Virus genome (UHGV): UHGV-0121367
Reading direction: 5' to 3' (one strand)
Origin: a virus
DNA length: 19,303 nucleotides
Made by a program: the position numbers and the translations under genes
The notes under the pieces: model-generated
What the model saw: the letters and a program-made list of their open reading frames with translations, nothing else
Told to the model about the DNA's origin: nothing
Databases searched by the model: none
Part shown: positions 1 through 19,303 of the stretch, piece after piece
Numbering within the stretch: position 1 is the first letter of the stretch
How the letters are laid out: every line of letters starts with the position of its first letter

Positions 1-2
1 TG

Positions 3-1304
3 GCCTTTAATGAGCCGCTGATGCTTGAACCCGCCTATGCGCGGGTTTTCTTTTGCGCGCTGGCTGGCCAGTTGGGCATCACCCGGCTGACAGATACCGT
101 CTCTGGCATCACGCTTGATGCCGGACAAATAGCCGAACCGCTGGCGCTGTTTGGTGAGGATGATGACATGGATCCCCGTCCATCACGCAGCTATCAGGTG
201 GCAAATGGTATCGCGGTCTTGCCGGTTTCCGGCACGCTGGTCAGTAAAACCCGTGCGCTTCAGCCTTATTCCGGCATGACGGGTTACAACGGGATCATTG
301 CTCGCCTGCAGCAGGCAATCAGTGACCCCGGCGTTGACGGCATTCTTCTGGATATGGATACGCCGGGTGGAATGGTGTCCGGGGCGTTTGACTGCGCCGA
401 CATTATAGCCCGTATGCGCGATATCAAACCCATCTGGGCGCTGGCCAATGACATGAACTGCAGTGCAGGGCAGCTTATAGCCAGTTCGGCATCGCGACGG
501 CTGGTCACACAAACGGCCAGAACCGGCTCCATTGGGGTCATGATGGCGCACAGCAACTATGGCGCTGCGCTCAAAACTAACGGCGTTGAGGTCACGCTGA
601 TTTACAGCGGCGATCGCAAGGTCGACGGCAACCCTTACGAAAAGCTTCCGAAAGATGTGCGTGCTGATTTCCAGACGCGTATCGATGCCACTCGTCAGAT
701 GTTTGCCGAAAAGGTTTCCGCTTATACCGGCATGTCTGTTCAGGACGTGCTGGACACCGAAGCGGCAGTATTCTCCGGCCAGGAGTCTTTGGATAACGGA
801 CTGGCGGATGAACTTGTTAACAATACCGATGCGCTCGGCGTGATGCGCGAAGCACTCGACAGACGCAAAAAAACAACCCTTGGAGGAACTATGCCATCAC
901 CTTCTGCTTCAGCTGTGACCACTAAGCCAGTTGACCAGGCAGCAACTCAGACAACTGCCTCAGCTGAACAGGTCACTACCGTTGACACGACCATTGCTTC
1001 CGTAGCGGCCCCTGTAGATGTCAGTGCGCAGGTTACTGCAGCAGTAGCTGCAGAGAATAGCCGCATCATGGGCATCCTGAACTGCGATGAGGCTAAAGGG
1101 CGTGAGTCACAGGCGCGAGCACTGGCCGAAACGCCGGGTATGACGGTAGAGAGCGCACAGCGCATTCTGGCTGCTGCACCGCAAAGTGCCCAGGCGCGTA
1201 CCGATACGGCGCTGGATCGTTTGATGGAAACAGCACCCGGTGCACTCCCAGCAGGTAGCGCATCTTCTGATGCCGCTGACGATTTGTTAAACACCCCCGT
1301 TTAA
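3..1304 (+). CDS. C: Head maturation protease / minor capsid protein C (S49 peptidase family), 5' end truncated by the window edge
   Basis: ORF track frame 21..1304 is open back to position 3, with in-frame codons AFNEPL upstream of the first Met. The translation is recognisably collinear with lambda gpC as recalled from memory, including the conserved C-terminal scaffold-like tail ending LLNTPV. Lambda gene order follows downstream. Confidence 0.93.
   Translation, partial: AFNEPLMLEPAYARVFFCALAGQLGITRLTDTVSGITLDAGQIAEPLALFGEDDDMDPRPSRSYQVANGIAVLPVSGTLVSKTRALQPYSGMTGYNGIIARLQQAISDPGVDGILLDMDTPGGMVSGAFDCADIIARMRDIKPIWALANDMNCSAGQLIASSASRRLVTQTARTGSIGVMMAHSNYGAALKTNGVEVTLIYSGDRKVDGNPYEKLPKDVRADFQTRIDATRQMFAEKVSAYTGMSVQDVLDTEAAVFSGQESLDNGLADELVNNTDALGVMREALDRRKKTTLGGTMPSPSASAVTTKPVDQAATQTTASAEQVTTVDTTIASVAAPVDVSAQVTAAVAAENSRIMGILNCDEAKGRESQARALAETPGMTVESAQRILAAAPQSAQARTDTALDRLMETAPGALPAGSASSDAADDLLNTPV
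891..1304 (+). CDS. Nu3: Scaffolding protein Nu3, nested in-frame in the 3' part of C (internal start)
   Basis: In-frame ATG at 891 is preceded by GGAGGA at 883-888. The product MPSPSASAVTT... to the C stop is Ala/Thr/Gln-rich like lambda Nu3. Nested Nu3 translation is established for lambda; its use here is inferred. Confidence 0.72.
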   Translation: MPSPSASAVTTKPVDQAATQTTASAEQVTTVDTTIASVAAPVDVSAQVTAAVAAENSRIMGILNCDEAKGRESQARALAETPGMTVESAQRILAAAPQSAQARTDTALDRLMETAPGALPAGSASSDAADDLLNTPV

Positions 1305-1313
1305 GAGGCTATC

Positions 1314-1646
1314 ATGGCAATTACTGAAGTTTTCACACATAACCAGCCGCTCGGTAACAGCGACCCGGCGCACACTGCGTATGGTCCTGGCGAACTGACG
1401 GCTTCCACTCCAGCCATGACGCCGCTCATGCTGGATGCCACTTCTGGCAAGCTGACCGTCTGGGATGGTGCTCATGCTGGCGCGGCAATGGGCATCCTGG
1501 CTGTAACCGCAGACCAGAACAGCGCGGAACTGGCATATTACAAATCTGGCTCTTTCCGTATTGAAGATGTCCTCTGGCCATCTGCCGTCACCGACGACAA
1601 CATTAAACGTAACGCGTTCGCCGGTACTGCAATCAGCATCGTTTAA
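1314..1646 (+). CDS. D: Head decoration protein D
   Basis: 110-aa ORF with an AAGAGG RBS at 1303-1308. The sequence ([16 protein letters not shown]...[10 protein letters not shown]) is near-collinear with lambda gpD and sits between C and E. Confidence 0.95.
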
Positions 1647-1675
1647 TCCGCATTTCTACAACCATCATCATTCAT

Positions 1676-1700
1676 AAAAGCCGCTTGCGCGGCTTTTTTT
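1676..1700 (+). terminator. Intrinsic-terminator-like hairpin between D and E
   Basis: Stem 1680-1684 (gccgc) pairs with 1689-1693 (gcggc), with A/T extension and a 4-nt loop, followed by a 7-T run at 1694-1700. It lies 30 nt after the D stop and 14 nt before the E start. Confidence 0.6.
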
Positions 1701-1713
1701 ACGGGAAAAATCT

Positions 1714-2739
1714 ATGTCCGTTTACACCACTGCCCAACTGCTGGCGGTCAATGAGAAGAAATTCAAATTCGATCCGCTTTTCCTGCGTATCTTTTTCCGC
1801 GAAACCTATCCCTTCAGTACAGAGAAGGTTTACCTGTCGCAAATTCCTGGCCTGGTCAATATGGCGCTTTACGTCTCGCCGATTGTCTCCGGCAAAGTGA
1901 TCCGCTCCCGTGGCGGCAGCACGTCTGAATTCACGCCGGGTTATGTGAAGCCGAAACACGAAGTTAACCCACTGATGACTCTCCGCCGCCTGCCGGATGA
2001 GGATCCGCAGAATCTCGCTGACCCGGTCTATCGCCGTCGCCGCATTATCCTTCAGAACATGAAGGATGAAGAGCTGGCGATTGCTCAGGTCGAAGAGAAA
2101 CAGGCTGTTTCGGCGGTGCTCAGCGGTAAATACACCATGACCGGGGAAGCGTTCGAGCCTGTTGAAGTCGATATGGGCCGCAGCGCTGGTAACAACATTG
2201 TCCAGGCCGGTGCGGCTGCATGGTCAACCCGCGACAAAGAAACGTATGACCCGACCGATGACATTGAAGCCTACGCGCTCAACGCCAGCGGTGTGGTCAA
2301 CATCATTGTGTTCGATCCGAAAGGCTGGGCGCTGTTCCGTTCCTTCAAGGCTGTTGAGAAGAAGCTGGATACGCGTCGTGGTTCTAACTCTGAGCTGGAA
2401 ACTGCCGTGAAAGACCTGGGTATGGCTGTTTCATACAAGGGGATGTTTGGCGATGTGGCCATCGTGGTGTACTCCGGCCAGTACGTCGAAAACGACGTCA
2501 AAAAGAATTATCTGCCGGACCTGACAATGGTGCTGGGGAATACCCAGGCTCGTGGCCTGCGTACCTATGGCTGCATTCTTGATGCTGATGCCCAGCGCGA
2601 AGGTATCAATGCCTCGACACGCTACCCGAAAAACTGGGTGCAGTCGGGGGATCCGGCGCGCGAATTCACCATGATTCAGTCAGCTCCGCTGATGCTGCTG
2701 CCAGACCCTGACGCATTCGTCTCCGTCAAACTGGCATAA
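1714..2739 (+). CDS. E: Major capsid protein E
   Basis: 341-aa ORF. The N-terminus MSVYTTAQLLAVNEKKFKFDPLFLRIFFRETYPF and the rest are highly similar to lambda gpE (same length class), in the expected position. Confidence 0.97.
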   Translation: MSVYTTAQLLAVNEKKFKFDPLFLRIFFRETYPFSTEKVYLSQIPGLVNMALYVSPIVSGKVIRSRGGSTSEFTPGYVKPKHEVNPLMTLRRLPDEDPQNLADPVYRRRRIILQNMKDEELAIAQVEEKQAVSAVLSGKYTMTGEAFEPVEVDMGRSAGNNIVQAGAAAWSTRDKETYDPTDDIEAYALNASGVVNIIVFDPKGWALFRSFKAVEKKLDTRRGSNSELETAVKDLGMAVSYKGMFGDVAIVVYSGQYVENDVKKNYLPDLTMVLGNTQARGLRTYGCILDADAQREGINASTRYPKNWVQSGDPAREFTMIQSAPLMLLPDPDAFVSVKLA

Positions 2740-2748
2740 CTTCCCCCA

Positions 2749-2766
2749 GTGGCCCTGTCGGGCCAC
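2749..2766 (+). other. Perfect 7-bp stem hairpin (gtggccc-tgtc-gggccac) in the E-FI intergenic region
   Basis: Reverse-complementary arms at 2749-2755 and 2760-2766 with a 4-nt loop and no clean T-run. Possible RNA processing, stability or attenuator structure. Confidence 0.4.
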
Positions 2767-2784
2767 CTTTCTGGAGTATTTCCC

Positions 2785-3219
2785 ATGACAGAAAAAGAAA
2801 AGCTGGTCGCCCGCCTGAATGAACTTGGGACCCAGCTTAACCGCGAGGTCAGTACCAGCGGCACCATTCAGGAACTGACGATGCGTATTGCTGAGCTTGA
2901 AGAGGAACTGGATGGCAATGCCGGGTCAGTTGACGGTGAAAACGGCGTGCAGAATGCTTCCGACAGCACCGACAGCACCGACAGCACCGACAGCACCGAC
3001 AGCACCGACAACAATGTTGCTAACGTGGCAAAAGTAAAAACGGAATCGGCCACAACGGGTGACCTGGTATCAGTAGAAACGCTGGCCACCCTGCATATTG
3101 ACGCTCTGCATGCCACGCGTAACGAGCCGGTATCTATCGTAGAGCCTGGTGTGATTATCCGCGTATCTGAACAGGATGCCGACGACTTGATCGCAAAGGG
3201 GATGGCTTTCGAAGTCTGA
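2785..3219 (+). CDS. FI: DNA packaging / head-DNA stabilisation protein FI
   Basis: ATG at 2785 with GGAG at 2773-2776. The N-terminus MTEKEKLVARLNELGTQLNREV resembles lambda gpFI. The upstream GTG at 2749 lies inside the hairpin and is less likely. Contains an internal (DST)n repeat. Confidence 0.85.
   Translation: MTEKEKLVARLNELGTQLNREVSTSGTIQELTMRIAELEEELDGNAGSVDGENGVQNASDSTDSTDSTDSTDSTDNNVANVAKVKTESATTGDLVSVETLATLHIDALHATRNEPVSIVEPGVIIRVSEQDADDLIAKGMAFEV
2962..3009 (+). repeat. Perfect 9-bp tandem repeat (gacagcacc) x5 plus a partial unit, in frame within FI, encoding DSTDSTDSTDSTDSTD
   Basis: Read directly: five complete gacagcacc units at 2962-3006, then gac. Confidence 0.95.
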
Positions 3220-3229
3220 AGGGGGCCAC

Positions 3230-3583
3230 ATGGCTGATTTCGATAATCTCTTTGACGAGGCCATGTCGCGAGCTGATAGCGCTATCCGTGGTGTGATGGG
3301 CACAGAGGCAAAGGTGATGTCAGGCGCTTTGTCAGGTGCCACCCTGGTCGGTGTATTCGATGATCCAGAAAATATCGGATATGCCGGTGCCGGGATTCGT
3401 GTTGAAGGAACCAGCCCGACCCTGTTTGTGGAAACCGCCACTGTCAGGCAGCTGCAGCGTATGGACACGCTGACGATTAACGGTCGGCAATTCTGGGTTG
3501 AACGTATTGGCCCGGATGACTGTGGCTCCTGTCATATCTGTCTGGGTAACGGCTCTCCACCTGCATCTTCGCGTCGCCGTTAA
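3230..3583 (+). CDS. FII: Head completion / head-tail joining protein FII
   Basis: 117-aa ORF with a GAAGGGGG RBS. The N-terminus MADFDNLFDEA and C-terminal ...PPASSRRR are collinear with lambda gpFII. Confidence 0.93.
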   Translation: MADFDNLFDEAMSRADSAIRGVMGTEAKVMSGALSGATLVGVFDDPENIGYAGAGIRVEGTSPTLFVETATVRQLQRMDTLTINGRQFWVERIGPDDCGSCHICLGNGSPPASSRRR

Positions 3584-3592
3584 GGAGCGCAT

Positions 3593-4147
3593 ATGTCCAT
3601 AAAAGGCCTTGAACAGGCCATAGAAAACCTTAACAGCATCAGCAAAACGGCTGTTCCGCGGGCATCGGCGCAGGCCGTTAACCGCGTGGCAAACCGGGCC
3701 GTCAGCCGCAGCGTGGCAGTCGTATCAAAAGATACGCGCGTACCGCGAAAACTGGTAAAGCAACGCGCCAGGGTGAAGCGTGCGACGGTCAATAGACCTC
3801 GTGCACTTATCCGGGTAAACCGGGGAAATTTACCGGCCATTAAACTCGGTACCGCAAGCGTGCGACTTTCCCGCAGAAAACGGGACAAGAAAGGGGCCAA
3901 CAGCGTTCTGCGCATAGGGCCATTTCGTTTTCCGGGCGGCTTTATCCAGCAACTTAAAAATGGTCGCTGGCATGTCATGAGGCGGACTTCAAAACCTCGT
4001 TACCCCATTGAAGTGGTCAGCATCCCGCTGGCAGCTCCATTAACTACGGCATTTAAAGAAGAACTGCCGAAGCTCATGGAGTCAGATATGCCCAAAGAGC
4101 TCCTGGCATCCCTTACCAACCAACTCAGGTTAATTCTGACACGATGA
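3593..4147 (+). CDS. Z: Tail completion protein Z
   Basis: 184-aa ORF with an AAGGAG RBS at 3582-3587, in the position of lambda Z (between FII and U), starting MSIKGLEQAIENL. Its stop overlaps the U start (ATGA at 4144-4147). Confidence 0.88.
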   Translation: MSIKGLEQAIENLNSISKTAVPRASAQAVNRVANRAVSRSVAVVSKDTRVPRKLVKQRARVKRATVNRPRALIRVNRGNLPAIKLGTASVRLSRRKRDKKGANSVLRIGPFRFPGGFIQQLKNGRWHVMRRTSKPRYPIEVVSIPLAAPLTTAFKEELPKLMESDMPKELLASLTNQLRLILTR

Positions 4148-4542
4148 AACACAGCGATATTCGCAAGGTGATTATTGACGCGCTGGAAAGCGCGATTGGT
4201 ACTGATGTCATTTATTTTGACGGCAGACCTGCAGTGCTCGAAGAGGGTGATTTTCCCGCTGTTGCCGTCTACCTGACAGATGCGGAATACACAGGGGAAG
4301 AACTGGACGCCGATAGCTGGCAGGCCATTCTGCATATCGAAGTCTTTCTTGAGGCTCAGGTACCTGATTCTGATCTGGATGACTGGATGGAGACGAGAGT
4401 GTATCCGGTTCTCGCAGAGGTTCCGGGGCTTGAATCTCTTATCACCACAATGGTTCAGCAGGGCTATGACTACCAGCGCGATGACGATATGGCGCTGTGG
4501 AGTTCTGCCGACCTGAAATATTCCATTACTTACGACATGTGA
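4144..4542 (+). CDS. U: Tail tube terminator protein U
   Basis: 132-aa ORF, strongly similar to lambda gpU (FDGRPAV...[10 protein letters not shown]...AEYTGEELD...LHIEVFL), translationally coupled to Z. Confidence 0.94.
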
Positions 4543-4549
4543 GGACCCT

Positions 4550-5287
4550 ATGGCCACACCAAACCCGCTGGCACCAACAAAAGGTGCTGGTACCACCCTC
4601 TGGGTTTACACCGGAACTGGTGATCCATACGCCAATCCGCTTTCAGACGTTGACTGGCTGCGCCTGGCAAAGATTAAAGACCTGCAGCCCGGAGAACTGA
4701 CAGCTGAATCGGAAGATGACACCTACATCGATGATGAGAATGCCGACTGGACATCAACGATGCAGGGGCAGAAATCAGCCGGTGAAACAAACCTGACGCT
4801 CGCATGGATGCCGGAGGATTCCGGTCAGCAGGACCTGGTGAACTGGTTCGATGAAGGCACCGTGAAGGGGTATAAAATCAAATATCCGAATGGTGTTGTC
4901 GATGTCTTTAAGGGCTGGGTGAGCAGTCTCGGCAAGACCATCTCGTCTAAAGAGGTCATGACCCGCACGGCAAAAATCACCAACAATGGCAAACCATCGC
5001 TGGCCGAAGACAGTGGTACCGCGCCGATTGCCGTTACGGGGATCAGCCTGGATAAATCCACGGCGGCTGTGGCTGTCGCGGCCACGACGCAACTGGTTGT
5101 TTCTGTCCTGCCAGCAAGTGCTTCAGATAAGTCTTTCCGCGTAGCCAGTTCTGATCCGTCAAAAGCAACGGTCACCGTCAGCGGCAATACCCTGACTGTT
5201 ACCGGCGTGGCGGCAGGCACCGTCGAGATCATCGTAATGAGCAATGACGGTAACTTTGTGGCGATCTGCAAAGTCACTGTTTCCTGA
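4550..5287 (+). CDS. V: Major tail tube protein V with a C-terminal Ig-like (Big_2-type) domain
   Basis: 245-aa ORF. The N-terminal 150 aa are near-collinear with lambda gpV ([10 protein letters not shown]...[12 protein letters not shown]...). The C-terminal about 90 aa has the typical Ig-like pattern (...SFRVASSD...[22 protein letters not shown]...). Confidence 0.95.
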
Positions 5288-5291
5288 TAAC

Positions 5292-5307
5292 CGGGGCGAA
5301 AGCCCCG
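5292..5307 (+). other. GNRA-loop hairpin (cggggc-gaaa-gccccg) just after the V stop
   Basis: Perfect 6-bp GC stem with a GAAA tetraloop, 5 nt after the V double stop (tga taa), with no T-run. Candidate mRNA 3' stabiliser or processing signal. Confidence 0.45.
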
Positions 5308-5323
5308 TTCCCCCGGAGTAATT

Positions 5324-5746
5324 ATGTTTCTAAAGAGCGAGCTGCTTGAAAGTAACGGCAGCAGCGTCACATTGTTCCAGCTGTCGGCGCTGCAGCGTAT
5401 TGAATACCTCGAATACCTGAAACAACTTGAGGCGGTTGAAGCTGGTGATTTTCAGGCTGCCATTACCCTTACCGTGAAGAGTGGAGCATATCTGGTGGCA
5501 ATGTCACTCTGGCATGGCCACGCGCTTAAAGGATCGCAGGGAGAAAACGCGGCGGCGGAAGTGGAGCAGATTCAGGATGAGGTCATGCAGACATGGCCGA
5601 CCGAACTTGTTGCCGAAGCCGAATATAAGGTGAAACTCCTGTCCGGGATGATTGCGCCGGTCACTGATGACCAGGCTGAGCCCGGTGAAGAACGTAATGA
5701 ACCCGATGAACCTGTTACTGCGGAAAAGCCCTCGCCAGTGAGCTGA
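5324..5746 (+). CDS. G: Tail assembly chaperone G
   Basis: 140-aa ORF with a GGAG RBS, similar to lambda gpG (MFLKSE...LSALQRIE...LVAMSLWH...). Confidence 0.9.
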   Translation: MFLKSELLESNGSSVTLFQLSALQRIEYLEYLKQLEAVEAGDFQAAITLTVKSGAYLVAMSLWHGHALKGSQGENAAAEVEQIQDEVMQTWPTELVAEAEYKVKLLSGMIAPVTDDQAEPGEERNEPDEPVTAEKPSPVS

Positions 5747-6075
5747 AGTTTGCCATGAAACTGGCGCGTGAGTTCGGTCGCCCGGACTGGCGTGCCATGC
5801 TTGCTGGCATGTCCTCAACGGAATACGGCGACTGGAAAATCTTCTACCAGGACAATTACTTTCATGATGCGCAGCTGGACGCACATTTCTCCGGCTTGCT
5901 CTACACCATCTCAACCCTGTTTTTTGCTGATCCGGAATTAACACCGGACAGTTTCAGCATCCTTTCCCCTGTATCGGAAAGCATCGACGTTGATGAGCCG
6001 GATGACGATACGCTGATGGCGAAGGCTGCAGGTATTTCAGGAGGCGTGCGCTATGGCCCAGACGGCAGTGGGTGA
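5710..6075 (+). CDS. T: T frame of the G-T tail assembly chaperone, expressed as a G-T fusion by programmed -1 ribosomal frameshift (no independent start expected)
   Basis: The -1 frame relative to G is open from 5710 (after TGA at 5707-5709) to the stop at 6073-6075. Its translation (...REFGRPDWRAMLAGMSSTEYGDWKIFYQDNYF...AAGISGGVRYGPDG) resembles lambda gpT. It overlaps G by 36 nt, which contain a lambda-like slippery heptamer. It ends overlapping the H start, as in lambda. Confidence 0.8.
   Translation, partial: TCYCGKALASELKFAMKLAREFGRPDWRAMLAGMSSTEYGDWKIFYQDNYFHDAQLDAHFSGLLYTISTLFFADPELTPDSFSILSPVSESIDVDEPDDDTLMAKAAGISGGVRYGPDGSG
5722..5728 (+). other. Candidate -1 frameshift slippery heptamer G.GAA.AAG (lambda has G.GGA.AAG)
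   Basis: This is the only heptamer of this kind inside the 36-nt G/T overlap. The A-site AAG to AAA slip is classical. The P-site GAA to GGA re-pairing needs a G:U pair at the middle position. Confidence 0.5.
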
Positions 6076-8569
6076 TCTGGTCGTTAACTTTGACGTTAAC
6101 TCGACGAAATTTAACGAGCAGCTTAACTACGTCAAAAAAGAATTAAAGCAGACTGGCAGCGCGGCGAACGACGAAGCGCTACGGATCCAGCAGTCCTTTA
6201 GCCGCCAGGAGAACGCCGCGCGCAAGGCGGGTATTTCAATAGGCCAGTATAACGCAGCAATGCGTATGCTTCCGGCGCAGTTTACCGATATAGCTACGCA
6301 GCTAGCGGGCGGGCAGAACCCATGGCTGATTCTGCTTCAGCAGGGCGGTCAGGTTAAGGACTCCTTTGGCGGGATAATACCAACATTCAGGGCCTTACTG
6401 GGTACGATCTCACCGTTGATGGTCGGCATCGGTGCGCTGTCCGCCGCAACGGGTGCGCTGTTCTATGCCTGGTACCAGGGCTCTTCCACTCTGTCTGACT
6501 TCAACAAAACGCTGGTACTGTCGGGGAACACAGCCGGACTGACCGCTGACCGCATGCTGGCACTGGCGCGTAACGGACAGGCAGCGGGGCTGACCTTCAA
6601 CCAGACCAGTGAAGCGCTGACCGAACTTATCAACGCGGGTGTGCGTGCTGGCTCGCGCTTTGATGACATGAGCCAGGCGGTGGCGCGGTTTACCGATGCC
6701 TCCGGCGTGCCGGTGGAAAAGGTCGCAGCAGCCTATGGCAAGCTCGCAACTGACCCGACATCTGGCCTGATCGCGATGGCCCAGCAGTTCCATAACGTTA
6801 CCGCTGAACAGATTGCCCATGTGGCGCAGCTGCAGCGTGCCGGTGATGAGGCTGGCGCACTGCAGGCGGCTAACGAGGCTGCTACAGCCGGATTCAACGA
6901 TCAGACCAAAGCCATCCGCGACAATATGGGGACGATTGAATCTTCAGCGGACTCCCTGAAGCGCGCCTTCAAGTCGATGTGGGATGCAGCCCTCGATATT
7001 GGCCGACCTGACACCGCGCAGGAGATGGTGGCAAAAGCCGAAGCCGCGTTCAAAAAAGCCGATGAAATCTGGAACCTGCGTAAAGGTGACCGATATGTCA
7101 ATGATGAGGCCCGCACCCGATTCTGGAATGACCGCGAAACGGCCAGGCTTGCGCTGGATATGGCGCAGCAGCAGGCGGGAATTGCCAGGGCGAACGAAGA
7201 GAATGCATCGCGCGAAGCGGCTGCGGAATCGGATCGCCAGAAGTATGCTGCGCAGGCACAGGCAAACTATGCCAAAATGCAGACGGCACTGGAGAAATAC
7301 ACGGCCAGGCAGAGCGAGCTCAACAAGGCGCTGAAAGAGGGGCGGATCCTCCAGGCTGACTACAACATCAACCTGGCTGCCGCGAAAAAAGAGTACGAAG
7401 ACACCCTTAAAAAGCCGAAGAAGACCCCGGCAATCAGAACCCCCGCAGGTGCCCGTGCCACCGATACGGCCAGTGCCCAGACGCTGGAGCTACAGACACA
7501 GCTGCGCACCCTGCAGGAGCATAAGAGCATCAATGACACCATCAGCCAGCAGCGTCAGGAGCTGTGGCGTCAGCAGTCCCGCTTTACGGTTCTGGAAGAG
7601 GCCGCGAAGACCCGAACGCTTTCTGCTGAGGAAAAATCCCTGCTGGCCAGTAAAAGTGAGGTGCTTTCCCGTGCGGAGCTGAATGCGAAGCTTGGCGATA
7701 AGATAGTGGCGCAGGAGCGGCTTAACCGCCTGCAGGATACGTCCCAAAAATACGTCACGCAGATCGGCGAGAAAACCCGAGCCCTTGCGGAAAGTGCTGG
7801 TATGAGCAGTCGTGCAGCACAACGTCGCAATGAAGAGGCCCAGCTTCTTCAGGGCTGGAAAAATGGTGGTGGTTCGGAGAACGATGCTGGTTATCAGAAT
7901 GAGCTGAAGGCGCTGAAGGCGTATTACGCCGAGCAGGATAAGCTTCGGGACGACTGGCAGTCCGGGGCAAAATCCGCTTGGGCAGATTATGTTGATTCTG
8001 CTTCTGATGCTTATGGCCAGATGAAGTCGTTTGCCACCAGTACGTTTGATGGAATCGGGCAAAATATGGCTGACATGCTGACACGCGGAAAGGCTGACTG
8101 GGCTGACTTCACCCGCTCCACGCTCTCCATGCTGACACAGATCCTGCTGAAACAGGCGATGGTAGGCTTAGTGGATTCAGCATCAACCGCGCTGGGATTT
8201 GCAGGTGGCGGTTATACCGGTTCAGGCGGGAAATATGAGCCAGCAGGTGTCGTTCACCGTGGTGAATTTGTTTTCACCAAAGAGGCTACCAGCCGGATCG
8301 GCGTCGGCAACCTTTACCGGATGATGAAAGGGTACGCCACAGGAGGGCTTGTCGGGGGCAGTGGCACAGGTCCCGCTGCAGCACCTTTCGGGGTGAGCGT
8401 GTACGCGCCTGTGACCGTCGAGAATGCCTCCGGTGGCGCACAGCAGCAAAATGACGGAGACAGGCTGGGTAAGGCGTATCAGCAGGTGATTAACAAATCT
8501 GTCAACGATGGTATCGCCAGGGCAATCCAGCCCGGTGGGCTTATCTGGAATGCGACCAATCGCAGGTAA
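6053..8569 (+). CDS. H: Tail tape measure protein H
   Basis: 838-aa ORF (lambda gpH is in the same size class) with an AGGAGG RBS, placed after G-T. It has long Ala/Gln/Arg/Lys-rich predicted helical regions and a Gly-rich C-terminal part. Confidence 0.93.
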   Translation: MAQTAVGDLVVNFDVNSTKFNEQLNYVKKELKQTGSAANDEALRIQQSFSRQENAARKAGISIGQYNAAMRMLPAQFTDIATQLAGGQNPWLILLQQGGQVKDSFGGIIPTFRALLGTISPLMVGIGALSAATGALFYAWYQGSSTLSDFNKTLVLSGNTAGLTADRMLALARNGQAAGLTFNQTSEALTELINAGVRAGSRFDDMSQAVARFTDASGVPVEKVAAAYGKLATDPTSGLIAMAQQFHNVTAEQIAHVAQLQRAGDEAGALQAANEAATAGFNDQTKAIRDNMGTIESSADSLKRAFKSMWDAALDIGRPDTAQEMVAKAEAAFKKADEIWNLRKGDRYVNDEARTRFWNDRETARLALDMAQQQAGIARANEENASREAAAESDRQKYAAQAQANYAKMQTALEKYTARQSELNKALKEGRILQADYNINLAAAKKEYEDTLKKPKKTPAIRTPAGARATDTASAQTLELQTQLRTLQEHKSINDTISQQRQELWRQQSRFTVLEEAAKTRTLSAEEKSLLASKSEVLSRAELNAKLGDKIVAQERLNRLQDTSQKYVTQIGEKTRALAESAGMSSRAAQRRNEEAQLLQGWKNGGGSENDAGYQNELKALKAYYAEQDKLRDDWQSGAKSAWADYVDSASDAYGQMKSFATSTFDGIGQNMADMLTRGKADWADFTRSTLSMLTQILLKQAMVGLVDSASTALGFAGGGYTGSGGKYEPAGVVHRGEFVFTKEATSRIGVGNLYRMMKGYATGGLVGGSGTGPAAAPFGVSVYAPVTVENASGGAQQQNDGDRLGKAYQQVINKSVNDGIARAIQPGGLIWNATNRR

Positions 8570-8574
8570 CAGTT

Positions 8575-8922
8575 ATGACGATAGAAACATTCCCCTGGGG
8601 CATTAAGGTTTCCAGCCAGCCCACCGAGGGAAGCAAAGACACAGTCAGGAAGGTCCAGTTCGGCGACGGGTACGCACAGGTGAGCGGCTCCGGCCTGAAT
8701 GATGAGATTCGTACCTATGAATATTCCTTTTCAGGGGATCCGACTACAGCGAATGAAATTCACGCTTTCCTTCGGCGGCATAAAGTGAAGTCGTTTATTT
8801 TCACACCGCCTTTCGGCGATACCGCGCTGTGGCGTGTCGAGGCTGACACGCTAAAAAAGGTGGTTAAAAACGTAAAAGTGATAACCGTAACCGCAACGTT
8901 TGAACAGGCATTTGCACCATGA
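8575..8922 (+). CDS. M: Tail tip protein M
   Basis: 115-aa ORF similar to lambda gpM (VRKVQFGDGYAQ... motif), coupled to L by an ATGA overlap. Confidence 0.9.
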   Translation: MTIETFPWGIKVSSQPTEGSKDTVRKVQFGDGYAQVSGSGLNDEIRTYEYSFSGDPTTANEIHAFLRRHKVKSFIFTPPFGDTALWRVEADTLKKVVKNVKVITVTATFEQAFAP

Positions 8923-9674
8923 GTCTTAATGCTGATTATCAAAAACTCGAGCCGGGCAATGAAGTCCGGCTTTTTTCTGTCGATGGCACAGCGTTCGGTA
9001 TGTCAGATGTACTCCGCTTCCACGCACATAACATCGCGCATACCCCGGAAGAGATTGAGGCTGCTGGCGGTGATGAAAATAAACTGCCAGCAAAATCTAT
9101 CTGGTGGCAGGGTGAGGAGTATAAAGCGTGGCCATGCCAGATTGATGGGATCGAAGCTTCAACCTCGGGAAGTAGTGCCCAGCCAAAACTTTCGGTTGCT
9201 AACCTCGACAGTTCGATCACCGCGCTTTGCCTGGCTTACGACGATATGCTGCAGGCGAAGGTGACGATACATGACACCCTTGGTAAGTATCTTGATGCGA
9301 GAAACTTCACCGGAGGCAATCCGACAGCCGATCCGACCCAGGAGAAGCTGAAGGTTTTCTACATCGATGCAAAGAGCAGTGAAACCAATGAAGTTGTTGA
9401 GTTCACACTATCCAGCCCGATGGACCTGCAGGGGCAAATGATCCCGACGCGACAGCTTCATTCCCTGTGTACCTGGTGCATCCGGAATAAATATCGTACC
9501 GGCGACGGCTGCGACTATGCCGGCACCCGCTATTTCGATAAAAACAACAACCCGGTAAGCGATCCGTCGCTGGATGAATGCAACGGAACGCTGACGGCCT
9601 GCAAACTTCGGTTCGGTGAAAACAACGAACTCTCGTTTGGTGGGTTCCCGGGTACGTCGCTGATCAGGAGCTGA
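8919..9674 (+). CDS. L: Tail tip protein L (C-terminal Cys cluster typical of lambda gpL)
   Basis: 251-aa ORF. The C-terminal cysteines (CTWC...C...C...C) resemble the lambda gpL Fe-S-binding region. Position between M and K. Confidence 0.9.
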   Translation: MSLNADYQKLEPGNEVRLFSVDGTAFGMSDVLRFHAHNIAHTPEEIEAAGGDENKLPAKSIWWQGEEYKAWPCQIDGIEASTSGSSAQPKLSVANLDSSITALCLAYDDMLQAKVTIHDTLGKYLDARNFTGGNPTADPTQEKLKVFYIDAKSSETNEVVEFTLSSPMDLQGQMIPTRQLHSLCTWCIRNKYRTGDGCDYAGTRYFDKNNNPVSDPSLDECNGTLTACKLRFGENNELSFGGFPGTSLIRS

Positions 9675-9675
9675 T

Positions 9676-10386
9676 ATGCGCCAGAAAACCATTGATGCCA
9701 TCATGGCACACGCTGCAGCGGAATATCCGCGAGAGTGCTGCGGCGTGGTGGCACAGAAAAGCCGGGTTGAGCGCTATTTTCCCTGTCGTAATCTCGCAGC
9801 AGAGCCGACTGAACATTTTCACCTGTCCCCCGAAGATTACGCAGCGGCAGAAGACTGGGGGACGGTGGTGGCCATTGTTCACAGCCATCCTGATGCGACG
9901 ACGCAGGCCAGCGAGCTGGATAAGGCGCAGTGTGATGCAACGCTGCTGCCCTGGCATATTGTGAGCTGGCCAGAGGGGGATTTACGTACCATTCAGCCAC
10001 GCGGGGAGCTGCCATTGCTGGAGCGTCCGTTCGTGCTTGGCCACTTCGATTGCTGGGGTCTGGTAATGAGCTATTTCCGGCAGACCCACGGTATCGAGCT
10101 CCACGATTACCGGGTGGATTATCCCTGGTGGGAAAACGACTACCCGGACAATTTCTATCAGGAGTGCTGGTACGAGTGCGGATTCAGGGAGTTTGATGGC
10201 CCGCCTCAGGAAGGGGACCTCATCATCATGCAGGTCCAGGCCGATAAGTGGAATCACGCGGGGATCCTGCTTGAGGGCAATATGCTACTGCATCATTTGT
10301 ACGGTCATCTTAGCCAGCGCGTGCCATATGGTGGCTACTGGCAGGAAAGAACAATGAAAGTACTTCGGTACAAAGTATTTTGTTAA
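9676..10386 (+). CDS. K: Tail tip assembly protein K (N-terminal JAB/MPN metalloprotease-like domain plus C-terminal NlpC/P60-like domain)
   Basis: 236-aa ORF with an AGGAG RBS. The JAMM-type motif HSHPDATTQASELD (HxHx7Sx2D) is present. A downstream Cys/His-containing region (GHFDCWGLV ... NHAGILL) is consistent with an NlpC/P60 fold, as in lambda gpK. Confidence 0.9.
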   Translation: MRQKTIDAIMAHAAAEYPRECCGVVAQKSRVERYFPCRNLAAEPTEHFHLSPEDYAAAEDWGTVVAIVHSHPDATTQASELDKAQCDATLLPWHIVSWPEGDLRTIQPRGELPLLERPFVLGHFDCWGLVMSYFRQTHGIELHDYRVDYPWWENDYPDNFYQECWYECGFREFDGPPQEGDLIIMQVQADKWNHAGILLEGNMLLHHLYGHLSQRVPYGGYWQERTMKVLRYKVFC

Positions 10387-10473
10387 TTCTATAGTGGTTA
10401 AGTTGTTAATTACTCACTCCATAACTTCATGTTAGTATTCCTCTGATATTTTCAATGAAAGGGAAGCTTAATT

Positions 10474-10869
10474 GTGAAAAAAATATTGTTCTCTGGTCTT
10501 GTGGTGCTTGCCACCGCTGGATGTGCTGATAATAGGCCAATGCCGGTATTAGATACTAAGCCTGTCACATGTTCATCAGAGGCTGAATGTAGTTATCTTT
10601 GGTCGAAGGTTCCTCAGCATTTGGAGTTTGCAACAAAAATGAGAGTAGAATCAGCTAACGATACATTTATAACAACATTCCCACCTATTGATACAAGGCA
10701 ACTTGCAGGACGGGCATCTAAGGTTAAACAGTCCGGCGATACGGCAATAAATGCTGAATTCCAATGCCATCGACATTATGGGCAGAAGGATTGTGAAAGG
10801 GCGGTAATTAATGCTACAAATTTCTTTAATCAAGCAATGAGCATTGAAAAGAAACATTTTAATAAATAA
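10474..10869 (+). CDS. Moron-encoded probable outer-membrane lipoprotein of unknown function (131 aa, GTG start)
   Basis: N-terminus MKKILFSGLVVLATAGC has a signal peptide and lipobox-like TAGC. Residue +2 is Ala, so outer-membrane sorting is expected by the E. coli rule. Four further Cys. The gene is clearly AT-richer than its flanks (by eye) and is followed by a strong intrinsic terminator. It is inserted between K and I, which are adjacent in lambda. Confidence 0.7.
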   Translation: MKKILFSGLVVLATAGCADNRPMPVLDTKPVTCSSEAECSYLWSKVPQHLEFATKMRVESANDTFITTFPPIDTRQLAGRASKVKQSGDTAINAEFQCHRHYGQKDCERAVINATNFFNQAMSIEKKHFNK

Positions 10870-10893
10870 ACACCTAAATAAATCAACCAAATT

Positions 10894-10917
10894 AAACCGC
10901 TTCGGCGGTTTTTTTTT
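10894..10917 (+). terminator. Rho-independent terminator after the lipoprotein moron
   Basis: Stem aaaccgc (10894-10900), UUCG-type loop ttcg, stem gcggttt (10905-10911), then a T-run to 10917. Confidence 0.8.
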
Positions 10918-10932
10918 ACGTGGGGGGATTAT

Positions 10933-11520
10933 ATGCAAGAGGTCATGAGTCGAATTGAATTAGGCAGTGTTCTTGGAAAAACGTTTGGCAAAGTTCACTA
11001 CCGTCTGATATCCCGCGTAAGCGAAGCAGGCGTTGCACTCGCAAAAACCATTCCTGGATTTGAGCAGTTTATGATTTCCAGCCAACGCCGTGGGCTCACA
11101 TACTCCGTGTTTAAGGGTAAAAAAAACATCGGTGTGGATGACCTTGGCTTCCCGATTACCGGCGAGGTTATTCGCATTGTTCCGGTAATCATCGGGAGTA
11201 AAAAAGCCGGTTTGATTCAAACTATCCTGGGCGCAGTATTAGTGATTGCATCGATCTGGATGCCAGGTCTGAGTATAGCTGCCAGCAATATGATGTTTGC
11301 TGCTGGTGCGTCCATAACGCTGGGGGGGGTAGTTCAGATGTTATCCCCTCAGGCTACAGGGCTGGCCAGCAAACAGAGCTCAGATAACCGCGCCTCATAC
11401 GCGTTCGGCGGAGTCACAAACACCGCTGCGCAGGGCTACCCGGTACCACTTCTTTATGGTCGCCGGCGAATCGGCGGTGCGATTATTTCTGGCGGGATAT
11501 ATGTCGAAGATCAGCAGTAA
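10933..11520 (+). CDS. I: Tail tip assembly protein I
   Basis: 195-aa ORF. The central and C-terminal parts (hydrophobic Gly/Ala-rich segment ...LGGVVQMLSPQA..., then ...AQGYPVPLLYGRRRIGG...) match lambda gpI. The N-terminus is shorter and divergent. Confidence 0.85.
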   Translation: MQEVMSRIELGSVLGKTFGKVHYRLISRVSEAGVALAKTIPGFEQFMISSQRRGLTYSVFKGKKNIGVDDLGFPITGEVIRIVPVIIGSKKAGLIQTILGAVLVIASIWMPGLSIAASNMMFAAGASITLGGVVQMLSPQATGLASKQSSDNRASYAFGGVTNTAAQGYPVPLLYGRRRIGGAIISGGIYVEDQQ

Positions 11521-11540
11521 GCTAAGTTAAGGAGATGTGT

Positions 11541-11690
11541 ATGTCTTTTGAGTCACGAGTAGAAAAAACTGAAAATGAAACATCTGAAGTTAATGAAACG
11601 GTCCCGCATGAGACCGTAGAGTACGATGCTTCAATGACATTAGGCGTCAATAAGCTTCATATTTTTGACGATGTCTTGAATTTGTGGTGA
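11541..11690 (+). CDS. Small acidic hypothetical protein (49 aa) in the AT-rich I-J island
   Basis: ATG at 11541 with AAGGAG at 11528-11533 (7-nt spacer). Translation MSFESRVEKTENETSEVNETVPHETVEYDASMTLGVNKLHIFDDVLNLW is about 30 percent Asp/Glu. Too short for the ORF track. Its 3' end overlaps the convergent minus-strand ORF by 51 nt. Confidence 0.35.
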   Translation: MSFESRVEKTENETSEVNETVPHETVEYDASMTLGVNKLHIFDDVLNLW

Positions 11691-11855
11691 GTTTGTCTTT
11701 GATAGGATTTCAATAACTTGTTGCCTTGTATCTACTGGCAATGCTGCTGTTAATACCATTGTAACTTGTCTTAGAGCCACAATTTCTAAAGCGATTTCTC
11801 TAGGAATATTTTCGTCAAGAGTAAATCTAAAATCCACGAACTTTTCTTCGATCAT
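11640..11855 (-). CDS. Hypothetical 71-aa protein encoded antisense to the late operon in the I-J island
   Basis: ORF track 11640..11855 (-). ATG preceded by GGAG with a 7-nt spacer on the minus strand. AT-rich codon usage unlike the flanking tail genes. No signal peptide and no family I can recognise. Confidence 0.45.
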   Translation of the reverse strand: MIEEKFVDFRFTLDENIPREIALEIVALRQVTMVLTAALPVDTRQQVIEILSKTNSPQIQDIVKNMKLIDA

Positions 11856-11986
11856 CTTATTACTCCATTTTAACCGGGTACTTCAGCCATCCCTCGGTCA
11901 GTTAACGCCAGAGGCCTACCACTGGCGGGCTGAGCTTACACATTAACCAGGGATTCCTGTTACCAACAGCCTGATATTTAAACAGT

Positions 11987-12010
11987 AGCCGCCTTCGGGT
12001 GGCTTTTTTT
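11987..12010 (+). terminator. Rho-independent terminator on + strand immediately upstream of J
   Basis: Stem agccgcc (11987-11993), loop ttcg, stem ggtggct (11998-12004, one G:U pair), then a T-run 12004-12010. The J start codon is at 12022. Confidence 0.7.
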
Positions 12011-12021
12011 ATGGACGCGAT

Positions 12022-15000
12022 ATGGCTACAGAGAAAGTATTAAAGGGGCGCAAAGGCGGCAAATCCAGTTCACGAACTCCTACCGAACAGCCTGATGATC
12101 TGCAATCTGTAGCGAAGGCAAAAATCCTCGTTGCGCTTGGGGAAGGGGAGTTCGCAGGGCAGCTAACCGGCAAAGATATCTACCTGGACGGAACGGCGCT
12201 GGAGAATGCCGACGGTTCCCAAAACTTCAGCGGCGTGACGTGGGAGTTTCGCGCGGGGACGCAGGCTCAAAAATATATTCAGGGTATTCCCGGTACCGAA
12301 AACGAAATCAGCGTGGGAACTGAGGTATCAAGCGCTACAGCCTGGACGCGCACGTTTACCAATACGCAGCTTTCAGCAGTTCGTCTGCGTCTGAAATGGC
12401 CCTCGCTTTTCAAACAGGAAGACGACGGAGATCTGGTGGGTTACTCGGTCAATTATGCGATTGACCTGCAGACGGACGGCGGCACATGGCAGACGGTACT
12501 CAATACCAGCGTGACCGGCAAAACGACGTCTGGTTATGAGCGCAGCCACCGTATCGATTTACCGCAAGCTGGCAGCACCTGGACAATACGTCTGCGTAAG
12601 ATTACCTCTGATGCCAACAGCGCGAAGATCGGCGACACGATGACGCTGCAGAGCTTCACCGAGGTGATTGACGCCAAGTTACGATATCCAAACACAGCGC
12701 TACTCTACATCGAATTCGATTCAAGTCAGTTTAACGGCTCTATCCCGCAGATCTCCTGCGAGCCCCGCGGCCGTGTTATCCGCGTTCCAGATACCTACGA
12801 CCCTGAAACCCGCACTTATAGCGGTACATGGACCGGTGCGTTTAAGTGGGCATGGACGGATAACCCTGCGTGGATTTTTTACGATCTGGTTGTTTCTGAC
12901 CGGTTCGGCCTCGGGCACCGTTTGACCGCTGCGAATATTGATAAATGGACGCTTTATCAGGTTGCCCAGTATTGTGATCAGATGGTACCAGACGGCAAAG
13001 GGGGCAACGGTACCGAACCACGTTATACCTGCAACGTGTACATCCAGGACCGAAACGACGCTTATACAGTCCTGCGTGATTTTGCGGCCATATTCCGTGG
13101 CATGACGTACTGGGGAGGCGATCAGATCGTTGCTCTGGCCGATATGCCCCGAGATGTTGATTACAGCTACACGCGCGCCAACGTTGTTGGCGGTCGCTTC
13201 ACCTATTCAAGCAGCACCACGAAAACCCGCTACACCACAGCGCTGGTTTCATGGTCAGACCCGGGTAACGCTTATGCCGACGCGATGGAGCCGGTATTTG
13301 AGCAGGCGCTGGTAGCGCGATACGGCTTCAATCAGCTGGAAATGACAGCCATCGGCTGCACCAGGCAGTCAGAAGCGAACCGAAAGGGGCGCTGGGGCAT
13401 TCTCACCAACAACAAGGATCGCGTTGTTTCGTTTGATGTCGGGCTGGACGGAAACATTCCGCAGCCTGGCTACATCATCGCCGTGGAAGACGAGCTGCTT
13501 TCCGGAAAGGTTATGGGCGGCCGCATCAGCGCCGTTAACGGTCGCGTTATCAAACTTGACCGCGTAGCTGATGCAGCACCAGGTGATCGCCTTATTCTCA
13601 ACCTGCCTTCCGGAGCGTCGCAGAGCAGGACCATTCAGGCCGTGAACGGGGAATCAGTCACAGTCACCACGGCATACAGTGAGACGCCACAGGCCGAAGC
13701 TGTTTGGGTGGTTGAATCTGACGAGCTTTACGCGCAGCAATATCGCGTTATCAGCGTTACGGATAATAATGACGGAACGTATTCGATTGCTGGCGCTTTG
13801 CACGATCCGGATAAATATGCGCGTATCGATACCGGTGCCATTATCGACCAGCGGCCAATAAGTGTAATTCCGCCCGGTAATCAGTCCCCGCCAGCTAATA
13901 TCGCGATCAGTTCGTTTTCTGTCGTTCAGCAGAATATCAGCGTTGAGACCATGCGCGTCAGCTGGGACCAGGCGAAAAATGCTATCGCGTATGAGGCACA
14001 GTGGCGTCGCAATGACGGGAACTGGGTGAATGTGCCGCGCAGCTCCACCACGTCATTCGATGTTCCGGGGATTTATGCAGGACGCTACCTGGTTCGCGTG
14101 CGTGCCATCAATGCCGCCGAAATTTCATCTGGGTGGGGCTATTCAGAAGAGAAAACGTTGACGGGTAAAGTGGGAAACCCACCGAAGCCGGTTGGCTTCA
14201 TCGCTTCTGAAAACGTGGTATTCGGTATCGAGCTGAACTGGGGATTCCCGGCGAATACCGAAGACACGCTGAAGACGGAAATTCAGTATAGCCTGACCGG
14301 TACCGAGGACGATGCAATGCTGCTGGCCGATGTGCCTTACCCGCAGCGCAAATATCAGCAGATGGGCCTTAAGGCTGGGCAGATTTTCTGGTACCGCGCG
14401 CAACTTGTTGACCGGACCGGTAACGAATCGGGGTATACCGACTGGGTGCGCGGGCAGGCGAGCACCGATGTTTCAGAAATTACGGATGCAATATTCAAAG
14501 AGATTCAGGAAACAGAGGTTTTCAAAAACCTGATCGCCACTGTAGATGAGGATACCAAAAATATTGCCGAACTGACTGATGCGGTCCGGGAAAATGCCGA
14601 CGCGCTGGCAGCTGCAATTATTGACGGGAAACAAACTGCAGAGGATTTGAAATCCAGTACTGAAAATCTGGCAGCAGCGATTCGTGAAAATGCAGATAGT
14701 CTTGCCGCGGCGGTTTCATCTAACAAACAGACCGCTGAAGCTATTATTGCCAATTCTCTCGCGATTACTGATGTCGTATTGCGTCAGACCGCCCAAAACG
14801 GCGCTAATACGGCGCAATTCGAGCAACTACGGGAAGTTGTAGCGACAGAAACTGAAGCTCGCGTGACCGATGTTACCCGTCTCGAAGCTAAGACGAAGGA
14901 TAACGCGGCGGGCATCACTGAGGTTCGACAAGCACTTGCTGATGAAACTCAAGCCCGCGCAACTGCTGTCGATCAGCTTACTGCTGCTACGGACGCGGCG

Positions 15001-16479
15001 GGTAAGGTTGGCGCACAGAACAGCGCGGATATCACATCACTTACCCAAGTTGTTACAGATAGCACCTCTGCGGCCGCTTCACGATTTGATGAGCTTAGCG
15101 CTGCTACTGCCAGCGCTGCGGGCGGCATTCAGAGTAATGCCATCGCTCTGATTAACAACACGTTAGCTCAGGTTAGCCAGCGCAACACCATGACGGTTCA
15201 GTACCTGGACAACAAGGCCGGGATCGAGCGCACACAGGAAGCCATAGCCAACGAGACCGAAGCCCGTGTTGCTGATGTACTGCGCCTTGAAGCTACTACA
15301 GAGCACAACGCAGCTGATATCATTGAAGTGCGTCAAGCTATGTCTGACGAGTCTCAAGCAGTCGCGACGCGTCTTAATGAACTCAATGCTGCTACTAAGA
15401 CTGCCGACTCTAAAGCGGACGCGGCGGGTAAGGTTGGCGCACAAAATGCAGCGAAAATCACAGCGCTTGAGCAGGTTGTGACAGATACAGAATCAGCTAC
15501 AGCGCTGCGACTCGACGAGCTTTCTGCTGCTACTAAAGCTGCCAGCGATAAAGCAGATGAGGCGGAACAAGCCAGTACTCGCAATGCCGCAGAAATCAGC
15601 GAGTTGGATCAAGTGGTCACGGATTTGGACAGCGCCACAGCGTTACGTTTTGACGAAATCTCAGCAGAAATCGCAGATCAGAGCAGTAATGTGGGCGTCA
15701 TTAAAGGAGGCATTCAGAATAACGCGATTGCAGTAATTCAGCAGACGTTAGCGCAGGTGAATCAGTCGCAGCGAATGAGTGTGCAGTACGGCGACAATAA
15801 AGCAGGGATCGAACGTGTCGATAACGTGATGGCTGATGCAAGCCTGGCTGTGGCTGAGTCACTCAAAACGCTGGATTCAAGTGCAGGAGGTGGTACTGCA
15901 AATACGACTGATTTTGCAAAAACTCTTGCGGATTTCACGCAGGCGTCAGCAACGCGGATTAACTCGCTGACAGTGTCAGTTAATGGGCAGACGACAGTAA
16001 TTGAACAGAACGCACGGGCGGTTGCAGATATCAGCGGAAATCTGAATGCGATGTACAGTATTAAAGTCGCTATCGACTCGAACGGACGGCAATACGCTGC
16101 CGGAATGGGTATCGGAGTCGAAAATACGCCAGCAGGTATGCAGTCGCAGGTGCTGTTCCTGGCTAACCGCTTTGCTGTTATGACTCAGGCCGGTGGTGCG
16201 GTCACGCTGCCATTCGTTATTCAGAATGGCCAGGCCATTATCAGGGATACAGTCATTGGCGACGGGACCATAAGCAATGCAAAAATTGGCAATTACATCC
16301 AGTCGAACAATTATGTTGCCGGCTCTGTTGGCTGGAAACTGGATAAGTCCGGGACGTTTGAGAACTACGGTTCGACAGCTGGGGAGGGAGCCATGAAGCA
16401 GACCAACCAGACAATCAGCGTCAAGGATGGCAACAACGTTCTGAGAGTGCAGGTTGGCCGATTAACGGGGGTGTTCTGA
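12022..16479 (+). CDS. J: Tail tip attachment / host specificity protein J (central tail fibre), enlarged relative to lambda J
   Basis: 1485-aa ORF. The N-terminal two thirds are collinear with lambda gpJ motifs (...YPNTALL...QISCEPRGRVIRVPDTYDPETRTYSGTWTG...YCDQMVPDGKGG...). A long Ala-rich repeat region follows, and the C-terminal region is unlike the lambda LamB-binding end. Confidence 0.95.
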   Translation: MATEKVLKGRKGGKSSSRTPTEQPDDLQSVAKAKILVALGEGEFAGQLTGKDIYLDGTALENADGSQNFSGVTWEFRAGTQAQKYIQGIPGTENEISVGTEVSSATAWTRTFTNTQLSAVRLRLKWPSLFKQEDDGDLVGYSVNYAIDLQTDGGTWQTVLNTSVTGKTTSGYERSHRIDLPQAGSTWTIRLRKITSDANSAKIGDTMTLQSFTEVIDAKLRYPNTALLYIEFDSSQFNGSIPQISCEPRGRVIRVPDTYDPETRTYSGTWTGAFKWAWTDNPAWIFYDLVVSDRFGLGHRLTAANIDKWTLYQVAQYCDQMVPDGKGGNGTEPRYTCNVYIQDRNDAYTVLRDFAAIFRGMTYWGGDQIVALADMPRDVDYSYTRANVVGGRFTYSSSTTKTRYTTALVSWSDPGNAYADAMEPVFEQALVARYGFNQLEMTAIGCTRQSEANRKGRWGILTNNKDRVVSFDVGLDGNIPQPGYIIAVEDELLSGKVMGGRISAVNGRVIKLDRVADAAPGDRLILNLPSGASQSRTIQAVNGESVTVTTAYSETPQAEAVWVVESDELYAQQYRVISVTDNNDGTYSIAGALHDPDKYARIDTGAIIDQRPISVIPPGNQSPPANIAISSFSVVQQNISVETMRVSWDQAKNAIAYEAQWRRNDGNWVNVPRSSTTSFDVPGIYAGRYLVRVRAINAAEISSGWGYSEEKTLTGKVGNPPKPVGFIASENVVFGIELNWGFPANTEDTLKTEIQYSLTGTEDDAMLLADVPYPQRKYQQMGLKAGQIFWYRAQLVDRTGNESGYTDWVRGQASTDVSEITDAIFKEIQETEVFKNLIATVDEDTKNIAELTDAVRENADALAAAIIDGKQTAEDLKSSTENLAAAIRENADSLAAAVSSNKQTAEAIIANSLAITDVVLRQTAQNGANTAQFEQLREVVATETEARVTDVTRLEAKTKDNAAGITEVRQALADETQARATAVDQLTAATDAAGKVGAQNSADITSLTQVVTDSTSAAASRFDELSAATASAAGGIQSNAIALINNTLAQVSQRNTMTVQYLDNKAGIERTQEAIANETEARVADVLRLEATTEHNAADIIEVRQAMSDESQAVATRLNELNAATKTADSKADAAGKVGAQNAAKITALEQVVTDTESATALRLDELSAATKAASDKADEAEQASTRNAAEISELDQVVTDLDSATALRFDEISAEIADQSSNVGVIKGGIQNNAIAVIQQTLAQVNQSQRMSVQYGDNKAGIERVDNVMADASLAVAESLKTLDSSAGGGTANTTDFAKTLADFTQASATRINSLTVSVNGQTTVIEQNARAVADISGNLNAMYSIKVAIDSNGRQYAAGMGIGVENTPAGMQSQVLFLANRFAVMTQAGGAVTLPFVIQNGQAIIRDTVIGDGTISNAKIGNYIQSNNYVAGSVGWKLDKSGTFENYGSTAGEGAMKQTNQTISVKDGNNVLRVQVGRLTGVF
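14584..14745 (+). repeat. Short 96-bp (32-aa) direct repeat in J encoding RENAD(A/S)LAAA...KQTAE
   Basis: cgggaaaatgccgacgcgctggcagctgca at about 14587 and cgtgaaaatgcagatagtcttgccgcggcg at about 14683. Confidence 0.6.
14849..15830 (+). repeat. Diverged in-frame tandem repeats inside J (unit about 405-426 bp, two to three copies)
   Basis: Near-identical 23-mer gcggcgggtaaggttggcgcaca at 14995 and 15421 (period 426 bp). Related blocks gaaactgaagctcgcgtgaccgatgtta (14849) and gagaccgaagcccgtgttgctgatgta (15253). A third partial copy around 15560-15830 repeats the ...IQ(S/N)NAIA(L/V)I..TLAQV.Q...M.VQY.DNKAGIER... module. Confidence 0.8.
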
Positions 16480-16480
16480 T

Positions 16481-16783
16481 ATGGCTTATGGAATACAGAC
16501 CTGGGATGCTTCGGGAAACCCCAACAACTACGGAATCAAGCCCGTTTCCGTTGTTGGACGTATACAACTTGCCGCCGGACAAAACTCCGGCAGCTGGTCT
16601 TTCACTGTACCCTCAGGAATGAAGGTCGGTTTTGCGCTCTCACTTGATGAAGGAGGTAACAGCGTAGGGAGGAGCATTGTCGCGTCAGGGAACACAATAA
16701 CCGTAACCGCAGCCTCTTCTGTGGGCCTGGGTAATTACCCGGCCTCTAAATGTGAGGTGGTCGTTTTCATGGAGAAAGCATAA
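16481..16783 (+). CDS. Hypothetical protein (100 aa) translationally coupled to J, likely tail-associated
   Basis: The start is 2 nt after the J stop. Codon usage is like the flanking structural genes. It shares the motifs G-x-x-x-W-D-A-S-G and S-G-S-W with the downstream ORF. Confidence 0.7.
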   Translation: MAYGIQTWDASGNPNNYGIKPVSVVGRIQLAAGQNSGSWSFTVPSGMKVGFALSLDEGGNSVGRSIVASGNTITVTAASSVGLGNYPASKCEVVVFMEKA

Positions 16784-17457
16784 TGGCCGAATTTGGCGCG
16801 ATGATATTAATGGATAACGGGAATCCCTTTGTAACGCCACAATCAACGCCTTTCTGTCTTTACGGGAAGTATACCTTCAATTCATCCGCGAATGGCAGTT
16901 CTCAGCAGGTTGCTCAAAATATCGCTTTAAACGCTGATTACCCAGTGATGGTTTTTATCAAAACCACCAATACAGCACAGCCCACTCCGGTTATGTCTTA
17001 CAGGAACGGCGGTAATGTGTATGTTGCTGGTGTTAATCCCTACAACCAAAGTTTCACTTTAACGGCGTACGTTTTTGCCATATTCCCGCAGATATTACCG
17101 AAATGGGGTTTGGCAATATGGGATGCGAGCGGAAAGCTTGTGTTAACTAATGAGTCCCGTGTGCTATCAGACCTGCAGACGGTTGGCACGCCTGGTGCAA
17201 ACGGCGGGATAAATATTGACCAGACGCTGAGCGGGTCATGGGCCGTTGCACCTGCTCAGTTGGGTCAGACCATCATTGTGAATAATTCAACCCAGCCTCC
17301 GACTATCTACACGATAAATGCTTATTCTTCATGCAGGTTTGACGGGGCCAATACGAGGATAAACGCAGGGGGGACCTCCACTGGGGCAGGTTCACCTGGA
17401 GGGGGAACGAATACTGGCATTTCATTAACCGCCATAAATACAGCGGCCTATGATTGA
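16783..17457 (+). CDS. Hypothetical protein (224 aa) with Gly-rich C-terminus, apparently built from two copies of the module in the upstream ORF
   Basis: Start overlaps the upstream stop (TAATG). The N-terminus MAEFGAMILMDNGNP parallels MAYGIQTWDASGNP of the preceding ORF. The internal segment KWGLAIWDASGKLV...LSGSWAV repeats the same motif. Confidence 0.72.
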   Translation: MAEFGAMILMDNGNPFVTPQSTPFCLYGKYTFNSSANGSSQQVAQNIALNADYPVMVFIKTTNTAQPTPVMSYRNGGNVYVAGVNPYNQSFTLTAYVFAIFPQILPKWGLAIWDASGKLVLTNESRVLSDLQTVGTPGANGGINIDQTLSGSWAVAPAQLGQTIIVNNSTQPPTIYTINAYSSCRFDGANTRINAGGTSTGAGSPGGGTNTGISLTAINTAAYD

Positions 17458-17507
17458 TTGATCGTTTTTAGCGATCAATAACATAATATTGATCTATCCA
17501 ATCAATT
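17457..17507. promoter_or_regulatory. Operator-like cluster of ATTGAT inverted repeats with three GATC sites, upstream of the small lipoprotein gene
   Basis: attgatcg (17457-17464) and cgatcaat (17472-17479) are perfect 8-bp inverted repeats with a 7-nt spacer. A second pair is attgat (17488-17493) and atcaat (17501-17506). GATC occurs at 17460, 17473 and 17491. The region is AT-rich and intergenic. Confidence 0.45.
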
Positions 17508-17568
17508 ATACCCACCAGAATTGTATTGGTATCGTCTAAGATACTGAATTCCTCTGGATACTATCAAA

Positions 17569-17802
17569 ATGAGAAAACTGATTATCTGCATGGCAGGCGC
17601 TGTCATGCTTACAGGATGCGCTGGCGTAATTGAGAAACAGGAACCAGTTTGCAGCGGCACTGCAATCGTTGGCGGTCAGGAAACTACGGTTCAGATTTAC
17701 GGTGTGCGTAAACAAAACAACCAGACGCAGTACCGGGCTGGATATCCTTTCAGCTGGCGCTGGGTAAGTGCGAATACATTTACCGAAACAACCTGCAAAT
17801 AA
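17569..17802 (+). CDS. Small outer-membrane lipoprotein (77 aa); candidate Cor/Llp-like superinfection exclusion protein
   Basis: N-terminus MRKLIICMAGAVMLTGC has a canonical lipobox LTGC with Ala at +2. Two further Cys (C28, C76). Size and position (downstream of J, before the tail fibre) match Cor-type exclusion lipoproteins of lambdoid phages. The functional call is inference. Confidence 0.6.
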   Translation: MRKLIICMAGAVMLTGCAGVIEKQEPVCSGTAIVGGQETTVQIYGVRKQNNQTQYRAGYPFSWRWVSANTFTETTCK

Positions 17803-17823
17803 CCCACTACGCTTAAACATAAA

Positions 17824-17846
17824 CCTCGCCCCGGCGGGTTTTTTAT
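17824..17846 (+). terminator. Probable intrinsic terminator after the lipoprotein gene
   Basis: GC-rich imperfect hairpin (cctcgcc / ggcggg) followed by ttttttatt at 17839-17847. Confidence 0.5.
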
Positions 17847-17863
17847 TATCTGGAGAAAATAAA

Positions 17864-19000
17864 ATGATCTATACAACCGGCACTATCGCTGTCAGCGGTA
17901 ATACTCTGACCGGCACCGGAACTAATTTTACTGCTGCGGGTTCATTAATTCGGAACGGCTGCACTGTTATTGCACTGACAAATCCGGCACAGGTATTTCA
18001 GATTACTGCAATTAACAGCGCTACGAGTCTCACTGTAACGCCTGCTGCCAGCCCAGCAATTCCAGCCGGTACGAAATATTCAATTCTGCTGAGTGATAGT
18101 CTGAGCGTTGATGGGCTGGCGCAAGATATTGCCGAGACGTTCACTCTGTACCAGCGCAATATGAGCGGATTCGCTGACGTAATGAACGGCACAGGGGACG
18201 TGACAATTACGATTAACGGTGTGGCTGTGACCGTTCCTGGTCAGAAATCGCTAGCGAAGAAAGGGGCAAATAAGGACATTACGAGCCTGACCGGGTTAAC
18301 TACAGCGCTTAGTATCGCTCAGGGCGGCACCGGTGGCAAAACAGCAGCAGAGGCCCGCACATACCTCGGTTTAGGAAGTAGTGCGACAAAGGATGTCGGA
18401 ACTGCGGCAGGGAATGTTATGCAGGTGGGAGCTTTTGGGGTTGGTGCTGCTCTCGAAAATAAGCCCACAGATGCCAGTTCATCCTTCATCAGTGATGCTG
18501 CTGGCAATACTCTGTGGGCTCCTGCGAATGGCTGTGGGTTTCAGAGTTCCTACACCGAGCAGCGAATTGCGCAGCTGTGGATTACTTACGGTGGTGCGAT
18601 GTTCAGCCGTTTTCTAACAACCACTGATGACCCTCAAACACCAAAATCATCAGTGCCGTGGGCGCAGATGCAGTCTGCAGGTACATCGGACATAAATTTC
18701 AAGAAGGTTACTGGAGAACTTAATTTAGAAGTGTCTCTGGCCAACATCGTGGCAATGGATTTTAAGACCTTCTACTACCTTGCTGATGAAGAGAAAACGA
18801 TACGCCGAGGTGTTGTTGCTCAGGAACTGGAAAAGATAGATCCGCAATATGTTCACTCGGCTGAGGAGTCGGGGAAAATGACCCTAGACCTCAATCCTCT
18901 GGTGCTCGATGCGCTGGCGGCAATCAAAGAGCTGGCAATCCGCGTCAGCGCATTAGAGGGCGACGCTAAATCTCCGGCTTCTGGCTCATCCGCTGGTTAA
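17864..19000 (+). CDS. Tail fibre protein with a C-terminal intramolecular chaperone (Peptidase S74-like auto-cleaving) domain
   Basis: ATG at 17864 preceded by GGAG at 17852-17855. The upstream ATG at 17768 would overlap the lipoprotein gene and terminator. The C-terminal approximately 100 aa carry S74-type hallmarks: GTSDINFKK (Ser-Asp...Lys at the predicted cleavage site, Ser about residue 275), RRGVVAQELEKIDPQYV, and a terminal helical ...LDALAAIKELAIRVSALE. Confidence 0.82.
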   Translation: MIYTTGTIAVSGNTLTGTGTNFTAAGSLIRNGCTVIALTNPAQVFQITAINSATSLTVTPAASPAIPAGTKYSILLSDSLSVDGLAQDIAETFTLYQRNMSGFADVMNGTGDVTITINGVAVTVPGQKSLAKKGANKDITSLTGLTTALSIAQGGTGGKTAAEARTYLGLGSSATKDVGTAAGNVMQVGAFGVGAALENKPTDASSSFISDAAGNTLWAPANGCGFQSSYTEQRIAQLWITYGGAMFSRFLTTTDDPQTPKSSVPWAQMQSAGTSDINFKKVTGELNLEVSLANIVAMDFKTFYYLADEEKTIRRGVVAQELEKIDPQYVHSAEESGKMTLDLNPLVLDALAAIKELAIRVSALEGDAKSPASGSSAG

Positions 19001-19303
19001 ACAGTGAATCTGCGGGCATATCCAAGCGAACATCGATCCAGCTGTTCGCCGGTACGTCCATCGGTTCACCTTTGGTTTTGATGATTTCACCTTCATCGCT
19101 CAACATGTATTTGTGCTTAAACAGGCGGATTGTCAGCTCGCCGTTGTCGGTTTGCACTGCCTCAACCACGCCCAGTTCTCCCATGCCGCCTGGGTCCATT
19201 GGCGGCAGTATCTGCCATCCCTCAGAAGCCAGGCCTGCCGAACCGGCGAGCACGTAAACACCGACGTCGAGACGAAAAAGAGTTATTCCCTCCGCCTCAG
19301 AGT
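18966..19303 (-). CDS. Hypothetical protein, minus strand, running off the window edge and overlapping the tail fibre 3' end by 35 nt
   Basis: ORF track 18966..19253 (-) starts at a GTG. The same frame stays open upstream to the window end at 19303, so the true start is probably outside the window. No family recognised. Confidence 0.4.
   Translation of the reverse strand, partial: SEAEGITLFRLDVGVYVLAGSAGLASEGWQILPPMDPGGMGELGVVEAVQTDNGELTIRLFKHKYMLSDEGEIIKTKGEPMDVPANSWIDVRLDMPADSLFNQRMSQKPEI

Follow-up and report, generated by a model that had tools for sequence, protein, structure and literature searches.

In phage lambda, the G-T frameshift occurs at about 4%, and a G:GT ratio of about 30:1 is needed. 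Published data on how much G-T is made, and on the need for it in tail assembly, were found for lambda alone. The downstream sequence reportedly had only a modest effect in the lambda work of Levin et al. in 1993, without a defined stimulatory structure. The mechanism of such -1 shifts is textbook knowledge, and GGAAAAG as a G-T frameshift site is already known. In the N15 record (AF064539), the misc_feature 'slippery sequence for -1 translational frameshift' is GGAAAAG, and gene 15 is described as the 'downstream half of translational frameshift product'. The record of phage LLS (PQ299149) likewise contains a 'minus-one programmed translational frameshift site GGAAAAG' together with a joined CDS. 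A full-text literature search for GGAAAAG or G_GAA_AAG in a phage-tail context returned only Peng et al. 2019, in which G GAA AAG served in vitro as the less slippery control for G GGA AAG. In that study, tRNA-Glu was described as meeting GGA with a second-position mismatch, and the sequence gave mainly 0-frame product with wild-type EF-G. The PRFect paper treats the re-pairing of tRNA-Glu from GAA to GGA as fully complementary once G:U pairs are allowed, and it lists an XXYYYYZ ('twofour') motif class, which GGAAAAG fits as GG AAAA G; the classes in that paper derive from annotation.

The DNA analysed here, called the window, is the whole 19,303-nucleotide stretch of UHGV virus genome UHGV-0121367. 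Two overlapping ORFs sit between the genes V and H, and the resulting order V-G-T-H is that of lambda. The features of this region are as follows.

4550-5287, plus strand: major tail tube protein V, upstream of G (Pfam PF16461 Phage_TTP_12 and Big_2)
5324-5746, plus strand: gene G, tail assembly chaperone, 140 aa, 0 frame, from ATG 5324 to TGA 5744-5746 (ORF list and translation)
5707-5709, plus strand: TGA that closes the -1 (T) frame and bounds the interval for the frameshift on its 5' side, the interval opening at 5710 (translation of the -1 frame)
5722-5728, plus strand: slippery heptamer G_GAA_AAG, P-site GAA to GGA and A-site AAG to AAA
5728-6075, plus strand: T-frame coding part of G-T, 115 aa after the shift, stop at 6073-6075
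5734-5808, plus strand: predicted three-way-junction RNA with helices P1, P2 and P3 and the G stop codon in the junction, candidate frameshift stimulator
5734-5743 with 5799-5808, plus strand: P1
5747-5751 with 5758-5762, plus strand: P2
5763-5769/5771-5777 with 5782-5788/5790-5796, plus strand: P3
5755-5757, plus strand: ATG used by annotators as the T start, probably no real start codon
6053-8569, plus strand: tape measure protein H, downstream of T (Pfam PF06791 TMP_2 and PF09718 Tape_meas_lam_C)

The G product matched Pfam PF06894 Phage_TAC_2 (lambda gpG) at E=3e-51 and was 46% identical to lambda gpG, and residues 164-241 of the predicted 250-aa G-T fusion matched PF06223 Phage_tail_T (E=7e-13). 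T lies in the -1 frame of G, a step from frame 2 to frame 1, and the start of H overlaps the end of T by 23 nt. An alignment placed the TGA at 5707-5709 in N15, mEp237, and HK225 as well. The 752 bp G-T segment was 99.5% identical to mEp237, 91.5% to N15, and 90.8% to HK225, and it was found in 31 of 5426 complete E. coli genomes. Judged by its sequence, the window represents the tail module of an E. coli prophage, and all of its tail ORFs are intact. With these Pfam domains and this gene order, the G/T pair is a predicted lambda-type tail assembly chaperone with a -1 programmed frameshift, as the initial annotation had proposed.

Several other elements of the window were also recorded. A hairpin (CGGGGC-GAAA-GCCCCG, 5292-5307) lies between V and G and is not followed by a proper T run. 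It was missed by a simple terminator scan of the window, and its N15 homologue is annotated as a putative rho-independent terminator; the hairpin could reduce G/T/H expression relative to V. Four ORFs gave no Pfam match at E up to 0.001: 10474-10869 and 10933-11520 (plus strand), 11640-11855 (minus strand), and 16481-17457 (plus strand). The ORF at 10933-11520 occupies the same position as a RefSeq 'tail assembly protein' in the related MB06022 prophage (L004), and the small minus-strand ORF in the gap between it and J is possibly a moron. The J-like tip protein (12022-16479, 1485 aa) has FNIII-A_GpJ and Phage_Tail_Tip domains and exceeds the approximately 1150-aa J of the closest E. coli prophage (L004). 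In the 410-aa product of the downstream ORF at 17768-19000, a Peptidase_S74 (endosialidase chaperone) domain was identified, as is typical for tail fibres that cleave themselves.

Translation confirmed that the T frame opens at 5710 and that G ends at 5746, giving an overlap of 37 nt inclusive (previously written as 36 nt). The 0-frame codons at the site are GCG (5720), GAA (5723), AAG (5726), CCC, TCG, CCA, GTG, AGC, and TGA, and each codon from 5708 to 5746 was inspected by hand for -1 re-pairing. Cognate re-pairing was found only at A_AAG (5725-5728), with no alternative shift site of this kind among the inspected codons, and the only heptamer was G_GAA_AAG (5722-5728). This agrees with the initial annotation, which had named it as the sole slippery-like sequence in the overlap. 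The A-site half corresponds to the canonical X_XXY_YYZ motif, since AAAG at 5725-5728 provides the YYY bases and allows the cognate AAG to AAA slip that had been described. The P-site half departs from the canonical motif, as bases 1-3 are G, G, and A instead of XXX. The tRNA-Glu would consequently face the -1 codon GGA with a G.U pair at the middle position, a point also made in the initial annotation that follows from the sequence and has the same description in Peng et al. 2019. On the heptamer alone, it is reasonable to suppose that GGAAAAG tunes the G:G-T ratio downward.

The heptamer by itself is not rare, as GGAAAAG occurred four times in the window against 2.5 expected. Two further in-phase G_GAA_AAG copies are located at 6715-6721 in H and at 18829-18835 in the 17768-19000 fibre ORF. 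The -1 frames at these copies dead-end after 10 and 9 codons, respectively, and the RNA that follows them is only of average stability (-20.4 and -24.1 kcal/mol). The presence of in-phase copies elsewhere suggests that the heptamer is not very shifty on its own. The site in the G/T overlap exceeds chance because of its position and conservation, not because of the occurrence of the heptamer. Signals of the dnaX/IS911 type have a Shine-Dalgarno-like element about 6-14 nt before the heptamer; no such element was seen upstream of the site, the sequence from 5695 to 5721 (AATGAACCCGATGAACCTGTTACTGCG) being without GGAG or AGGA. Our main reading, with a probability of roughly 0.85, is that a two-tRNA -1 slip at G_GAA_AAG yields G-T and that the downstream fold probably raises slippage.

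For comparison with relatives, 79 IMG/VR and 41 GTDB loci were gathered, and nine named phages were added later; 84 distinct N15/lambda-type G-T fusions were compared. A second IMG/VR scan with lambda G-T gave little new diversity, its hits being nearly all 99% copies of lambda. The heptamer was GGAAAAG in 78 of the 84 distinct fusions, GGGAAAG in four, GGCAAAG in one, and AGAAAAG in one. The host genera included Escherichia, Trabulsiella, Citrobacter, Enterobacter, Kluyvera, Yokenella, Pluralibacter, Superficieibacter, and others. G_GAA_AAG was also present in Fels-1, Gifsy-2, Ayreon, and Providencia phage PSTCR8lys, whose T products are 38-46% identical; the minority heptamers were GGGAAAG in the lambda group and AAAAAAG in Stx phages such as VT1-Sakai. 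The stop of G lies 3-6 nt past the heptamer in several relatives, and the interval for the shift is thereby reduced to about 25 nt.

Synonymous variation was absent from the Glu and Lys codons of the site. Third-position entropy was about 1.3-1.8 bits in the 15 preceding codons and approximately zero at Ala133, Glu134, and Lys135, whereas of 100 comparable codon columns outside the overlap, likewise conserved and degenerate, only 7 were invariant. The Lys codon was AAG in 84 of 84 sequences, although AAA accounts for 55% of Lys codons in these genes. These patterns bear on whether tRNA-Lys might slip alone on A_AAG (5725-5728), with the tetramer and a downstream stimulator sufficing and the P-site Glu being nonspecific. 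According to Sharma et al. 2014, A_AAG is by far the top -1 tetramer in E. coli, giving 0.15% alone (background, 0.11%) and 5.6% with a pseudoknot, and G_GGA_AAG is among the best heptamers. The variants AGAAAAG and GGCAAAG, which retain A_AAG and spoil P-site re-pairing, are also in keeping with a slip of tRNA-Lys only. However, the Glu codon was GAA in all 79 sequences that have Glu at this position and never GAG, despite GAG making up 39% of Glu codons in these genes. Moreover, the base preceding the P codon was G in 83 of the 84 distinct sequences: the upstream codon varies in amino acid (GCG, CTG, GTG, CCG) and its third base stays G. In Stx phages, TCA precedes AAA_AAG, and base 1 is thus A exactly where the P codon is AAA. 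Because base 1 follows the first base of the P codon, a two-tRNA slip is favoured over an A-site-only slip; neither the base-1 nor the GAA pattern would be expected without selection on P-site re-pairing. We therefore regard a slip of tRNA-Lys alone as improbable, and the two-tRNA slip at G_GAA_AAG is preferred.

The two single-base variants come from IMG/VR contigs (L025, GGCAAAG; L065, AGAAAAG), and their P-site re-pairing is weakened. Strict two-tRNA re-pairing may not be essential, or these prophages may be defective. The GTDB contigs L103-L114 had a G-T overlap sequence the same as that of lambda under titles such as Neobacillus, Oceanobacillus, Kitasatospora, Shewanella, Pseudomonas, Leeuwenhoekiella, Chromatium, and others. 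For several of them, the contig name gives a coverage of about 1x, and the assigned hosts are implausible; they look like lambda DNA contamination of the assemblies. The Shigella flexneri sequence CP182557 (L124) contains a lambda-type G-T with indels just past the heptamer and a truncated G, and it appears to be a decayed prophage copy.

The RNA downstream of the heptamer was predicted to fold into an unusually stable structure. The 87-nt segment 5729-5815 had a minimum free energy (MFE) of -44.7 kcal/mol (z=-4.9 versus dinucleotide shuffles), with the structure accounting for 58% of the ensemble, and it ranked first in stability among the 6406 overlapping segments of this length in the window (mean -22.5, sd 5.6). 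P1 begins 5 nt past the heptamer, which is the usual spacing of a -1 stimulator; in signals of the dnaX/IS911 type, the stimulatory structure starts 5-9 nt downstream. When synonymous codons were resampled with the T protein kept, the energy was -32.1 +/- 4.1 (z=-3.1), and the native value was reached by 4 of 2000 resampled sequences; this signal was weak in 4 of 13 lineages (L073, L071, Ayreon, and PSTCR8lys). P1 and P3 formed in each of the 54 distinct N15/lambda-type sequences when these were folded individually. A different fold was predicted for Fels-1 and Ayreon, and a strong hairpin of its own for Gifsy-2. Support for the structure is mainly thermodynamic, and covariation is thin: P1 was 95% paired, with one compensatory change from A-U to G-C in the lambda clade that represents a single evolutionary event. 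The invariant synonymous sites Leu147, Asp155, Ala158, and Ala161 lie in helices, and third positions in loops vary. The region of the fold encodes the most conserved part of T, and its nucleotide conservation is partly protein-driven.

A search of Rfam gave zero family matches for the whole window at gathering thresholds and for the surroundings of the site at E up to 10, and no description of the downstream RNA element was found in Rfam and the searchable literature. The conserved downstream fold is the only element of this locus that may be new, and it is a candidate for the downstream contribution to G-T frameshifting. On the predictions above, we consider the chance that it acts as a frameshift stimulator to be about even. 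Such a very stable fold could offset the weaker heptamer.

Two further ideas concerning the fold were rejected. A local stem between CGCCAGT (5733-5739) and ACTGGCG (5760-5766) competes with P3, lies outside the MFE structure, and had mixed support in relatives. The idea that a weaker heptamer is compensated by a stronger fold was examined by comparing the mean MFE of 38 GGAAAAG sequences (-39.3) with that of 14 GGGAAAG sequences (-36.6); it is unsupported because the MFE ranges fully overlap and only one phylogenetic contrast is available.

The initial annotation had named translation of T from the ATG at 5755 as a finding that would speak against its reading of a frameshift, which would then be unnecessary. 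An ATG is indeed present, and a stand-alone T beginning there is annotated in mEp237, HK225, and by RefSeq PGAP. However, the codon is CTG in lambda, in L053-L063, in L071-L083, and in Enterobacter-type loci, and CGG in Gifsy-2. No Shine-Dalgarno-like sequence was found before this ATG, which falls within the very stable predicted fold. The T-frame peptide from the heptamer to the first ATG is conserved also in sequences in which G has already ended and dual coding is over. Even PGAP treats its separate T as an incomplete pseudogene. T is unlikely to be initiated independently because the ATG at 5755 is not conserved, and with the remaining evidence we rate this as very improbable. Production of T as part of G-T by the two-tRNA slip remains the preferred reading.

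The same records illustrate how this locus is annotated. In the mEp237 and HK225 records, the stand-alone T starts from the non-conserved ATG and the frameshift is absent. In E. coli MB06022 (L004), RefSeq PGAP labels T at 6432-6746 as an 'incomplete; partial in the middle of a contig' pseudogene, and the frameshift is modelled in none of these records (L002, L003, and L004). Annotation pipelines continue to miss the frameshift, leaving a pseudogene T in PGAP and stand-alone T ORFs in phage records.

The comparison across related prophages that had been called for revises one claim of the initial annotation, namely that the site 'retains only a variant' of GGGAAAG. With 78 of 84 fusions and relatives at only 38-46% T identity sharing it, GGAAAAG is, from these alignments, the family norm and not a degraded GGGAAAG, and it is probably the ancestral heptamer of the G/T family. 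A decayed lambda-type site in a defective prophage, making little or no G-T, might be suspected from the single G-to-A step that separates the two heptamers and from the poor slippage of G GAA AAG in the minimal in vitro system of Peng et al. 2019. This possibility is extremely remote, as the same heptamer occurs in the isolated or plaque-forming phages N15, mEp237, HK225, and LLS, is invariant over many enterobacterial genera and in distant T relatives, and in the window accompanies a tail module with intact ORFs. Slippage of RNA polymerase on the four-A run at 5724-5727, producing -1 mRNAs, hardly deserves consideration, as the run is far too short (productive bacterial transcriptional slippage requires homopolymer runs of about 7-9 or more) and the conserved flanking G's and AAG end match tRNA re-pairing rules, not run length.

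From the reading-frame geometry, homology, conservation, and predicted fold, we infer the slip, how often it happens, and a stimulating effect of the fold, as follows. The majority of ribosomes translating G would stop at 5744-5746 and release gpG. A minority, with the P site occupied by tRNA-Glu (on GAA) and the A site by tRNA-Lys (on AAG), would slip back by one base at 5722-5728; tRNA-Lys would re-pair on AAA as a cognate, and tRNA-Glu would re-pair on GGA through G-C, G.U, and A-U pairs. The three-way junction, probably positioned at the mRNA entrance during decoding of the heptamer, would increase slippage on an otherwise weak heptamer. Shifted ribosomes would read the T frame through to 6075 and produce the 250-aa G-T with the junction ...PVTAEK|ALASELKF.... 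By analogy with lambda, gpG and G-T would act as chaperones of the tape measure protein and bring in the tail tube protein, and the shift frequency would set the gpG to G-T ratio. Because the ratio set by the site is expected to control tail assembly, the site would be essential to the phage.

A broader interpretation of the family, which we put forward tentatively and consider rather doubtful, is that the lambda G/T signal is a composite. It would consist of a deliberately weak, near-cognate G_GAA_AAG, which is the majority and probably ancestral form, and a conserved three-way junction 5-7 nt downstream within the most conserved coding part of T; the G_GGA_AAG of lambda would then be derived. 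If this were true, phages with G_GAA_AAG should be more sensitive than lambda to the thiolation state of host tRNAs, because the slipping tRNAs Glu and Lys both carry mnm5s2U34. Motif finders limited to X_XXY_YYZ would overlook the majority heptamer of the G/T family.

Among the known systems, N15 (genes 14/15), mEp237, HK225, and LLS share with the window the same gene pair (91-99.5% nucleotide identity), the heptamer, its aligned position, and the TGA that bounds the overlap. The window differs from the N15 group by only a few substitutions, such as A for C at 5706. Lambda resembles the window in having homologous G (46%) and T, a site near the end of G, the -1 direction, the A-site slip, and the predicted P1/P2/P3 fold. 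The lambda heptamer lies in the context GCG GGA AAG and that of the window in GCG GAA AAG, a single G/A difference. The P-site codon is therefore GGA (Gly) in lambda and GAA (Glu) in the window; re-pairing alters only the wobble position in the former, whereas the latter needs the middle G.U pair. The predicted lambda fold is -36.5 kcal/mol with a 7-nt spacer, compared with -44.7 kcal/mol and a 5-nt spacer in the window. Stx-converting phages of the VT1-Sakai type have a T that is 57% identical, the same site, and a P1/P3-like downstream fold; unlike the window, they use a fully canonical dnaX-like A_AAA_AAG with a Lys-Lys junction. At the GGGGGAA tail-chaperone site of actinophages, the Glu tRNA is in the A site, whereas it occupies the P site in the window. 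With the E. coli dnaX signal (A_AAA_AAG), the window would share the movement of tRNA-Lys from AAG to AAA and a stable structure about 5-6 nt downstream. In contrast, dnaX combines an upstream SD-like element with a simple stem-loop, and the window is without such an element and has a predicted three-way junction. Frameshifting at dnaX reaches approximately 50%, whereas a few per cent would be expected for the window.

Follow-up and report, generated by a model that had tools for sequence, protein, structure and literature searches.

Prophages owe much of their capacity for lysogenic conversion and exclusion to morons, yet for most moron cargo no function is known. The window analyzed here (i.e., the whole stretch of 19,303 nucleotides) raises the question of whether the DNA lying between two of its tail-tip assembly genes, K and I, is a moron, and of what the small protein encoded there would do for a lysogen. 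The definition of a moron was taken from a passage of PMC3594210, which cites the comparison of the HK97 and HK022 genomes. The traits considered were extra DNA between genes that are neighbors in related phages, a composition unlike that of the surrounding genes, an own terminator, an own promoter, and expression from the repressed prophage. The insert was delimited by blastn junction mapping against HK225, N15, HK97, and HK022, by alignments, and by composition statistics, and it lies between its flanking genes as follows:

9676 to 10386, plus strand: K, tail-tip assembly gene with JAB/MPN and NlpC/P60 domains (Pfam PF14464 and PF00877, phrog_30), left flank
10376 to 10932, plus strand: moron, 557 bp of AT-rich inserted DNA (37.3% GC)
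10933 to 11520, plus strand: I, tail-tip assembly gene (phrog_32, E = 2.3e-71), right flank

In HK225 and N15 the genes K and I overlap, and the window carries 557 bp in place of the 19 bp of HK225. The match of K to its HK225 counterpart, with which it shares 93% identity, stops at 10375, and the match of I to HK225 and N15 restarts exactly at 10933. The final codons of K, from 10376 on, come from insert DNA, which gives K three new C-terminal residues and another stop codon (C-terminus RYKVFC* in the window versus RYKDVMAGETCRK* in HK225). Instead of a translational overlap with K, I is preceded by a G-rich ribosome-binding site of its own (10922-10927). The first-pass annotation had drawn the insert from 10387 to 10932; its right end was correct but its true left edge is 10376, within the last K codons. 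The other elements that it described were located where it had placed them or within a few bases. The AT-richness noticed by that annotation held up when computed. Specifically, the GC content of the insert is 37.3% versus 52.8% across the 19.3-kb window, its z-score against all windows of 557 bp is -3.7 (equally low windows amount to 0.2%), and it is the lowest-GC and compositionally most deviant segment. At third codon positions the difference is also clear (GC3 of 0.30 in the lipoprotein ORF versus 0.63 in K). The junction comparisons show insertion of a 557-bp AT-rich cassette where K and I would otherwise overlap, in the HK97/HK022/N15-type tail module of an E. coli lambdoid prophage.

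The same junction was occupied by other DNA in several relatives. HK022 encodes gp20 there, annotated in GenBank as "moron gene product"; HK97 has homologous intergenic DNA and a terminator; CharmingMan has an unrelated 136-aa lipoprotein; and further relatives have larger islands with Fic, YafO-toxin, or repressor/antirepressor. The position, at first taken to be unusual, is thus an annotated moron slot with varied cargo. Rather than being present in all relatives, the lipoprotein gene is missing from the closest phage relatives, HK225 and N15, and from mEp237, which like them is a closely related functional phage. Within the insert, the following elements were recognized:

10430 to 10438, plus strand: extended -10-like element TGtTAGTAT (TG at 10430-10431, TAGTAT at 10433-10438), read from the sequence and conserved
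10460 to 10466, plus strand: Shine-Dalgarno AGGGAAG, 7 nt 5' of the GTG (sequence and alignments)
10474 to 10869, plus strand: lipoprotein gene of 131 aa, GTG start, stop included (ORF list and translation, homologues, phrog_16082, AF2 model)
10474 to 10524, plus strand: predicted signal peptide (aa 1-16, MKKILFSGLVVLATAG) and lipid-modified Cys17 (codon 10522-10524), from a PS51257-type pattern
10894 to 10917, plus strand: intrinsic terminator with stem AAACCGC, loop TTCG, and stem GCGGTTT (10894-10911) and a T9 run at 10909-10917 (terminator scan, RNA fold, positional conservation)

A minus-strand ORF (10651-10938, 95 aa, TTG start) that overlaps the lipoprotein gene and the terminator is presumed to be spurious.

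The -10-like TGTTAGTAT element lies 35 nt 5' of the start codon without a good -35 element, and a strict scan of 10376-10473 for the two-hexamer sigma-70 consensus returned no promoter. The motif TGTTA(G/A)(T/G/A)AT is kept in homologous cassettes at K-I and H-M junctions, and the distant LPP2 subfamily has TGATAGGAT or TTTAGGATT as its conserved form where it occurs at K-I and I-J. Motif and leader travel with the ORF at H-M, K-I, and I-J, even between subfamilies of ~28% protein identity, and the element may have promoter activity. The Shine-Dalgarno belongs to a leader common to several subfamilies (ACTTTTAC..GGGG.AGGGA), and the position of the start codon is conserved, with ATG instead of GTG in homologues of 66% identity.

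At the other end, the proposed UUCG-loop terminator was confirmed as a 7-bp stem (AAACCGC-UUCG-GCGGUUU) with nine T, the T run lying 15 nt 5' of the I start codon. The terminator scan taken alone was not significant (5 found versus 3.0 +/- 1.7 expected). A hairpin occupies the same position in HK97, HK022, mEp506, and CharmingMan, where both stem arms vary and the pairing is kept, and L014-16 belongs to the same conservation set. The hairpin is also found behind the homologue at the H-M junction, again with pairing kept despite changes on both arms. The cassette does end in a terminator, yet this is a positionally shared right border of different K-I cargoes and not specific to the insert, as "its own" had implied. 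The complete unit (-10-like element, leader, ORF, and terminator), and not the ORF alone, recurs at other prophage junctions. No RNA family of Rfam was matched anywhere in the window. These observations support the moron reading, i.e., a self-contained, horizontally acquired, and compositionally deviant unit between K and I.

Next we considered the encoded protein. Lipoprotein precursors were recognized by a basic n-region, a hydrophobic h-region, and a lipobox of the form [LIVMFWSTAG]2-[LIVMFYSTAGCQ]-[AGS]-C within ~40 N-terminal residues. The N-terminus of the window protein (MKKILFSGLVVLATAG followed by C17, lipobox ATAG/C17) satisfies this pattern, which is of the PROSITE PS51257 type and also fits 139 of 167 representatives of the family; the lipobox C17 is invariant in 71 aligned homologues. 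The predicted mature protein spans C17-K131 (115 aa). Four further cysteines (C33, C39, C98, and C107) are invariant among close homologues; in the 71 distant homologues C107 is conserved to at least 90% and the other three without exception. The probable 131-aa lipoprotein with signal peptide, lipobox, and four extra cysteines that the first-pass annotation described is therefore all there, and its export signal is conserved family-wide. The +2 residue is Ala, and among the 139 family members scored this position is mostly A (111), V (11), S (5), or T (4) and never Asp, as expected of an outer-membrane lipoprotein sorted by the Lol pathway. On these grounds an outer-membrane location is a reasonable prediction.

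The AF2 model (pLDDT 83.4, pTM 0.73) has a beta-alpha-beta4-alpha topology and predicts a generic helix-grip-like alpha+beta domain. Each cysteine pair brackets a strand-to-helix junction in this model, which makes two disulfides a reasonable expectation. The best structural matches, BamC and KA1, are weak (Foldseek E about 1e-2, TM about 0.4, 11-18% identity).

As the first-pass annotation had supposed, the protein is neither Bor nor Cor. A Bor/Iss identity was rejected with no match to Pfam Lambda_Bor at E ≤ 1. The true cor of this prophage lies elsewhere (17569-17802, phrog_1119, E = 7e-37), and the window lipoprotein did not match phrog_1119; its only PHROG matches are phrog_16082, phrog_13472, and phrog_23071. 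The first of these, whose function is not assigned, was matched with E = 7.8e-9 by hmmscan (residues 1-118 of 131 on profile positions 1-126 of 130). Llp was ruled out, there being no sequence relationship. Tail assembly interference (Tai) systems, also considered as lambdoid morons, were judged irrelevant because their genes lie mainly 5' of the packaging module and target tail assembly, not the membrane (PMC11364771).

The window protein matched nothing in Pfam at E ≤ 1, and Pfam, NCBIfam, and PADLOC returned no model for the domain when queried with it, its close homologues, and the 71 distant ones. None of the PADLOC-DB v2 defence models was matched at E ≤ 1 by the window protein or P0008, a sequence-profile search of PDB gave noise only (E ≥ 0.36), and there were no significant matches in PDB and BFVD. 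No virion structural protein was matched in the family or structure searches. A PDZ domain, fused in 14 of the 71 distant members, was the sole library match; it also dominated the homologue search made with a broad alignment.

Close homologues share 63-98% identity, and the profile search retrieved 1,417 clusters (50% identity) at E ≤ 1e-3. Two records were matched by tblastn of the window protein (E ≤ 0.01) in a GenBank collection of 50,697 phage records, and the window-type gene is present in 2 of 5,426 complete E. coli genomes, compared with 255 (about 5%) for the LPP2 paralogue. E. coli MSB1_9D and EC23HZZ201 are among the lysogens with an identical cassette. Profile scans of genome contigs with two family alignments yielded no confirmed loci, and in a literature search the RefSeq accession WP_053263847 was mentioned in no paper. 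All sampled family contexts that could be identified are phage or prophage slots. Members P0022, P0023, P0026, and P0096 lie directly behind or overlap CI-type HTH/S24 repressors, others sit at junctions within the tail module, in three types of siphophage tail, and in ~55 IMG/VR prophages a member follows hok in the nin region. The placement of distant homologues in CI-type repressor operons lends indirect support to expression from the repressed prophage.

We consider that there is about an even chance that the insert is a classical moron whose cargo, an uncharacterized outer-membrane lipoprotein, protects the lysogen at the envelope. Such protection is probable because the family is known only from prophages, and by association superinfection exclusion at the envelope appears the most likely function. 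In the lysogen the cassette would be transcribed on its own; in lytic growth, late transcription antiterminated by Q would pass through it as well. The precursor would be exported, lipidated at Cys17, and cut by signal peptidase II and, because its +2 residue is Ala, would reach the inner leaflet of the outer membrane through Lol sorting. Anchored there by a tether of ~14 residues, a compact domain of ~100 aa would sit in the periplasm; it would be helix-grip-like, probably with two local disulfides as staples (C33-C39 and C98-C107). It may bind an outer-membrane receptor from within the periplasm and inactivate it, or it may keep an incoming tail tip and the DNA from getting through. Either way, both the lysogen and the progeny released from lysing cells would be shielded from phage attack, as they are by Cor, Llp, and the mEpimmI lipoproteins.

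Several observations count against this reading. The prophage already has cor and so has no obvious need of another receptor blocker, and no canonical -35/-10 promoter passed the consensus scan. An identical protein also occurs with six or more J lengths and C-terminal variants (1151-1485 aa, C-termini 37-66% identical), and because of this a blocker strictly matched to the receptor-binding domain of the phage's own J is disfavored.

That promiscuity also speaks for a Bor/Iss-type fitness or virulence factor, which would alter the lysogen surface or envelope (e.g., serum resistance, adhesion, or stress and antimicrobial tolerance) and have no role in exclusion. Its architecture is that of lambda bor (PMC3594210), and host-fitness roles of the Bor type fit this architecture equally well; moreover, the hosts of the homologues are E. 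coli, Enterobacter, Citrobacter, and Pantoea of human and animal origin. However, the protein resembles neither Bor/Iss nor any Pfam family, and the family is confined to phage contexts with a preference for repressor and tail-tip neighbors, where known exclusion genes lie. In addition, +2 Ala by default means a periplasm-facing lipoprotein in enterobacteria, with no direct access to serum components. We therefore hold this explanation to be rather unlikely, if the strongest of those competing with envelope-level protection.

Unlikely to a greater degree is the bolder proposal that the family constitutes a major unrecognized class of prophage outer-membrane lipoproteins that exclude phages by a mechanism unlike that of Cor and Llp. 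For example, a BamC-like, disulfide-stapled domain might dock on a conserved envelope machine, an incoming tail tip, or a tape measure. Protection would then be independent of the receptor used, and this would account for an identical protein being found with many J variants and alongside cor.

A general modulator of envelope machines, whose BamC-like domain would dock on BAM, periplasmic chaperones, or proteases, is distinctly unlikely, and so is its corollary that several outer-membrane proteins would change level or conformation at once. The PDZ domain of some distant members hints at a more general envelope role, but the one PDZ-fused member examined, P0030, has an uninformative genomic context. 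Furthermore, the structural scores are weak and common to unrelated helix-grip folds (KA1, START, and Bet v 1), and the window protein has no sequence similarity to BamC. Finally, a lytic-cycle accessory, expressed essentially only with the late tail operon for tail-tip assembly, lysis timing, or the virion, is highly improbable: the gene has the orientation of the late operon, stands between two tail-tip assembly genes, and showed no canonical promoter in the consensus scan, but HK225, N15, and mEp237 are functional without it, an exported and lipidated protein cannot join cytoplasmic tail assembly, homologues lie outside late operons in repressor operons and the nin region, and the terminator and conserved -10-like element favor autonomous transcription.

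Read as a classical moron with a probably protective cargo, the cassette adds nothing conceptually new on morons, since the K-I slot, the promoter-gene-terminator layout, and the lipoprotein cargo are all textbook. It points instead to a large prophage-restricted lipoprotein family with no counterpart in Pfam, NCBIfam, PADLOC, or PDB, which occupies the usual lysogen-expressed slots, i.e., repressor operons, tail-tip junctions, and the nin region. This family is absent from the studied model phages and has no curated model. Its size and slots therefore make it a cheap and well-defined candidate for a plating screen. If exclusion proves true, it would represent a new exclusion family with a new envelope target, and would bear on the prediction of phage host range and of phage-therapy resistance in Enterobacteriaceae.

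The closest known cassettes by position are those of HK022 (gp20) and HK97 (GenBank AF069308 and AF069529, annotated moron products), which share with the window the identical insertion slot, the same cassette logic, and an equivalent terminator hairpin just 5' of the I ribosome-binding site. The cargo is unrelated: HK022 gp20 (74 aa) has a hydrophobic segment at its N-terminus but lacks a lipobox, and BLASTP at the threshold applied revealed no resemblance between it and the window protein. By descent, the nearest relative is phrog_16082/LPP2, a true homologue (hhalign probability 97.9%, E = 3e-13) with the same lipobox, four cysteines, and leader motif; it has ~28% identity to the window subfamily, and its usual place is not the tail module but the nin region of E. 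coli lambdoid prophages, with hok on one side and ydfU-rusA-Q on the other. BamC and KA1 are structural neighbors only, with a two-layer alpha+beta helix-grip-like topology as in our model, and BamC is also an outer-membrane lipoprotein, as predicted here. The role of Bor is serum resistance, not phage exclusion. Lambda Bor is a small outer-membrane lipoprotein encoded by a moron and presumed to be expressed from the prophage (PMC3594210); Bor/Iss and the window gene, whose product is predicted to be such a lipoprotein, are thus alike in kind but occupy different genomic slots.

Among exclusion proteins, Lpp021 and Lpp010 of the mEpimmI coliphages are lipobox proteins encoded within the structural gene cluster that exclude phages when expressed from a plasmid, and each type was associated by the authors with OmpA- or LamB-using phages (PMC11893012). 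They belong to a different phage group, and the likeness to our protein lies in gene setting and lipobox; neither of the records matched by tblastn is an mEpimmI phage, so similarity to these is undetectable, provided that their genomes lie in the collection. Llp of T5 and Cor of phi80, N15, HK022, and mEp167 are small receptor-inactivating outer-membrane lipoproteins of the moron type, encoded in or beside the tail and host-range genes; Llp is made early in infection and Cor in the lysogen. Cor inactivates FhuA, and gp15 of HK97 is an exclusion protein encoded by a moron (PMC3594210). The window protein differs from Cor and Llp in its larger size (115 aa when mature), its modeled helix-grip alpha+beta fold, and the lack of a known FhuA link, but it is these two proteins that provide the functional model proposed for it.

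The window corresponds to the late genes of a lambdoid prophage, arranged in the order portal, protease, decoration protein, capsid, FI, FII, Z, U, V, G/T, H, M, L, K, I, J, cor, and side tail fibres, and an annotated prophage of E. coli MSB1_9D carries a 99.8% identical cassette with matching gene order. K and I overlap in lambda, as they do in the insert-free relatives HK225 and N15, whereas here they are separated by 546 bp. The K genes of HK225 and the window share 93% DNA identity, and homology (blastn) ends at 10375 and restarts exactly at the I start codon at 10933, so that 557 bp stand in place of 19 bp. Through this replacement K ends in three new residues and a new stop codon (RYKVFC* versus RYKDVMAGETCRK* in HK225), and I gains its own G-rich ribosome-binding site. 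The insert has 37.3% GC against 52.8% in the window (z = -3.7 against all 557-bp windows) and is the GC minimum of the 19.3 kb, while GC3 is 0.30 for its ORF versus 0.63 for K. The first-pass annotation had read this stretch as an AT-rich moron encoding a lipoprotein, extra to the overlapping K/I pair, and that reading was correct. The features of the junction are as follows.

9676-10386: K, with JAB and NlpC/P60 domains
10430-10438: extended -10 element TGtTAGTAT, identified by eye, 35 nt before the start codon
10474-10869: lipoprotein ORF, 131 aa, GTG start
10894-10911: terminator hairpin AAACCGC-UUCG-GCGGUUU, followed by a run of nine T
10933-11520: I, phrog_32

The 131-aa product has the lipobox and four further cysteines originally noted: its N-terminus is MKKILFSGLVVLATAG-C17, and the others are C33, C39, C98, and C107. 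Profile searches of the kind proposed at that stage returned no Pfam, NCBIfam, or PADLOC match, and the sole match was to phrog_16082 (E = 7.8e-9), whose function is not annotated. An alignment of 71 family members shows no variation at the lipobox Cys, C33, C39, T68, or C98, and almost none at W43 and C107. A PROSITE-type lipobox rule is passed by 139 of 167 representatives; since the +2 residue is Asp in none of these (Ala in 111), sorting to the outer membrane is predicted. An AlphaFold2 model built from a 17-sequence alignment was confident (pLDDT 83.4, pTM 0.73) and shows a tether of about 14 residues, then a strand, a helix, four strands, and a long helix. Each Cys pair flanks a strand-to-helix junction in this model, which is consistent with two local disulfides.

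A strict two-hexamer scan found no sigma-70 promoter upstream of the ORF. The extended -10 element is followed by a Shine-Dalgarno sequence (AGGGAAG), and TGTTA(G/A)(T/G/A)AT also occurs, at equal distance, upstream of 66%-identical homologues at the H-M junction (loci L014-L016), where the flanking DNA is unrelated to that of the window and the gene is also trailed by a terminator, with a different stem. Members of LPP2, a distant paralogue subfamily about 28% identical to the window protein, are preceded at K-I and I-J sites by TGATAGGAT or TTTAGGATT and a conserved leader, ACTTTTAC...GGGG.AGGGA.ATG. This comparative conservation supports the extended -10 element as a putative promoter, and the UUCG-loop terminator assigned to the gene was confirmed. 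Because the -10-like motif, leader, and terminator travel with the ORF to other junctions, the mobile unit comprises promoter-like element, leader, ORF, and terminator, and fits the moron concept as PMC3594210 summarises it.

The only part of the first-pass account to fail was its view that the K-I position is unusual. Comparison with relatives, also proposed there, revealed different cargoes at this junction in several of them. Specifically, HK022 has gene 20 ('moron gene product' in GenBank) exactly there, in HK97 the DNA is homologous and a terminator is annotated, mEp506 has gp20, and CharmingMan has a 136-aa 'lipoprotein' unrelated to the window protein. Larger K-I islands were found at three related loci.

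L089, 4292-5855: Fic-domain protein
L064, 1388-6784: YafO toxin, DUF6246, and a tail-fibre-N/SASA esterase-like protein
L014, 8327-11480: S24/HTH repressor, Bro-N/P22_AR_C (P22-antirepressor-like), and ORF6N genes

The L014 island recalls the immI antirepressor region of P22. These differing cargoes share the position of a terminator hairpin immediately before I, and it stays paired although both arms of the stem have changed (window CCGC/GCGG; HK97 and HK022 CCACC/GGTGG). With hairpin position shared and cargo varied, the K-I junction acts as a hotspot for cassette exchange whose right border is conserved.

Word-indexed searches retrieved five close clusters (63-98% identity) from E. coli, Enterobacter hormaechei, and Citrobacter amalonaticus, and LPP2 from E. 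coli, Enterobacter, Pantoea, and Phytobacter; the two types are homologous by hhalign (97.9% probability, E = 3e-13). An exhaustive profile search yielded 1,417 clusters at 50% identity with E <= 1e-3, 596 of them at E <= 1e-10. In one distant member (P0045) the lipoprotein domain is duplicated in tandem. Only two of 50,697 GenBank phage records hold a member, both induced E. coli prophages, which means that no model phage has been used to study the family. Among 5,426 complete E. coli genomes, LPP2 occurs in 255 and the window type in 2, always annotated as 'hypothetical protein'.

Wherever context was identifiable, the family resides in phage-derived DNA. In the index of an assembly collection, the exact window protein appears in about 300 blocks, and all eight distinct contexts read had the gene between H-M-L-K and I, the location also of the Citrobacter homologue. 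Among 69 IMG/VR loci, the K-I arrangement was found in six and a gene between H and M in three, and about 55 have LPP2 in their nin region, flanked by hok and ydfU-rusA-Q; the remainder carry genes of the LPP2 type either just before I or at the I-J junction. Three of the distant members (P0022, P0023, and P0026) either immediately follow a CI-type HTH/S24 repressor or overlap it, P0096 is within an S24-HIRAN-lipoprotein operon, P0024 is encoded on the other strand next to a probable tape-measure gene of a different tail type, P0048 is between a DUF1833 protein and the I/J analogues in a third type of tail, and P0035 and P0089 sit amid short, mostly unannotated genes. The only PDZ-fused form viewed (P0030) is on a short contig with uninformative context. 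At L085 (6371-6937), P0024 and an Mrr_cat (restriction endonuclease-like) gene share one strand antisense to siphophage tail genes, possibly a two-gene defence 'reverse moron'. At L100 (3854-5016; GCA_029840135.1, E. coli), an IS element (rve-family transposase) replaces I directly downstream of an intact lipoprotein gene; this prophage is probably defective but has retained the moron.

Further features of interest lie downstream in the window.

11521-12021: second AT-rich island, between I and J, 40.6% GC, second lowest in the window
11535-11690, forward: 51-aa ORF, overlapping the next as listed
11640-11855, minus strand: 71-aa ORF, 100% identical to the mEp506 'DUF2594 containing protein'
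11987-12004: terminator just before J
12022-16479: J, 1485 aa, unusually long
16481-17457: two genes right after J, phrog_557 'outer membrane protein' (100 aa) and phrog_425 'membrane associated protein' (224 aa, moron category)
17569-17802: cor, superinfection-exclusion lipoprotein downstream of J, phrog_1119 (E = 7e-37)

The I-J island occupies the slot of the 'moron' and 'reverse moron' of HK97 (gp22/gp23) and HK022 (gp22/srb). Among prophages with the identical lipoprotein, this slot holds 71-, 86-, 88-, 105-, or 210-aa genes, or none, and J varies from 1151 to 1396 aa, with C-terminal parts just 37-66% identical. Residues ~1000-1250 of the window J are repetitive, Ala/Thr/Glu-rich, and coiled-coil-like. 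The phrog_557 and phrog_425 genes may be additional envelope-directed accessory genes of the tail-distal region. The cor stretch is the third most AT-rich in the window; the next tail-fibre ORF has a listed start (17768) that overlaps cor and was probably set too far upstream. The K-I product is not Cor, in line with the initial reading; the genuine cor of this prophage is the downstream gene.

Sequence comparison shows the architecture, the lipoprotein signal, the conservation, and, among identifiable contexts, a placement confined to phage DNA. Beyond this, we propose that in the lysogen the cassette would be transcribed from a promoter of its own, with late-promoter read-through during lytic growth, and that the product would be lipidated and sorted by the Lol pathway to the outer membrane, leaving a disulfide-stapled helix-grip domain in the periplasm. 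Envelope-level superinfection exclusion is the best-supported hypothesis for its function, and by analogy we consider it about as likely as not. It is favoured because known exclusion genes occupy repressor-adjacent and tail-tip-adjacent slots, and because Cor/Llp, the mEpimmI lipoproteins, and HK97 gp15 provide precedents. Llp is an outer-membrane lipoprotein that inactivates FhuA. The same holds for Cor, and DNA entry is blocked by HK97 gp15, which is encoded by a moron in the tail operon (PMC3594210). In mEpimmI coliphages, lipoproteins from structural clusters exclude phages upon expression, and their types were linked by the authors to OmpA- or LamB-dependent phages (PMC11893012). Some evidence speaks against a receptor blocker tailored to the J of its own phage, since the identical protein is paired with several J C-termini and coexists with cor. 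Apart from exclusion, a Bor-like host-fitness factor seems unlikely, and a factor that modulates a general envelope machine, at which a BamC-like fold and C-terminal PDZ domains in 14 of the 71 aligned distant members faintly hint, somewhat more so. A purely lytic accessory role is very improbable.

What is new here is the cargo family, a large, prophage-restricted group of predicted outer-membrane lipoproteins without a curated model, which makes it worth including in a screen for exclusion, though not an outstanding candidate; the kind of element, its slot, and its class of cargo are all well known already and would not surprise a specialist.

What the first reader, a model, noticed from the sequence alone, without database searches (positions are those of the whole stretch)
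11521..12010. Second AT-rich island between I and J with two convergent, 3'-overlapping small ORFs, one antisense to the late operon
In lambda, I is followed directly by J. Here there are about 490 bp of AT-rich DNA with a 49-aa very acidic ORF on the + strand (strong AAGGAG RBS) and a 71-aa ORF on the minus strand (GGAG RBS). Their 3' ends overlap by 51 nt, and a + strand terminator sits just before J. Convergent overlapping small genes inside a late operon resemble toxin-antitoxin, antisense-regulated, or anti-defence and defence cargo pairs. A small protein that is about 30 percent Asp/Glu is reminiscent of DNA-mimic inhibitors. Neither product matches a family I can recognise, so this is the best candidate for an undescribed function in the window. 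It is also possible that only one ORF is real and the other strand acts as RNA.
Basis: partly seen in the sequence, partly recalled or inferred. Interest (0 to 1): 0.75.

Follow-up and report, generated by a model that had tools for sequence, protein, structure and literature searches.

The report
Two-gene moron cassette between I and J
The island between tail genes I and J is a mobile two-gene insert found in many lambda-like phages: a small gene that reads against the tail operon behind a conserved folded RNA leader, plus a small partner gene that reads with the operon; the layout matches known prophage defence and antidote pairs, but its function has not been tested.

Summary
A 49-aa + ORF (11541-11690) and a 71-aa - ORF (11640-11855) overlap by 51 nt, and a + strand terminator abuts J. 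The + ORF is 22% Asp/Glu, not about 30%.

Both genes are real. The 71-aa gene ("B") shows clear purifying selection. It always lies antisense to a phage late operon, in at least five different slots. A convergent sense-strand partner ("A", pN/pS 0.2-0.4) nearly always accompanies it.

This layout is the moron plus reverse-moron arrangement annotated in HK97 (gp22/gp23), HK022 (gp22/Srb) and ES18 (gp24/gp25). B is a remote member of the HK022 Srb superfamily, whose function is unknown. It is not DUF2594, a known toxin-antitoxin pair, or a conserved acidic DNA mimic.

One result goes beyond the finding. The 155 nt between B and J is a conserved module. It contains an ~80-nt 5' leader RNA with a covarying hairpin and has no Rfam match. 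In more than 120 viral contigs this leader precedes at least 17 unrelated small cargo families.

The best reading is a "noncontiguous operon", as in phi80 Tai/Ati. B would be made in the lysogen. A would be made with the late genes to neutralise it. Expression and function are inferred, not shown.

The parts
11529..11534 (+). Shine-Dalgarno AAGGAG of partner gene A, 6 nt before the ATG at 11541 and only 8 nt after the stop codon of I
   Evidence: Sequence. An SD in front of the partner ORF is conserved in relatives. There is no room for a promoter between I and A.
11541..11690 (+). Partner gene A, 49 aa, in the sense of the late operon. It is a short, acidic member of a variable partner family (35-120 aa). 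It keeps the N-terminal M-x-x-E-x-R-V-E and the C-terminal Y-D-A-S-M-x-L-G-V motifs. The usual stop after GVN is lost, which lengthens the overlap to 51 nt.
   Evidence: alignment A5, invariant Tyr. pN/pS is 0.21-0.38 with third-position excess in relatives. The exact protein was called on 287 contigs.
11598..11617 (-). 8-bp hairpin ACGGUCUC-AUGC-GGGACCGU followed by UUUCAUU. It is the probable intrinsic terminator of B and lies inside the A reading frame.
   Evidence: Fold z-score -3.1. HK97 and ES18 records annotate a terminator at the same relative place. Equivalent GC hairpin plus T-run is visible in Kosakonia.
11640..11855 (-). Cargo gene B, 71 aa, antisense to the late operon. It is a small three-helix protein of the HK022 Srb superfamily.
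   Evidence: pN 0.24 against pS 0.80, codon-position differences 21/11/45. Only 10 clusters in 1.84 billion representatives. AF2 pLDDT 80, helices 19-38, 41-52 and 57-67. hhalign to Srb: 73% and 95.8% against an Srb-like alignment.
11856..11933 (-). Conserved structured 5' leader of B. In order: UCAGCC (11933-11928), covarying hairpin P2 (11927-11906), GAGGGAUGGCUGA (11895-11883) whose GGCUGA is complementary to UCAGCC, an anti-SD-like ACCCGG (11879-11874), and the SD GGAG (11866-11863).
   Evidence: A covariance model built without this window hits 11852-11943 (-) at 42.8 bits, E 6.5e-9, the only hit in the window. All 8 pairs of P2 show compensatory changes. No Rfam match.
11940..11985 (-). 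Conserved upstream block. It holds the inverted repeat CTG-N9-CAG (11985-11971) and a weak but positionally recurrent -35/-10 pair, TTGGTA (11966-11961) and TAATGT (11945-11940). This is the putative B promoter or operator.
   Evidence: Alignments. No sigma-70 match above shuffles, so the promoter is inferred only.
11987..12011 (+). GC hairpin plus T7, a + strand intrinsic terminator (A7 on the other strand). The conserved junction TTTTTTTATGGNCGCNATATG follows and runs into the J start.
   Evidence: Annotated as a terminator in HK97 and ES18. The same junction precedes J or L depending on the slot.
10933..11520 (+). Tail assembly gene I, the left flank of the cassette
12022..16479 (+). Tail tip/host specificity gene J, the right flank of the cassette

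Best explanation
The island is one copy of a widespread, mobile two-gene cassette of lambdoid and HK97-like phages of Enterobacterales, of the moron plus reverse-moron type.

Shown:
- B (71 aa, Srb superfamily) and A (49 aa) are both conserved coding genes.
- B always reads against the late operon and A always reads with it.
- B carries its own terminator inside A.
- B is preceded by a conserved ~80-nt structured leader and a conserved upstream block, bounded by a terminator that abuts the next late gene.
- The same leader and the same partner N-terminus flank many unrelated cargo genes.

Inferred:
- B is transcribed from its own promoter in the repressed prophage. Its translation or stability is set by the leader. 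Alternative pairings of an anti-SD-like CCUC with an upstream GAGG or with the real SD suggest a translational switch.
- A has no room for its own promoter and is translated from the Q-antiterminated late transcript.
- That transcript also runs antisense through B and its leader and lowers B expression.
- A is the cognate antagonist of B, so B acts on superinfecting phage, or on some host process, without harming the phage's own lytic growth. This is the logic shown experimentally for phi80 TaiEcA/AtiEcA.
For: Gene reality:
- B.
- A.

Conserved polarity in at least five slots (I-J, M-L, after the tape measure gene, Q-holin, tail end/terminase).

Same layout annotated as morons in HK97, HK022 and ES18.

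Leader:
- 84-95% identity to HK97 and HK022.
- Covariation and RNAalifold consensus.
- Independent covariance-model hit, E 6.5e-9.
- U-G wobbles fit the B-sense strand only.

Cassette nature:
- More than 120 viral contigs carry the leader 20-mer.
- 17 cargo clusters start 32-40 nt after it.
- 75 of 87 contexts have a convergent partner, and 31 partners start M-T-L-E-Q-R-V/I-E whatever the cargo.
- The island is about 99-100% identical in six phages or prophages, while the whole 701-nt query including I and J flanks is 93.6-99.4% identical.

Other points:
- The I-A gap of 20 nt leaves no room for a promoter.
- Functional precedent: an immune gene antisense in the late operon and constitutive in the lysogen; a small sense gene as counter-defence that binds it; Q expression lowers the immune protein (PMC11364771).
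- Longer partners carry the C-terminal RPGG motif of tape measure proteins, which hints at a tail-related target.
Against: - No expression data exist for this cassette.
- No sigma-70-type promoter scores above shuffled sequence upstream of B in any locus.
- B and A have no detectable similarity to the phi80 antisense 204-aa gene or its small neighbour.
- phi80 lacks the leader and has the small gene at the 5' side of the antisense gene, not the 3' side.
- PADLOC has no hit.
- The fold of B is a generic three-helix bundle with no informative neighbour.
- The window's A lacks the RPGG motif.
- A evolves 3-4 times faster than B and is mosaic, which also fits a non-antidote role.
Confidence: 0.5

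Rival explanations
1. Only B is functional cargo. The A reading frame is a by-product of the cassette's left arm. It carries B's terminator and a conserved 5' segment used as a homologous-recombination flank. Its translation may only keep ribosomes on the late mRNA across the insert.
For: - The partner N-terminus is shared by cassettes with unrelated cargo.
- Partner length varies from 35 to 120 aa, and partners contain pieces resembling tape-measure and J C-termini.
- A diverges 3-4 times faster than B.
- The KKAA..KTA motif coincides with the terminator hairpin.
- NCBI's PGAP pipeline does not call A.
Against: - pN/pS is 0.21-0.38 with third-position excess in the A frame and not in other frames.
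- The SD and an open frame are kept in 75 of 87 contexts.
- A cargo-specific C-terminal motif with an invariant Tyr lies just outside the overlap.
Confidence: 0.22
2. The pair is a toxin-antitoxin or antisense-RNA addiction module. The two convergent transcripts pair over the 3' overlap, and one product is toxic.
For: Convergent genes with 3' overlap. Small size. Carried by a mobile element.
Against: - No hit to toxin or antitoxin families in Pfam, NCBIfam or PADLOC.
- Neither protein is a hydrophobic type I toxin, judged by reading the sequences.
- The overlap is usually only 8-18 nt and varies.
- Polarity relative to the late operon is conserved, which an autonomous toxin-antitoxin pair would not need.
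- The same partner N-terminus serves unrelated cargo.
Confidence: 0.08
3. A is an acidic DNA-mimic inhibitor (anti-restriction or anti-defence) and B is unrelated cargo.
For: The window's A has net charge -8.
Against: - Asp/Glu content is 22%, not 30%.
- Homologous partners range from +7 to -8 net charge, and many are basic.
- At 49 aa with a coiled-coil-like N-terminus, it is unlike Ocr or ArdA (my own knowledge of those families).
Confidence: 0.03
4. B is a small regulator of the phage's own late or tail gene expression or assembly (for example a DNA- or RNA-binding or chaperone-like helical protein), not a lysogenic-conversion or defence factor.
For: - Always embedded in late operons, mostly among tail-tip genes.
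Against: - Antisense orientation and an own terminator and leader point to expression independent of the late operon.
- The cassette is absent from most close relatives, so it is dispensable: only 4 of 5426 complete E. coli genomes carry this island.
- The same platform carries unrelated cargo families.
- It is also found in the Q-holin slot, away from tail genes.
Confidence: 0.1

Closest known systems
HK022 gp22 / gp23 ('Srb protein') morons between I and J (GenBank NC_002166, AF069308)
   Same: - Same I-J slot.
- Same layout: a small sense ORF converging on a ~73-aa antisense gene.
- Same leader, terminator and junction (94 bits with model R1, 84% DNA identity).
- B is a remote homolog of Srb.
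   Different: - B and Srb are only about 25% identical over 52 columns.
- HK022 gp22 is a different partner type (M..Y..LS.DKK.VVFYAP), not the MTLEQRVE type.
- I found no paper describing Srb function.
HK97 gp22 ('moron product') / gp23 ('reverse moron product') between I and J (NC_002167)
   Same: Same slot, convergent 3'-overlapping pair, terminator of the antisense gene inside the sense gene, + terminator before J, leader region 95% identical over 116 nt.
   Different: gp23 (86 aa) and gp22 (120 aa) have no detectable similarity to B and A. The cargo is swapped on the same platform.
phi80 TaiEcA / AtiEcA noncontiguous operon (He et al. 2024, PMC11364771); also Tha/Ith of S. aureus prophages and Tab of P. 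aeruginosa prophages, as cited there
   Same: A gene antisense to the Q-dependent late operon sits next to a small sense-strand gene. There it was shown that the antisense gene is a constitutive prophage defence, and that the small gene is a late-expressed antidote that binds it.
   Different: - No sequence similarity.
- Tai is about 204 aa against 71 aa for B.
- In phi80 the small gene adjoins the 5' end of the antisense gene (divergent overlap), and the leader RNA is absent.
- Nothing has been tested for the window's pair.
ES18 genes 24 / 25 ('possible moron') between M and L (NC_006949)
   Same: Same cassette type and leader (78 bits), with both terminators annotated.
   Different: - Different slot.
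- The cargo gp25 (95 aa) has no Pfam match; I did not compare it directly with B.
- The partner gp24 is DUF1327.
DUF2594 / YecF (PF10769), the label given to this protein in the mEp506 record
   Same: Small helical protein of similar length. A short segment resembles ANEV..LK of Srb, judged by eye.
   Different: No Pfam hit for any of 11 family members. hhalign probability is 0.4%.

Membership tests
Lambdoid moron + reverse-moron cassette (HK97 gp22/23, HK022 gp22/23, ES18 gp24/25 type) | Insert between two late genes with base composition unlike the flanks | tested here: met
   GC 0.375-0.39 against 0.5-0.6. I-J slot as in HK97 and HK022.
Lambdoid moron + reverse-moron cassette (HK97 gp22/23, HK022 gp22/23, ES18 gp24/25 type) | Small sense ORF converging on an antisense gene, with the antisense gene's terminator inside the sense ORF and a sense-strand terminator before the next late gene | tested here: met
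   compare.
Lambdoid moron + reverse-moron cassette (HK97 gp22/23, HK022 gp22/23, ES18 gp24/25 type) | Homologous leader and upstream module in front of the antisense gene | tested here: met
   blastn 84-95% identity. Covariance model R1: 42.8 bits, E 6.5e-9.
Lambdoid moron + reverse-moron cassette (HK97 gp22/23, HK022 gp22/23, ES18 gp24/25 type) | Own promoter giving expression from the repressed prophage | tested here: inconclusive
   No sigma-70 consensus above shuffles. Only a positionally recurrent weak -35/-10 pair.
Srb-like protein superfamily (HK022 gp23) | Profile-level sequence similarity over the helical core | tested here: met
   hhalign 73%, E 3e-5 to Srb alone. 95.8%, E 7.8e-9 to an Srb-like alignment. 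BLAST chain through intermediates.
Srb-like protein superfamily (HK022 gp23) | About 65-75 aa, antisense in a late operon behind the conserved leader | tested here: met
DUF2594 (YecF, PF10769) | Match to the Pfam model or profile similarity to YecF | tested here: not met
   No hit at E<=1 for 11 members. My recalled YecF sequence was confirmed as DUF2594. hhalign probability 0.4%.
Tai/Ati tail-assembly-inhibition defence and counter-defence | Sequence homology to Tai or Ati | tested here: not met
   hhalign 0.07% to the phi80 204-aa antisense gene. No BLASTP alignment of A to its small neighbour. I assigned those two phi80 genes to orf63 and orf64 from position and size.
Tai/Ati tail-assembly-inhibition defence and counter-defence | Noncontiguous operon: immune gene antisense within the Q-dependent late operon, small counter-defence gene in sense next to it | tested here: met
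   The geometry differs: 3' overlap here against 5' overlap in phi80.
Tai/Ati tail-assembly-inhibition defence and counter-defence | Constitutive expression in the lysogen, tailless progeny of attacked phage, antidote binds the immune protein | not testable with these tools
   Needs experiments.
Toxin-antitoxin systems (type I / II) | Recognisable toxin or antitoxin domain, or a small hydrophobic toxin with an antisense RNA | tested here: not met
   Pfam, NCBIfam and PADLOC give nothing. Both proteins are soluble-looking, judged from the sequences.
Acidic DNA-mimic inhibitors (Ocr/ArdA-like) | Strongly acidic composition conserved across homologs | tested here: not met
   22% Asp/Glu in the window. 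Partners range from +7 to -8 net charge.
Any Rfam 15 RNA family | Score at or above the family's gathering threshold | tested here: not met
   0 hits in the window and in 7 related loci. The best sub-threshold hit is isrD at 18 bits over the terminator.

The most novel reading that the evidence does not exclude
The 155 nt between B and J, together with the 5' end of the partner ORF, would be the two conserved arms of an undescribed cassette platform for prophage accessory genes.

- The right arm holds a structured ~80-nt leader RNA: the UCAGCC/GGCUGA helix, a covarying hairpin, and a 16S-3'-end-like GAUUACCUC element next to the SD.
- This leader controls the expression of whatever small cargo is inserted antisense into the late operon.
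- At least 17 cargo families were seen, of which Srb/B is the largest.
- The sense partner's variable C-terminus would supply a cognate antidote.

If so, the platform would be a way to find new phage defence and counter-defence pairs, and the leader would be a new cis-regulatory RNA class.
Probability: 0.4. Interest if true: 0.75.

Novelty: new member of a known kind. Interest (0 to 1): 0.55.

Why it matters
Prophage genes that read against the late operon, each with a small sense-strand neighbour, were recently shown to be defence and counter-defence pairs (Tai/Ati, Tha/Ith, Tab). This island is an untested pair of that layout.

An isolated phage, mEp506, carries an almost identical copy, so the predictions can be tested directly.

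The island also led to a conserved leader RNA and conserved cassette arms shared by many unrelated small cargo genes. These could serve as a sequence handle for finding such pairs systematically. The leader may be a regulatory RNA that has not been described.

Tried and rejected
- **Rfam:** gathering and E-value scans of the window and 7 related loci found nothing useful.
- **Protein family libraries:** Pfam, NCBIfam and PADLOC gave nothing for A or B. PHROGs gave only phrog_6806, of unknown function.
- **DUF2594 label of the mEp506 record:** not reproducible.
- **dN/dS within E. coli copies:** uninformative, because the island is about 99-100% identical in all six.
- **Sigma-70 promoter search upstream of B in 17 loci:** nothing above shuffles.
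- **LexA box:** considered for the inverted repeat and rejected, because the spacing is CTG-N9-CAG rather than N10 (sequence).
- **In-frame N-terminal extension of B from the conserved ATGGCTGAT:** rejected, because frame and stops differ between loci.
- **CsrA sites:** AGGGAUGG plus the SD GGA were noted from memory of the CsrA consensus as a possible lead. Not tested.
- **Second 13-mer match at 19211-19223 (-):** lies inside a coding ORF and is within chance expectation.
- **Literature:** searches for Srb, mEp506 and "reverse moron" found nothing. Juhala et al. 2000 is not held.
- **phi80:** no leader and no homology.

Full report
**1. Observation**

The coordinates hold.
- I stops at 11520.
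- AAGGAG lies at 11529-11534. It is followed after 6 nt by the ATG at 11541, which opens a 49-aa ORF ending at 11690.
- On the minus strand a 71-aa ORF runs from 11855 to 11640, behind GGAG at 11863-11866.
- The 3' ends overlap by 51 nt.
- A GC hairpin (11987-12004) plus T7 sits 10 nt before J's ATG at 12022.
- GC content is 0.375-0.39 in 11500-11899, against 0.5-0.6 in I and J.
- One correction: the + ORF is 22% Asp/Glu (11 of 49, net charge -8), not about 30%.

**2. Both ORFs are genes.** I call the minus-strand gene B and the plus-strand gene A.

- *Close copies carry no information.* The island is about 99-100% identical in phage mEp506 and four E. coli prophages. The whole 701-nt query, including the I and J flanks, is 93.6-99.4% identical. 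This is a moron-like pattern, but it says nothing about selection.
- *B is under purifying selection.* Homologs of B at 63-65% identity occur in Kosakonia and related prophages at the same I-J junction. Window against Kosakonia gives codon-position differences of 21/11/45 and pN 0.24 against pS 0.80. No other frame behaves this way.
- *B's family is small.* A full HMM search of 1.84 billion representatives found 10 clusters of 63-82 aa.
- *A has a conserved partner family.* In nearly every locus a small ORF on the operon-sense strand converges on B and overlaps its end, usually by 8-18 nt. These partners share:
  - an SD;
  - an N-terminal M-T-L-E-Q-R-V/I-E-A-L-E (M-S-F-E-S-R-V-E in the window);
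  - a C-terminal A-A-x-K-x-A-K-Y-E/D-A-S/G-M/F-x-I/L-S/G-I/V block with an invariant Tyr (VEYDASMTLGV in the window; alignment A5).
- *The window's longer overlap is derived.* Its usual stop after GVN is lost.
- *A is also under purifying selection.* Between diverged partner pairs the A frame shows differences of 19/12/30 and 6/6/21 by codon position, with pN/pS 0.38 and 0.21. A diverges 3-4 times faster than B.
- *Acidity is not conserved.* Partner net charge ranges from +7 to -8.

**3. Context**

Across 39 loci, B is always antisense to the late operon and A is always in sense. Five kinds of slot were seen:
- I-J;
- M-L;
- just after the tape measure gene;
- Q-holin, in Arsenophonus;
- a tail-end/terminase junction.

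B has its own terminator-like hairpin at 11598-11617, inside A (z -3.1). The I-A gap of 20 nt leaves no room for a promoter, so A must be read from the late transcript. This last point is an inference.

**4. Comparison with known phages**

- HK97 has gp22 "moron product" and gp23 "reverse moron product" at I-J, with both terminators annotated.
- HK022 has gp22 and gp23 "Srb protein" at I-J.
- ES18 has genes 24 and 25, "possible moron", at M-L.
- HK97 gp22 and gp23 are not homologous to A and B.
- B is a remote relative of HK022 Srb. hhalign gives 73% and E 3e-5 against Srb alone. It gives 95.8% and E 7.8e-9 against an Srb-like alignment, and BLAST intermediates link the two.
- The mEp506 record calls B "DUF2594 containing". 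I could not reproduce this.
- Pfam, NCBIfam and PADLOC give nothing for A or B.
- The AF2 model of B has pLDDT 80, three helices and a disordered N-terminal 18 residues. It has no informative structural neighbour.

**5. The spacer between B and J is the most conserved part**

Read in the B direction, window 12011-11856 contains these elements in order:
- an A7 run plus GC hairpin;
- the inverted repeat CTG-N9-CAG;
- a block CCTGGTTAAnGT;
- UCAGCC;
- an 8-bp hairpin (P2);
- GAGGGAUGGCUGA;
- an anti-SD-like ACCUC;
- the SD and the AUG.

The same order is found in almost all B loci in every slot, and also in HK97, HK022, ES18, HK633, mEp213/mEp043, SPN3UB and others.

Evidence that this is a structured RNA on the B-sense strand:
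- On a 46-sequence alignment, all 8 pairs of P2 show changes on both sides and 93.5% of cells are paired.
- The covariation score is 0.222 against 0.128 in shuffles (0 of 500 reach it). With slid partners it is 0.04-0.08.
- Fourteen U-G wobbles at one pair fit the B-sense strand only.
- UCAGCC and GGCUGA are complementary and 98% paired, but nearly invariant, so they give no covariation signal.
- RNAalifold places these two helices together and adds a small CCU/AGG hairpin over the SD.
- A covariance model built from 33 leaders hits 11852-11943 (-) at 42.8 bits, E 6.5e-9. None of the 33 came from this window, HK97 or mEp506. This is the only hit in the window. The model finds nothing in phi80.
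- Rfam 15 has no match.
- The RefSeq annotation shows no feature under the leader in 53 E. coli genomes.

No sigma-70 promoter scores above shuffles. A weak -35/-10 pair does recur with its -10 ending 80-84 nt before the AUG, which would put the 5' end of the RNA at about UCAGCC. This is an inference.

**6. The leader marks a cassette platform**

- In 87 distinct contexts a start codon follows 32-40 nt later. The encoded proteins fall into 17 BLAST clusters:
  - the Srb/B superfamily, the largest with 24 contexts;
  - DUF1883;
  - a Zn-ribbon protein;
  - several helical families;
  - proteins of 169 and 210 aa.
- 75 of the 87 contexts have a convergent sense partner. 31 of those partners start M-T-L-E-Q-R-V/I-E whatever the cargo, and the partner's C-terminal part changes with the cargo.
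- Longer partners contain the IKNAxRPGGxL motif found at the extreme C-terminus of tape measure proteins. The window's H ends ...AIQPGGLIWNATNRR.
- The conserved arms are therefore the 5' end of the partner ORF on one side, and the leader plus terminator plus the junction TTTTTTTATGGNCGCNATATG on the other. That junction supplies the approach to the next late gene's start. The variable core is the partner's C-terminus plus the cargo.

**7. Mechanism**

The closest functional precedent is phi80 TaiEcA/AtiEcA (He et al. 2024, PMC11364771).
- The immune gene is antisense within the Q-dependent late operon and is expressed constitutively in the lysogen.
- It blocks tail assembly of other phages.
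- A small sense gene is the late-expressed antidote and binds it.
- Q expression lowers the immune protein.
- The authors predict that many such pairs sit in noncontiguous operons.

The window's pair has this logic but differs in several ways:
- there is no sequence similarity;
- B is much smaller;
- the small gene adjoins the 3' end of the antisense gene, not the 5' end;
- the leader is absent from phi80.

My preferred model is this. B is made in the prophage under control of the leader. A is made late and neutralises B. Late read-through damps B. The gene content, polarity, terminators and leader structure are shown. Expression timing, antagonism and the target are inferred.

Rival readings are scored in the rivals section:
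- A as a by-product of the cassette arm;
- a toxin-antitoxin pair;
- a DNA mimic;
- an own-phage regulator.

**8. Verdict**

As an object it is a new member of a kind known since the HK97 and HK022 genomes were annotated. Its proteins remain of unknown function. The added value lies in three results:
- the placement of B in the Srb superfamily;
- the conserved partner family;
- the apparently undescribed leader RNA and cassette platform.

Noticed in passing
window 11856-12021 (-) and loci L046-L165: The B-J spacer is a conserved non-coding module. Its 20-mer GAGGGATGGCTGATTACCTC occurs in more than 120 viral contigs. There it precedes at least 17 unrelated small cargo families at a fixed distance. 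Hairpin P2 covaries. No Rfam family matches.
   Followed up: yes
L133, L138, L060, L064, L069, L095 (leader regions listed): A second leader type keeps the GAGGGATGGCTGATTACCTC element but lacks the UCAGCCCG hairpin. Instead a long-range GTTGGTTAA...TTAACCAAC complement spans about 50 nt, and the upstream region has CCCCAT...ATGGGCGTCCGTGGGG.
   Followed up: no
window 12005-12024 and the same junction in L019, L032 and others: The sequence TTTTTTTATGGNCGCNATATG after the terminator is conserved whichever late gene follows (J in the I-J slot, L in the M-L slot). The cassette therefore seems to bring the approach to the downstream start codon with it.
   Followed up: partly
window 10387-10932 (between K and I): The first AT-rich island has a 131-aa ORF (10474-10869, GTG start) with no Pfam match. 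In close relatives the same K-I slot holds other genes: a YebO-family 74-aa protein in 1008S13 and YZ_2_2, with a same-size 'gp20' ORF at that position in mEp506, and a 171-aa hypothetical in MB06022. It is another variable moron slot, this time with a sense-strand gene only.
   Followed up: partly
E. coli MB06022 NZ_CM129892 2652877-2652947 and 1008S13 NZ_CP147053 3427498-3427570: The two prophages that carry this island have a second copy of the leader about 15-17 kb away, outside the window. One prophage may therefore hold two cassettes of this type.
   Followed up: no
window 8330-8569 (C-terminus of the tape measure protein H) and partner ORFs of L019, L032, L036, L037: Longer partner proteins carry a roughly 27-aa segment (EELAKMMREVASETIKNARRPGGTL) about 44% identical to the extreme C-terminus of tape measure proteins. 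One partner (L034) carries a J-like PFSVAGGQVFIDDAKI segment.
   Followed up: partly
window 18966-19303 (-): An ORF on the minus strand runs in from beyond the right end of the window. It converges on the tail fibre gene (17768-19000, which has a Peptidase_S74 chaperone domain) and overlaps it by 35 nt. A 12-of-13 match to the leader motif at 19211-19223 lies inside this coding sequence and is within chance expectation.
   Followed up: partly
L001 (mEp506, PV340542) 1740-1955: The record labels the B protein "DUF2594 containing protein". Neither the Pfam model nor a profile comparison with YecF supports this.
   Followed up: yes
L166 (ES18) 1947-2207: The sense partner in ES18 (gp24) is a DUF1327 protein (E 3.8e-7). 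DUF1327 may be one branch of the partner proteins of these cassettes.
   Followed up: no

Follow-up and report, generated by a model that had tools for sequence, protein, structure and literature searches.

The window analysed here is the whole of a 19,303-nucleotide stretch of DNA from an E. coli prophage (UHGV-0121367). Gene J (12022..16479, plus strand), which encodes the tip attachment or central tail fibre protein, is listed as an open reading frame with a translation of 1485 amino acids. It is preceded by tape measure, M, L, K and I genes in the order annotated in HK140, HK97, HK022 and the E. coli P27 prophage, and is followed on the same strand by two small open reading frames, the gene cor and a side tail fibre gene (17861..19000). 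The side tail fibre displays matches to PHROG tail fibre families and a Peptidase_S74 chaperone domain, and its N-terminal part shares ~50% identity with HK97 Stf; the ATG at 17861 (MIYTTG) is more likely its start than the GTG at 17768 of the listed open reading frame. Rfam detects no RNA families in the window. Open reading frames that overlap J, read from the minus strand or in a different frame (14143-14403, 14505-14753, 15163-15444 and 14870-15151) have no PHROG match and are taken to be by-products of GC-rich Ala codons.

By its domains and gene position, the J product is a lambda-type tip attachment protein J (TipJ), or siphophage central fibre protein. Pfam matches are FNIII-A_GpJ at aa 92-218 (E 1e-50) and Phage_Tail_Tip at aa 1327-1462, and the NCBIfam model lambda_TipJ scores 518 bits, under its exact-name cut-off of 1950. 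Sequence matches in the PDB are the F2-pyocin fibre, T1 gp33 and lambda J (8iyk, E 1e-129), and the N-terminal hub and FNIII domains are homologous to lambda J aa 4-855 (blastp, E 4e-121). Lambda J has 1132 amino acids; the window protein exceeds it by 353 codons, in agreement with the roughly 350 estimated in a sequence-only reading of this DNA.

The hub and FNIII part, aa 1-838 (12022..14535), is delimited by nucleotide identity to J of HK140, HK97 and HK022, which is 91-94% over J nucleotides 1-2515. Nucleotides 14537-15888 have no nucleotide match to J of any of these phages, and the 1352 nt involved stand where HK140 J has 347 nt, with no nucleotide similarity. The interval first singled out, 14584-15830, lies inside this unmatched segment and is slightly narrow. 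The repeat region as a whole comprises aa 839-1345 (nt 14536-16056). It starts with a proximal helical segment of 32-aa repeats (aa 839-930, 14536..14811), visible as the dot-plot offset of 32 and as an AF2 helix at aa 832-925, and may correspond to the 'spine' segment in the fibre of F7 pyocin, by analogy with PMC12874032. Shaft module M1 (aa 900-1030, 14719..15111) consists of a head and three hairpin units and is defined by module alignment, blastp and HMM. M2, the extra module (aa 1031-1225, 15112..15696; blastp and HMM), has a head and four hairpin units. M3 (aa 1226-1345, 15697..16056) has an HMM match at aa 1229-1323 and a counterpart in HK140, HK022, phi80 and F-pyocins. The beta-prism tip domain PF09327 follows (aa 1327-1462, 16000..16407; Pfam E 8e-48), and the protein ends in a C-terminal knob of T1/phi80/HK022 type (~aa 1425-1485, 16294..16476), placed by alignments to T1 gp33 and phi80 J and by AF2. 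All of these features are on the plus strand.

The extra length had been attributed to an Ala/Thr/Gln-rich, helix-prone region of diverged tandem modules, and this was borne out. Residues 839-1330 are 20% Ala and 11% Thr with no Pro and no Trp, and the Pro/Trp-free stretch of the protein reaches 561 aa. A self dot-plot (BLOSUM62, 30-aa windows) displays diagonals at offsets 142, 135, 46, 195, 188 and 32 with scores of 77-103, against maxima after shuffling of 46 for the whole protein and 53 for residues 820-1345 alone. The 32-aa repeat of the sequence-only reading is real (aa 839-887 versus 871-919, score 77). A 46-aa hairpin repeat is found at aa 1094-1182 versus 1140-1228 (score 98), and M2 includes a tandem 46-aa duplication (aa 1144-1189 and 1190-1235). 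When the modules were compared by blastp with composition correction, identities were 53% for M1 and M2 (E 9e-39), 47% for M2 and M3 (E 6e-21) and 31% for M1 and M3 (E 7e-8); a module-head HMM matches M1 at aa 902-992 (E 2.5e-39) and M2 at aa 1034-1128 (E 1.3e-47). Self-blastp of J gave the identity match alone, and the scripted dot-plot was used instead. TRF reports no tandem repeats in the DNA because the repeats are too diverged and are seen at the protein level only.

The divergence of 47-53% protein identity between modules rules out a recent duplication, and the duplications are therefore old. At the DNA level the repeat copies are about 67-80% identical, with values of 53-80% outside the one exact direct repeat of 28 nt, the longest in the region. 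Its first copy (14990..15017) encodes DAAGKVGAQ, and the second (15416..15443) lies 426 nt downstream, in frame, both on the plus strand. These repeats had been proposed as substrates for recombination; with ~70% DNA identity and a single exact match the proposal proved weak. That they drive frequent recombination which varies fibre length within populations is highly improbable. The exact repeat could permit a rare RecA-dependent or slippage-type deletion of 142 aa, and module number does differ among related lineages, but TRF detects no tandem array, and the region is present in 14 complete E. coli genomes, all of which have it as one uninterrupted block of 2080 nt with 100% identity and no length variants. 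The same genomes leave very little room for the long J being an artefact of assembly or a prophage gene in decay. 'Partial' entries are common among its database homologs, which shows that the gene is difficult to assemble from short reads; against this, the frame of 1485 codons is uninterrupted, it is present in two diverged prophage backgrounds, and the coiled-coil phase is kept through every repeat. In the second prophage J is intact and 100% identical from aa ~590 onward with a 5′ part only ~80% identical, so it circulates as a working cassette.

The shaft displays a hydrophobic period of 3.55 in one phase over 507 aa (power 4.86 versus a shuffle 99th percentile of ~1.5), and a period of 3.53-3.68 is also found in J of HK140, HK022, phi80, T1, LAU1, mEp013, a Klebsiella phage and the IMG/VR locus L012. 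Repeat offsets of 32, 39, 46 and 96 residues correspond to 9.00, 10.97, 12.94 and 27.00 times 3.556, and those of 103, 135, 142 and 188 to 28.97, 37.96, 39.93 and 52.87 times; offsets 92 (25.87), 195 (54.84) and 330 (92.80) are looser multiples. As the offsets are near-integer multiples of the core period, added copies keep the coiled-coil phase. AF2 predicts helices at aa 832-925, 930-1031, 1038-1134 and 1143-1255, and a second run gave a helix at aa 1141-1221 with pLDDT 80-89; M3 is modelled as helix at low confidence (pLDDT 40-58). Foldseek of the first model versus the PDB gave no meaningful match because the long helices dominate. Window aa 1183-1449 are homologous to residues 918-1189 of the F2-pyocin fibre (PDB 25vf, E 9e-23), of which residues 907-1085 form a solved trimeric coiled coil (PMC13455828; bioRxiv 10.64898/2026.02.24.707460). 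The best reading of the repeat region, from homology, periodicity and the models, is a coiled-coil shaft of the central tail fibre of the phi80/HK022/T1/F-pyocin class, a trimer being the most likely form of the coiled coil. In this class the FNIII domains lead into the helical shaft, after which come the short PF09327 beta-prism tip and a small knob at the C-terminus. A longer coiled-coil shaft had been suggested from the letters, and the periodicity, the AF2 helices and the pyocin homology agree with that suggestion.

Helix breaks are predicted at NGAN (926-929), GGIQSN (1032-1037), AGKVGAQN (1135-1142), YGDNKAGIERV (1256-1266) and SAGGGTA (1287-1293), and helices of ~95-113 residues separated by such Gly-containing breaks might instead fold back into an antiparallel bundle, which would make the fibre thicker and not longer. 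The five breaks allow for this, and the AF2 monomer models have pTM of 0.23 and 0.35, a confidence at which collinear and folded-back helices are not separable, the global arrangement being left free in particular at 0.23. The hydrophobic phase, however, is coherent across every break, as would be expected if a single parallel coiled coil ran without interruption; in the homologous F2 and F7 pyocins the shaft is one extended coiled-coil trimer, which accommodates a kink at Gly (PMC13455828); and the C-terminal part of T1, by AlphaFold3, is an extended fibre of ~37 nm (PMC11945409). A folded-back bundle is thus unlikely. With the preferred extended trimeric coiled coil, the shaft would measure ~65 nm if the helices are collinear, compared with roughly 25-35 nm in one-module relatives, and the window fibre is probably two to three times longer than in relatives, whose J has the module once or twice.

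The window J has three shaft modules; HK140, HK022, HK97 and phi80 have one and lambda has none. Two modules are found in the 120 best database homologs of J and in Enterobacter phage LAU1, and one IMG/VR contig has three. The module-head HMM does not detect M2 in any of the 120 closest homologs, and no relatives of M2 above 48% identity are found in GTDB representative genomes or IMG/VR. M1 shares 82% identity with the first module of LAU1 and of L012, and M3 shares 58% with the HK140 module and 79% with M3 of L012. Old tandem duplications would have raised the shaft to M1-M3, with M2 carrying the doubled 46-aa hairpin and with the proximal 32-aa repeats added. The notion of an extra shaft holds for the expansion; the shaft itself is no addition, and a wholesale insertion relative to relatives is ruled out, as J of the phi80/HK022/HK97/T1 class, and of HK140, already has one module.

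At the other end of the protein, blastp aligns lambda J to window aa 13-861 and aa 1327-1412 (lambda 845-930) only, and finds no match in window J for lambda 931-1132, the LamB-binding part. Judged by this alignment, the protein is not a lambda J sensu stricto, the LamB-binding C-terminal domain being missing. The C-terminus had been called non-lambda, and this stands for the counterpart of the unmatched lambda residues 931-1132; it does not for the PF09327 beta-prism, which is shared with lambda J 843-930. The tip is modelled by AF2 as a beta-meander (aa 1315-1407, pLDDT 63-85), which Foldseek matches to 8xcj_F, the central fibre of lambda (E 1e-7). The knob has AF2 pLDDT of ~90; window aa 1340-1484 align with T1 gp33 1028-1171 (E 1e-43), and aa 1176-1485 share 62% identity with phi80 J 898-1192. 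By analogy, the knob is presumed to be the docking site of separately encoded receptor-binding proteins (PMC12874032; PMC8594841; bioRxiv 10.64898/2026.04.02.716166).

Candidates for such proteins are encoded immediately downstream, on the plus strand. The 100-aa open reading frame (16481..16783; phrog_557, E 3e-36), a candidate fibre-tip or receptor-binding accessory protein, is a homolog of phi80 gp22, N15 gp22 and T1 orf32, is positioned as in phi80 and T1, and is 99% identical to its HK140 counterpart and 94% to that of HK022. The 224-aa open reading frame (16783..17457; phrog_425, E 1e-80), a candidate FhuA-binding protein, is a homolog of phi80 gp23, N15 gp23 and T1 orf31, with identities of 100% to mEp237, 93% to phi80, 80% to HK022-like phages, 59% to Teewinot and 53% to T1. 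Then follows cor (17569..17802), which encodes a superinfection-exclusion lipoprotein (NCBIfam lamb_exclu_cor, 141 bits, cut-off 31; phrog_1119). Cor is 100% identical to that of HK140, and the two open reading frames together are 99-100% identical to those of HK140. HK022 and N15 are FhuA-dependent, and HK97 is a LamB phage. HK97 has no homologs of the two open reading frames or of cor and has instead a J C-terminal extension of ~150 aa past the tip domain; HK97-type features are missing from the window J, HK97 J aligning to aa 1-992 and 1189-1447 only. The T1/phi80-type knob, the two small downstream frames and the adjacent cor are the features of the phi80/HK022/N15/T1 (FhuA) class, to which the window J would belong on sequence comparison. 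Infection by phages of the class depends on FhuA, and in T1 and phi80 on TonB also.

T1 and phi80 use FhuA (PMC10373560). With the 224-aa protein 93% identical to phi80 gp23 and cor next to it, FhuA is therefore predicted as the receptor, by homology with phi80, T1 and HK022. Receptor specificity follows the locus that lies downstream of gpJ (PMC8594841; bioRxiv 10.64898/2026.04.02.716166). A receptor different from that of lambda had been proposed from the J C-terminus; a different receptor is likely, but its specificity probably resides in the two downstream frames, judging from their homologs, and not in J. The 100-aa and 224-aa proteins would bind the outer-membrane receptor from a docking position on the knob, with J itself probably not binding, and the adjacent cor would exclude phages of the same receptor class. 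It is rather improbable that the receptor-binding site is in the non-lambda C-terminal domain of J and that the downstream frames are unrelated morons or membrane proteins. PHROGs does label the two frames 'outer membrane protein' and 'membrane associated protein', and k-mers of the GpJ C-terminal tip associate with receptor class (bioRxiv 10.64898/2026.04.02.716166). On the other side, the two-frame locus and cor adjoin J in the FhuA phages T1 and phi80, in HK022-related phages and, per the phi80 annotation notes, in N15; the LamB phage HK97 has the J extension and not the locus; and comparative genomics and AF3 models give the locus a receptor-binding role (PMC8594841; PMC12874032, PyoF11/F12 equivalents).

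The central fibre of F7 pyocin undergoes a fold switch with the strand motif SxSxxMxxLxS, both states of its shaft having been observed (PMC12874032); the authors of that work note that a switch of the same extent is not found in lambda or T5. In the window shaft, eight units of reverse strand, 4-residue turn and forward strand fit this motif, compared with 0.17 +/- 0.41 (maximum 3) in 2000 shuffles, the eight being related by duplication and so not independent. Head segments (GGIQSNAIALINNTLAQV...) fit less well than hairpins. A loose regex for single strand motifs gave 30 observed versus 19.8 +/- 4.2 shuffled, which is not discriminating in Ala-rich sequence, and the significance is limited to the paired reverse/forward arrangement. 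Other F7-type features are homology to the C-terminal ~400 aa of F-pyocins (via the F2 25vf sequence, not F7), a helical coiled-coil-prone shaft between FNIII domains and beta-prism tip, and beta-prism strands directly C-terminal of the shaft, a candidate seed. By analogy with F7 pyocin, receptor binding may convert a metastable coiled coil to a beta-prism nucleated from the tip, the expected outcome being a shorter fibre and an opened tail tip. A switch of this kind in the window J is inferred from the motif and from homology to the pyocin described in the preprint. As the eight units fit the published motif, expansion of the shaft would add both reach and stroke.

One tentative reading is that the shaft is a modular, extensible spring, in which units with lengths that are whole multiples of 3.556 residues lengthen the coiled coil and add two beta-prism strands each. 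If this were true, the longer coiled coil would provide reach through O-antigen or capsule and the strands added on receptor binding would provide stroke and stored energy, so that phages would tune fibre length and firing stroke by unit duplication; collapse from ~65 nm to under 10 nm would be several times the stroke reported for F7 pyocin. It is likewise possible, if doubtful, that the shaft is a static spacer without a fold switch, the extension only setting the reach of the tip, for example through O-antigen or capsule. Helix is the sole outcome of both AF2 runs, in which no beta alternative appeared with alignments of 62 or 120 sequences, the latter widened with T1-like proteins with the aim of obtaining one. 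The strong, coherent periodicity suits a stable shaft, and the longest shafts in the comparison are those of phages of heavily capsulated Klebsiella (a 2229-aa J; a Pro/Trp-free stretch of 952 aa). A static spacer is, however, at odds with hairpin units that match the fold-switch motif in both orientations far above chance, with the homology of the distal module to the F-pyocin shaft, of which the F7 form is observed in both states (PMC12874032), and with the low pLDDT at which the M3 helix was modelled.

Taken together, a fibre of the phi80/HK022/T1/F-pyocin class with a three-module coiled-coil shaft, receptor binding by downstream proteins and a possible fold switch is favoured here with a probability of about 70%. 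Apart from its use in a length series, the J feature is what the mosaicism of phage tail fibres ordinarily produces. [quoted passage not shown] The window J and its relatives with one, two and many modules form a natural length series of that fibre element. HK140, with one module, and the window, with three, are a well-matched pair for relating shaft length to reach, stroke and host range because the downstream locus is 99-100% identical and tip and knob are similar (83% nucleotide identity). For annotation, great length and a non-lambda end in J are no grounds for naming a new receptor-binding domain; the two small downstream frames and cor are the better guide to the receptor in the phi80/HK022/T1-type class.

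Among named systems, lambda J (PDB 8iyk, 8xcj) is alike in the hub and FNIII domains (32% identity over aa 13-861) and in the beta-prism tip (35%, aa 1327-1412 versus lambda 845-930). It differs in having essentially no helical shaft (a 70-aa Pro/Trp-free stretch, no modules) and in its own LamB-binding domain at aa 931-1132, which the window J does not have. F-type pyocins (F2, PDB 25vf; F7, PMC12874032) show homology along the entire protein (E = 0 for aa 5-1040) and share the helical shaft followed by a beta-prism tip, small downstream-encoded proteins modelled on the fibre end and SxSxxMxxLxS. Their shaft, however, has ~163-180 residues and 5-6 switching strands, compared with ~480 helical residues in the window, where at least 16 strands bear the motif; the shaft is the docking site of pyocin side fibres, whereas the window side fibre has a lambda/HK97 Stf-like N-terminus, and the pyocin target is Pseudomonas LPS, not FhuA. 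A literature search on PDB entry 23gd ('J-like tail tip protein gp24') gave no relevant paper. T1 gp33 (PDB 9l9p; PMC11945409) has the same type of knob and a shaft with hairpin repeats, and orf32, orf31 and cor lie downstream of its gene, but T1 J has 1172 aa, a Pro/Trp-free stretch of 181 aa and repeats that are nearly exact units of 29-33 aa, and T1 is a lytic phage of the Drexlerviridae, unlike the window prophage.

Very long J proteins, such as those of the Klebsiella Drexlerviridae phage vB_Ko_K29PH164C1 (2229 aa), mEp013 (1504 aa) and the representatives P0123, P0133 and P0144, share with the window hairpin units, repeated many times over (a protein can have up to 13 profile matches), and have Pro/Trp-free stretches of 405-952 aa; the periodicity of K29PH164C1 and mEp013 J is 3.58-3.60, as in the window shaft. 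Their shafts are only ~27% identical to that of the window and belong to other phage groups, some with other tips. The temperate, cor-carrying lambdoid phages phi80, HK022, HK140, mEp237 and N15 share the helical module, the PF09327 tip and the knob, and their downstream order is as in the window (100-aa frame, 224-aa frame, cor, side fibre); J of this group has 1151-1192 aa, one module and a Pro/Trp-free stretch of 227-259 aa, in contrast to three modules and 561 aa. The closest relatives of the window shaft itself are LAU1 (J of 1281 aa) and the cluster representative P0121 (1292 aa), which have an M1-like (82%) and an M3-like module, LAU1 also having the same downstream locus with cor; they differ in having two modules, without M2 and the extra 46-aa hairpin. 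The window J is a length variant within this known fibre family of the phi80/HK022/T1 type.

The window comprises the head and tail (late) region of a lambdoid Escherichia coli prophage. J, which follows the tape-measure, M, L, K and I genes, is an open reading frame of 1485 amino acids (12022-16479, + strand). J proteins elsewhere measure 1132 aa (lambda), 1151 (HK140), 1183 (HK022), 1192 (phi80), 1172 (T1 gp33) and 1296 (HK97). The sequence-only reading had put J about 350 codons above lambda J, and the measured difference is 353. Of 5426 complete E. coli genomes, 14 contain the 3′ 2080 nt of the gene at 100% identity, and among phage records none spans 80% or more of the gene. Carriers include E. 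coli P27_L1_05.20 (NZ_CP085069) and CRE444. A defective gene or an assembly artefact is ruled out by the intact reading frame, the identity across complete genomes and the presence in two prophage backgrounds.

A scripted BLOSUM62 self dot-plot of J (30-aa windows) displays diagonals at offsets of 142, 135, 46, 195, 188, 32, 96, 39 and 103, with scores of 65-103; shuffling the whole protein yields scores of at most 46, and shuffling residues 820-1345 alone at most 53. Three shaft modules are present: M1 (aa ~900-1030), M2 (aa ~1031-1225) and M3 (aa ~1226-1345). By blastp with composition correction, M1 and M2 are 53% identical (E 9e-39), M2 and M3 47% (E 6e-21) and M1 and M3 31% (E 7e-8). M2 is the longest because it contains a tandem 46-aa unit (aa 1144-1189 and 1190-1235). 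The repeat region is 20% Ala and has no Pro and no Trp. The internal duplication of this Ala-rich region, proposed from inspection, is thus borne out by the dot-plot against shuffles and by the module comparisons, as is a 32-aa repeat, found in the proximal part (aa 839-919). The position first assigned, 14584-15830, is slightly narrower than the repeat region, which extends over nt 14536-16056.

At the DNA level the repeat copies are only ~67-80% identical, and TRF reported no tandem repeats in the DNA of the region. A 28-nt exact direct repeat (14990-15017 and 15416-15443) encodes DAAGKVGAQ within modules whose DNA is otherwise ~70% identical; local gene conversion or strong constraint may account for it. 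This single 28-nt exact repeat would permit a rare in-frame deletion in which recombination between its copies would remove 426 nt, or 142 aa. Frequent recombination between the DNA repeats is nevertheless unlikely, since the copies are only ~70% identical and no length variants are found among the 14 genomes.

Nucleotides 1-2515 of J are 91-94% identical to HK140, HK97 and HK022, and nucleotides 3868-4458 are 83% identical to HK140. The intervening 1352 nt (window 14537-15888) have no nucleotide match to HK140, HK97 or HK022, and stand in place of a 347-nt segment of HK140 J. Modules were counted per protein as matches to a profile built from the three module heads. Window J has three full modules; two are found in Enterobacter phage LAU1 (1281 aa) and in each of the 120 top-ranking database homologs (largely from Enterobacter prophages, with many entries labelled 'partial'), one each in HK140, HK022, HK97 and phi80, and none in lambda J. 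Because of these counts, the helical region that had been read as an addition is itself usual in this class of J; what the window adds is one module more than its nearest relatives carry. M1 and M3 have orthologs ~80% identical in LAU1 and in an IMG/VR contig, and M2 has no relative above 48-54% identity in any set searched.

A metagenomic J-like open reading frame of ~1453 aa (IMG/VR contig IMGVR_UViG_3300031110_000274, positions 3250-7608) also has three modules. Its middle module is nearer to first modules (57-64%) than to M2 of the window (54%), so the two lineages may each have gained a third module on their own. The module profile matches 121 clusters among 1.84 billion representative proteins, many of them 1400-2600 aa long and with up to 13 matched stretches. 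One J protein of 2229 aa, from a Klebsiella Drexlerviridae phage, has a Pro/Trp-free stretch of 952 aa. In T1 gp33, the same shaft region (aa ~915-1000) contains a near-exact tandem repeat of ~30 aa, LTDIREVIATETEALSREIDQLKAQIGDDIQAS, in two full copies and further partial ones; unit duplication is therefore still ongoing in the family. Of the database homologs of J (P0001-P0341), a very large share are labelled 'partial' or come from contigs 1-5 kb long. The gene or its vicinity seems to be a frequent break point in short-read assemblies, and shaft length is thus probably under-sampled in databases.

The strongly hydrophobic residues of the shaft follow a single period of 3.55, in phase across all 507 residues (power 4.86, as against ~1.5 at the 99th percentile of shuffles). 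The N-terminal 800 aa of J display no such peak, and a period of 3.53-3.68 is common to eight relatives. The majority of the repeat offsets lie close to whole multiples of 3.556 (32 = 9.00, 46 = 12.94, 135 = 37.96, 142 = 39.93), with a poorer fit for 92, 195 and 330; the duplications have therefore largely kept helical phase. An AlphaFold2 monomer model places helices at aa 832-925, 930-1031, 1038-1134 and 1143-1255, with breaks only at Gly-containing sites, and a second run gives a helix at aa 1141-1221 (pLDDT 80-89). Residues 1183-1449 share homology with the F2-pyocin central fibre (its residues 918-1189; E 9e-23), and the solved structure of that fibre shows a trimeric coiled coil at residues ~907-1085 (PMC13455828; bioRxiv 10.64898/2026.02.24.707460). 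Periodicity, offsets, predicted helices and pyocin homology point to an alpha-helical coiled-coil shaft, and the identification of the region as the expanded coiled-coil shaft of a phi80/T1-class fibre is well supported. With ~447 helical residues, the shaft would be ~65 nm long if the helices are collinear, an arrangement that the model (pTM 0.23) does not fix. A helical bundle folded back on itself is less likely, as the hydrophobic phase is coherent across the helix breaks and the homologous pyocin shafts are extended.

C-terminal to the shaft is a beta-meander (aa 1315-1407, Pfam PF09327) that is structurally closest to the lambda central fibre (8xcj_F, E 1e-7). The small terminal knob matches phi80 J at 62% identity and T1 gp33 1028-1171 at E 1e-43.

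[quoted passage not shown] Each prism strand bears SxSxxMxxLxS along the strand direction, and the preprint predicts comparable switches in 21 of 24 siphophage fibres (PMC12874032). The sole experimental case is a pyocin. The window shaft displays eight units consisting of a reverse-motif strand, a four-residue turn and a forward-motif strand, for example AKITALEQVVT-DTES-ATALRLDELSA, starting at aa 931, 963, 1002, 1066, 1098, 1144, 1190 and 1261. Shuffled sequences give 0.17 ± 0.41 units (maximum 3 in 2000), a comparison in which the eight units, being mutual copies, are not independent. A beta-prism 'seed' lies right behind the shaft, and at the sequence level J has the hallmarks of the proposed fold-switching fibres. 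The shaft would then be an expanded fold-switch element with about three times the published strand number, a reasonable proposal to which a probability of a little under one half is assigned. A static spacer that does not switch is quite possible; both AlphaFold2 runs, made on the monomer, give helix only and no beta form for the shaft.

J has no match to lambda J past residue 930 and therefore lacks the LamB-binding domain, in agreement with the non-lambda C-terminus noted at first reading; a lambda-type J is rejected on this ground. Directly 3′ of J are open reading frames of 100 aa (16481-16783) and 224 aa (16783-17457), followed by cor (17569-17802; NCBIfam equivalog, 141 bits, cut-off 31) and a side-fibre gene (open reading frame 17768-19000). 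This order is common to the window, phi80, HK140 and LAU1; T1 has the same two reading frames, with cor on the opposite strand, and the phi80 record labels its genes as similar to N15 gp22, gp23 and Cor. HK97, whose receptor is LamB, is without the two-gene locus and its own J bears a C-terminal extension instead; an HK97-type J is thus rejected as well. Both downstream proteins are 99-100% identical to their HK140 counterparts, and the 224-aa protein is 100% identical in mEp237, 93% in phi80, 80% in HK022-like phages, 59% in Teewinot and 53% in T1. T1, phi80 and Teewinot all depend on FhuA (PMC10373560). For this group, two comparative studies place the determinant of receptor specificity in the locus that follows gpJ (PMC8594841; bioRxiv 10.64898/2026.04.02.716166), and the equivalent pyocin proteins have been modelled on the fibre end (PMC12874032). 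Because of the locus homology and these studies, the receptor is predicted to be FhuA, with recognition by the downstream proteins rather than by J.

The side-fibre protein has a C-terminal Peptidase_S74 intramolecular chaperone domain (aa 307-362), and its N-terminal part is ~50% identical to HK97 Stf. With a J shaft of ~65 nm, the central fibre would be longer than the short side fibres, the opposite of Ur-lambda.

Window 13788-18287 is 99-100% identical to the E. coli P27_L1_05.20 prophage (L010), with five mismatches in 4.5 kb. The stretch runs from distal J (~aa 590 onward) through both small reading frames and cor into the side-fibre gene, of which it takes in the 5′ half; identity is only ~80% over the first 1.8 kb of J and 78% for the I gene. 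The whole host-recognition cassette has recently been exchanged between the two prophages. Downstream of its side-fibre gene, at 24741-26063, the P27 prophage carries a reverse-oriented 'tail fiber domain-containing protein' and a recombinase-family gene, and it adjoins yciI, tonB and the trp operon, a layout reminiscent of the phi80 pin-type invertible fibre segment and attachment region.

Two other segments are missing in the P27 prophage. A low-GC insert (0.44-0.47) between I and J (11521-12021) has a 51-aa reading frame (11535-11690, + strand), an overlapping 71-aa one (11640-11855, - strand; phrog_6806, unknown function) and a terminator-like hairpin (11987-12004) with a T-run just upstream of the J start. 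It occupies the position of the HK97 gp22/gp23 and HK022 gp22/srb morons, with no sequence similarity to them. The second, between K and I, is a moron-like 131-aa reading frame (10474-10869) with a lipoprotein-type signal (MKKILFSGLVVLATAGC; phrog_16082, unknown function); HK140 and HK022 have other morons there.

J belongs to the TipJ family, in the phi80/HK022/N15/T1 subclass with separate receptor-binding proteins and cor, and the window displays every sequence-testable feature of this subclass. Its shaft is the longest among the E. coli temperate lambdoid phages compared, but is ordinary in the wider family because three-module and far longer shafts are known elsewhere. The main value of this J is as a member of a natural shaft-length series: the receptor-binding loci that follow J in the window and in HK140 are near-identical, and the two J genes are 83% identical in nucleotide sequence over tip and knob, but the window has three modules and HK140 one.

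What the first reader, a model, noticed from the sequence alone, without database searches (positions are those of the whole stretch)
16481..17457. Two translationally coupled post-J genes built from about three copies of a 100-aa module sharing W-D-A-S-G, G-N-P and S-G-S-W motifs
Lambda has lom, stf and tfa after J. Here J is followed by a 100-aa and a 224-aa ORF with 2-nt and 1-nt junctions, the second ending in a Gly-rich tail. The short protein and both halves of the long one share motif order, which suggests serial duplication. Tight coupling to J and structural-gene-like codon usage point to tail-tip accessory proteins, but I cannot assign a family.
Basis: partly seen in the sequence, partly recalled or inferred. 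Interest (0 to 1): 0.5.

Follow-up and report, generated by a model that had tools for sequence, protein, structure and literature searches.

The report
Phage FhuA receptor-binding gene pair
The two small genes after the tail-tip gene J are the known phi80/T1/N15 "gp22-gp23" pair, most likely the module that caps the tail tip and binds the host FhuA protein, and they are indeed built from three diverged copies of one ~100-residue beta-sandwich unit.

Summary
The ORFs exist as described: J, a 100-aa ORF and a 224-aa ORF, tightly coupled. They are 99-100% identical to phage mEp237 and 88% (DNA) to phi80 genes 22/23. They belong to PHROG 557 and 425 and have no Pfam, NCBIfam or PDB sequence match.

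The three-module idea fails by BLASTP but holds by profile comparison. A gp22 family profile hits gp23 twice, in register: residues 107-202 (E 6e-6) and 1-100 (E 1e-4). None of 150 column shuffles reached either score.

The pair always travels with J. It occurs in phages shown to need FhuA (T1, phi80, JLBYU37/41/60, Teewinot, Bas03, Bas05) and is followed here by cor, the FhuA-blocking exclusion lipoprotein. LamB-dependent HK97 lacks the pair.

BtuB- and YncD-specific loci carry remote homologues with the same 1+2 layout. LptD-type RBPs are single chains of similar total length.

Best reading: gp23 is the FhuA-binding RBP on the J tip, and gp22 is a conserved adaptor or partner. The locus type is published, so novelty is low. 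The triplication and the homology between receptor alleles were not described in the papers I read. Virion location and FhuA binding are inferred.

The parts
12022..16479 (+). J-like central tail fibre / tip attachment protein (1485 aa)
   Evidence: Pfam FNIII-A_GpJ (1e-50) and Phage_Tail_Tip (8e-48, aa 1327-1462). The C-terminal 195 aa are 46% identical to T1 J through to the last residue.
16372..16476 (+). Last ~35 aa of J (STAGEGAMKQTNQTISVKDGNNVLRVQVGRLTGVF): allele-specific tip, the likely docking site for the downstream proteins
   Evidence: Conserved with T1 J, which carries the FhuA allele. Similarity to Rtp J, which carries the LptD allele, ends just before this stretch. The 2026 preprint independently flags the GpJ C-terminal tip as associated with specificity.
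16481..16783 (+). gp22-like protein (100 aa): one Ig-like beta-sandwich module, the conserved partner of the RBP
   Evidence: phrog_557 at 3e-36. 100% identical to mEp237 and 94% to HK022. AF2 pLDDT 85 with seven strands from residue 23; the conserved N-terminal 20 aa are low-confidence. The stop codon overlaps the start of the next gene.
16490..16534 (+). Module-start hairpin motif of gp22 (GIQTWDASGNPNNYG, aa 4-18)
   Evidence: Invariant or nearly invariant G4, W8, D9, G12, N15, N16 and G18 in 120 homologues. The same motif type opens gp23 aa 5-15 and aa 109-119.
16783..17100 (+). gp23-like protein, N-terminal module (aa 1-106)
   Evidence: The gp22 profile aligns 1-98 to 1-100 at E 1e-4, with 0 of 150 shuffles reaching the score. 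The strand pattern matches gp22. Residues 1-30 are conserved and 31-90 are variable.
17101..17457 (+). gp23-like protein, C-terminal module (aa 107-224) with a variable Gly-rich loop and a conserved C-terminal strand
17458..17487 (+). Promoter-like site upstream of cor (TTGATC-18-CATAAT)
   Evidence: Consensus scan only. phi80 has an annotated cor promoter at the equivalent place.
17569..17802 (+). cor, the FhuA-directed superinfection-exclusion lipoprotein (77 aa), cognate to the RBP allele
   Evidence: NCBIfam lamb_exclu_cor at 9e-42. phrog_1119 at 7e-37. Lipobox LTGC and a hydrophobic N-terminus. GC 42% against about 51% in J and gp22.
17825..17848 (+). Terminator-like hairpin with a T run after cor
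   Evidence: phi80 has an annotated terminator at the same place.
17864..19000 (+). Side tail fibre (context; probable start at Met33 of the listed ORF)
   Evidence: phrog_1980 at 1e-69, with matches starting at residue 33. Peptidase_S74 chaperone domain at aa 307-362.

Best explanation
The two genes are the receptor-recognition module of a phi80/T1/N15-type tail tip. They are made late, together with J, by translational coupling. gp23 (224 aa, two fused beta-sandwich modules) caps the distal end of the trimeric J fibre and binds the outer-membrane transporter FhuA. gp22 (100 aa, one module of the same ancestry) is a conserved structural partner. Most likely it is an adaptor between the allele-specific last ~35 residues of J and gp23. 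The conserved N-terminal hairpins of both proteins, which are disordered in isolation, serve as docking elements. The next gene, cor, is the matching exclusion lipoprotein that inactivates FhuA in lysogens.

Shown here:
- gene anatomy and coupling;
- family membership;
- homology of the three modules;
- fold similarity to a solved RBP;
- strict linkage to J and co-occurrence with FhuA dependence;
- homology to the BtuB and YncD alleles.

Inferred: presence in the virion, binding to J, binding to FhuA, and the role of gp22.
For: 1. Identity. The DNA is 99% identical to mEp237, HK225 and HK140, and 88% to phi80 genes 22(100)/23(224). The proteins match phrog_557 and phrog_425 over their full length.

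3. Linkage. gp22-like and gp23-like genes are found in 346 and 350 phage records with the same taxon breakdown. In the six FhuA-type loci fetched they sit directly after J.

4. Receptor correlation. The pair is present in phages with experimentally shown FhuA dependence: T1, phi80, JLBYU37/41/60 and Teewinot (PMC10373560), and JulesPiccard and PeterMerian (Maffei S5 table; hits H122 and H124). Cor acting on FhuA is documented for HK022, N15 and phi80 (PMC3594210). LamB-dependent HK97 has J-stf-tfa with no pair and no cor. Rtp, whose locus type is LptD-linked (receptor predicted, not shown; PMC8594841), FritzSarasin (BtuB) and IsaakIselin (YncD) carry other alleles.

5. Allelic series. The BtuB-locus proteins match the gp22 and gp23 profiles at E 7.7e-8 and 2.2e-10. 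The YncD-locus proteins match at 4.2e-5 and 3.2e-3. Each locus has its own small secreted or lipoprotein gene.

6. RBP-like variability. gp23 has two hypervariable blocks (31-90 and 161-210) between conserved blocks. gp22 is more conserved than gp23 in every phage compared.

7. The J tail co-varies with the allele.

8. Neither protein has a signal peptide or a transmembrane-like segment, and the pair occurs in strictly virulent phages.

9. Published models agree. AF2-Multimer places the 'hand-like' homologue on the J tip and on FhuA (PMC12309495). The 2026 preprint names a FhuA-specific RBP family at this locus, with accessory proteins.
Against: - There is no experimental evidence, here or in the papers read, that either protein is in virions or binds FhuA or J.
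- The T1 cryo-EM study did not resolve J beyond residue 820 and does not mention gp31 or gp32 (PMC11945409).
- Lewis et al. treated J itself as the RBP.
- The role of gp22 is undetermined. Published multimer models could not decide where it sits.
- The receptor of the many Klebsiella weberviruses that carry the pair is not known to me.
Confidence: 0.66

Rival explanations
1. J itself binds FhuA through its distal domain. gp22 and gp23 are non-virion assembly factors (chaperones, like lambda Tfa or T4 gp38-type helpers) needed only to fold or trim the J tip.
For: Lewis et al. list J as the RBP of the FhuA-dependent phages. The pair is tightly coupled to J. gp22 is small and highly conserved. 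No virion proteomics supports their presence.
Confidence: 0.14
2. gp23 is the RBP, but gp22 is a chaperone or a transient assembly factor rather than a virion adaptor.
For: AF2-Multimer models in PMC12309495 preferred capping of the J tip by the hand-like protein alone. gp22 shows low variability.
Against: gp22 is homologous to the RBP's own modules. LptD-type RBPs of about the summed length are single chains. A 13-kDa band was seen in Littlefixvirus virions, but it was not identified.
Confidence: 0.25
3. Two alternative tips: gp22 trimers and gp23 monomers cap different virions and recognise different receptors (hypothesis 1 of Matusiak et al.).
For: Proposed from multimer modelling. gp22-like proteins were described there as resembling the lambda J Ig-like domain.
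Confidence: 0.07
4. They are membrane proteins or morons acting in the host envelope, as the PHROG and RefSeq names 'outer membrane protein' and 'membrane associated protein' suggest.
For: Database names only.
Against: Neither has a signal peptide, lipobox or hydrophobic segment: the maximum 19-aa Kyte-Doolittle mean is 1.14-1.18, against 2.02 for cor. Both are coupled to J in the late operon, have a GC content like J, and occur in virulent T1-like phages. Membrane-affinity estimates in PMC12309495 are low.
Confidence: 0.03

Closest known systems
phi80 gp22/gp23, N15 gp22/gp23, T1 gp32/gp31 and the HK022 homologues (PHROG 557 and 425)
   Same: Same two genes in the same order and with the same lengths, directly after J and, in the lambdoid, N15 and T1 cases, next to cor. 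Identity is 100% to mEp237. Protein identities (gp22/gp23) are 94/80% to HK022, 78/65% to N15 and 57/53% to T1; phi80 is 88% identical at the DNA level.
   Different: Nothing substantive. Here J is longer (1485 aa, against 1159 in phi80 and 1172 in T1). The function of the family has never been shown experimentally.
LptD-binding RBP of phages Oekolampad and Rtp (RBPOeko, Rtp44; PDB 9RPT)
   Different: It is a single chain, not a 1+2 split. It binds a different receptor. Sequence-profile similarity is only marginal (E 1e-3 and 2.6e-3 in two registers one module apart). Its internal thirds are not significantly alike.
BtuB- and YncD-specific RBP loci of Drexlerviridae (FritzSarasin bas04_0024/0023; IsaakIselin bas10_0026/0025)
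   Same: Same 1+2 architecture (92+204 aa and 101+217 aa). Profile homology to gp22 (E 7.7e-8 and 4.2e-5) and to gp23 (E 2.2e-10 and 3.2e-3). Each has its own small secreted or lipoprotein gene.
   Different: They are transcribed convergently with J rather than coupled to it. They are invisible or borderline by pairwise BLAST. They are linked to different receptors.
T5 pb5 with Llp
   Same: Works alike: a dedicated, non-covalently attached RBP at the tip of a trimeric central fibre binds FhuA, and a lipoprotein blocks FhuA in infected cells (PMC9586334, as cited).
   Different: No sequence or fold match was found. pb5 is about three times larger and is encoded elsewhere in the genome.
Lambda J C-terminal receptor-binding domain, and lom/stf/tfa
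   Same: Same position at the end of the tail operon. Receptor recognition takes place at the distal end of J.
   Different: In lambda the receptor-binding domain is part of J. HK97, which is lambda-like and uses LamB, has no gp22/gp23. There is no similarity to Lom, Stf or Tfa.

Membership tests
phi80/N15 gp23 family (PHROG 425) | Full-length profile match | tested here: met
   E 1.3e-80, residues 1-224 against profile 1-224/224. 202 homologues found; 100% identical to mEp237.
phi80/N15 gp22 family (PHROG 557) | Full-length profile match | tested here: met
   E 3.1e-36, residues 1-99 against profile 1-100/100. 160 homologues found. An exhaustive HMM search found 72 representative clusters, nearly all stand-alone proteins of about 100 aa.
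FhuA allele of the 'bona fide RBP locus' downstream of gpJ (Maffei 2021) | Located directly downstream of a gpJ homologue | tested here: met
   1-nt spacer after the J stop codon. Same arrangement in T1, phi80, Klebsiella, Erwinia, Pantoea and Serratia phages.
FhuA allele of the 'bona fide RBP locus' downstream of gpJ (Maffei 2021) | Cognate superinfection-exclusion gene adjacent | tested here: met
   cor at 17569-17802, NCBIfam equivalog at 9e-42.
FhuA allele of the 'bona fide RBP locus' downstream of gpJ (Maffei 2021) | The allele is shared with phages of experimentally determined FhuA dependence and is absent from phages using other receptors | tested here: met
   Present in T1, phi80, JLBYU37/41/60, Teewinot, JulesPiccard and PeterMerian. 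HK97 (LamB), Rtp (LptD-type locus, receptor predicted), FritzSarasin (BtuB) and IsaakIselin (YncD) have no pair or a different allele.
FhuA allele of the 'bona fide RBP locus' downstream of gpJ (Maffei 2021) | The protein is in the virion and binds FhuA | not testable with these tools
   No experiment was found in the literature searched. The T1 tip was not resolved.
Oekolampad/Rtp44-type RBP fold (PDB 9RPT chain C) | Structural similarity of the whole protein | tested here: met
Oekolampad/Rtp44-type RBP fold (PDB 9RPT chain C) | Sequence-level homology | tested here: inconclusive
   hhalign of gp23 against an 8-sequence Rtp44 family profile gives E 1e-3 and 2.6e-3. gp22 against the third module gives E 5e-3.
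Outer-membrane / membrane-associated protein (database name) | Signal peptide, lipobox or membrane-spanning segment | tested here: not met
   The N-termini MAYGIQTWDASG and MAEFGAMILMDNG are not signal-like. The maximum 19-aa hydropathy is 1.14 and 1.18. No formal signal-peptide predictor was available.
Lambda Lom / Stf / Tfa | Pfam or PHROG match to those families | tested here: not met
   No such matches for either protein.
   gp22-gp23C E 5.8e-6 and gp22-gp23N E 1e-4, with 0 of 150 shuffles reaching either score. gp23N-gp23C reaches only E 0.015 directly.

The most novel reading that the evidence does not exclude
All RBP alleles found beside J in small siphophages descend from one ~100-residue Ig-like module by serial duplication. 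The FhuA, BtuB and YncD alleles would be 1+2 splits, and the LptD allele a single three-module chain. On this reading the families recently called 'unrelated' form one superfamily. The three modules (gp22 plus the two halves of gp23) would form a pseudo-threefold cap. Each module's N-terminal hairpin would dock on one chain of the trimeric J tip. This would resolve the mismatch between a threefold fibre and a monomeric receptor.
Probability: 0.25. Interest if true: 0.6.

Novelty: already known. Interest (0 to 1): 0.4.

Why it matters
T1 and phi80 are classical FhuA/TonB-dependent phages, yet the protein that actually touches FhuA has never been demonstrated. This locus is the best candidate. 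Two features make it attractive for predicting receptors from genomes and for engineering receptor swaps: the modular 1+2 (or 3-in-1) build, and the allelic series covering FhuA, BtuB, YncD and probably LptD. For annotation, the names 'outer membrane protein' and 'membrane associated protein' that these genes carry in PHROGs and RefSeq are almost certainly wrong.

Tried and rejected
- **Family and PDB sequence searches:** Pfam and NCBIfam found nothing above noise for either protein. PDB sequence searches found only noise.
- **Pairwise BLASTP between the segments:** essentially negative.
- **First profile comparison:** with low-diversity alignments it detected only the 12-residue N-terminal motif. 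Diversity had to be added from the exhaustive search and from phage loci.
- **Exhaustive HMM search with gp22:** it did not reach gp23-like proteins. Its long hits are tandem bacterial Ig-like adhesins (Big_13, Big_12, Kre9_KNH), which says only that the module is Ig-like.
- **Third homologue search, with a diverse gp23 alignment:** the listed hits added no new diversity.
- **Foldseek of gp22 against BFVD:** nothing significant.
- **gp22 profile against the J C-terminus:** not significant (E 0.088), despite the look-alike GWKLDKSGTFENYG.
- **Internal thirds of Rtp44:** not significantly alike (E 0.2-0.3).
- **Search for virion proteomics:** the one T1-like data set found (Sfin-1) carries the LptD-type locus and is uninformative.
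- **First literature search on gp22/gp23/phi80:** returned only irrelevant papers.
- **Membrane-protein and moron readings:** rejected.

Full report
**What is there.** The window is the late (head and tail) operon of a lambdoid phage or prophage. It encodes the head protease/scaffold, decoration and major head proteins; FI, the head-closure (FII-like) protein, Z, U, V, G, T, H, M, L, K and I; and then a 1485-aa J protein. J ends at 16479. One base later a 100-aa ORF starts (16481-16783). Its TAA stop overlaps the ATG of a 224-aa ORF (16783-17457). After a 111-nt spacer with a promoter-like site comes cor (17569-17802; NCBIfam equivalog at 9e-42). A terminator-like hairpin follows, then a side tail fibre with a Peptidase_S74 chaperone domain. 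GC content is about 51% in J and gp22, 44-53% in gp23, and 42% over cor.

**Identity.** The 1.6 kb around the finding is 99% identical to phages mEp237, HK225 and HK140, and 88% to phi80. In phi80 the genes are annotated gene 22 (100) and gene 23 (224). The proteins match PHROG 557 and PHROG 425 over their full length (3e-36 and 1e-80). These PHROGs carry the names 'outer membrane protein' and 'membrane associated protein'. There is no Pfam, NCBIfam or PDB sequence match. Homologues number 160 and 202 in the large protein collection. They occur in 346 and 350 phage records with the same taxon breakdown: coliphages of the T1, Dhillonvirus, N15, HK022 and phi80 types, Klebsiella weberviruses, and Erwinia, Pantoea and Serratia phages. 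In every FhuA-type locus I opened, the order is J, then a ~100-aa gene, then a ~220-aa gene.

**The three-module claim.** Pairwise BLASTP sees only YGIQTWDASG/WGLAIWDASG (E 0.029), and nothing between the halves of gp23. With shallow alignments hhalign saw only that 12-residue motif. I then enlarged the gp22 alignment with representatives from an exhaustive HMM search. I also added divergent phage copies to both alignments.

- The gp22 profile (Neff 4.4) now hits gp23 twice, without overlap and in register: 107-202 (E 5.8e-6 against the C half, 1.3e-5 against the whole protein) and 1-100 (E 1e-4 and 7e-4). The third-best alignment is noise (E 0.41).
- Column-shuffled controls gave mean scores of 11.9 and 10.7 and maxima of 26.7 and 20.2, against observed scores of 35.5 and 28.2. 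That is 0 of 150 in each case. Reversed profiles scored 12.7 and 8.7.
- The direct comparison of the N and C halves remains weak (E 0.015).
- The AF2 models were made independently of these alignments: gp22 with pLDDT 85, and gp23 with pLDDT 89 and pTM 0.86. Their strands line up in the profile alignments. Agreement peaks at shift 0 (72%) for the gp22-gp23C alignment and at shifts 0 to +1 (71-73%) for gp22-gp23N, against about 50% off register.
- Each module opens with an aromatic-G-h-x-h-x-D/N-x-x-G hairpin.

It is visible only at the profile level, and the link between the two halves of gp23 runs through gp22.

**Link to the receptor.** Maffei et al. showed that allelic 'bona fide RBP loci' directly downstream of gpJ match the terminal receptor in Drexlerviridae, Dhillonvirus and Queuovirinae. 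These loci usually sit next to a cognate exclusion gene (PMC8594841). A 2026 preprint confirmed this with 1,050 genetic screens. It named four 'unrelated' RBP families, for FhuA, BtuB, LptD and YncD, plus one or two accessory proteins. Matusiak et al. modelled the JLBYU60 homologues as a small Ig-like protein and a 'hand-like' protein. They found the latter docking on the J tip and on FhuA (PMC12309495). The LptD-type RBP is the only one verified by structure (PMC12685063).

- Phages with experimental FhuA dependence all carry the window's pair: T1, phi80, JLBYU37/41/60, Teewinot, JulesPiccard (Bas03) and PeterMerian (Bas05).
- Cor of HK022, N15 and phi80 inactivates FhuA (PMC3594210).
- LamB-dependent HK97 has J-stf-tfa and neither the pair nor cor.
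- The last ~35 residues of J are conserved with T1 J but not with Rtp J. This agrees with the preprint's finding that the GpJ tip is associated with specificity.
- Within the FhuA allele, gp23 has two variable blocks (31-90 and 161-210) flanked by conserved ones. gp22 is always the more conserved of the two in the same phage.

**Relation to the other alleles.** I fetched a BtuB locus (FritzSarasin) and a YncD locus (IsaakIselin).

- Both encode a ~95-aa and a ~210-aa protein plus a small secreted or lipoprotein gene, on the strand opposite to J.
- The BtuB proteins match the gp22 and gp23 profiles at E 7.7e-8 and 2.2e-10. The gp23 match is full length and shares the ..INxxxYD end.
- The YncD proteins match at 4.2e-5 and 3.2e-3 and carry WDASGN and FDASGNLVW motifs.
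- By pairwise BLAST these relationships are absent or borderline. That explains why they were called unrelated.
- LptD-type RBPs (Rtp44 and relatives, 311-324 aa; the Kuravirus relative is 343 aa) are single chains. Several are encoded immediately after J with no gp22-like gene.
- Rtp44 shows the hairpin motif at residues 4, 116 and 210. gp23 aligns to that family in two registers one module apart (E 1e-3 and 2.6e-3). The Rtp44 thirds are not significantly alike among themselves, and gp22 matches only weakly.
- Summed lengths are similar: 324, 296 and 318 aa for the split alleles, against 311-324 aa for the single chains.

The homology of the FhuA, BtuB and YncD pairs is well supported. Inclusion of the LptD type rests on fold similarity plus marginal sequence signals.

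**Mechanism proposed.** J, gp22 and gp23 are made together late in infection. gp23 caps the J fibre and binds FhuA. gp22 is a conserved partner and most likely an adaptor. Its homology to the RBP's own modules and the existence of single-chain equivalents argue for this. The conserved but isolated-disordered N-terminal hairpins are the likely docking elements. cor is expressed from its own promoter in lysogens and shuts FhuA to related phages. The anatomy, homology, fold and correlations are shown. The virion location, the contacts with J and FhuA, and the role of gp22 are inferred. The T1 cryo-EM study could not see this part of the tail, and I found no informative proteomics.

**Verdict.** The genes are not new. 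They are identical to those of sequenced phages and belong to a published type of locus, so the feature is already known as a kind. The triplicated module and the homology between receptor alleles go beyond the papers I read. These points are modest but useful, and the experimental question of whether this pair is the FhuA-binding tip of T1/phi80-type phages remains open and testable.

Noticed in passing
window 10474-10869 (+): A 131-aa ORF with a lipoprotein signal (MKKILFSGLVVLATAGC, GTG start) sits between the K-like and I-like tail genes. It matches only phrog_16082, of unknown function. It looks like a moron inserted in the tail operon.
   Followed up: no
window 11520-12022: There is a ~500-nt gap between I and J, with small ORFs on both strands (11535-11690 on +, 11640-11855 on -). 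HK97 carries a forward moron and a reverse moron at the same position.
   Followed up: partly
window ~14500-15900 (J aa ~830-1290): J is 1485 aa, against 1159 in phi80 and 1172 in T1. By eye the extra length appears to be Ala/Thr/Glu-rich, repeated coiled-coil-like segments (recurring ..AGKVGAQN.A.IT.L.QVVTD..SA.A.R.DELSAAT..). This suggests a fibre extended by internal repeats.
   Followed up: no
window 16318-16362 (J aa ~1433-1447): The J C-terminus contains VGWKLDKSGTFENYG, which resembles the module-start motif GIQTWDASGNPNNYG of gp22. The profile comparison was not significant (E 0.088).
   Followed up: yes
window 17768-19000: The listed side-tail-fibre ORF starts at a GTG that overlaps cor, but all family matches begin at Met33 (17864). 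The real start is probably there, after the cor terminator.
   Followed up: partly
proteins P0247, P0252, P0274, P0289 and others: The gp22 profile collects many weak repeats in giant bacterial adhesins made of Big_13, Big_12 and Kre9_KNH Ig-like domains. This suggests that the module's core (..SGSWSFTVP.G..) is of the bacterial Ig-like type.
   Followed up: partly
L013 1402-2433 (Escherichia phage ES17, Kuravirus) and other Kuravirus records: Podoviruses of the Kuravirus genus encode a distant Rtp44-type (LptD-type RBP) homologue next to a tail fibre gene (22-25% identity). The RBP family is therefore not confined to siphoviruses.
   Followed up: no
phage records: Eight 'Campylobacter phage' records and a 'Pseudomonas phage Motto' record carry coliphage T1/Hanrivervirus-like copies of the pair at 60-70% identity to the window. 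These are probably mislabelled hosts or contaminating coliphages.
   Followed up: no
proteins P0284 and P0255: These are chimeric gene calls. P0284 joins the first ~37 residues of a gp22-like protein to the middle of a side-tail-fibre protein. P0255 joins the J C-terminus to gp22. They could be deletion or recombination variants, or frameshifted assemblies.
   Followed up: no
L018 5777-6046 (-) and L017 6099-6431 (-): The BtuB locus carries an 89-aa lipoprotein (..ALTGC..) and the YncD locus a 110-aa secreted protein beside their RBP pairs. Both are probably allele-specific exclusion factors analogous to Cor and Rtp45.
   Followed up: no

Follow-up and report, generated by a model that had tools for sequence, protein, structure and literature searches.

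The 19,303-nt sequence analysed here (virus genome UHGV-0121367; hereafter the window) carries the cor moron of a phi80/N15/HK022-type prophage tail module, and the gap directly upstream of cor holds a conserved DNA element whose sequence and geometry match validated OxyR/Dam sites. The element is a predicted operator of the host LysR-type regulator OxyR, composed of two half-sites with three embedded Dam sites, and competition between Dam and OxyR at this operator probably sets heritable ON and OFF states of cor. The identity of cor, its genomic slot, and its possession of a terminator of its own were already known. Epigenetic control of the gene seems unreported: no paper linking cor with OxyR, Dam, or GATC was found in the literature, and the cor promoter is not the subject of the TldR paper or of the T1 lysogeny paper.

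The gene and its terminator were located as follows:
17569–17802, plus strand: cor, encoding a 77-aa prelipoprotein that blocks the FhuA receptor (function as published for the identical protein of phi80)
17569–17616, plus strand: Cor signal peptide
17617–17619, plus strand: codon of the lipidated Cys17, from the lipobox
17825–17848, plus strand: intrinsic terminator CTCGCCCCGGCGGG plus a T-run, at the end of the cor transcription unit

The protein encoded by ORF 17569–17802 begins MRKLIICMAGAVMLTGC, with the lipobox L-T-G-C at residues 14–17 and two more cysteines at positions 28 and 76; residues G16, C17, C28, and C76 were invariant in an alignment of 10 Cor sequences. The gene is preceded by a gp23-like gene (224 aa, ending at 17457) and followed by a tail-fibre gene (starting at 17864), the gene order J(gp21)-gp22-gp23-cor-tail fibre (stf) being that of phi80, N15, HK022, HK225, and mEp213. 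The first-pass annotation had thus correctly described a 77-aa lipoprotein with an LTGC lipobox and two further cysteines, placed between the post-J genes and the tail fibre, and its comparison to Cor proved an understatement: the protein was 100% identical to phi80 Cor over 77 aa (tblastn), 79% identical to HK022 Cor, and matched phrog_1119, "Cor superinfection exclusion protein", over its full length (PHROGs, E=7e-37), while a Pfam search returned no family for Cor. The PGAP name "phage exclusion lipoprotein Cor" was found in 49 E. coli genomes, in 39 of which the match was at least 99% identical. Cor has been reported to inactivate FhuA and to exclude T1, T5, and phi80-type phages (PMC3594210; also a preprint). 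Nothing in the gene itself sets it apart from the cor of phi80, N15, HK022, and mEp167; it is the reading of the upstream repeats that is new. The phi80 record (FN582354) has the same layout of promoter and terminator as the window, but its annotation gives only a -35, a -10, and a start site, and no operator. The equivalent terminator is annotated in the phi80, mEp213, and HK225 records.

The other half of the original comparison, to Llp, found no support at the level of sequence in the searches made. A phmmer search with the window Cor returned nothing at E<=1 from a copy of PDB that may or may not include an Llp chain, and T5 Llp had no detectable sequence similarity to the window Cor (PDB sequence search, Pfam). 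A 2026 preprint gives 18–25% identity between Cor and Llp and a similar predicted fold. T5 Llp shares with Cor its FhuA target, its similar size, and its lipoprotein nature, but it is an early gene of a lytic phage and not a prophage moron.

The gap between gp23 and cor (17458–17568) has a G+C content of 31.5%, as compared to 52.8% for the whole window, and contains the following features, listed with no strand where the feature has none:
17453–17458: additional ATTGAT, overlapping the gp23 stop codon
17457–17464 and 17472–17479, no strand: palindrome ATTGATCG-TTTTTAG-CGATCAAT, with perfect 8-nt arms and a 7-nt loop
17473–17480 and 17487–17494: inverted repeat GATCAATA / TATTGATC
17488–17493 and 17501–17506: inverted repeat ATTGAT / ATCAAT
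17461–17475, no strand: H1 core ATCGTTTTTAGCGAT, predicted promoter-distal OxyR half-site, centred at about -75 and carrying GATC1 and GATC2
17492–17506, no strand: H2, ATCTATCCAATCAAT, predicted promoter-proximal OxyR half-site, centred at about -44 and abutting the -35 region
17483–17497, no strand: alternative half-site ATAATATTGATCTAT, compact register (H1+22), 8/10
17460–17463, no strand: GATC1, Dam site in the left arm of H1
17473–17476, no strand: GATC2, Dam site within the right H1 arm, 13 nt from GATC1
17491–17494, no strand: GATC3, Dam site on the left margin of H2, 18 nt from GATC2
17507–17512, plus strand: -35-like hexamer TATACC, weak, immediately following H2 and separated by 17 nt from the -10
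17527–17535, plus strand: extended -10 TGgTATCGT, hexamer at 17530–17535, mapping onto the minus_10_signal of FN582354

These coordinates bear out the earlier description of an A+T-rich gap with ATTGAT/ATCAAT inverted repeats, one pair with perfect 8-bp arms, and three GATC sites. The motif ATTGAT or ATCAAT occurs 12 times in the 19.3-kb window, and 5 of the 12 fall inside 17453–17506, a number attained by none of 20000 composition-matched shuffles of 17440–17568. Three GATCs in the same interval are only mildly unusual on their own (144 of 20000 shuffles); the signal lies in their placement within the repeats and in their conservation, not in number alone. The repeats and GATCs at 17457–17506 are not a product of chance, and sequence comparison identifies them as a strict phylogenetic footprint. 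As to their parsing, the repeats described as two ATTGAT pairs exist, but the functional units are probably the two OxyR half-sites at 17461–75 and 17492–17506, and the ATTGAT at 17453, although present, lies outside the predicted site.

Conservation of the element extended well beyond the window. In 37 cor loci representing at least 10 genera (Escherichia, Enterobacter, Citrobacter, Kluyvera, Trabulsiella, and others), the element stood at a fixed -108 from the ATG, its blocks kept and its spacers free to vary; the palindromes, whose absence from homologous intergenic regions would have spoken against the original reading, are conserved as blocks across genera. All three GATCs were kept in 68 of the 80 closest IMG/VR cor loci, and the third GATC lay exactly N14 away in 107 of 120 palindrome-bearing IMG/VR loci. 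Three GATCs are present in HK225, mEp213, and phi80, and one in HK022, in whose lineage GATC1 has been precisely deleted, leaving ATTG in place. In HK022-type and GATA variants, GATC was lost while half-site scores of 7–9/10 were kept and cor remained intact. Among 104 distinct modules, T6 and A10 of the H1 loop were conserved at 91% and 87%, respectively, and positions A47, C49, A51, and T52 of the module alignment at 90–100%; consensus-specified non-GATC positions held 1.53 bits of information as compared to 0.58 bits at "n" positions. Outside the GATCs, the conserved T6, A10, C12, A14, and T15 all coincide with positions of the OxyR consensus.

The oriented cassette was located upstream of cor in 65 of 66 cases, and a matching cassette was also found 5' of many further small genes in prophages of unrelated types. 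Its carriers include a siphovirus (cor), a myovirus (upstream of the tail sheath), P22 gtr, and Mu, a distribution which argues for a host factor rather than a phage factor. No PHROGs family was found for 8 of 10 non-cor cargo proteins. Tentatively, cor may be phase-variable as one instance of a portable bet-hedging promoter, formed by the cassette of about 80 bp (H1-N16-H2, -35, -10, and three GATCs).

The host factor is predicted to be OxyR from the fit of the element to the OxyR consensus. The registers of H1 (17461) and H2 (17492) were set by a consensus-scoring script together with the non-cor modules. H1 scored 8/10 against the consensus ATAGnTnnnAnCTAT and H2, which starts 31 nt after H1, scored 7/10; only 0.2% of 15-mers in the window score at least 7. 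The H2 register scored 6–8/10 in all 106 of 106 oriented modules and 8/10 in 25 of 41 non-cor modules. Tetramer spacing is expected to be 22 (compact) or 32 (extended) nt from start to start. The conserved spacing of the half-sites is 31, that of gtr and opvAB is 32, and the best fit to Mu mom is 31. The window also has a compact register: the 37-nt site 17461–17497, H1 plus the compact half-site, scored 16/20 against the OxyR consensus and was the unique top score in the window, where the next-best score was 13; the validated sites of Mu mom and agn43 scored 13 and 14. This start-to-start spacing of 22 is present in the window variant only, the left arm of the compact half-site not being conserved in relatives (3–6/10 in other modules). 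A third half-site of the gtr C kind is absent (the candidates 17505–19 and 17515–29 score 3–4/10). We infer OxyR binding from this fit. Counting against it are the spacing of 31 where gtr and opvAB have 32, the restriction of the compact 16/20 register to this variant, the H2 scores of only 6–7/10 in cor loci, and the conserved ATTG/CAAT flanks beyond the 15-mers, for which the classical OxyR consensus gives no explanation.

Comparison to known Dam/OxyR systems strongly supports the reading of the element as operator-like and as a methylation-sensitive switch, as the first-pass annotation had proposed. One parallel is P22 gtr, for which EMSA evidence demonstrated methylation-sensitive OxyR binding at OxyR(A) and OxyR(C) (PMC2909390). 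The gtr OxyR(A) site, ATTGATCG-GGTAACAA-CGATCAAT, has arms identical to those of H1 in the window, as does OxyR(C). The two operators share the strings CGATCAAT(T)AACAT and ATCAA(A)TTATAC and a GATC pair 13 nt apart, the same pair occurring in Mu mom and agn43; both have (for cor by prediction, and at 31 nt where gtr has 32) the extended half-site spacing typical of reduced OxyR, and both serve lysogenic-conversion genes of prophages whose products change the cell surface to ward off superinfection. They differ in that gtr has half-sites A, B, and C with four GATCs in two pairs and two tetramer positions (AB = ON, BC = OFF), whereas the predicted cor operator comprises two half-sites and three GATCs and offers a single tetramer position. 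In the number of GATCs, the predicted cor site instead resembles Mu mom and agn43 (flu), each with three in one OxyR tetramer site. The cor spacing of 13+18 (N9+N14) is the exact mirror of the 18+13 of Mu mom and close to the 19+13 (N9+N15) of agn43, whose site is about 73% identical to the window element after one gap (hand alignment). The agn43 site, however, is downstream of the start site and that of cor upstream; the Mu mom site is further upstream, with its GATC pair proximal where that of cor is distal; and OxyR represses both agn43 and mom, whereas H2 of cor abuts the -35 in an activator-like position. In this respect cor resembles Salmonella opvAB, where OBSD (7/10) is centred at -43, holds a GATC, and lies immediately upstream of the -35 (PMC4856963). 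With OBSC at -75 and OBSD at -43, the opvAB positions parallel those of the cor half-sites, at about -75 and -44 from the start annotated in phi80; in opvAB there are four half-sites and four GATCs, binding alternates between A+C and B+D, and cor is without the upstream second pair. The output of opvAB is phage resistance at a cost (PMC4856963), and both gtr and opvAB use the extended register of reduced OxyR, their regulation being independent of oxidation state (PMC2909390, PMC4856963).

The reconstructed switch would operate as follows. A weak promoter, with the poor -35 TATACC and the extended -10 TGgTATCGT, would drive cor from a predicted start site at about 17543 (mapped from the GenBank annotation of phi80 FN582354, a dependence that counts against the model). 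The phi80 -35 signal is equivalent to 17505–17510, other cargo modules have TTGATG, TTGATA, or TTGAAT where cor has TATACC, and the -10 is conserved in relatives in the form TGnTATTGT. The gene was originally described as independently expressed; a promoter and a terminator of its own are predicted, the promoter lying downstream of the repeats (extended -10 at 17527–35). By analogy to agn43, P22 gtr, opvAB, and Mu mom, from which we infer methylation sensitivity, OxyR would bind H1 and H2 only when their GATCs are unmethylated; bound OxyR would shield the GATCs from Dam, and each state would tend to be inherited because OxyR both needs unmethylated GATCs and keeps Dam off them. The lysogen population would thereby split into cor-ON and cor-OFF cells. 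We lean slightly towards the OxyR-bound, unmethylated form as the ON state, because H2 has the geometry of an activator at a weak -35 (as in opvAB OBSD) and because the natural variants that lost GATC keep both the OxyR consensus and an intact cor. Lysogens of phi80 and related phages are described as converted to phage resistance, which is hard to square with a large OFF fraction if ON is not the dominant state. The cor gene of N15 is also functional in lysogens even though its element is degraded to a single GATC and lacks H2, which counts against the model.

Other readings of the element were weighed against the proposed Dam/OxyR switch. OxyR may bind as an ordinary redox regulator, cor being peroxide-responsive (perhaps limiting iron entry through FhuA) and the GATCs mere by-products of G-ATnG without heritable switching. 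This is unlikely: the 16/20 compact site of the window does have the geometry preferred by oxidised OxyR, GATCG differs by one base from GATAG, the extended OxyR arm, and a GATA variant of the element occurs naturally, but the compact register is not conserved, the conserved one is the extended register that is oxidation-independent in gtr and opvAB, and retention of three GATCs in 68 of 80 loci, and across cargo at exact spacing, goes beyond the needs of the OxyR consensus. We consider it quite improbable that a different GATC-sensitive factor binds, whether another LysR-type protein such as HdfR, SeqA bound to hemimethylated DNA, or some unknown protein. In favour of it, ATC-N9-GAT is a box generic to LysR-type regulators, the conserved ATTG/CAAT flanks exceed the classical OxyR 15-mer, Erwinia cor loci carry instead palindromes with GATCs 9 nt apart (the GATC-2/3 spacing of std, bound by HdfR), and the 31 nt between GATC1 and GATC3, three helical turns, would suit SeqA. 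Yet the palindrome has the very arms of gtr sites at which OxyR binding was demonstrated, T6, A10, C12, A14, and T15 fit the OxyR consensus, and the geometry is common to three further OxyR/Dam systems; HK022-type elements, moreover, keep the consensus while losing GATC, unexpected for a pure reader of GATC such as SeqA.

Readings that dispense with a bound regulator fare worse. The RNA of 17445–17515 folds at -18.5 kcal/mol (z=-4.8 vs shuffles), the element begins at the gp23 stop codon, and homology between phages breaks nearby, all of which would suit a structural role as an RNA hairpin in processing or stability of the late gp23 transcript at its 3' end, as a cruciform, or as a recombination linker at a mosaic joint. 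Such a role is nonetheless very improbable, given that a U-run is lacking (and with it an intrinsic terminator), the arms never covary, the long-range pairing 17449–60/17499–510 is missing from non-cor modules in which H1, H2, and the GATCs are retained, no Rfam family applies, spacers diverge freely while protein-contact positions are fixed, and the cassette always points to the downstream gene with -35 and -10 at a fixed distance. That the repeats have no function and persist only by recent common descent of the cor module has next to no credibility; many loci are indeed close relatives (at least 99% identity in 39 of the 49 E. coli genomes), but the blocks are kept at Cor identities of only 51–56% with randomised spacers, a pattern that already contradicts this explanation, and unrelated cargo genes in unrelated phage types carry the same cassette.

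Several specific candidates were rejected at the level of motifs. The FNR half-site TTGAT occurs five times, but its pairs are spaced N11 and N7, not N4 (TTGAT-N4-ATCAA); CRP (TGTGA-N6-TCACA) has just one poor half-site; the TTR of an IHF site (WATCAA-N4-TTR) would land in variable spacers; and Fur box matches by hand (11/19 and 8/14) are not conserved. The bases relevant to a DnaA box or a DNA-invertase crossover half-site (TATCCAA) differ between relatives, and the -10 of a possible sigma-70 promoter, TTGATC-18-CATAAT at 17458–87, falls in a spacer that is random among relatives. A scan of 17440–17520 for intrinsic terminators was empty, the hairpin at the repeats being A+T-rich and followed by AACAUAAU, and Rfam returned only a sub-threshold match to isrK (17.4 bits vs a gathering score of 50).

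Cor is among the best-known receptor-blocking exclusion proteins, but there has been little study of how the prophage expresses it. A cell whose FhuA is blocked pays with its ferrichrome uptake. If the proposed Dam/OxyR switch is real, it would explain how lysogens bear this cost in only part of the population: FhuA-blocked cells would be resistant to T1, T5, phi80, and colicin M and poor in ferrichrome uptake, while the others would remain FhuA-active. The natural variants provide a built-in control for the switch, in the three-GATC elements of HK225, mEp213, and phi80 as compared to the one-GATC element of HK022. A receptor-masking protein would then join the few surface traits under Dam/OxyR control, namely Ag43, O-antigen glucosylation, O-antigen chain length, and Mu Mom. 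Several families of temperate phage would likewise be seen to attach the cassette to numerous small cargo genes for uncharacterised surface or membrane proteins, and dozens of unannotated small prophage genes are flagged by it as candidate phase-variable conversion functions.

The gene cor (17569-17802, + strand) encodes a 77-aa protein (N-terminus MRKLIICMAGAVMLTGC) that is 100% identical to the Cor proteins of phi80, mEp043, mEp213, HK225 and HK140, 79% identical to that of HK022 and 62% to that of N15, and that matches phrog_1119, 'Cor superinfection exclusion protein' (E=7e-37). The first-pass annotation had described a Cor-like exclusion lipoprotein of this length, with lipobox LTGC plus two more cysteines, placed between the post-J genes and the tail fibre; the translation, the protein matches and the gene order (1485-aa J, a 100-aa phrog_557 gene, a 224-aa phrog_425 gene, cor, tail fibre from 17864) bear this out. 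The Cor identity of the lipoprotein is established knowledge: by inactivating FhuA, Cor excludes FhuA-dependent phages (PMC3594210; also a preprint). The cor unit occurs in 49 of 5426 complete E. coli genomes (PGAP name 'phage exclusion lipoprotein Cor'). In the phi80 record FN582354 it is marked as a moron with a -35, an extended -10, a start site, a lipoprotein signal peptide and a terminator; no operator is marked at cor in that detailed annotation.

Between 17300 and 17900, DNA identity is 99.3% to HK225 and 97.8% to mEp213, HK140 and mEp237; overall, mEp237, HK225 and N15-like head and tail genes make up the window as a mosaic. In E. coli ECCRA-119 (NZ_CP029242.1; locus L162), a prophage whose cor region is identical adjoins yciI-tonB; its J gene is far shorter (3183 nt), so the window prophage is a different mosaic with the cor module in common. 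The window's own J tip attachment protein (12022-16479, + strand) has 1485 aa vs 1159 aa in phi80 gp21 and 1060 aa in J of a related E. coli prophage. It holds a ~190-aa internal duplication between the FNIII-A and tail-tip domains, with the motif ETEARV.DV.RLEA...GGIQ.NAIA...TLAQV...VQY.DNKAGIER present twice in the translation; TRF found no DNA tandem repeat there. At the other end, a 95-aa ORF (18966-19253, - strand) overlaps the end of stf (17864-19000) and is a C-terminal tail-fibre part (PF25670, E=6e-14, profile positions 46-133) without its own N-terminal part; a related E. coli prophage carries a 'recombinase family protein' gene ~2 kb beyond cor. The tail-fibre segment here may be invertible; a search of 17800-19303, up to the window end, found no inverted repeats of at least 14 nt. 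A sub-threshold Rfam match, probably noise, to the Salmonella prophage sRNA isrK (17764-17844, + strand; 17.4 bits, E=0.26; gathering score 50) covers the 3' end of cor together with the terminator.

The 111-nt gap 5' of cor has a G+C content of 31.5%, vs 52.8% for the window. Repeat and motif searches, together with the OxyR half-site and promoter predictions discussed below, placed the following features around the gene:

17457-64 / 17472-79, perfect inverted repeat ATTGATCG/CGATCAAT
17473-80 / 17487-94, inverted repeat GATCAATA/TATTGATC
17488-93 / 17501-06, inverted repeat ATTGAT/ATCAAT
17460, 17473 and 17491, GATC (Dam) sites 1 to 3
17461-75, H1, predicted OxyR half-site overlapping the palindrome 17457-79
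17492-17506, H2, predicted OxyR half-site ATCTATCCAATCAAT, 7/10
17507-12, weak -35 TATACC, directly 3' of H2
17530-35, extended -10 hexamer TATCGT (TG at 17527-28; 17-nt spacer from the -35)
17825-38 plus T-run, + strand, cor terminator, also marked in FN582354

The AT-rich gap, the ATTGAT/ATCAAT repeats and the three Dam sites had all been claimed on first reading and all were recovered. Five of the window's 12 ATTGAT matches lie within 17453-17506, a number that 20000 composition-matched shuffles of the stretch never attained.

The gap between cor and its 5' neighbor gp23 was aligned in nine phages, and the 150 nt 5' of cor were compared across 23 loci from one-genome-per-species bacterial genomes and the 80 closest IMG/VR loci. 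The cor loci share a footprint, ATTGATCG-N7-CGATCAAT-N8-ATTGATCT-N5-ATCAAT-TAT, which starts at a fixed -108 from the cor ATG and whose N7 and N8 spacers vary essentially at random. All three GATC are retained in 68 of the 80 IMG/VR loci, and the footprint is kept even where Cor identity is only 51-56%. On this classical footprint pattern, we consider the repeats a conserved cis-element. The first-pass annotation had allowed that the palindromes might be absent from homologous gaps; they were found across seven genera (Escherichia, Enterobacter, Trabulsiella, Buttiauxella, Dryocola, Citrobacter and Kluyvera). Among the upstream regions compared, the element is absent from T1, Stx2-phage 86 and one Pseudocitrobacter cor locus. 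Serratia and Aeromonas carry the version ATTGAT-N9-ATTGATCG-TTGCAAA-CGATCG (L010, L024, L026), and Erwinia cor loci (L011:1150-1170, L027, L035) carry other perfect palindromes, TTCGATCG-GAA-CGATCGAA and TTAGATCT-TAT-AGATCTAA, with two GATC 9 nt apart.

The element was compared with three validated OxyR/Dam regions: Mu mom, agn43 and P22 gtr. Its GATC spacings (13 + 18) are the exact mirror image of those of mom (18 + 13); agn43 has 19 + 13, and its site matches the reverse complement of the element at ~73% identity (hand alignment, one gap). P22 gtr holds ATTGATCG-GGTAACAA-CGATCAAT and ATTGATCG-CTTGTAT-CGATCAA, with the same arms as window 17457-79; these strings correspond to half-sites OxyR(A) and OxyR(C), covering GATC1/2 and GATC3/4 of gtr, and AB and BC probes bind OxyR(C199S) in gel shifts, binding that Dam methylation abolishes (PMC2909390). 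When the whole window was scanned with the Toledano consensus ATAGnTnnnAnCTAT-N7-ATAGnTnnnAnCTAT, the sole outlier was 17461-17497 (16/20; next best 13); the genuine sites at mom and agn43 score 13 and 14, both in their expected registers. The footprint, the gtr-identical arms and this score support the earlier suggestion of a regulator site or methylation-sensitive switch, and the best-supported model for the cor promoter, from sequence comparison, is Dam/OxyR competition: the two proteins would compete at the three GATC of the cor operator, giving two self-perpetuating promoter states.

An IMG/VR scan with the palindrome alone returned at least 120 loci. Among the 120 matches listed, the neighboring gene is cor in 66, gtrA in one and another gene in 53, and 107 have a third GATC separated from the GATC pair by exactly N14. 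The second half-site of the compact register (22 nt start-to-start) is poor in the non-cor modules listed (3-6/10); when the half-site is instead taken from the ATC of GATC3 (H1+31), 25 of 41 of them have 8/10 and all 106 oriented modules lie within 6-8/10, and only 0.2% of window 15-mers reach 7. Over the 104 distinct modules among the matches listed, information averages 1.53 bits at consensus-specified non-GATC positions and 0.58 at unspecified ones; T6 and A10 of H1, both within the palindrome 'loop', are 91% and 87% conserved, and A10, C12, A14 and T15 of H2 90-100%. Because of these register scores and conserved positions, we take the putative operator to be H1 + H2 in the extended arrangement of gtr and opvAB for reduced OxyR. 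The start-to-start distance is 31 nt, vs 32 in gtr/opvAB; the best-fit spacing in mom is also 31.

OxyR could instead act at cor by redox alone. With its compact 16/20 register, the window variant would fit oxidised OxyR; relatives do not conserve this register, however, and retain the GATCs with a stringency beyond what the OxyR consensus calls for. It is unlikely that another GATC-sensitive protein (HdfR, SeqA) binds the element, though the Erwinia variants may use one, their 9-nt GATC spacing matching that of Salmonella std, where HdfR binds GATC-2/3. A role as RNA or DNA structure is highly improbable: the RNA has a stable fold (-18.5 kcal/mol, z=-4.8), but nested palindromes are expected to give one; a U-run, covariation and an Rfam family are all lacking, and non-cor modules that retain H1, H2 and the GATCs do not have the long-range pairing. 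A phage-encoded factor is also unlikely, given that the cassette occurs in lambdoid siphoviruses, contractile-tail phages (directly 5' of the tail-sheath gene), P22 and Mu.

Under Dam/OxyR competition, the OxyR-bound state is slightly favored as ON; counter-examples are mom and agn43, at which OxyR acts as a repressor. This direction is favored because a poor -35 with an abutting site is activator geometry, because the cor site resembles OBSD of opvAB, and because loss of GATC in natural variants leaves both the OxyR consensus and cor intact. With the predicted start at ~17543 (carried over from phi80 by gap-free alignment), H1 and H2 would be centered at ~-75 and ~-44; opvAB OBSC and OBSD are centered at -75 and -43, and OBSD, which scores 7/10 and contains GATC, lies immediately 5' of the -35; its occupancy goes with the ON state (PMC4856963). 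The HK022 lineage (L004 1550-1610) has an exact 4-nt deletion of GATC1 that leaves ATTG in register, with H1 still 8/10, and a G-to-T change of GATC3 to TATC, outside H2. Two IMG/VR cor loci have single-base GATC-to-GATA changes, one lifting H1 to 9/10. All low-GATC alleles keep half-site scores of 7-9/10, and, judged from a small number of independent events, are candidate locked-ON alleles, akin to the 'ameliorated' opvAB sites.

Cor and the OxyR/Dam operator are each of known kinds; their combination appears unreported. Within the accessible literature searched, no paper tying cor to OxyR, Dam or GATC was found; an earlier mention elsewhere is possible. The three-GATC cassette and, at a fixed distance from it, a -35 and -10 also stand ahead of many other small genes (IMG/VR loci L043-L161; for example L083:6997, L072:5676, L081:3337, L143:939, L086:4254, L084:2193, L048:6790, L130:1370, L151, L091 and L154). 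At the same promoter positions these modules have TTGATG, TTGATA or TTGAAT, 17 nt, then TACAAT or TAACAT. Their cargo includes 39-40-aa membrane peptides, a 46-49-aa protein just 5' of the tail-sheath gene, 76-100-aa membrane proteins (that of L048 in the cor slot ahead of the tail fibre), Cys-rich membrane proteins and one Ner-like repressor; eight of the 10 cargo proteins tested have no PHROG family. The cassette is common to many uncharacterised small prophage genes.
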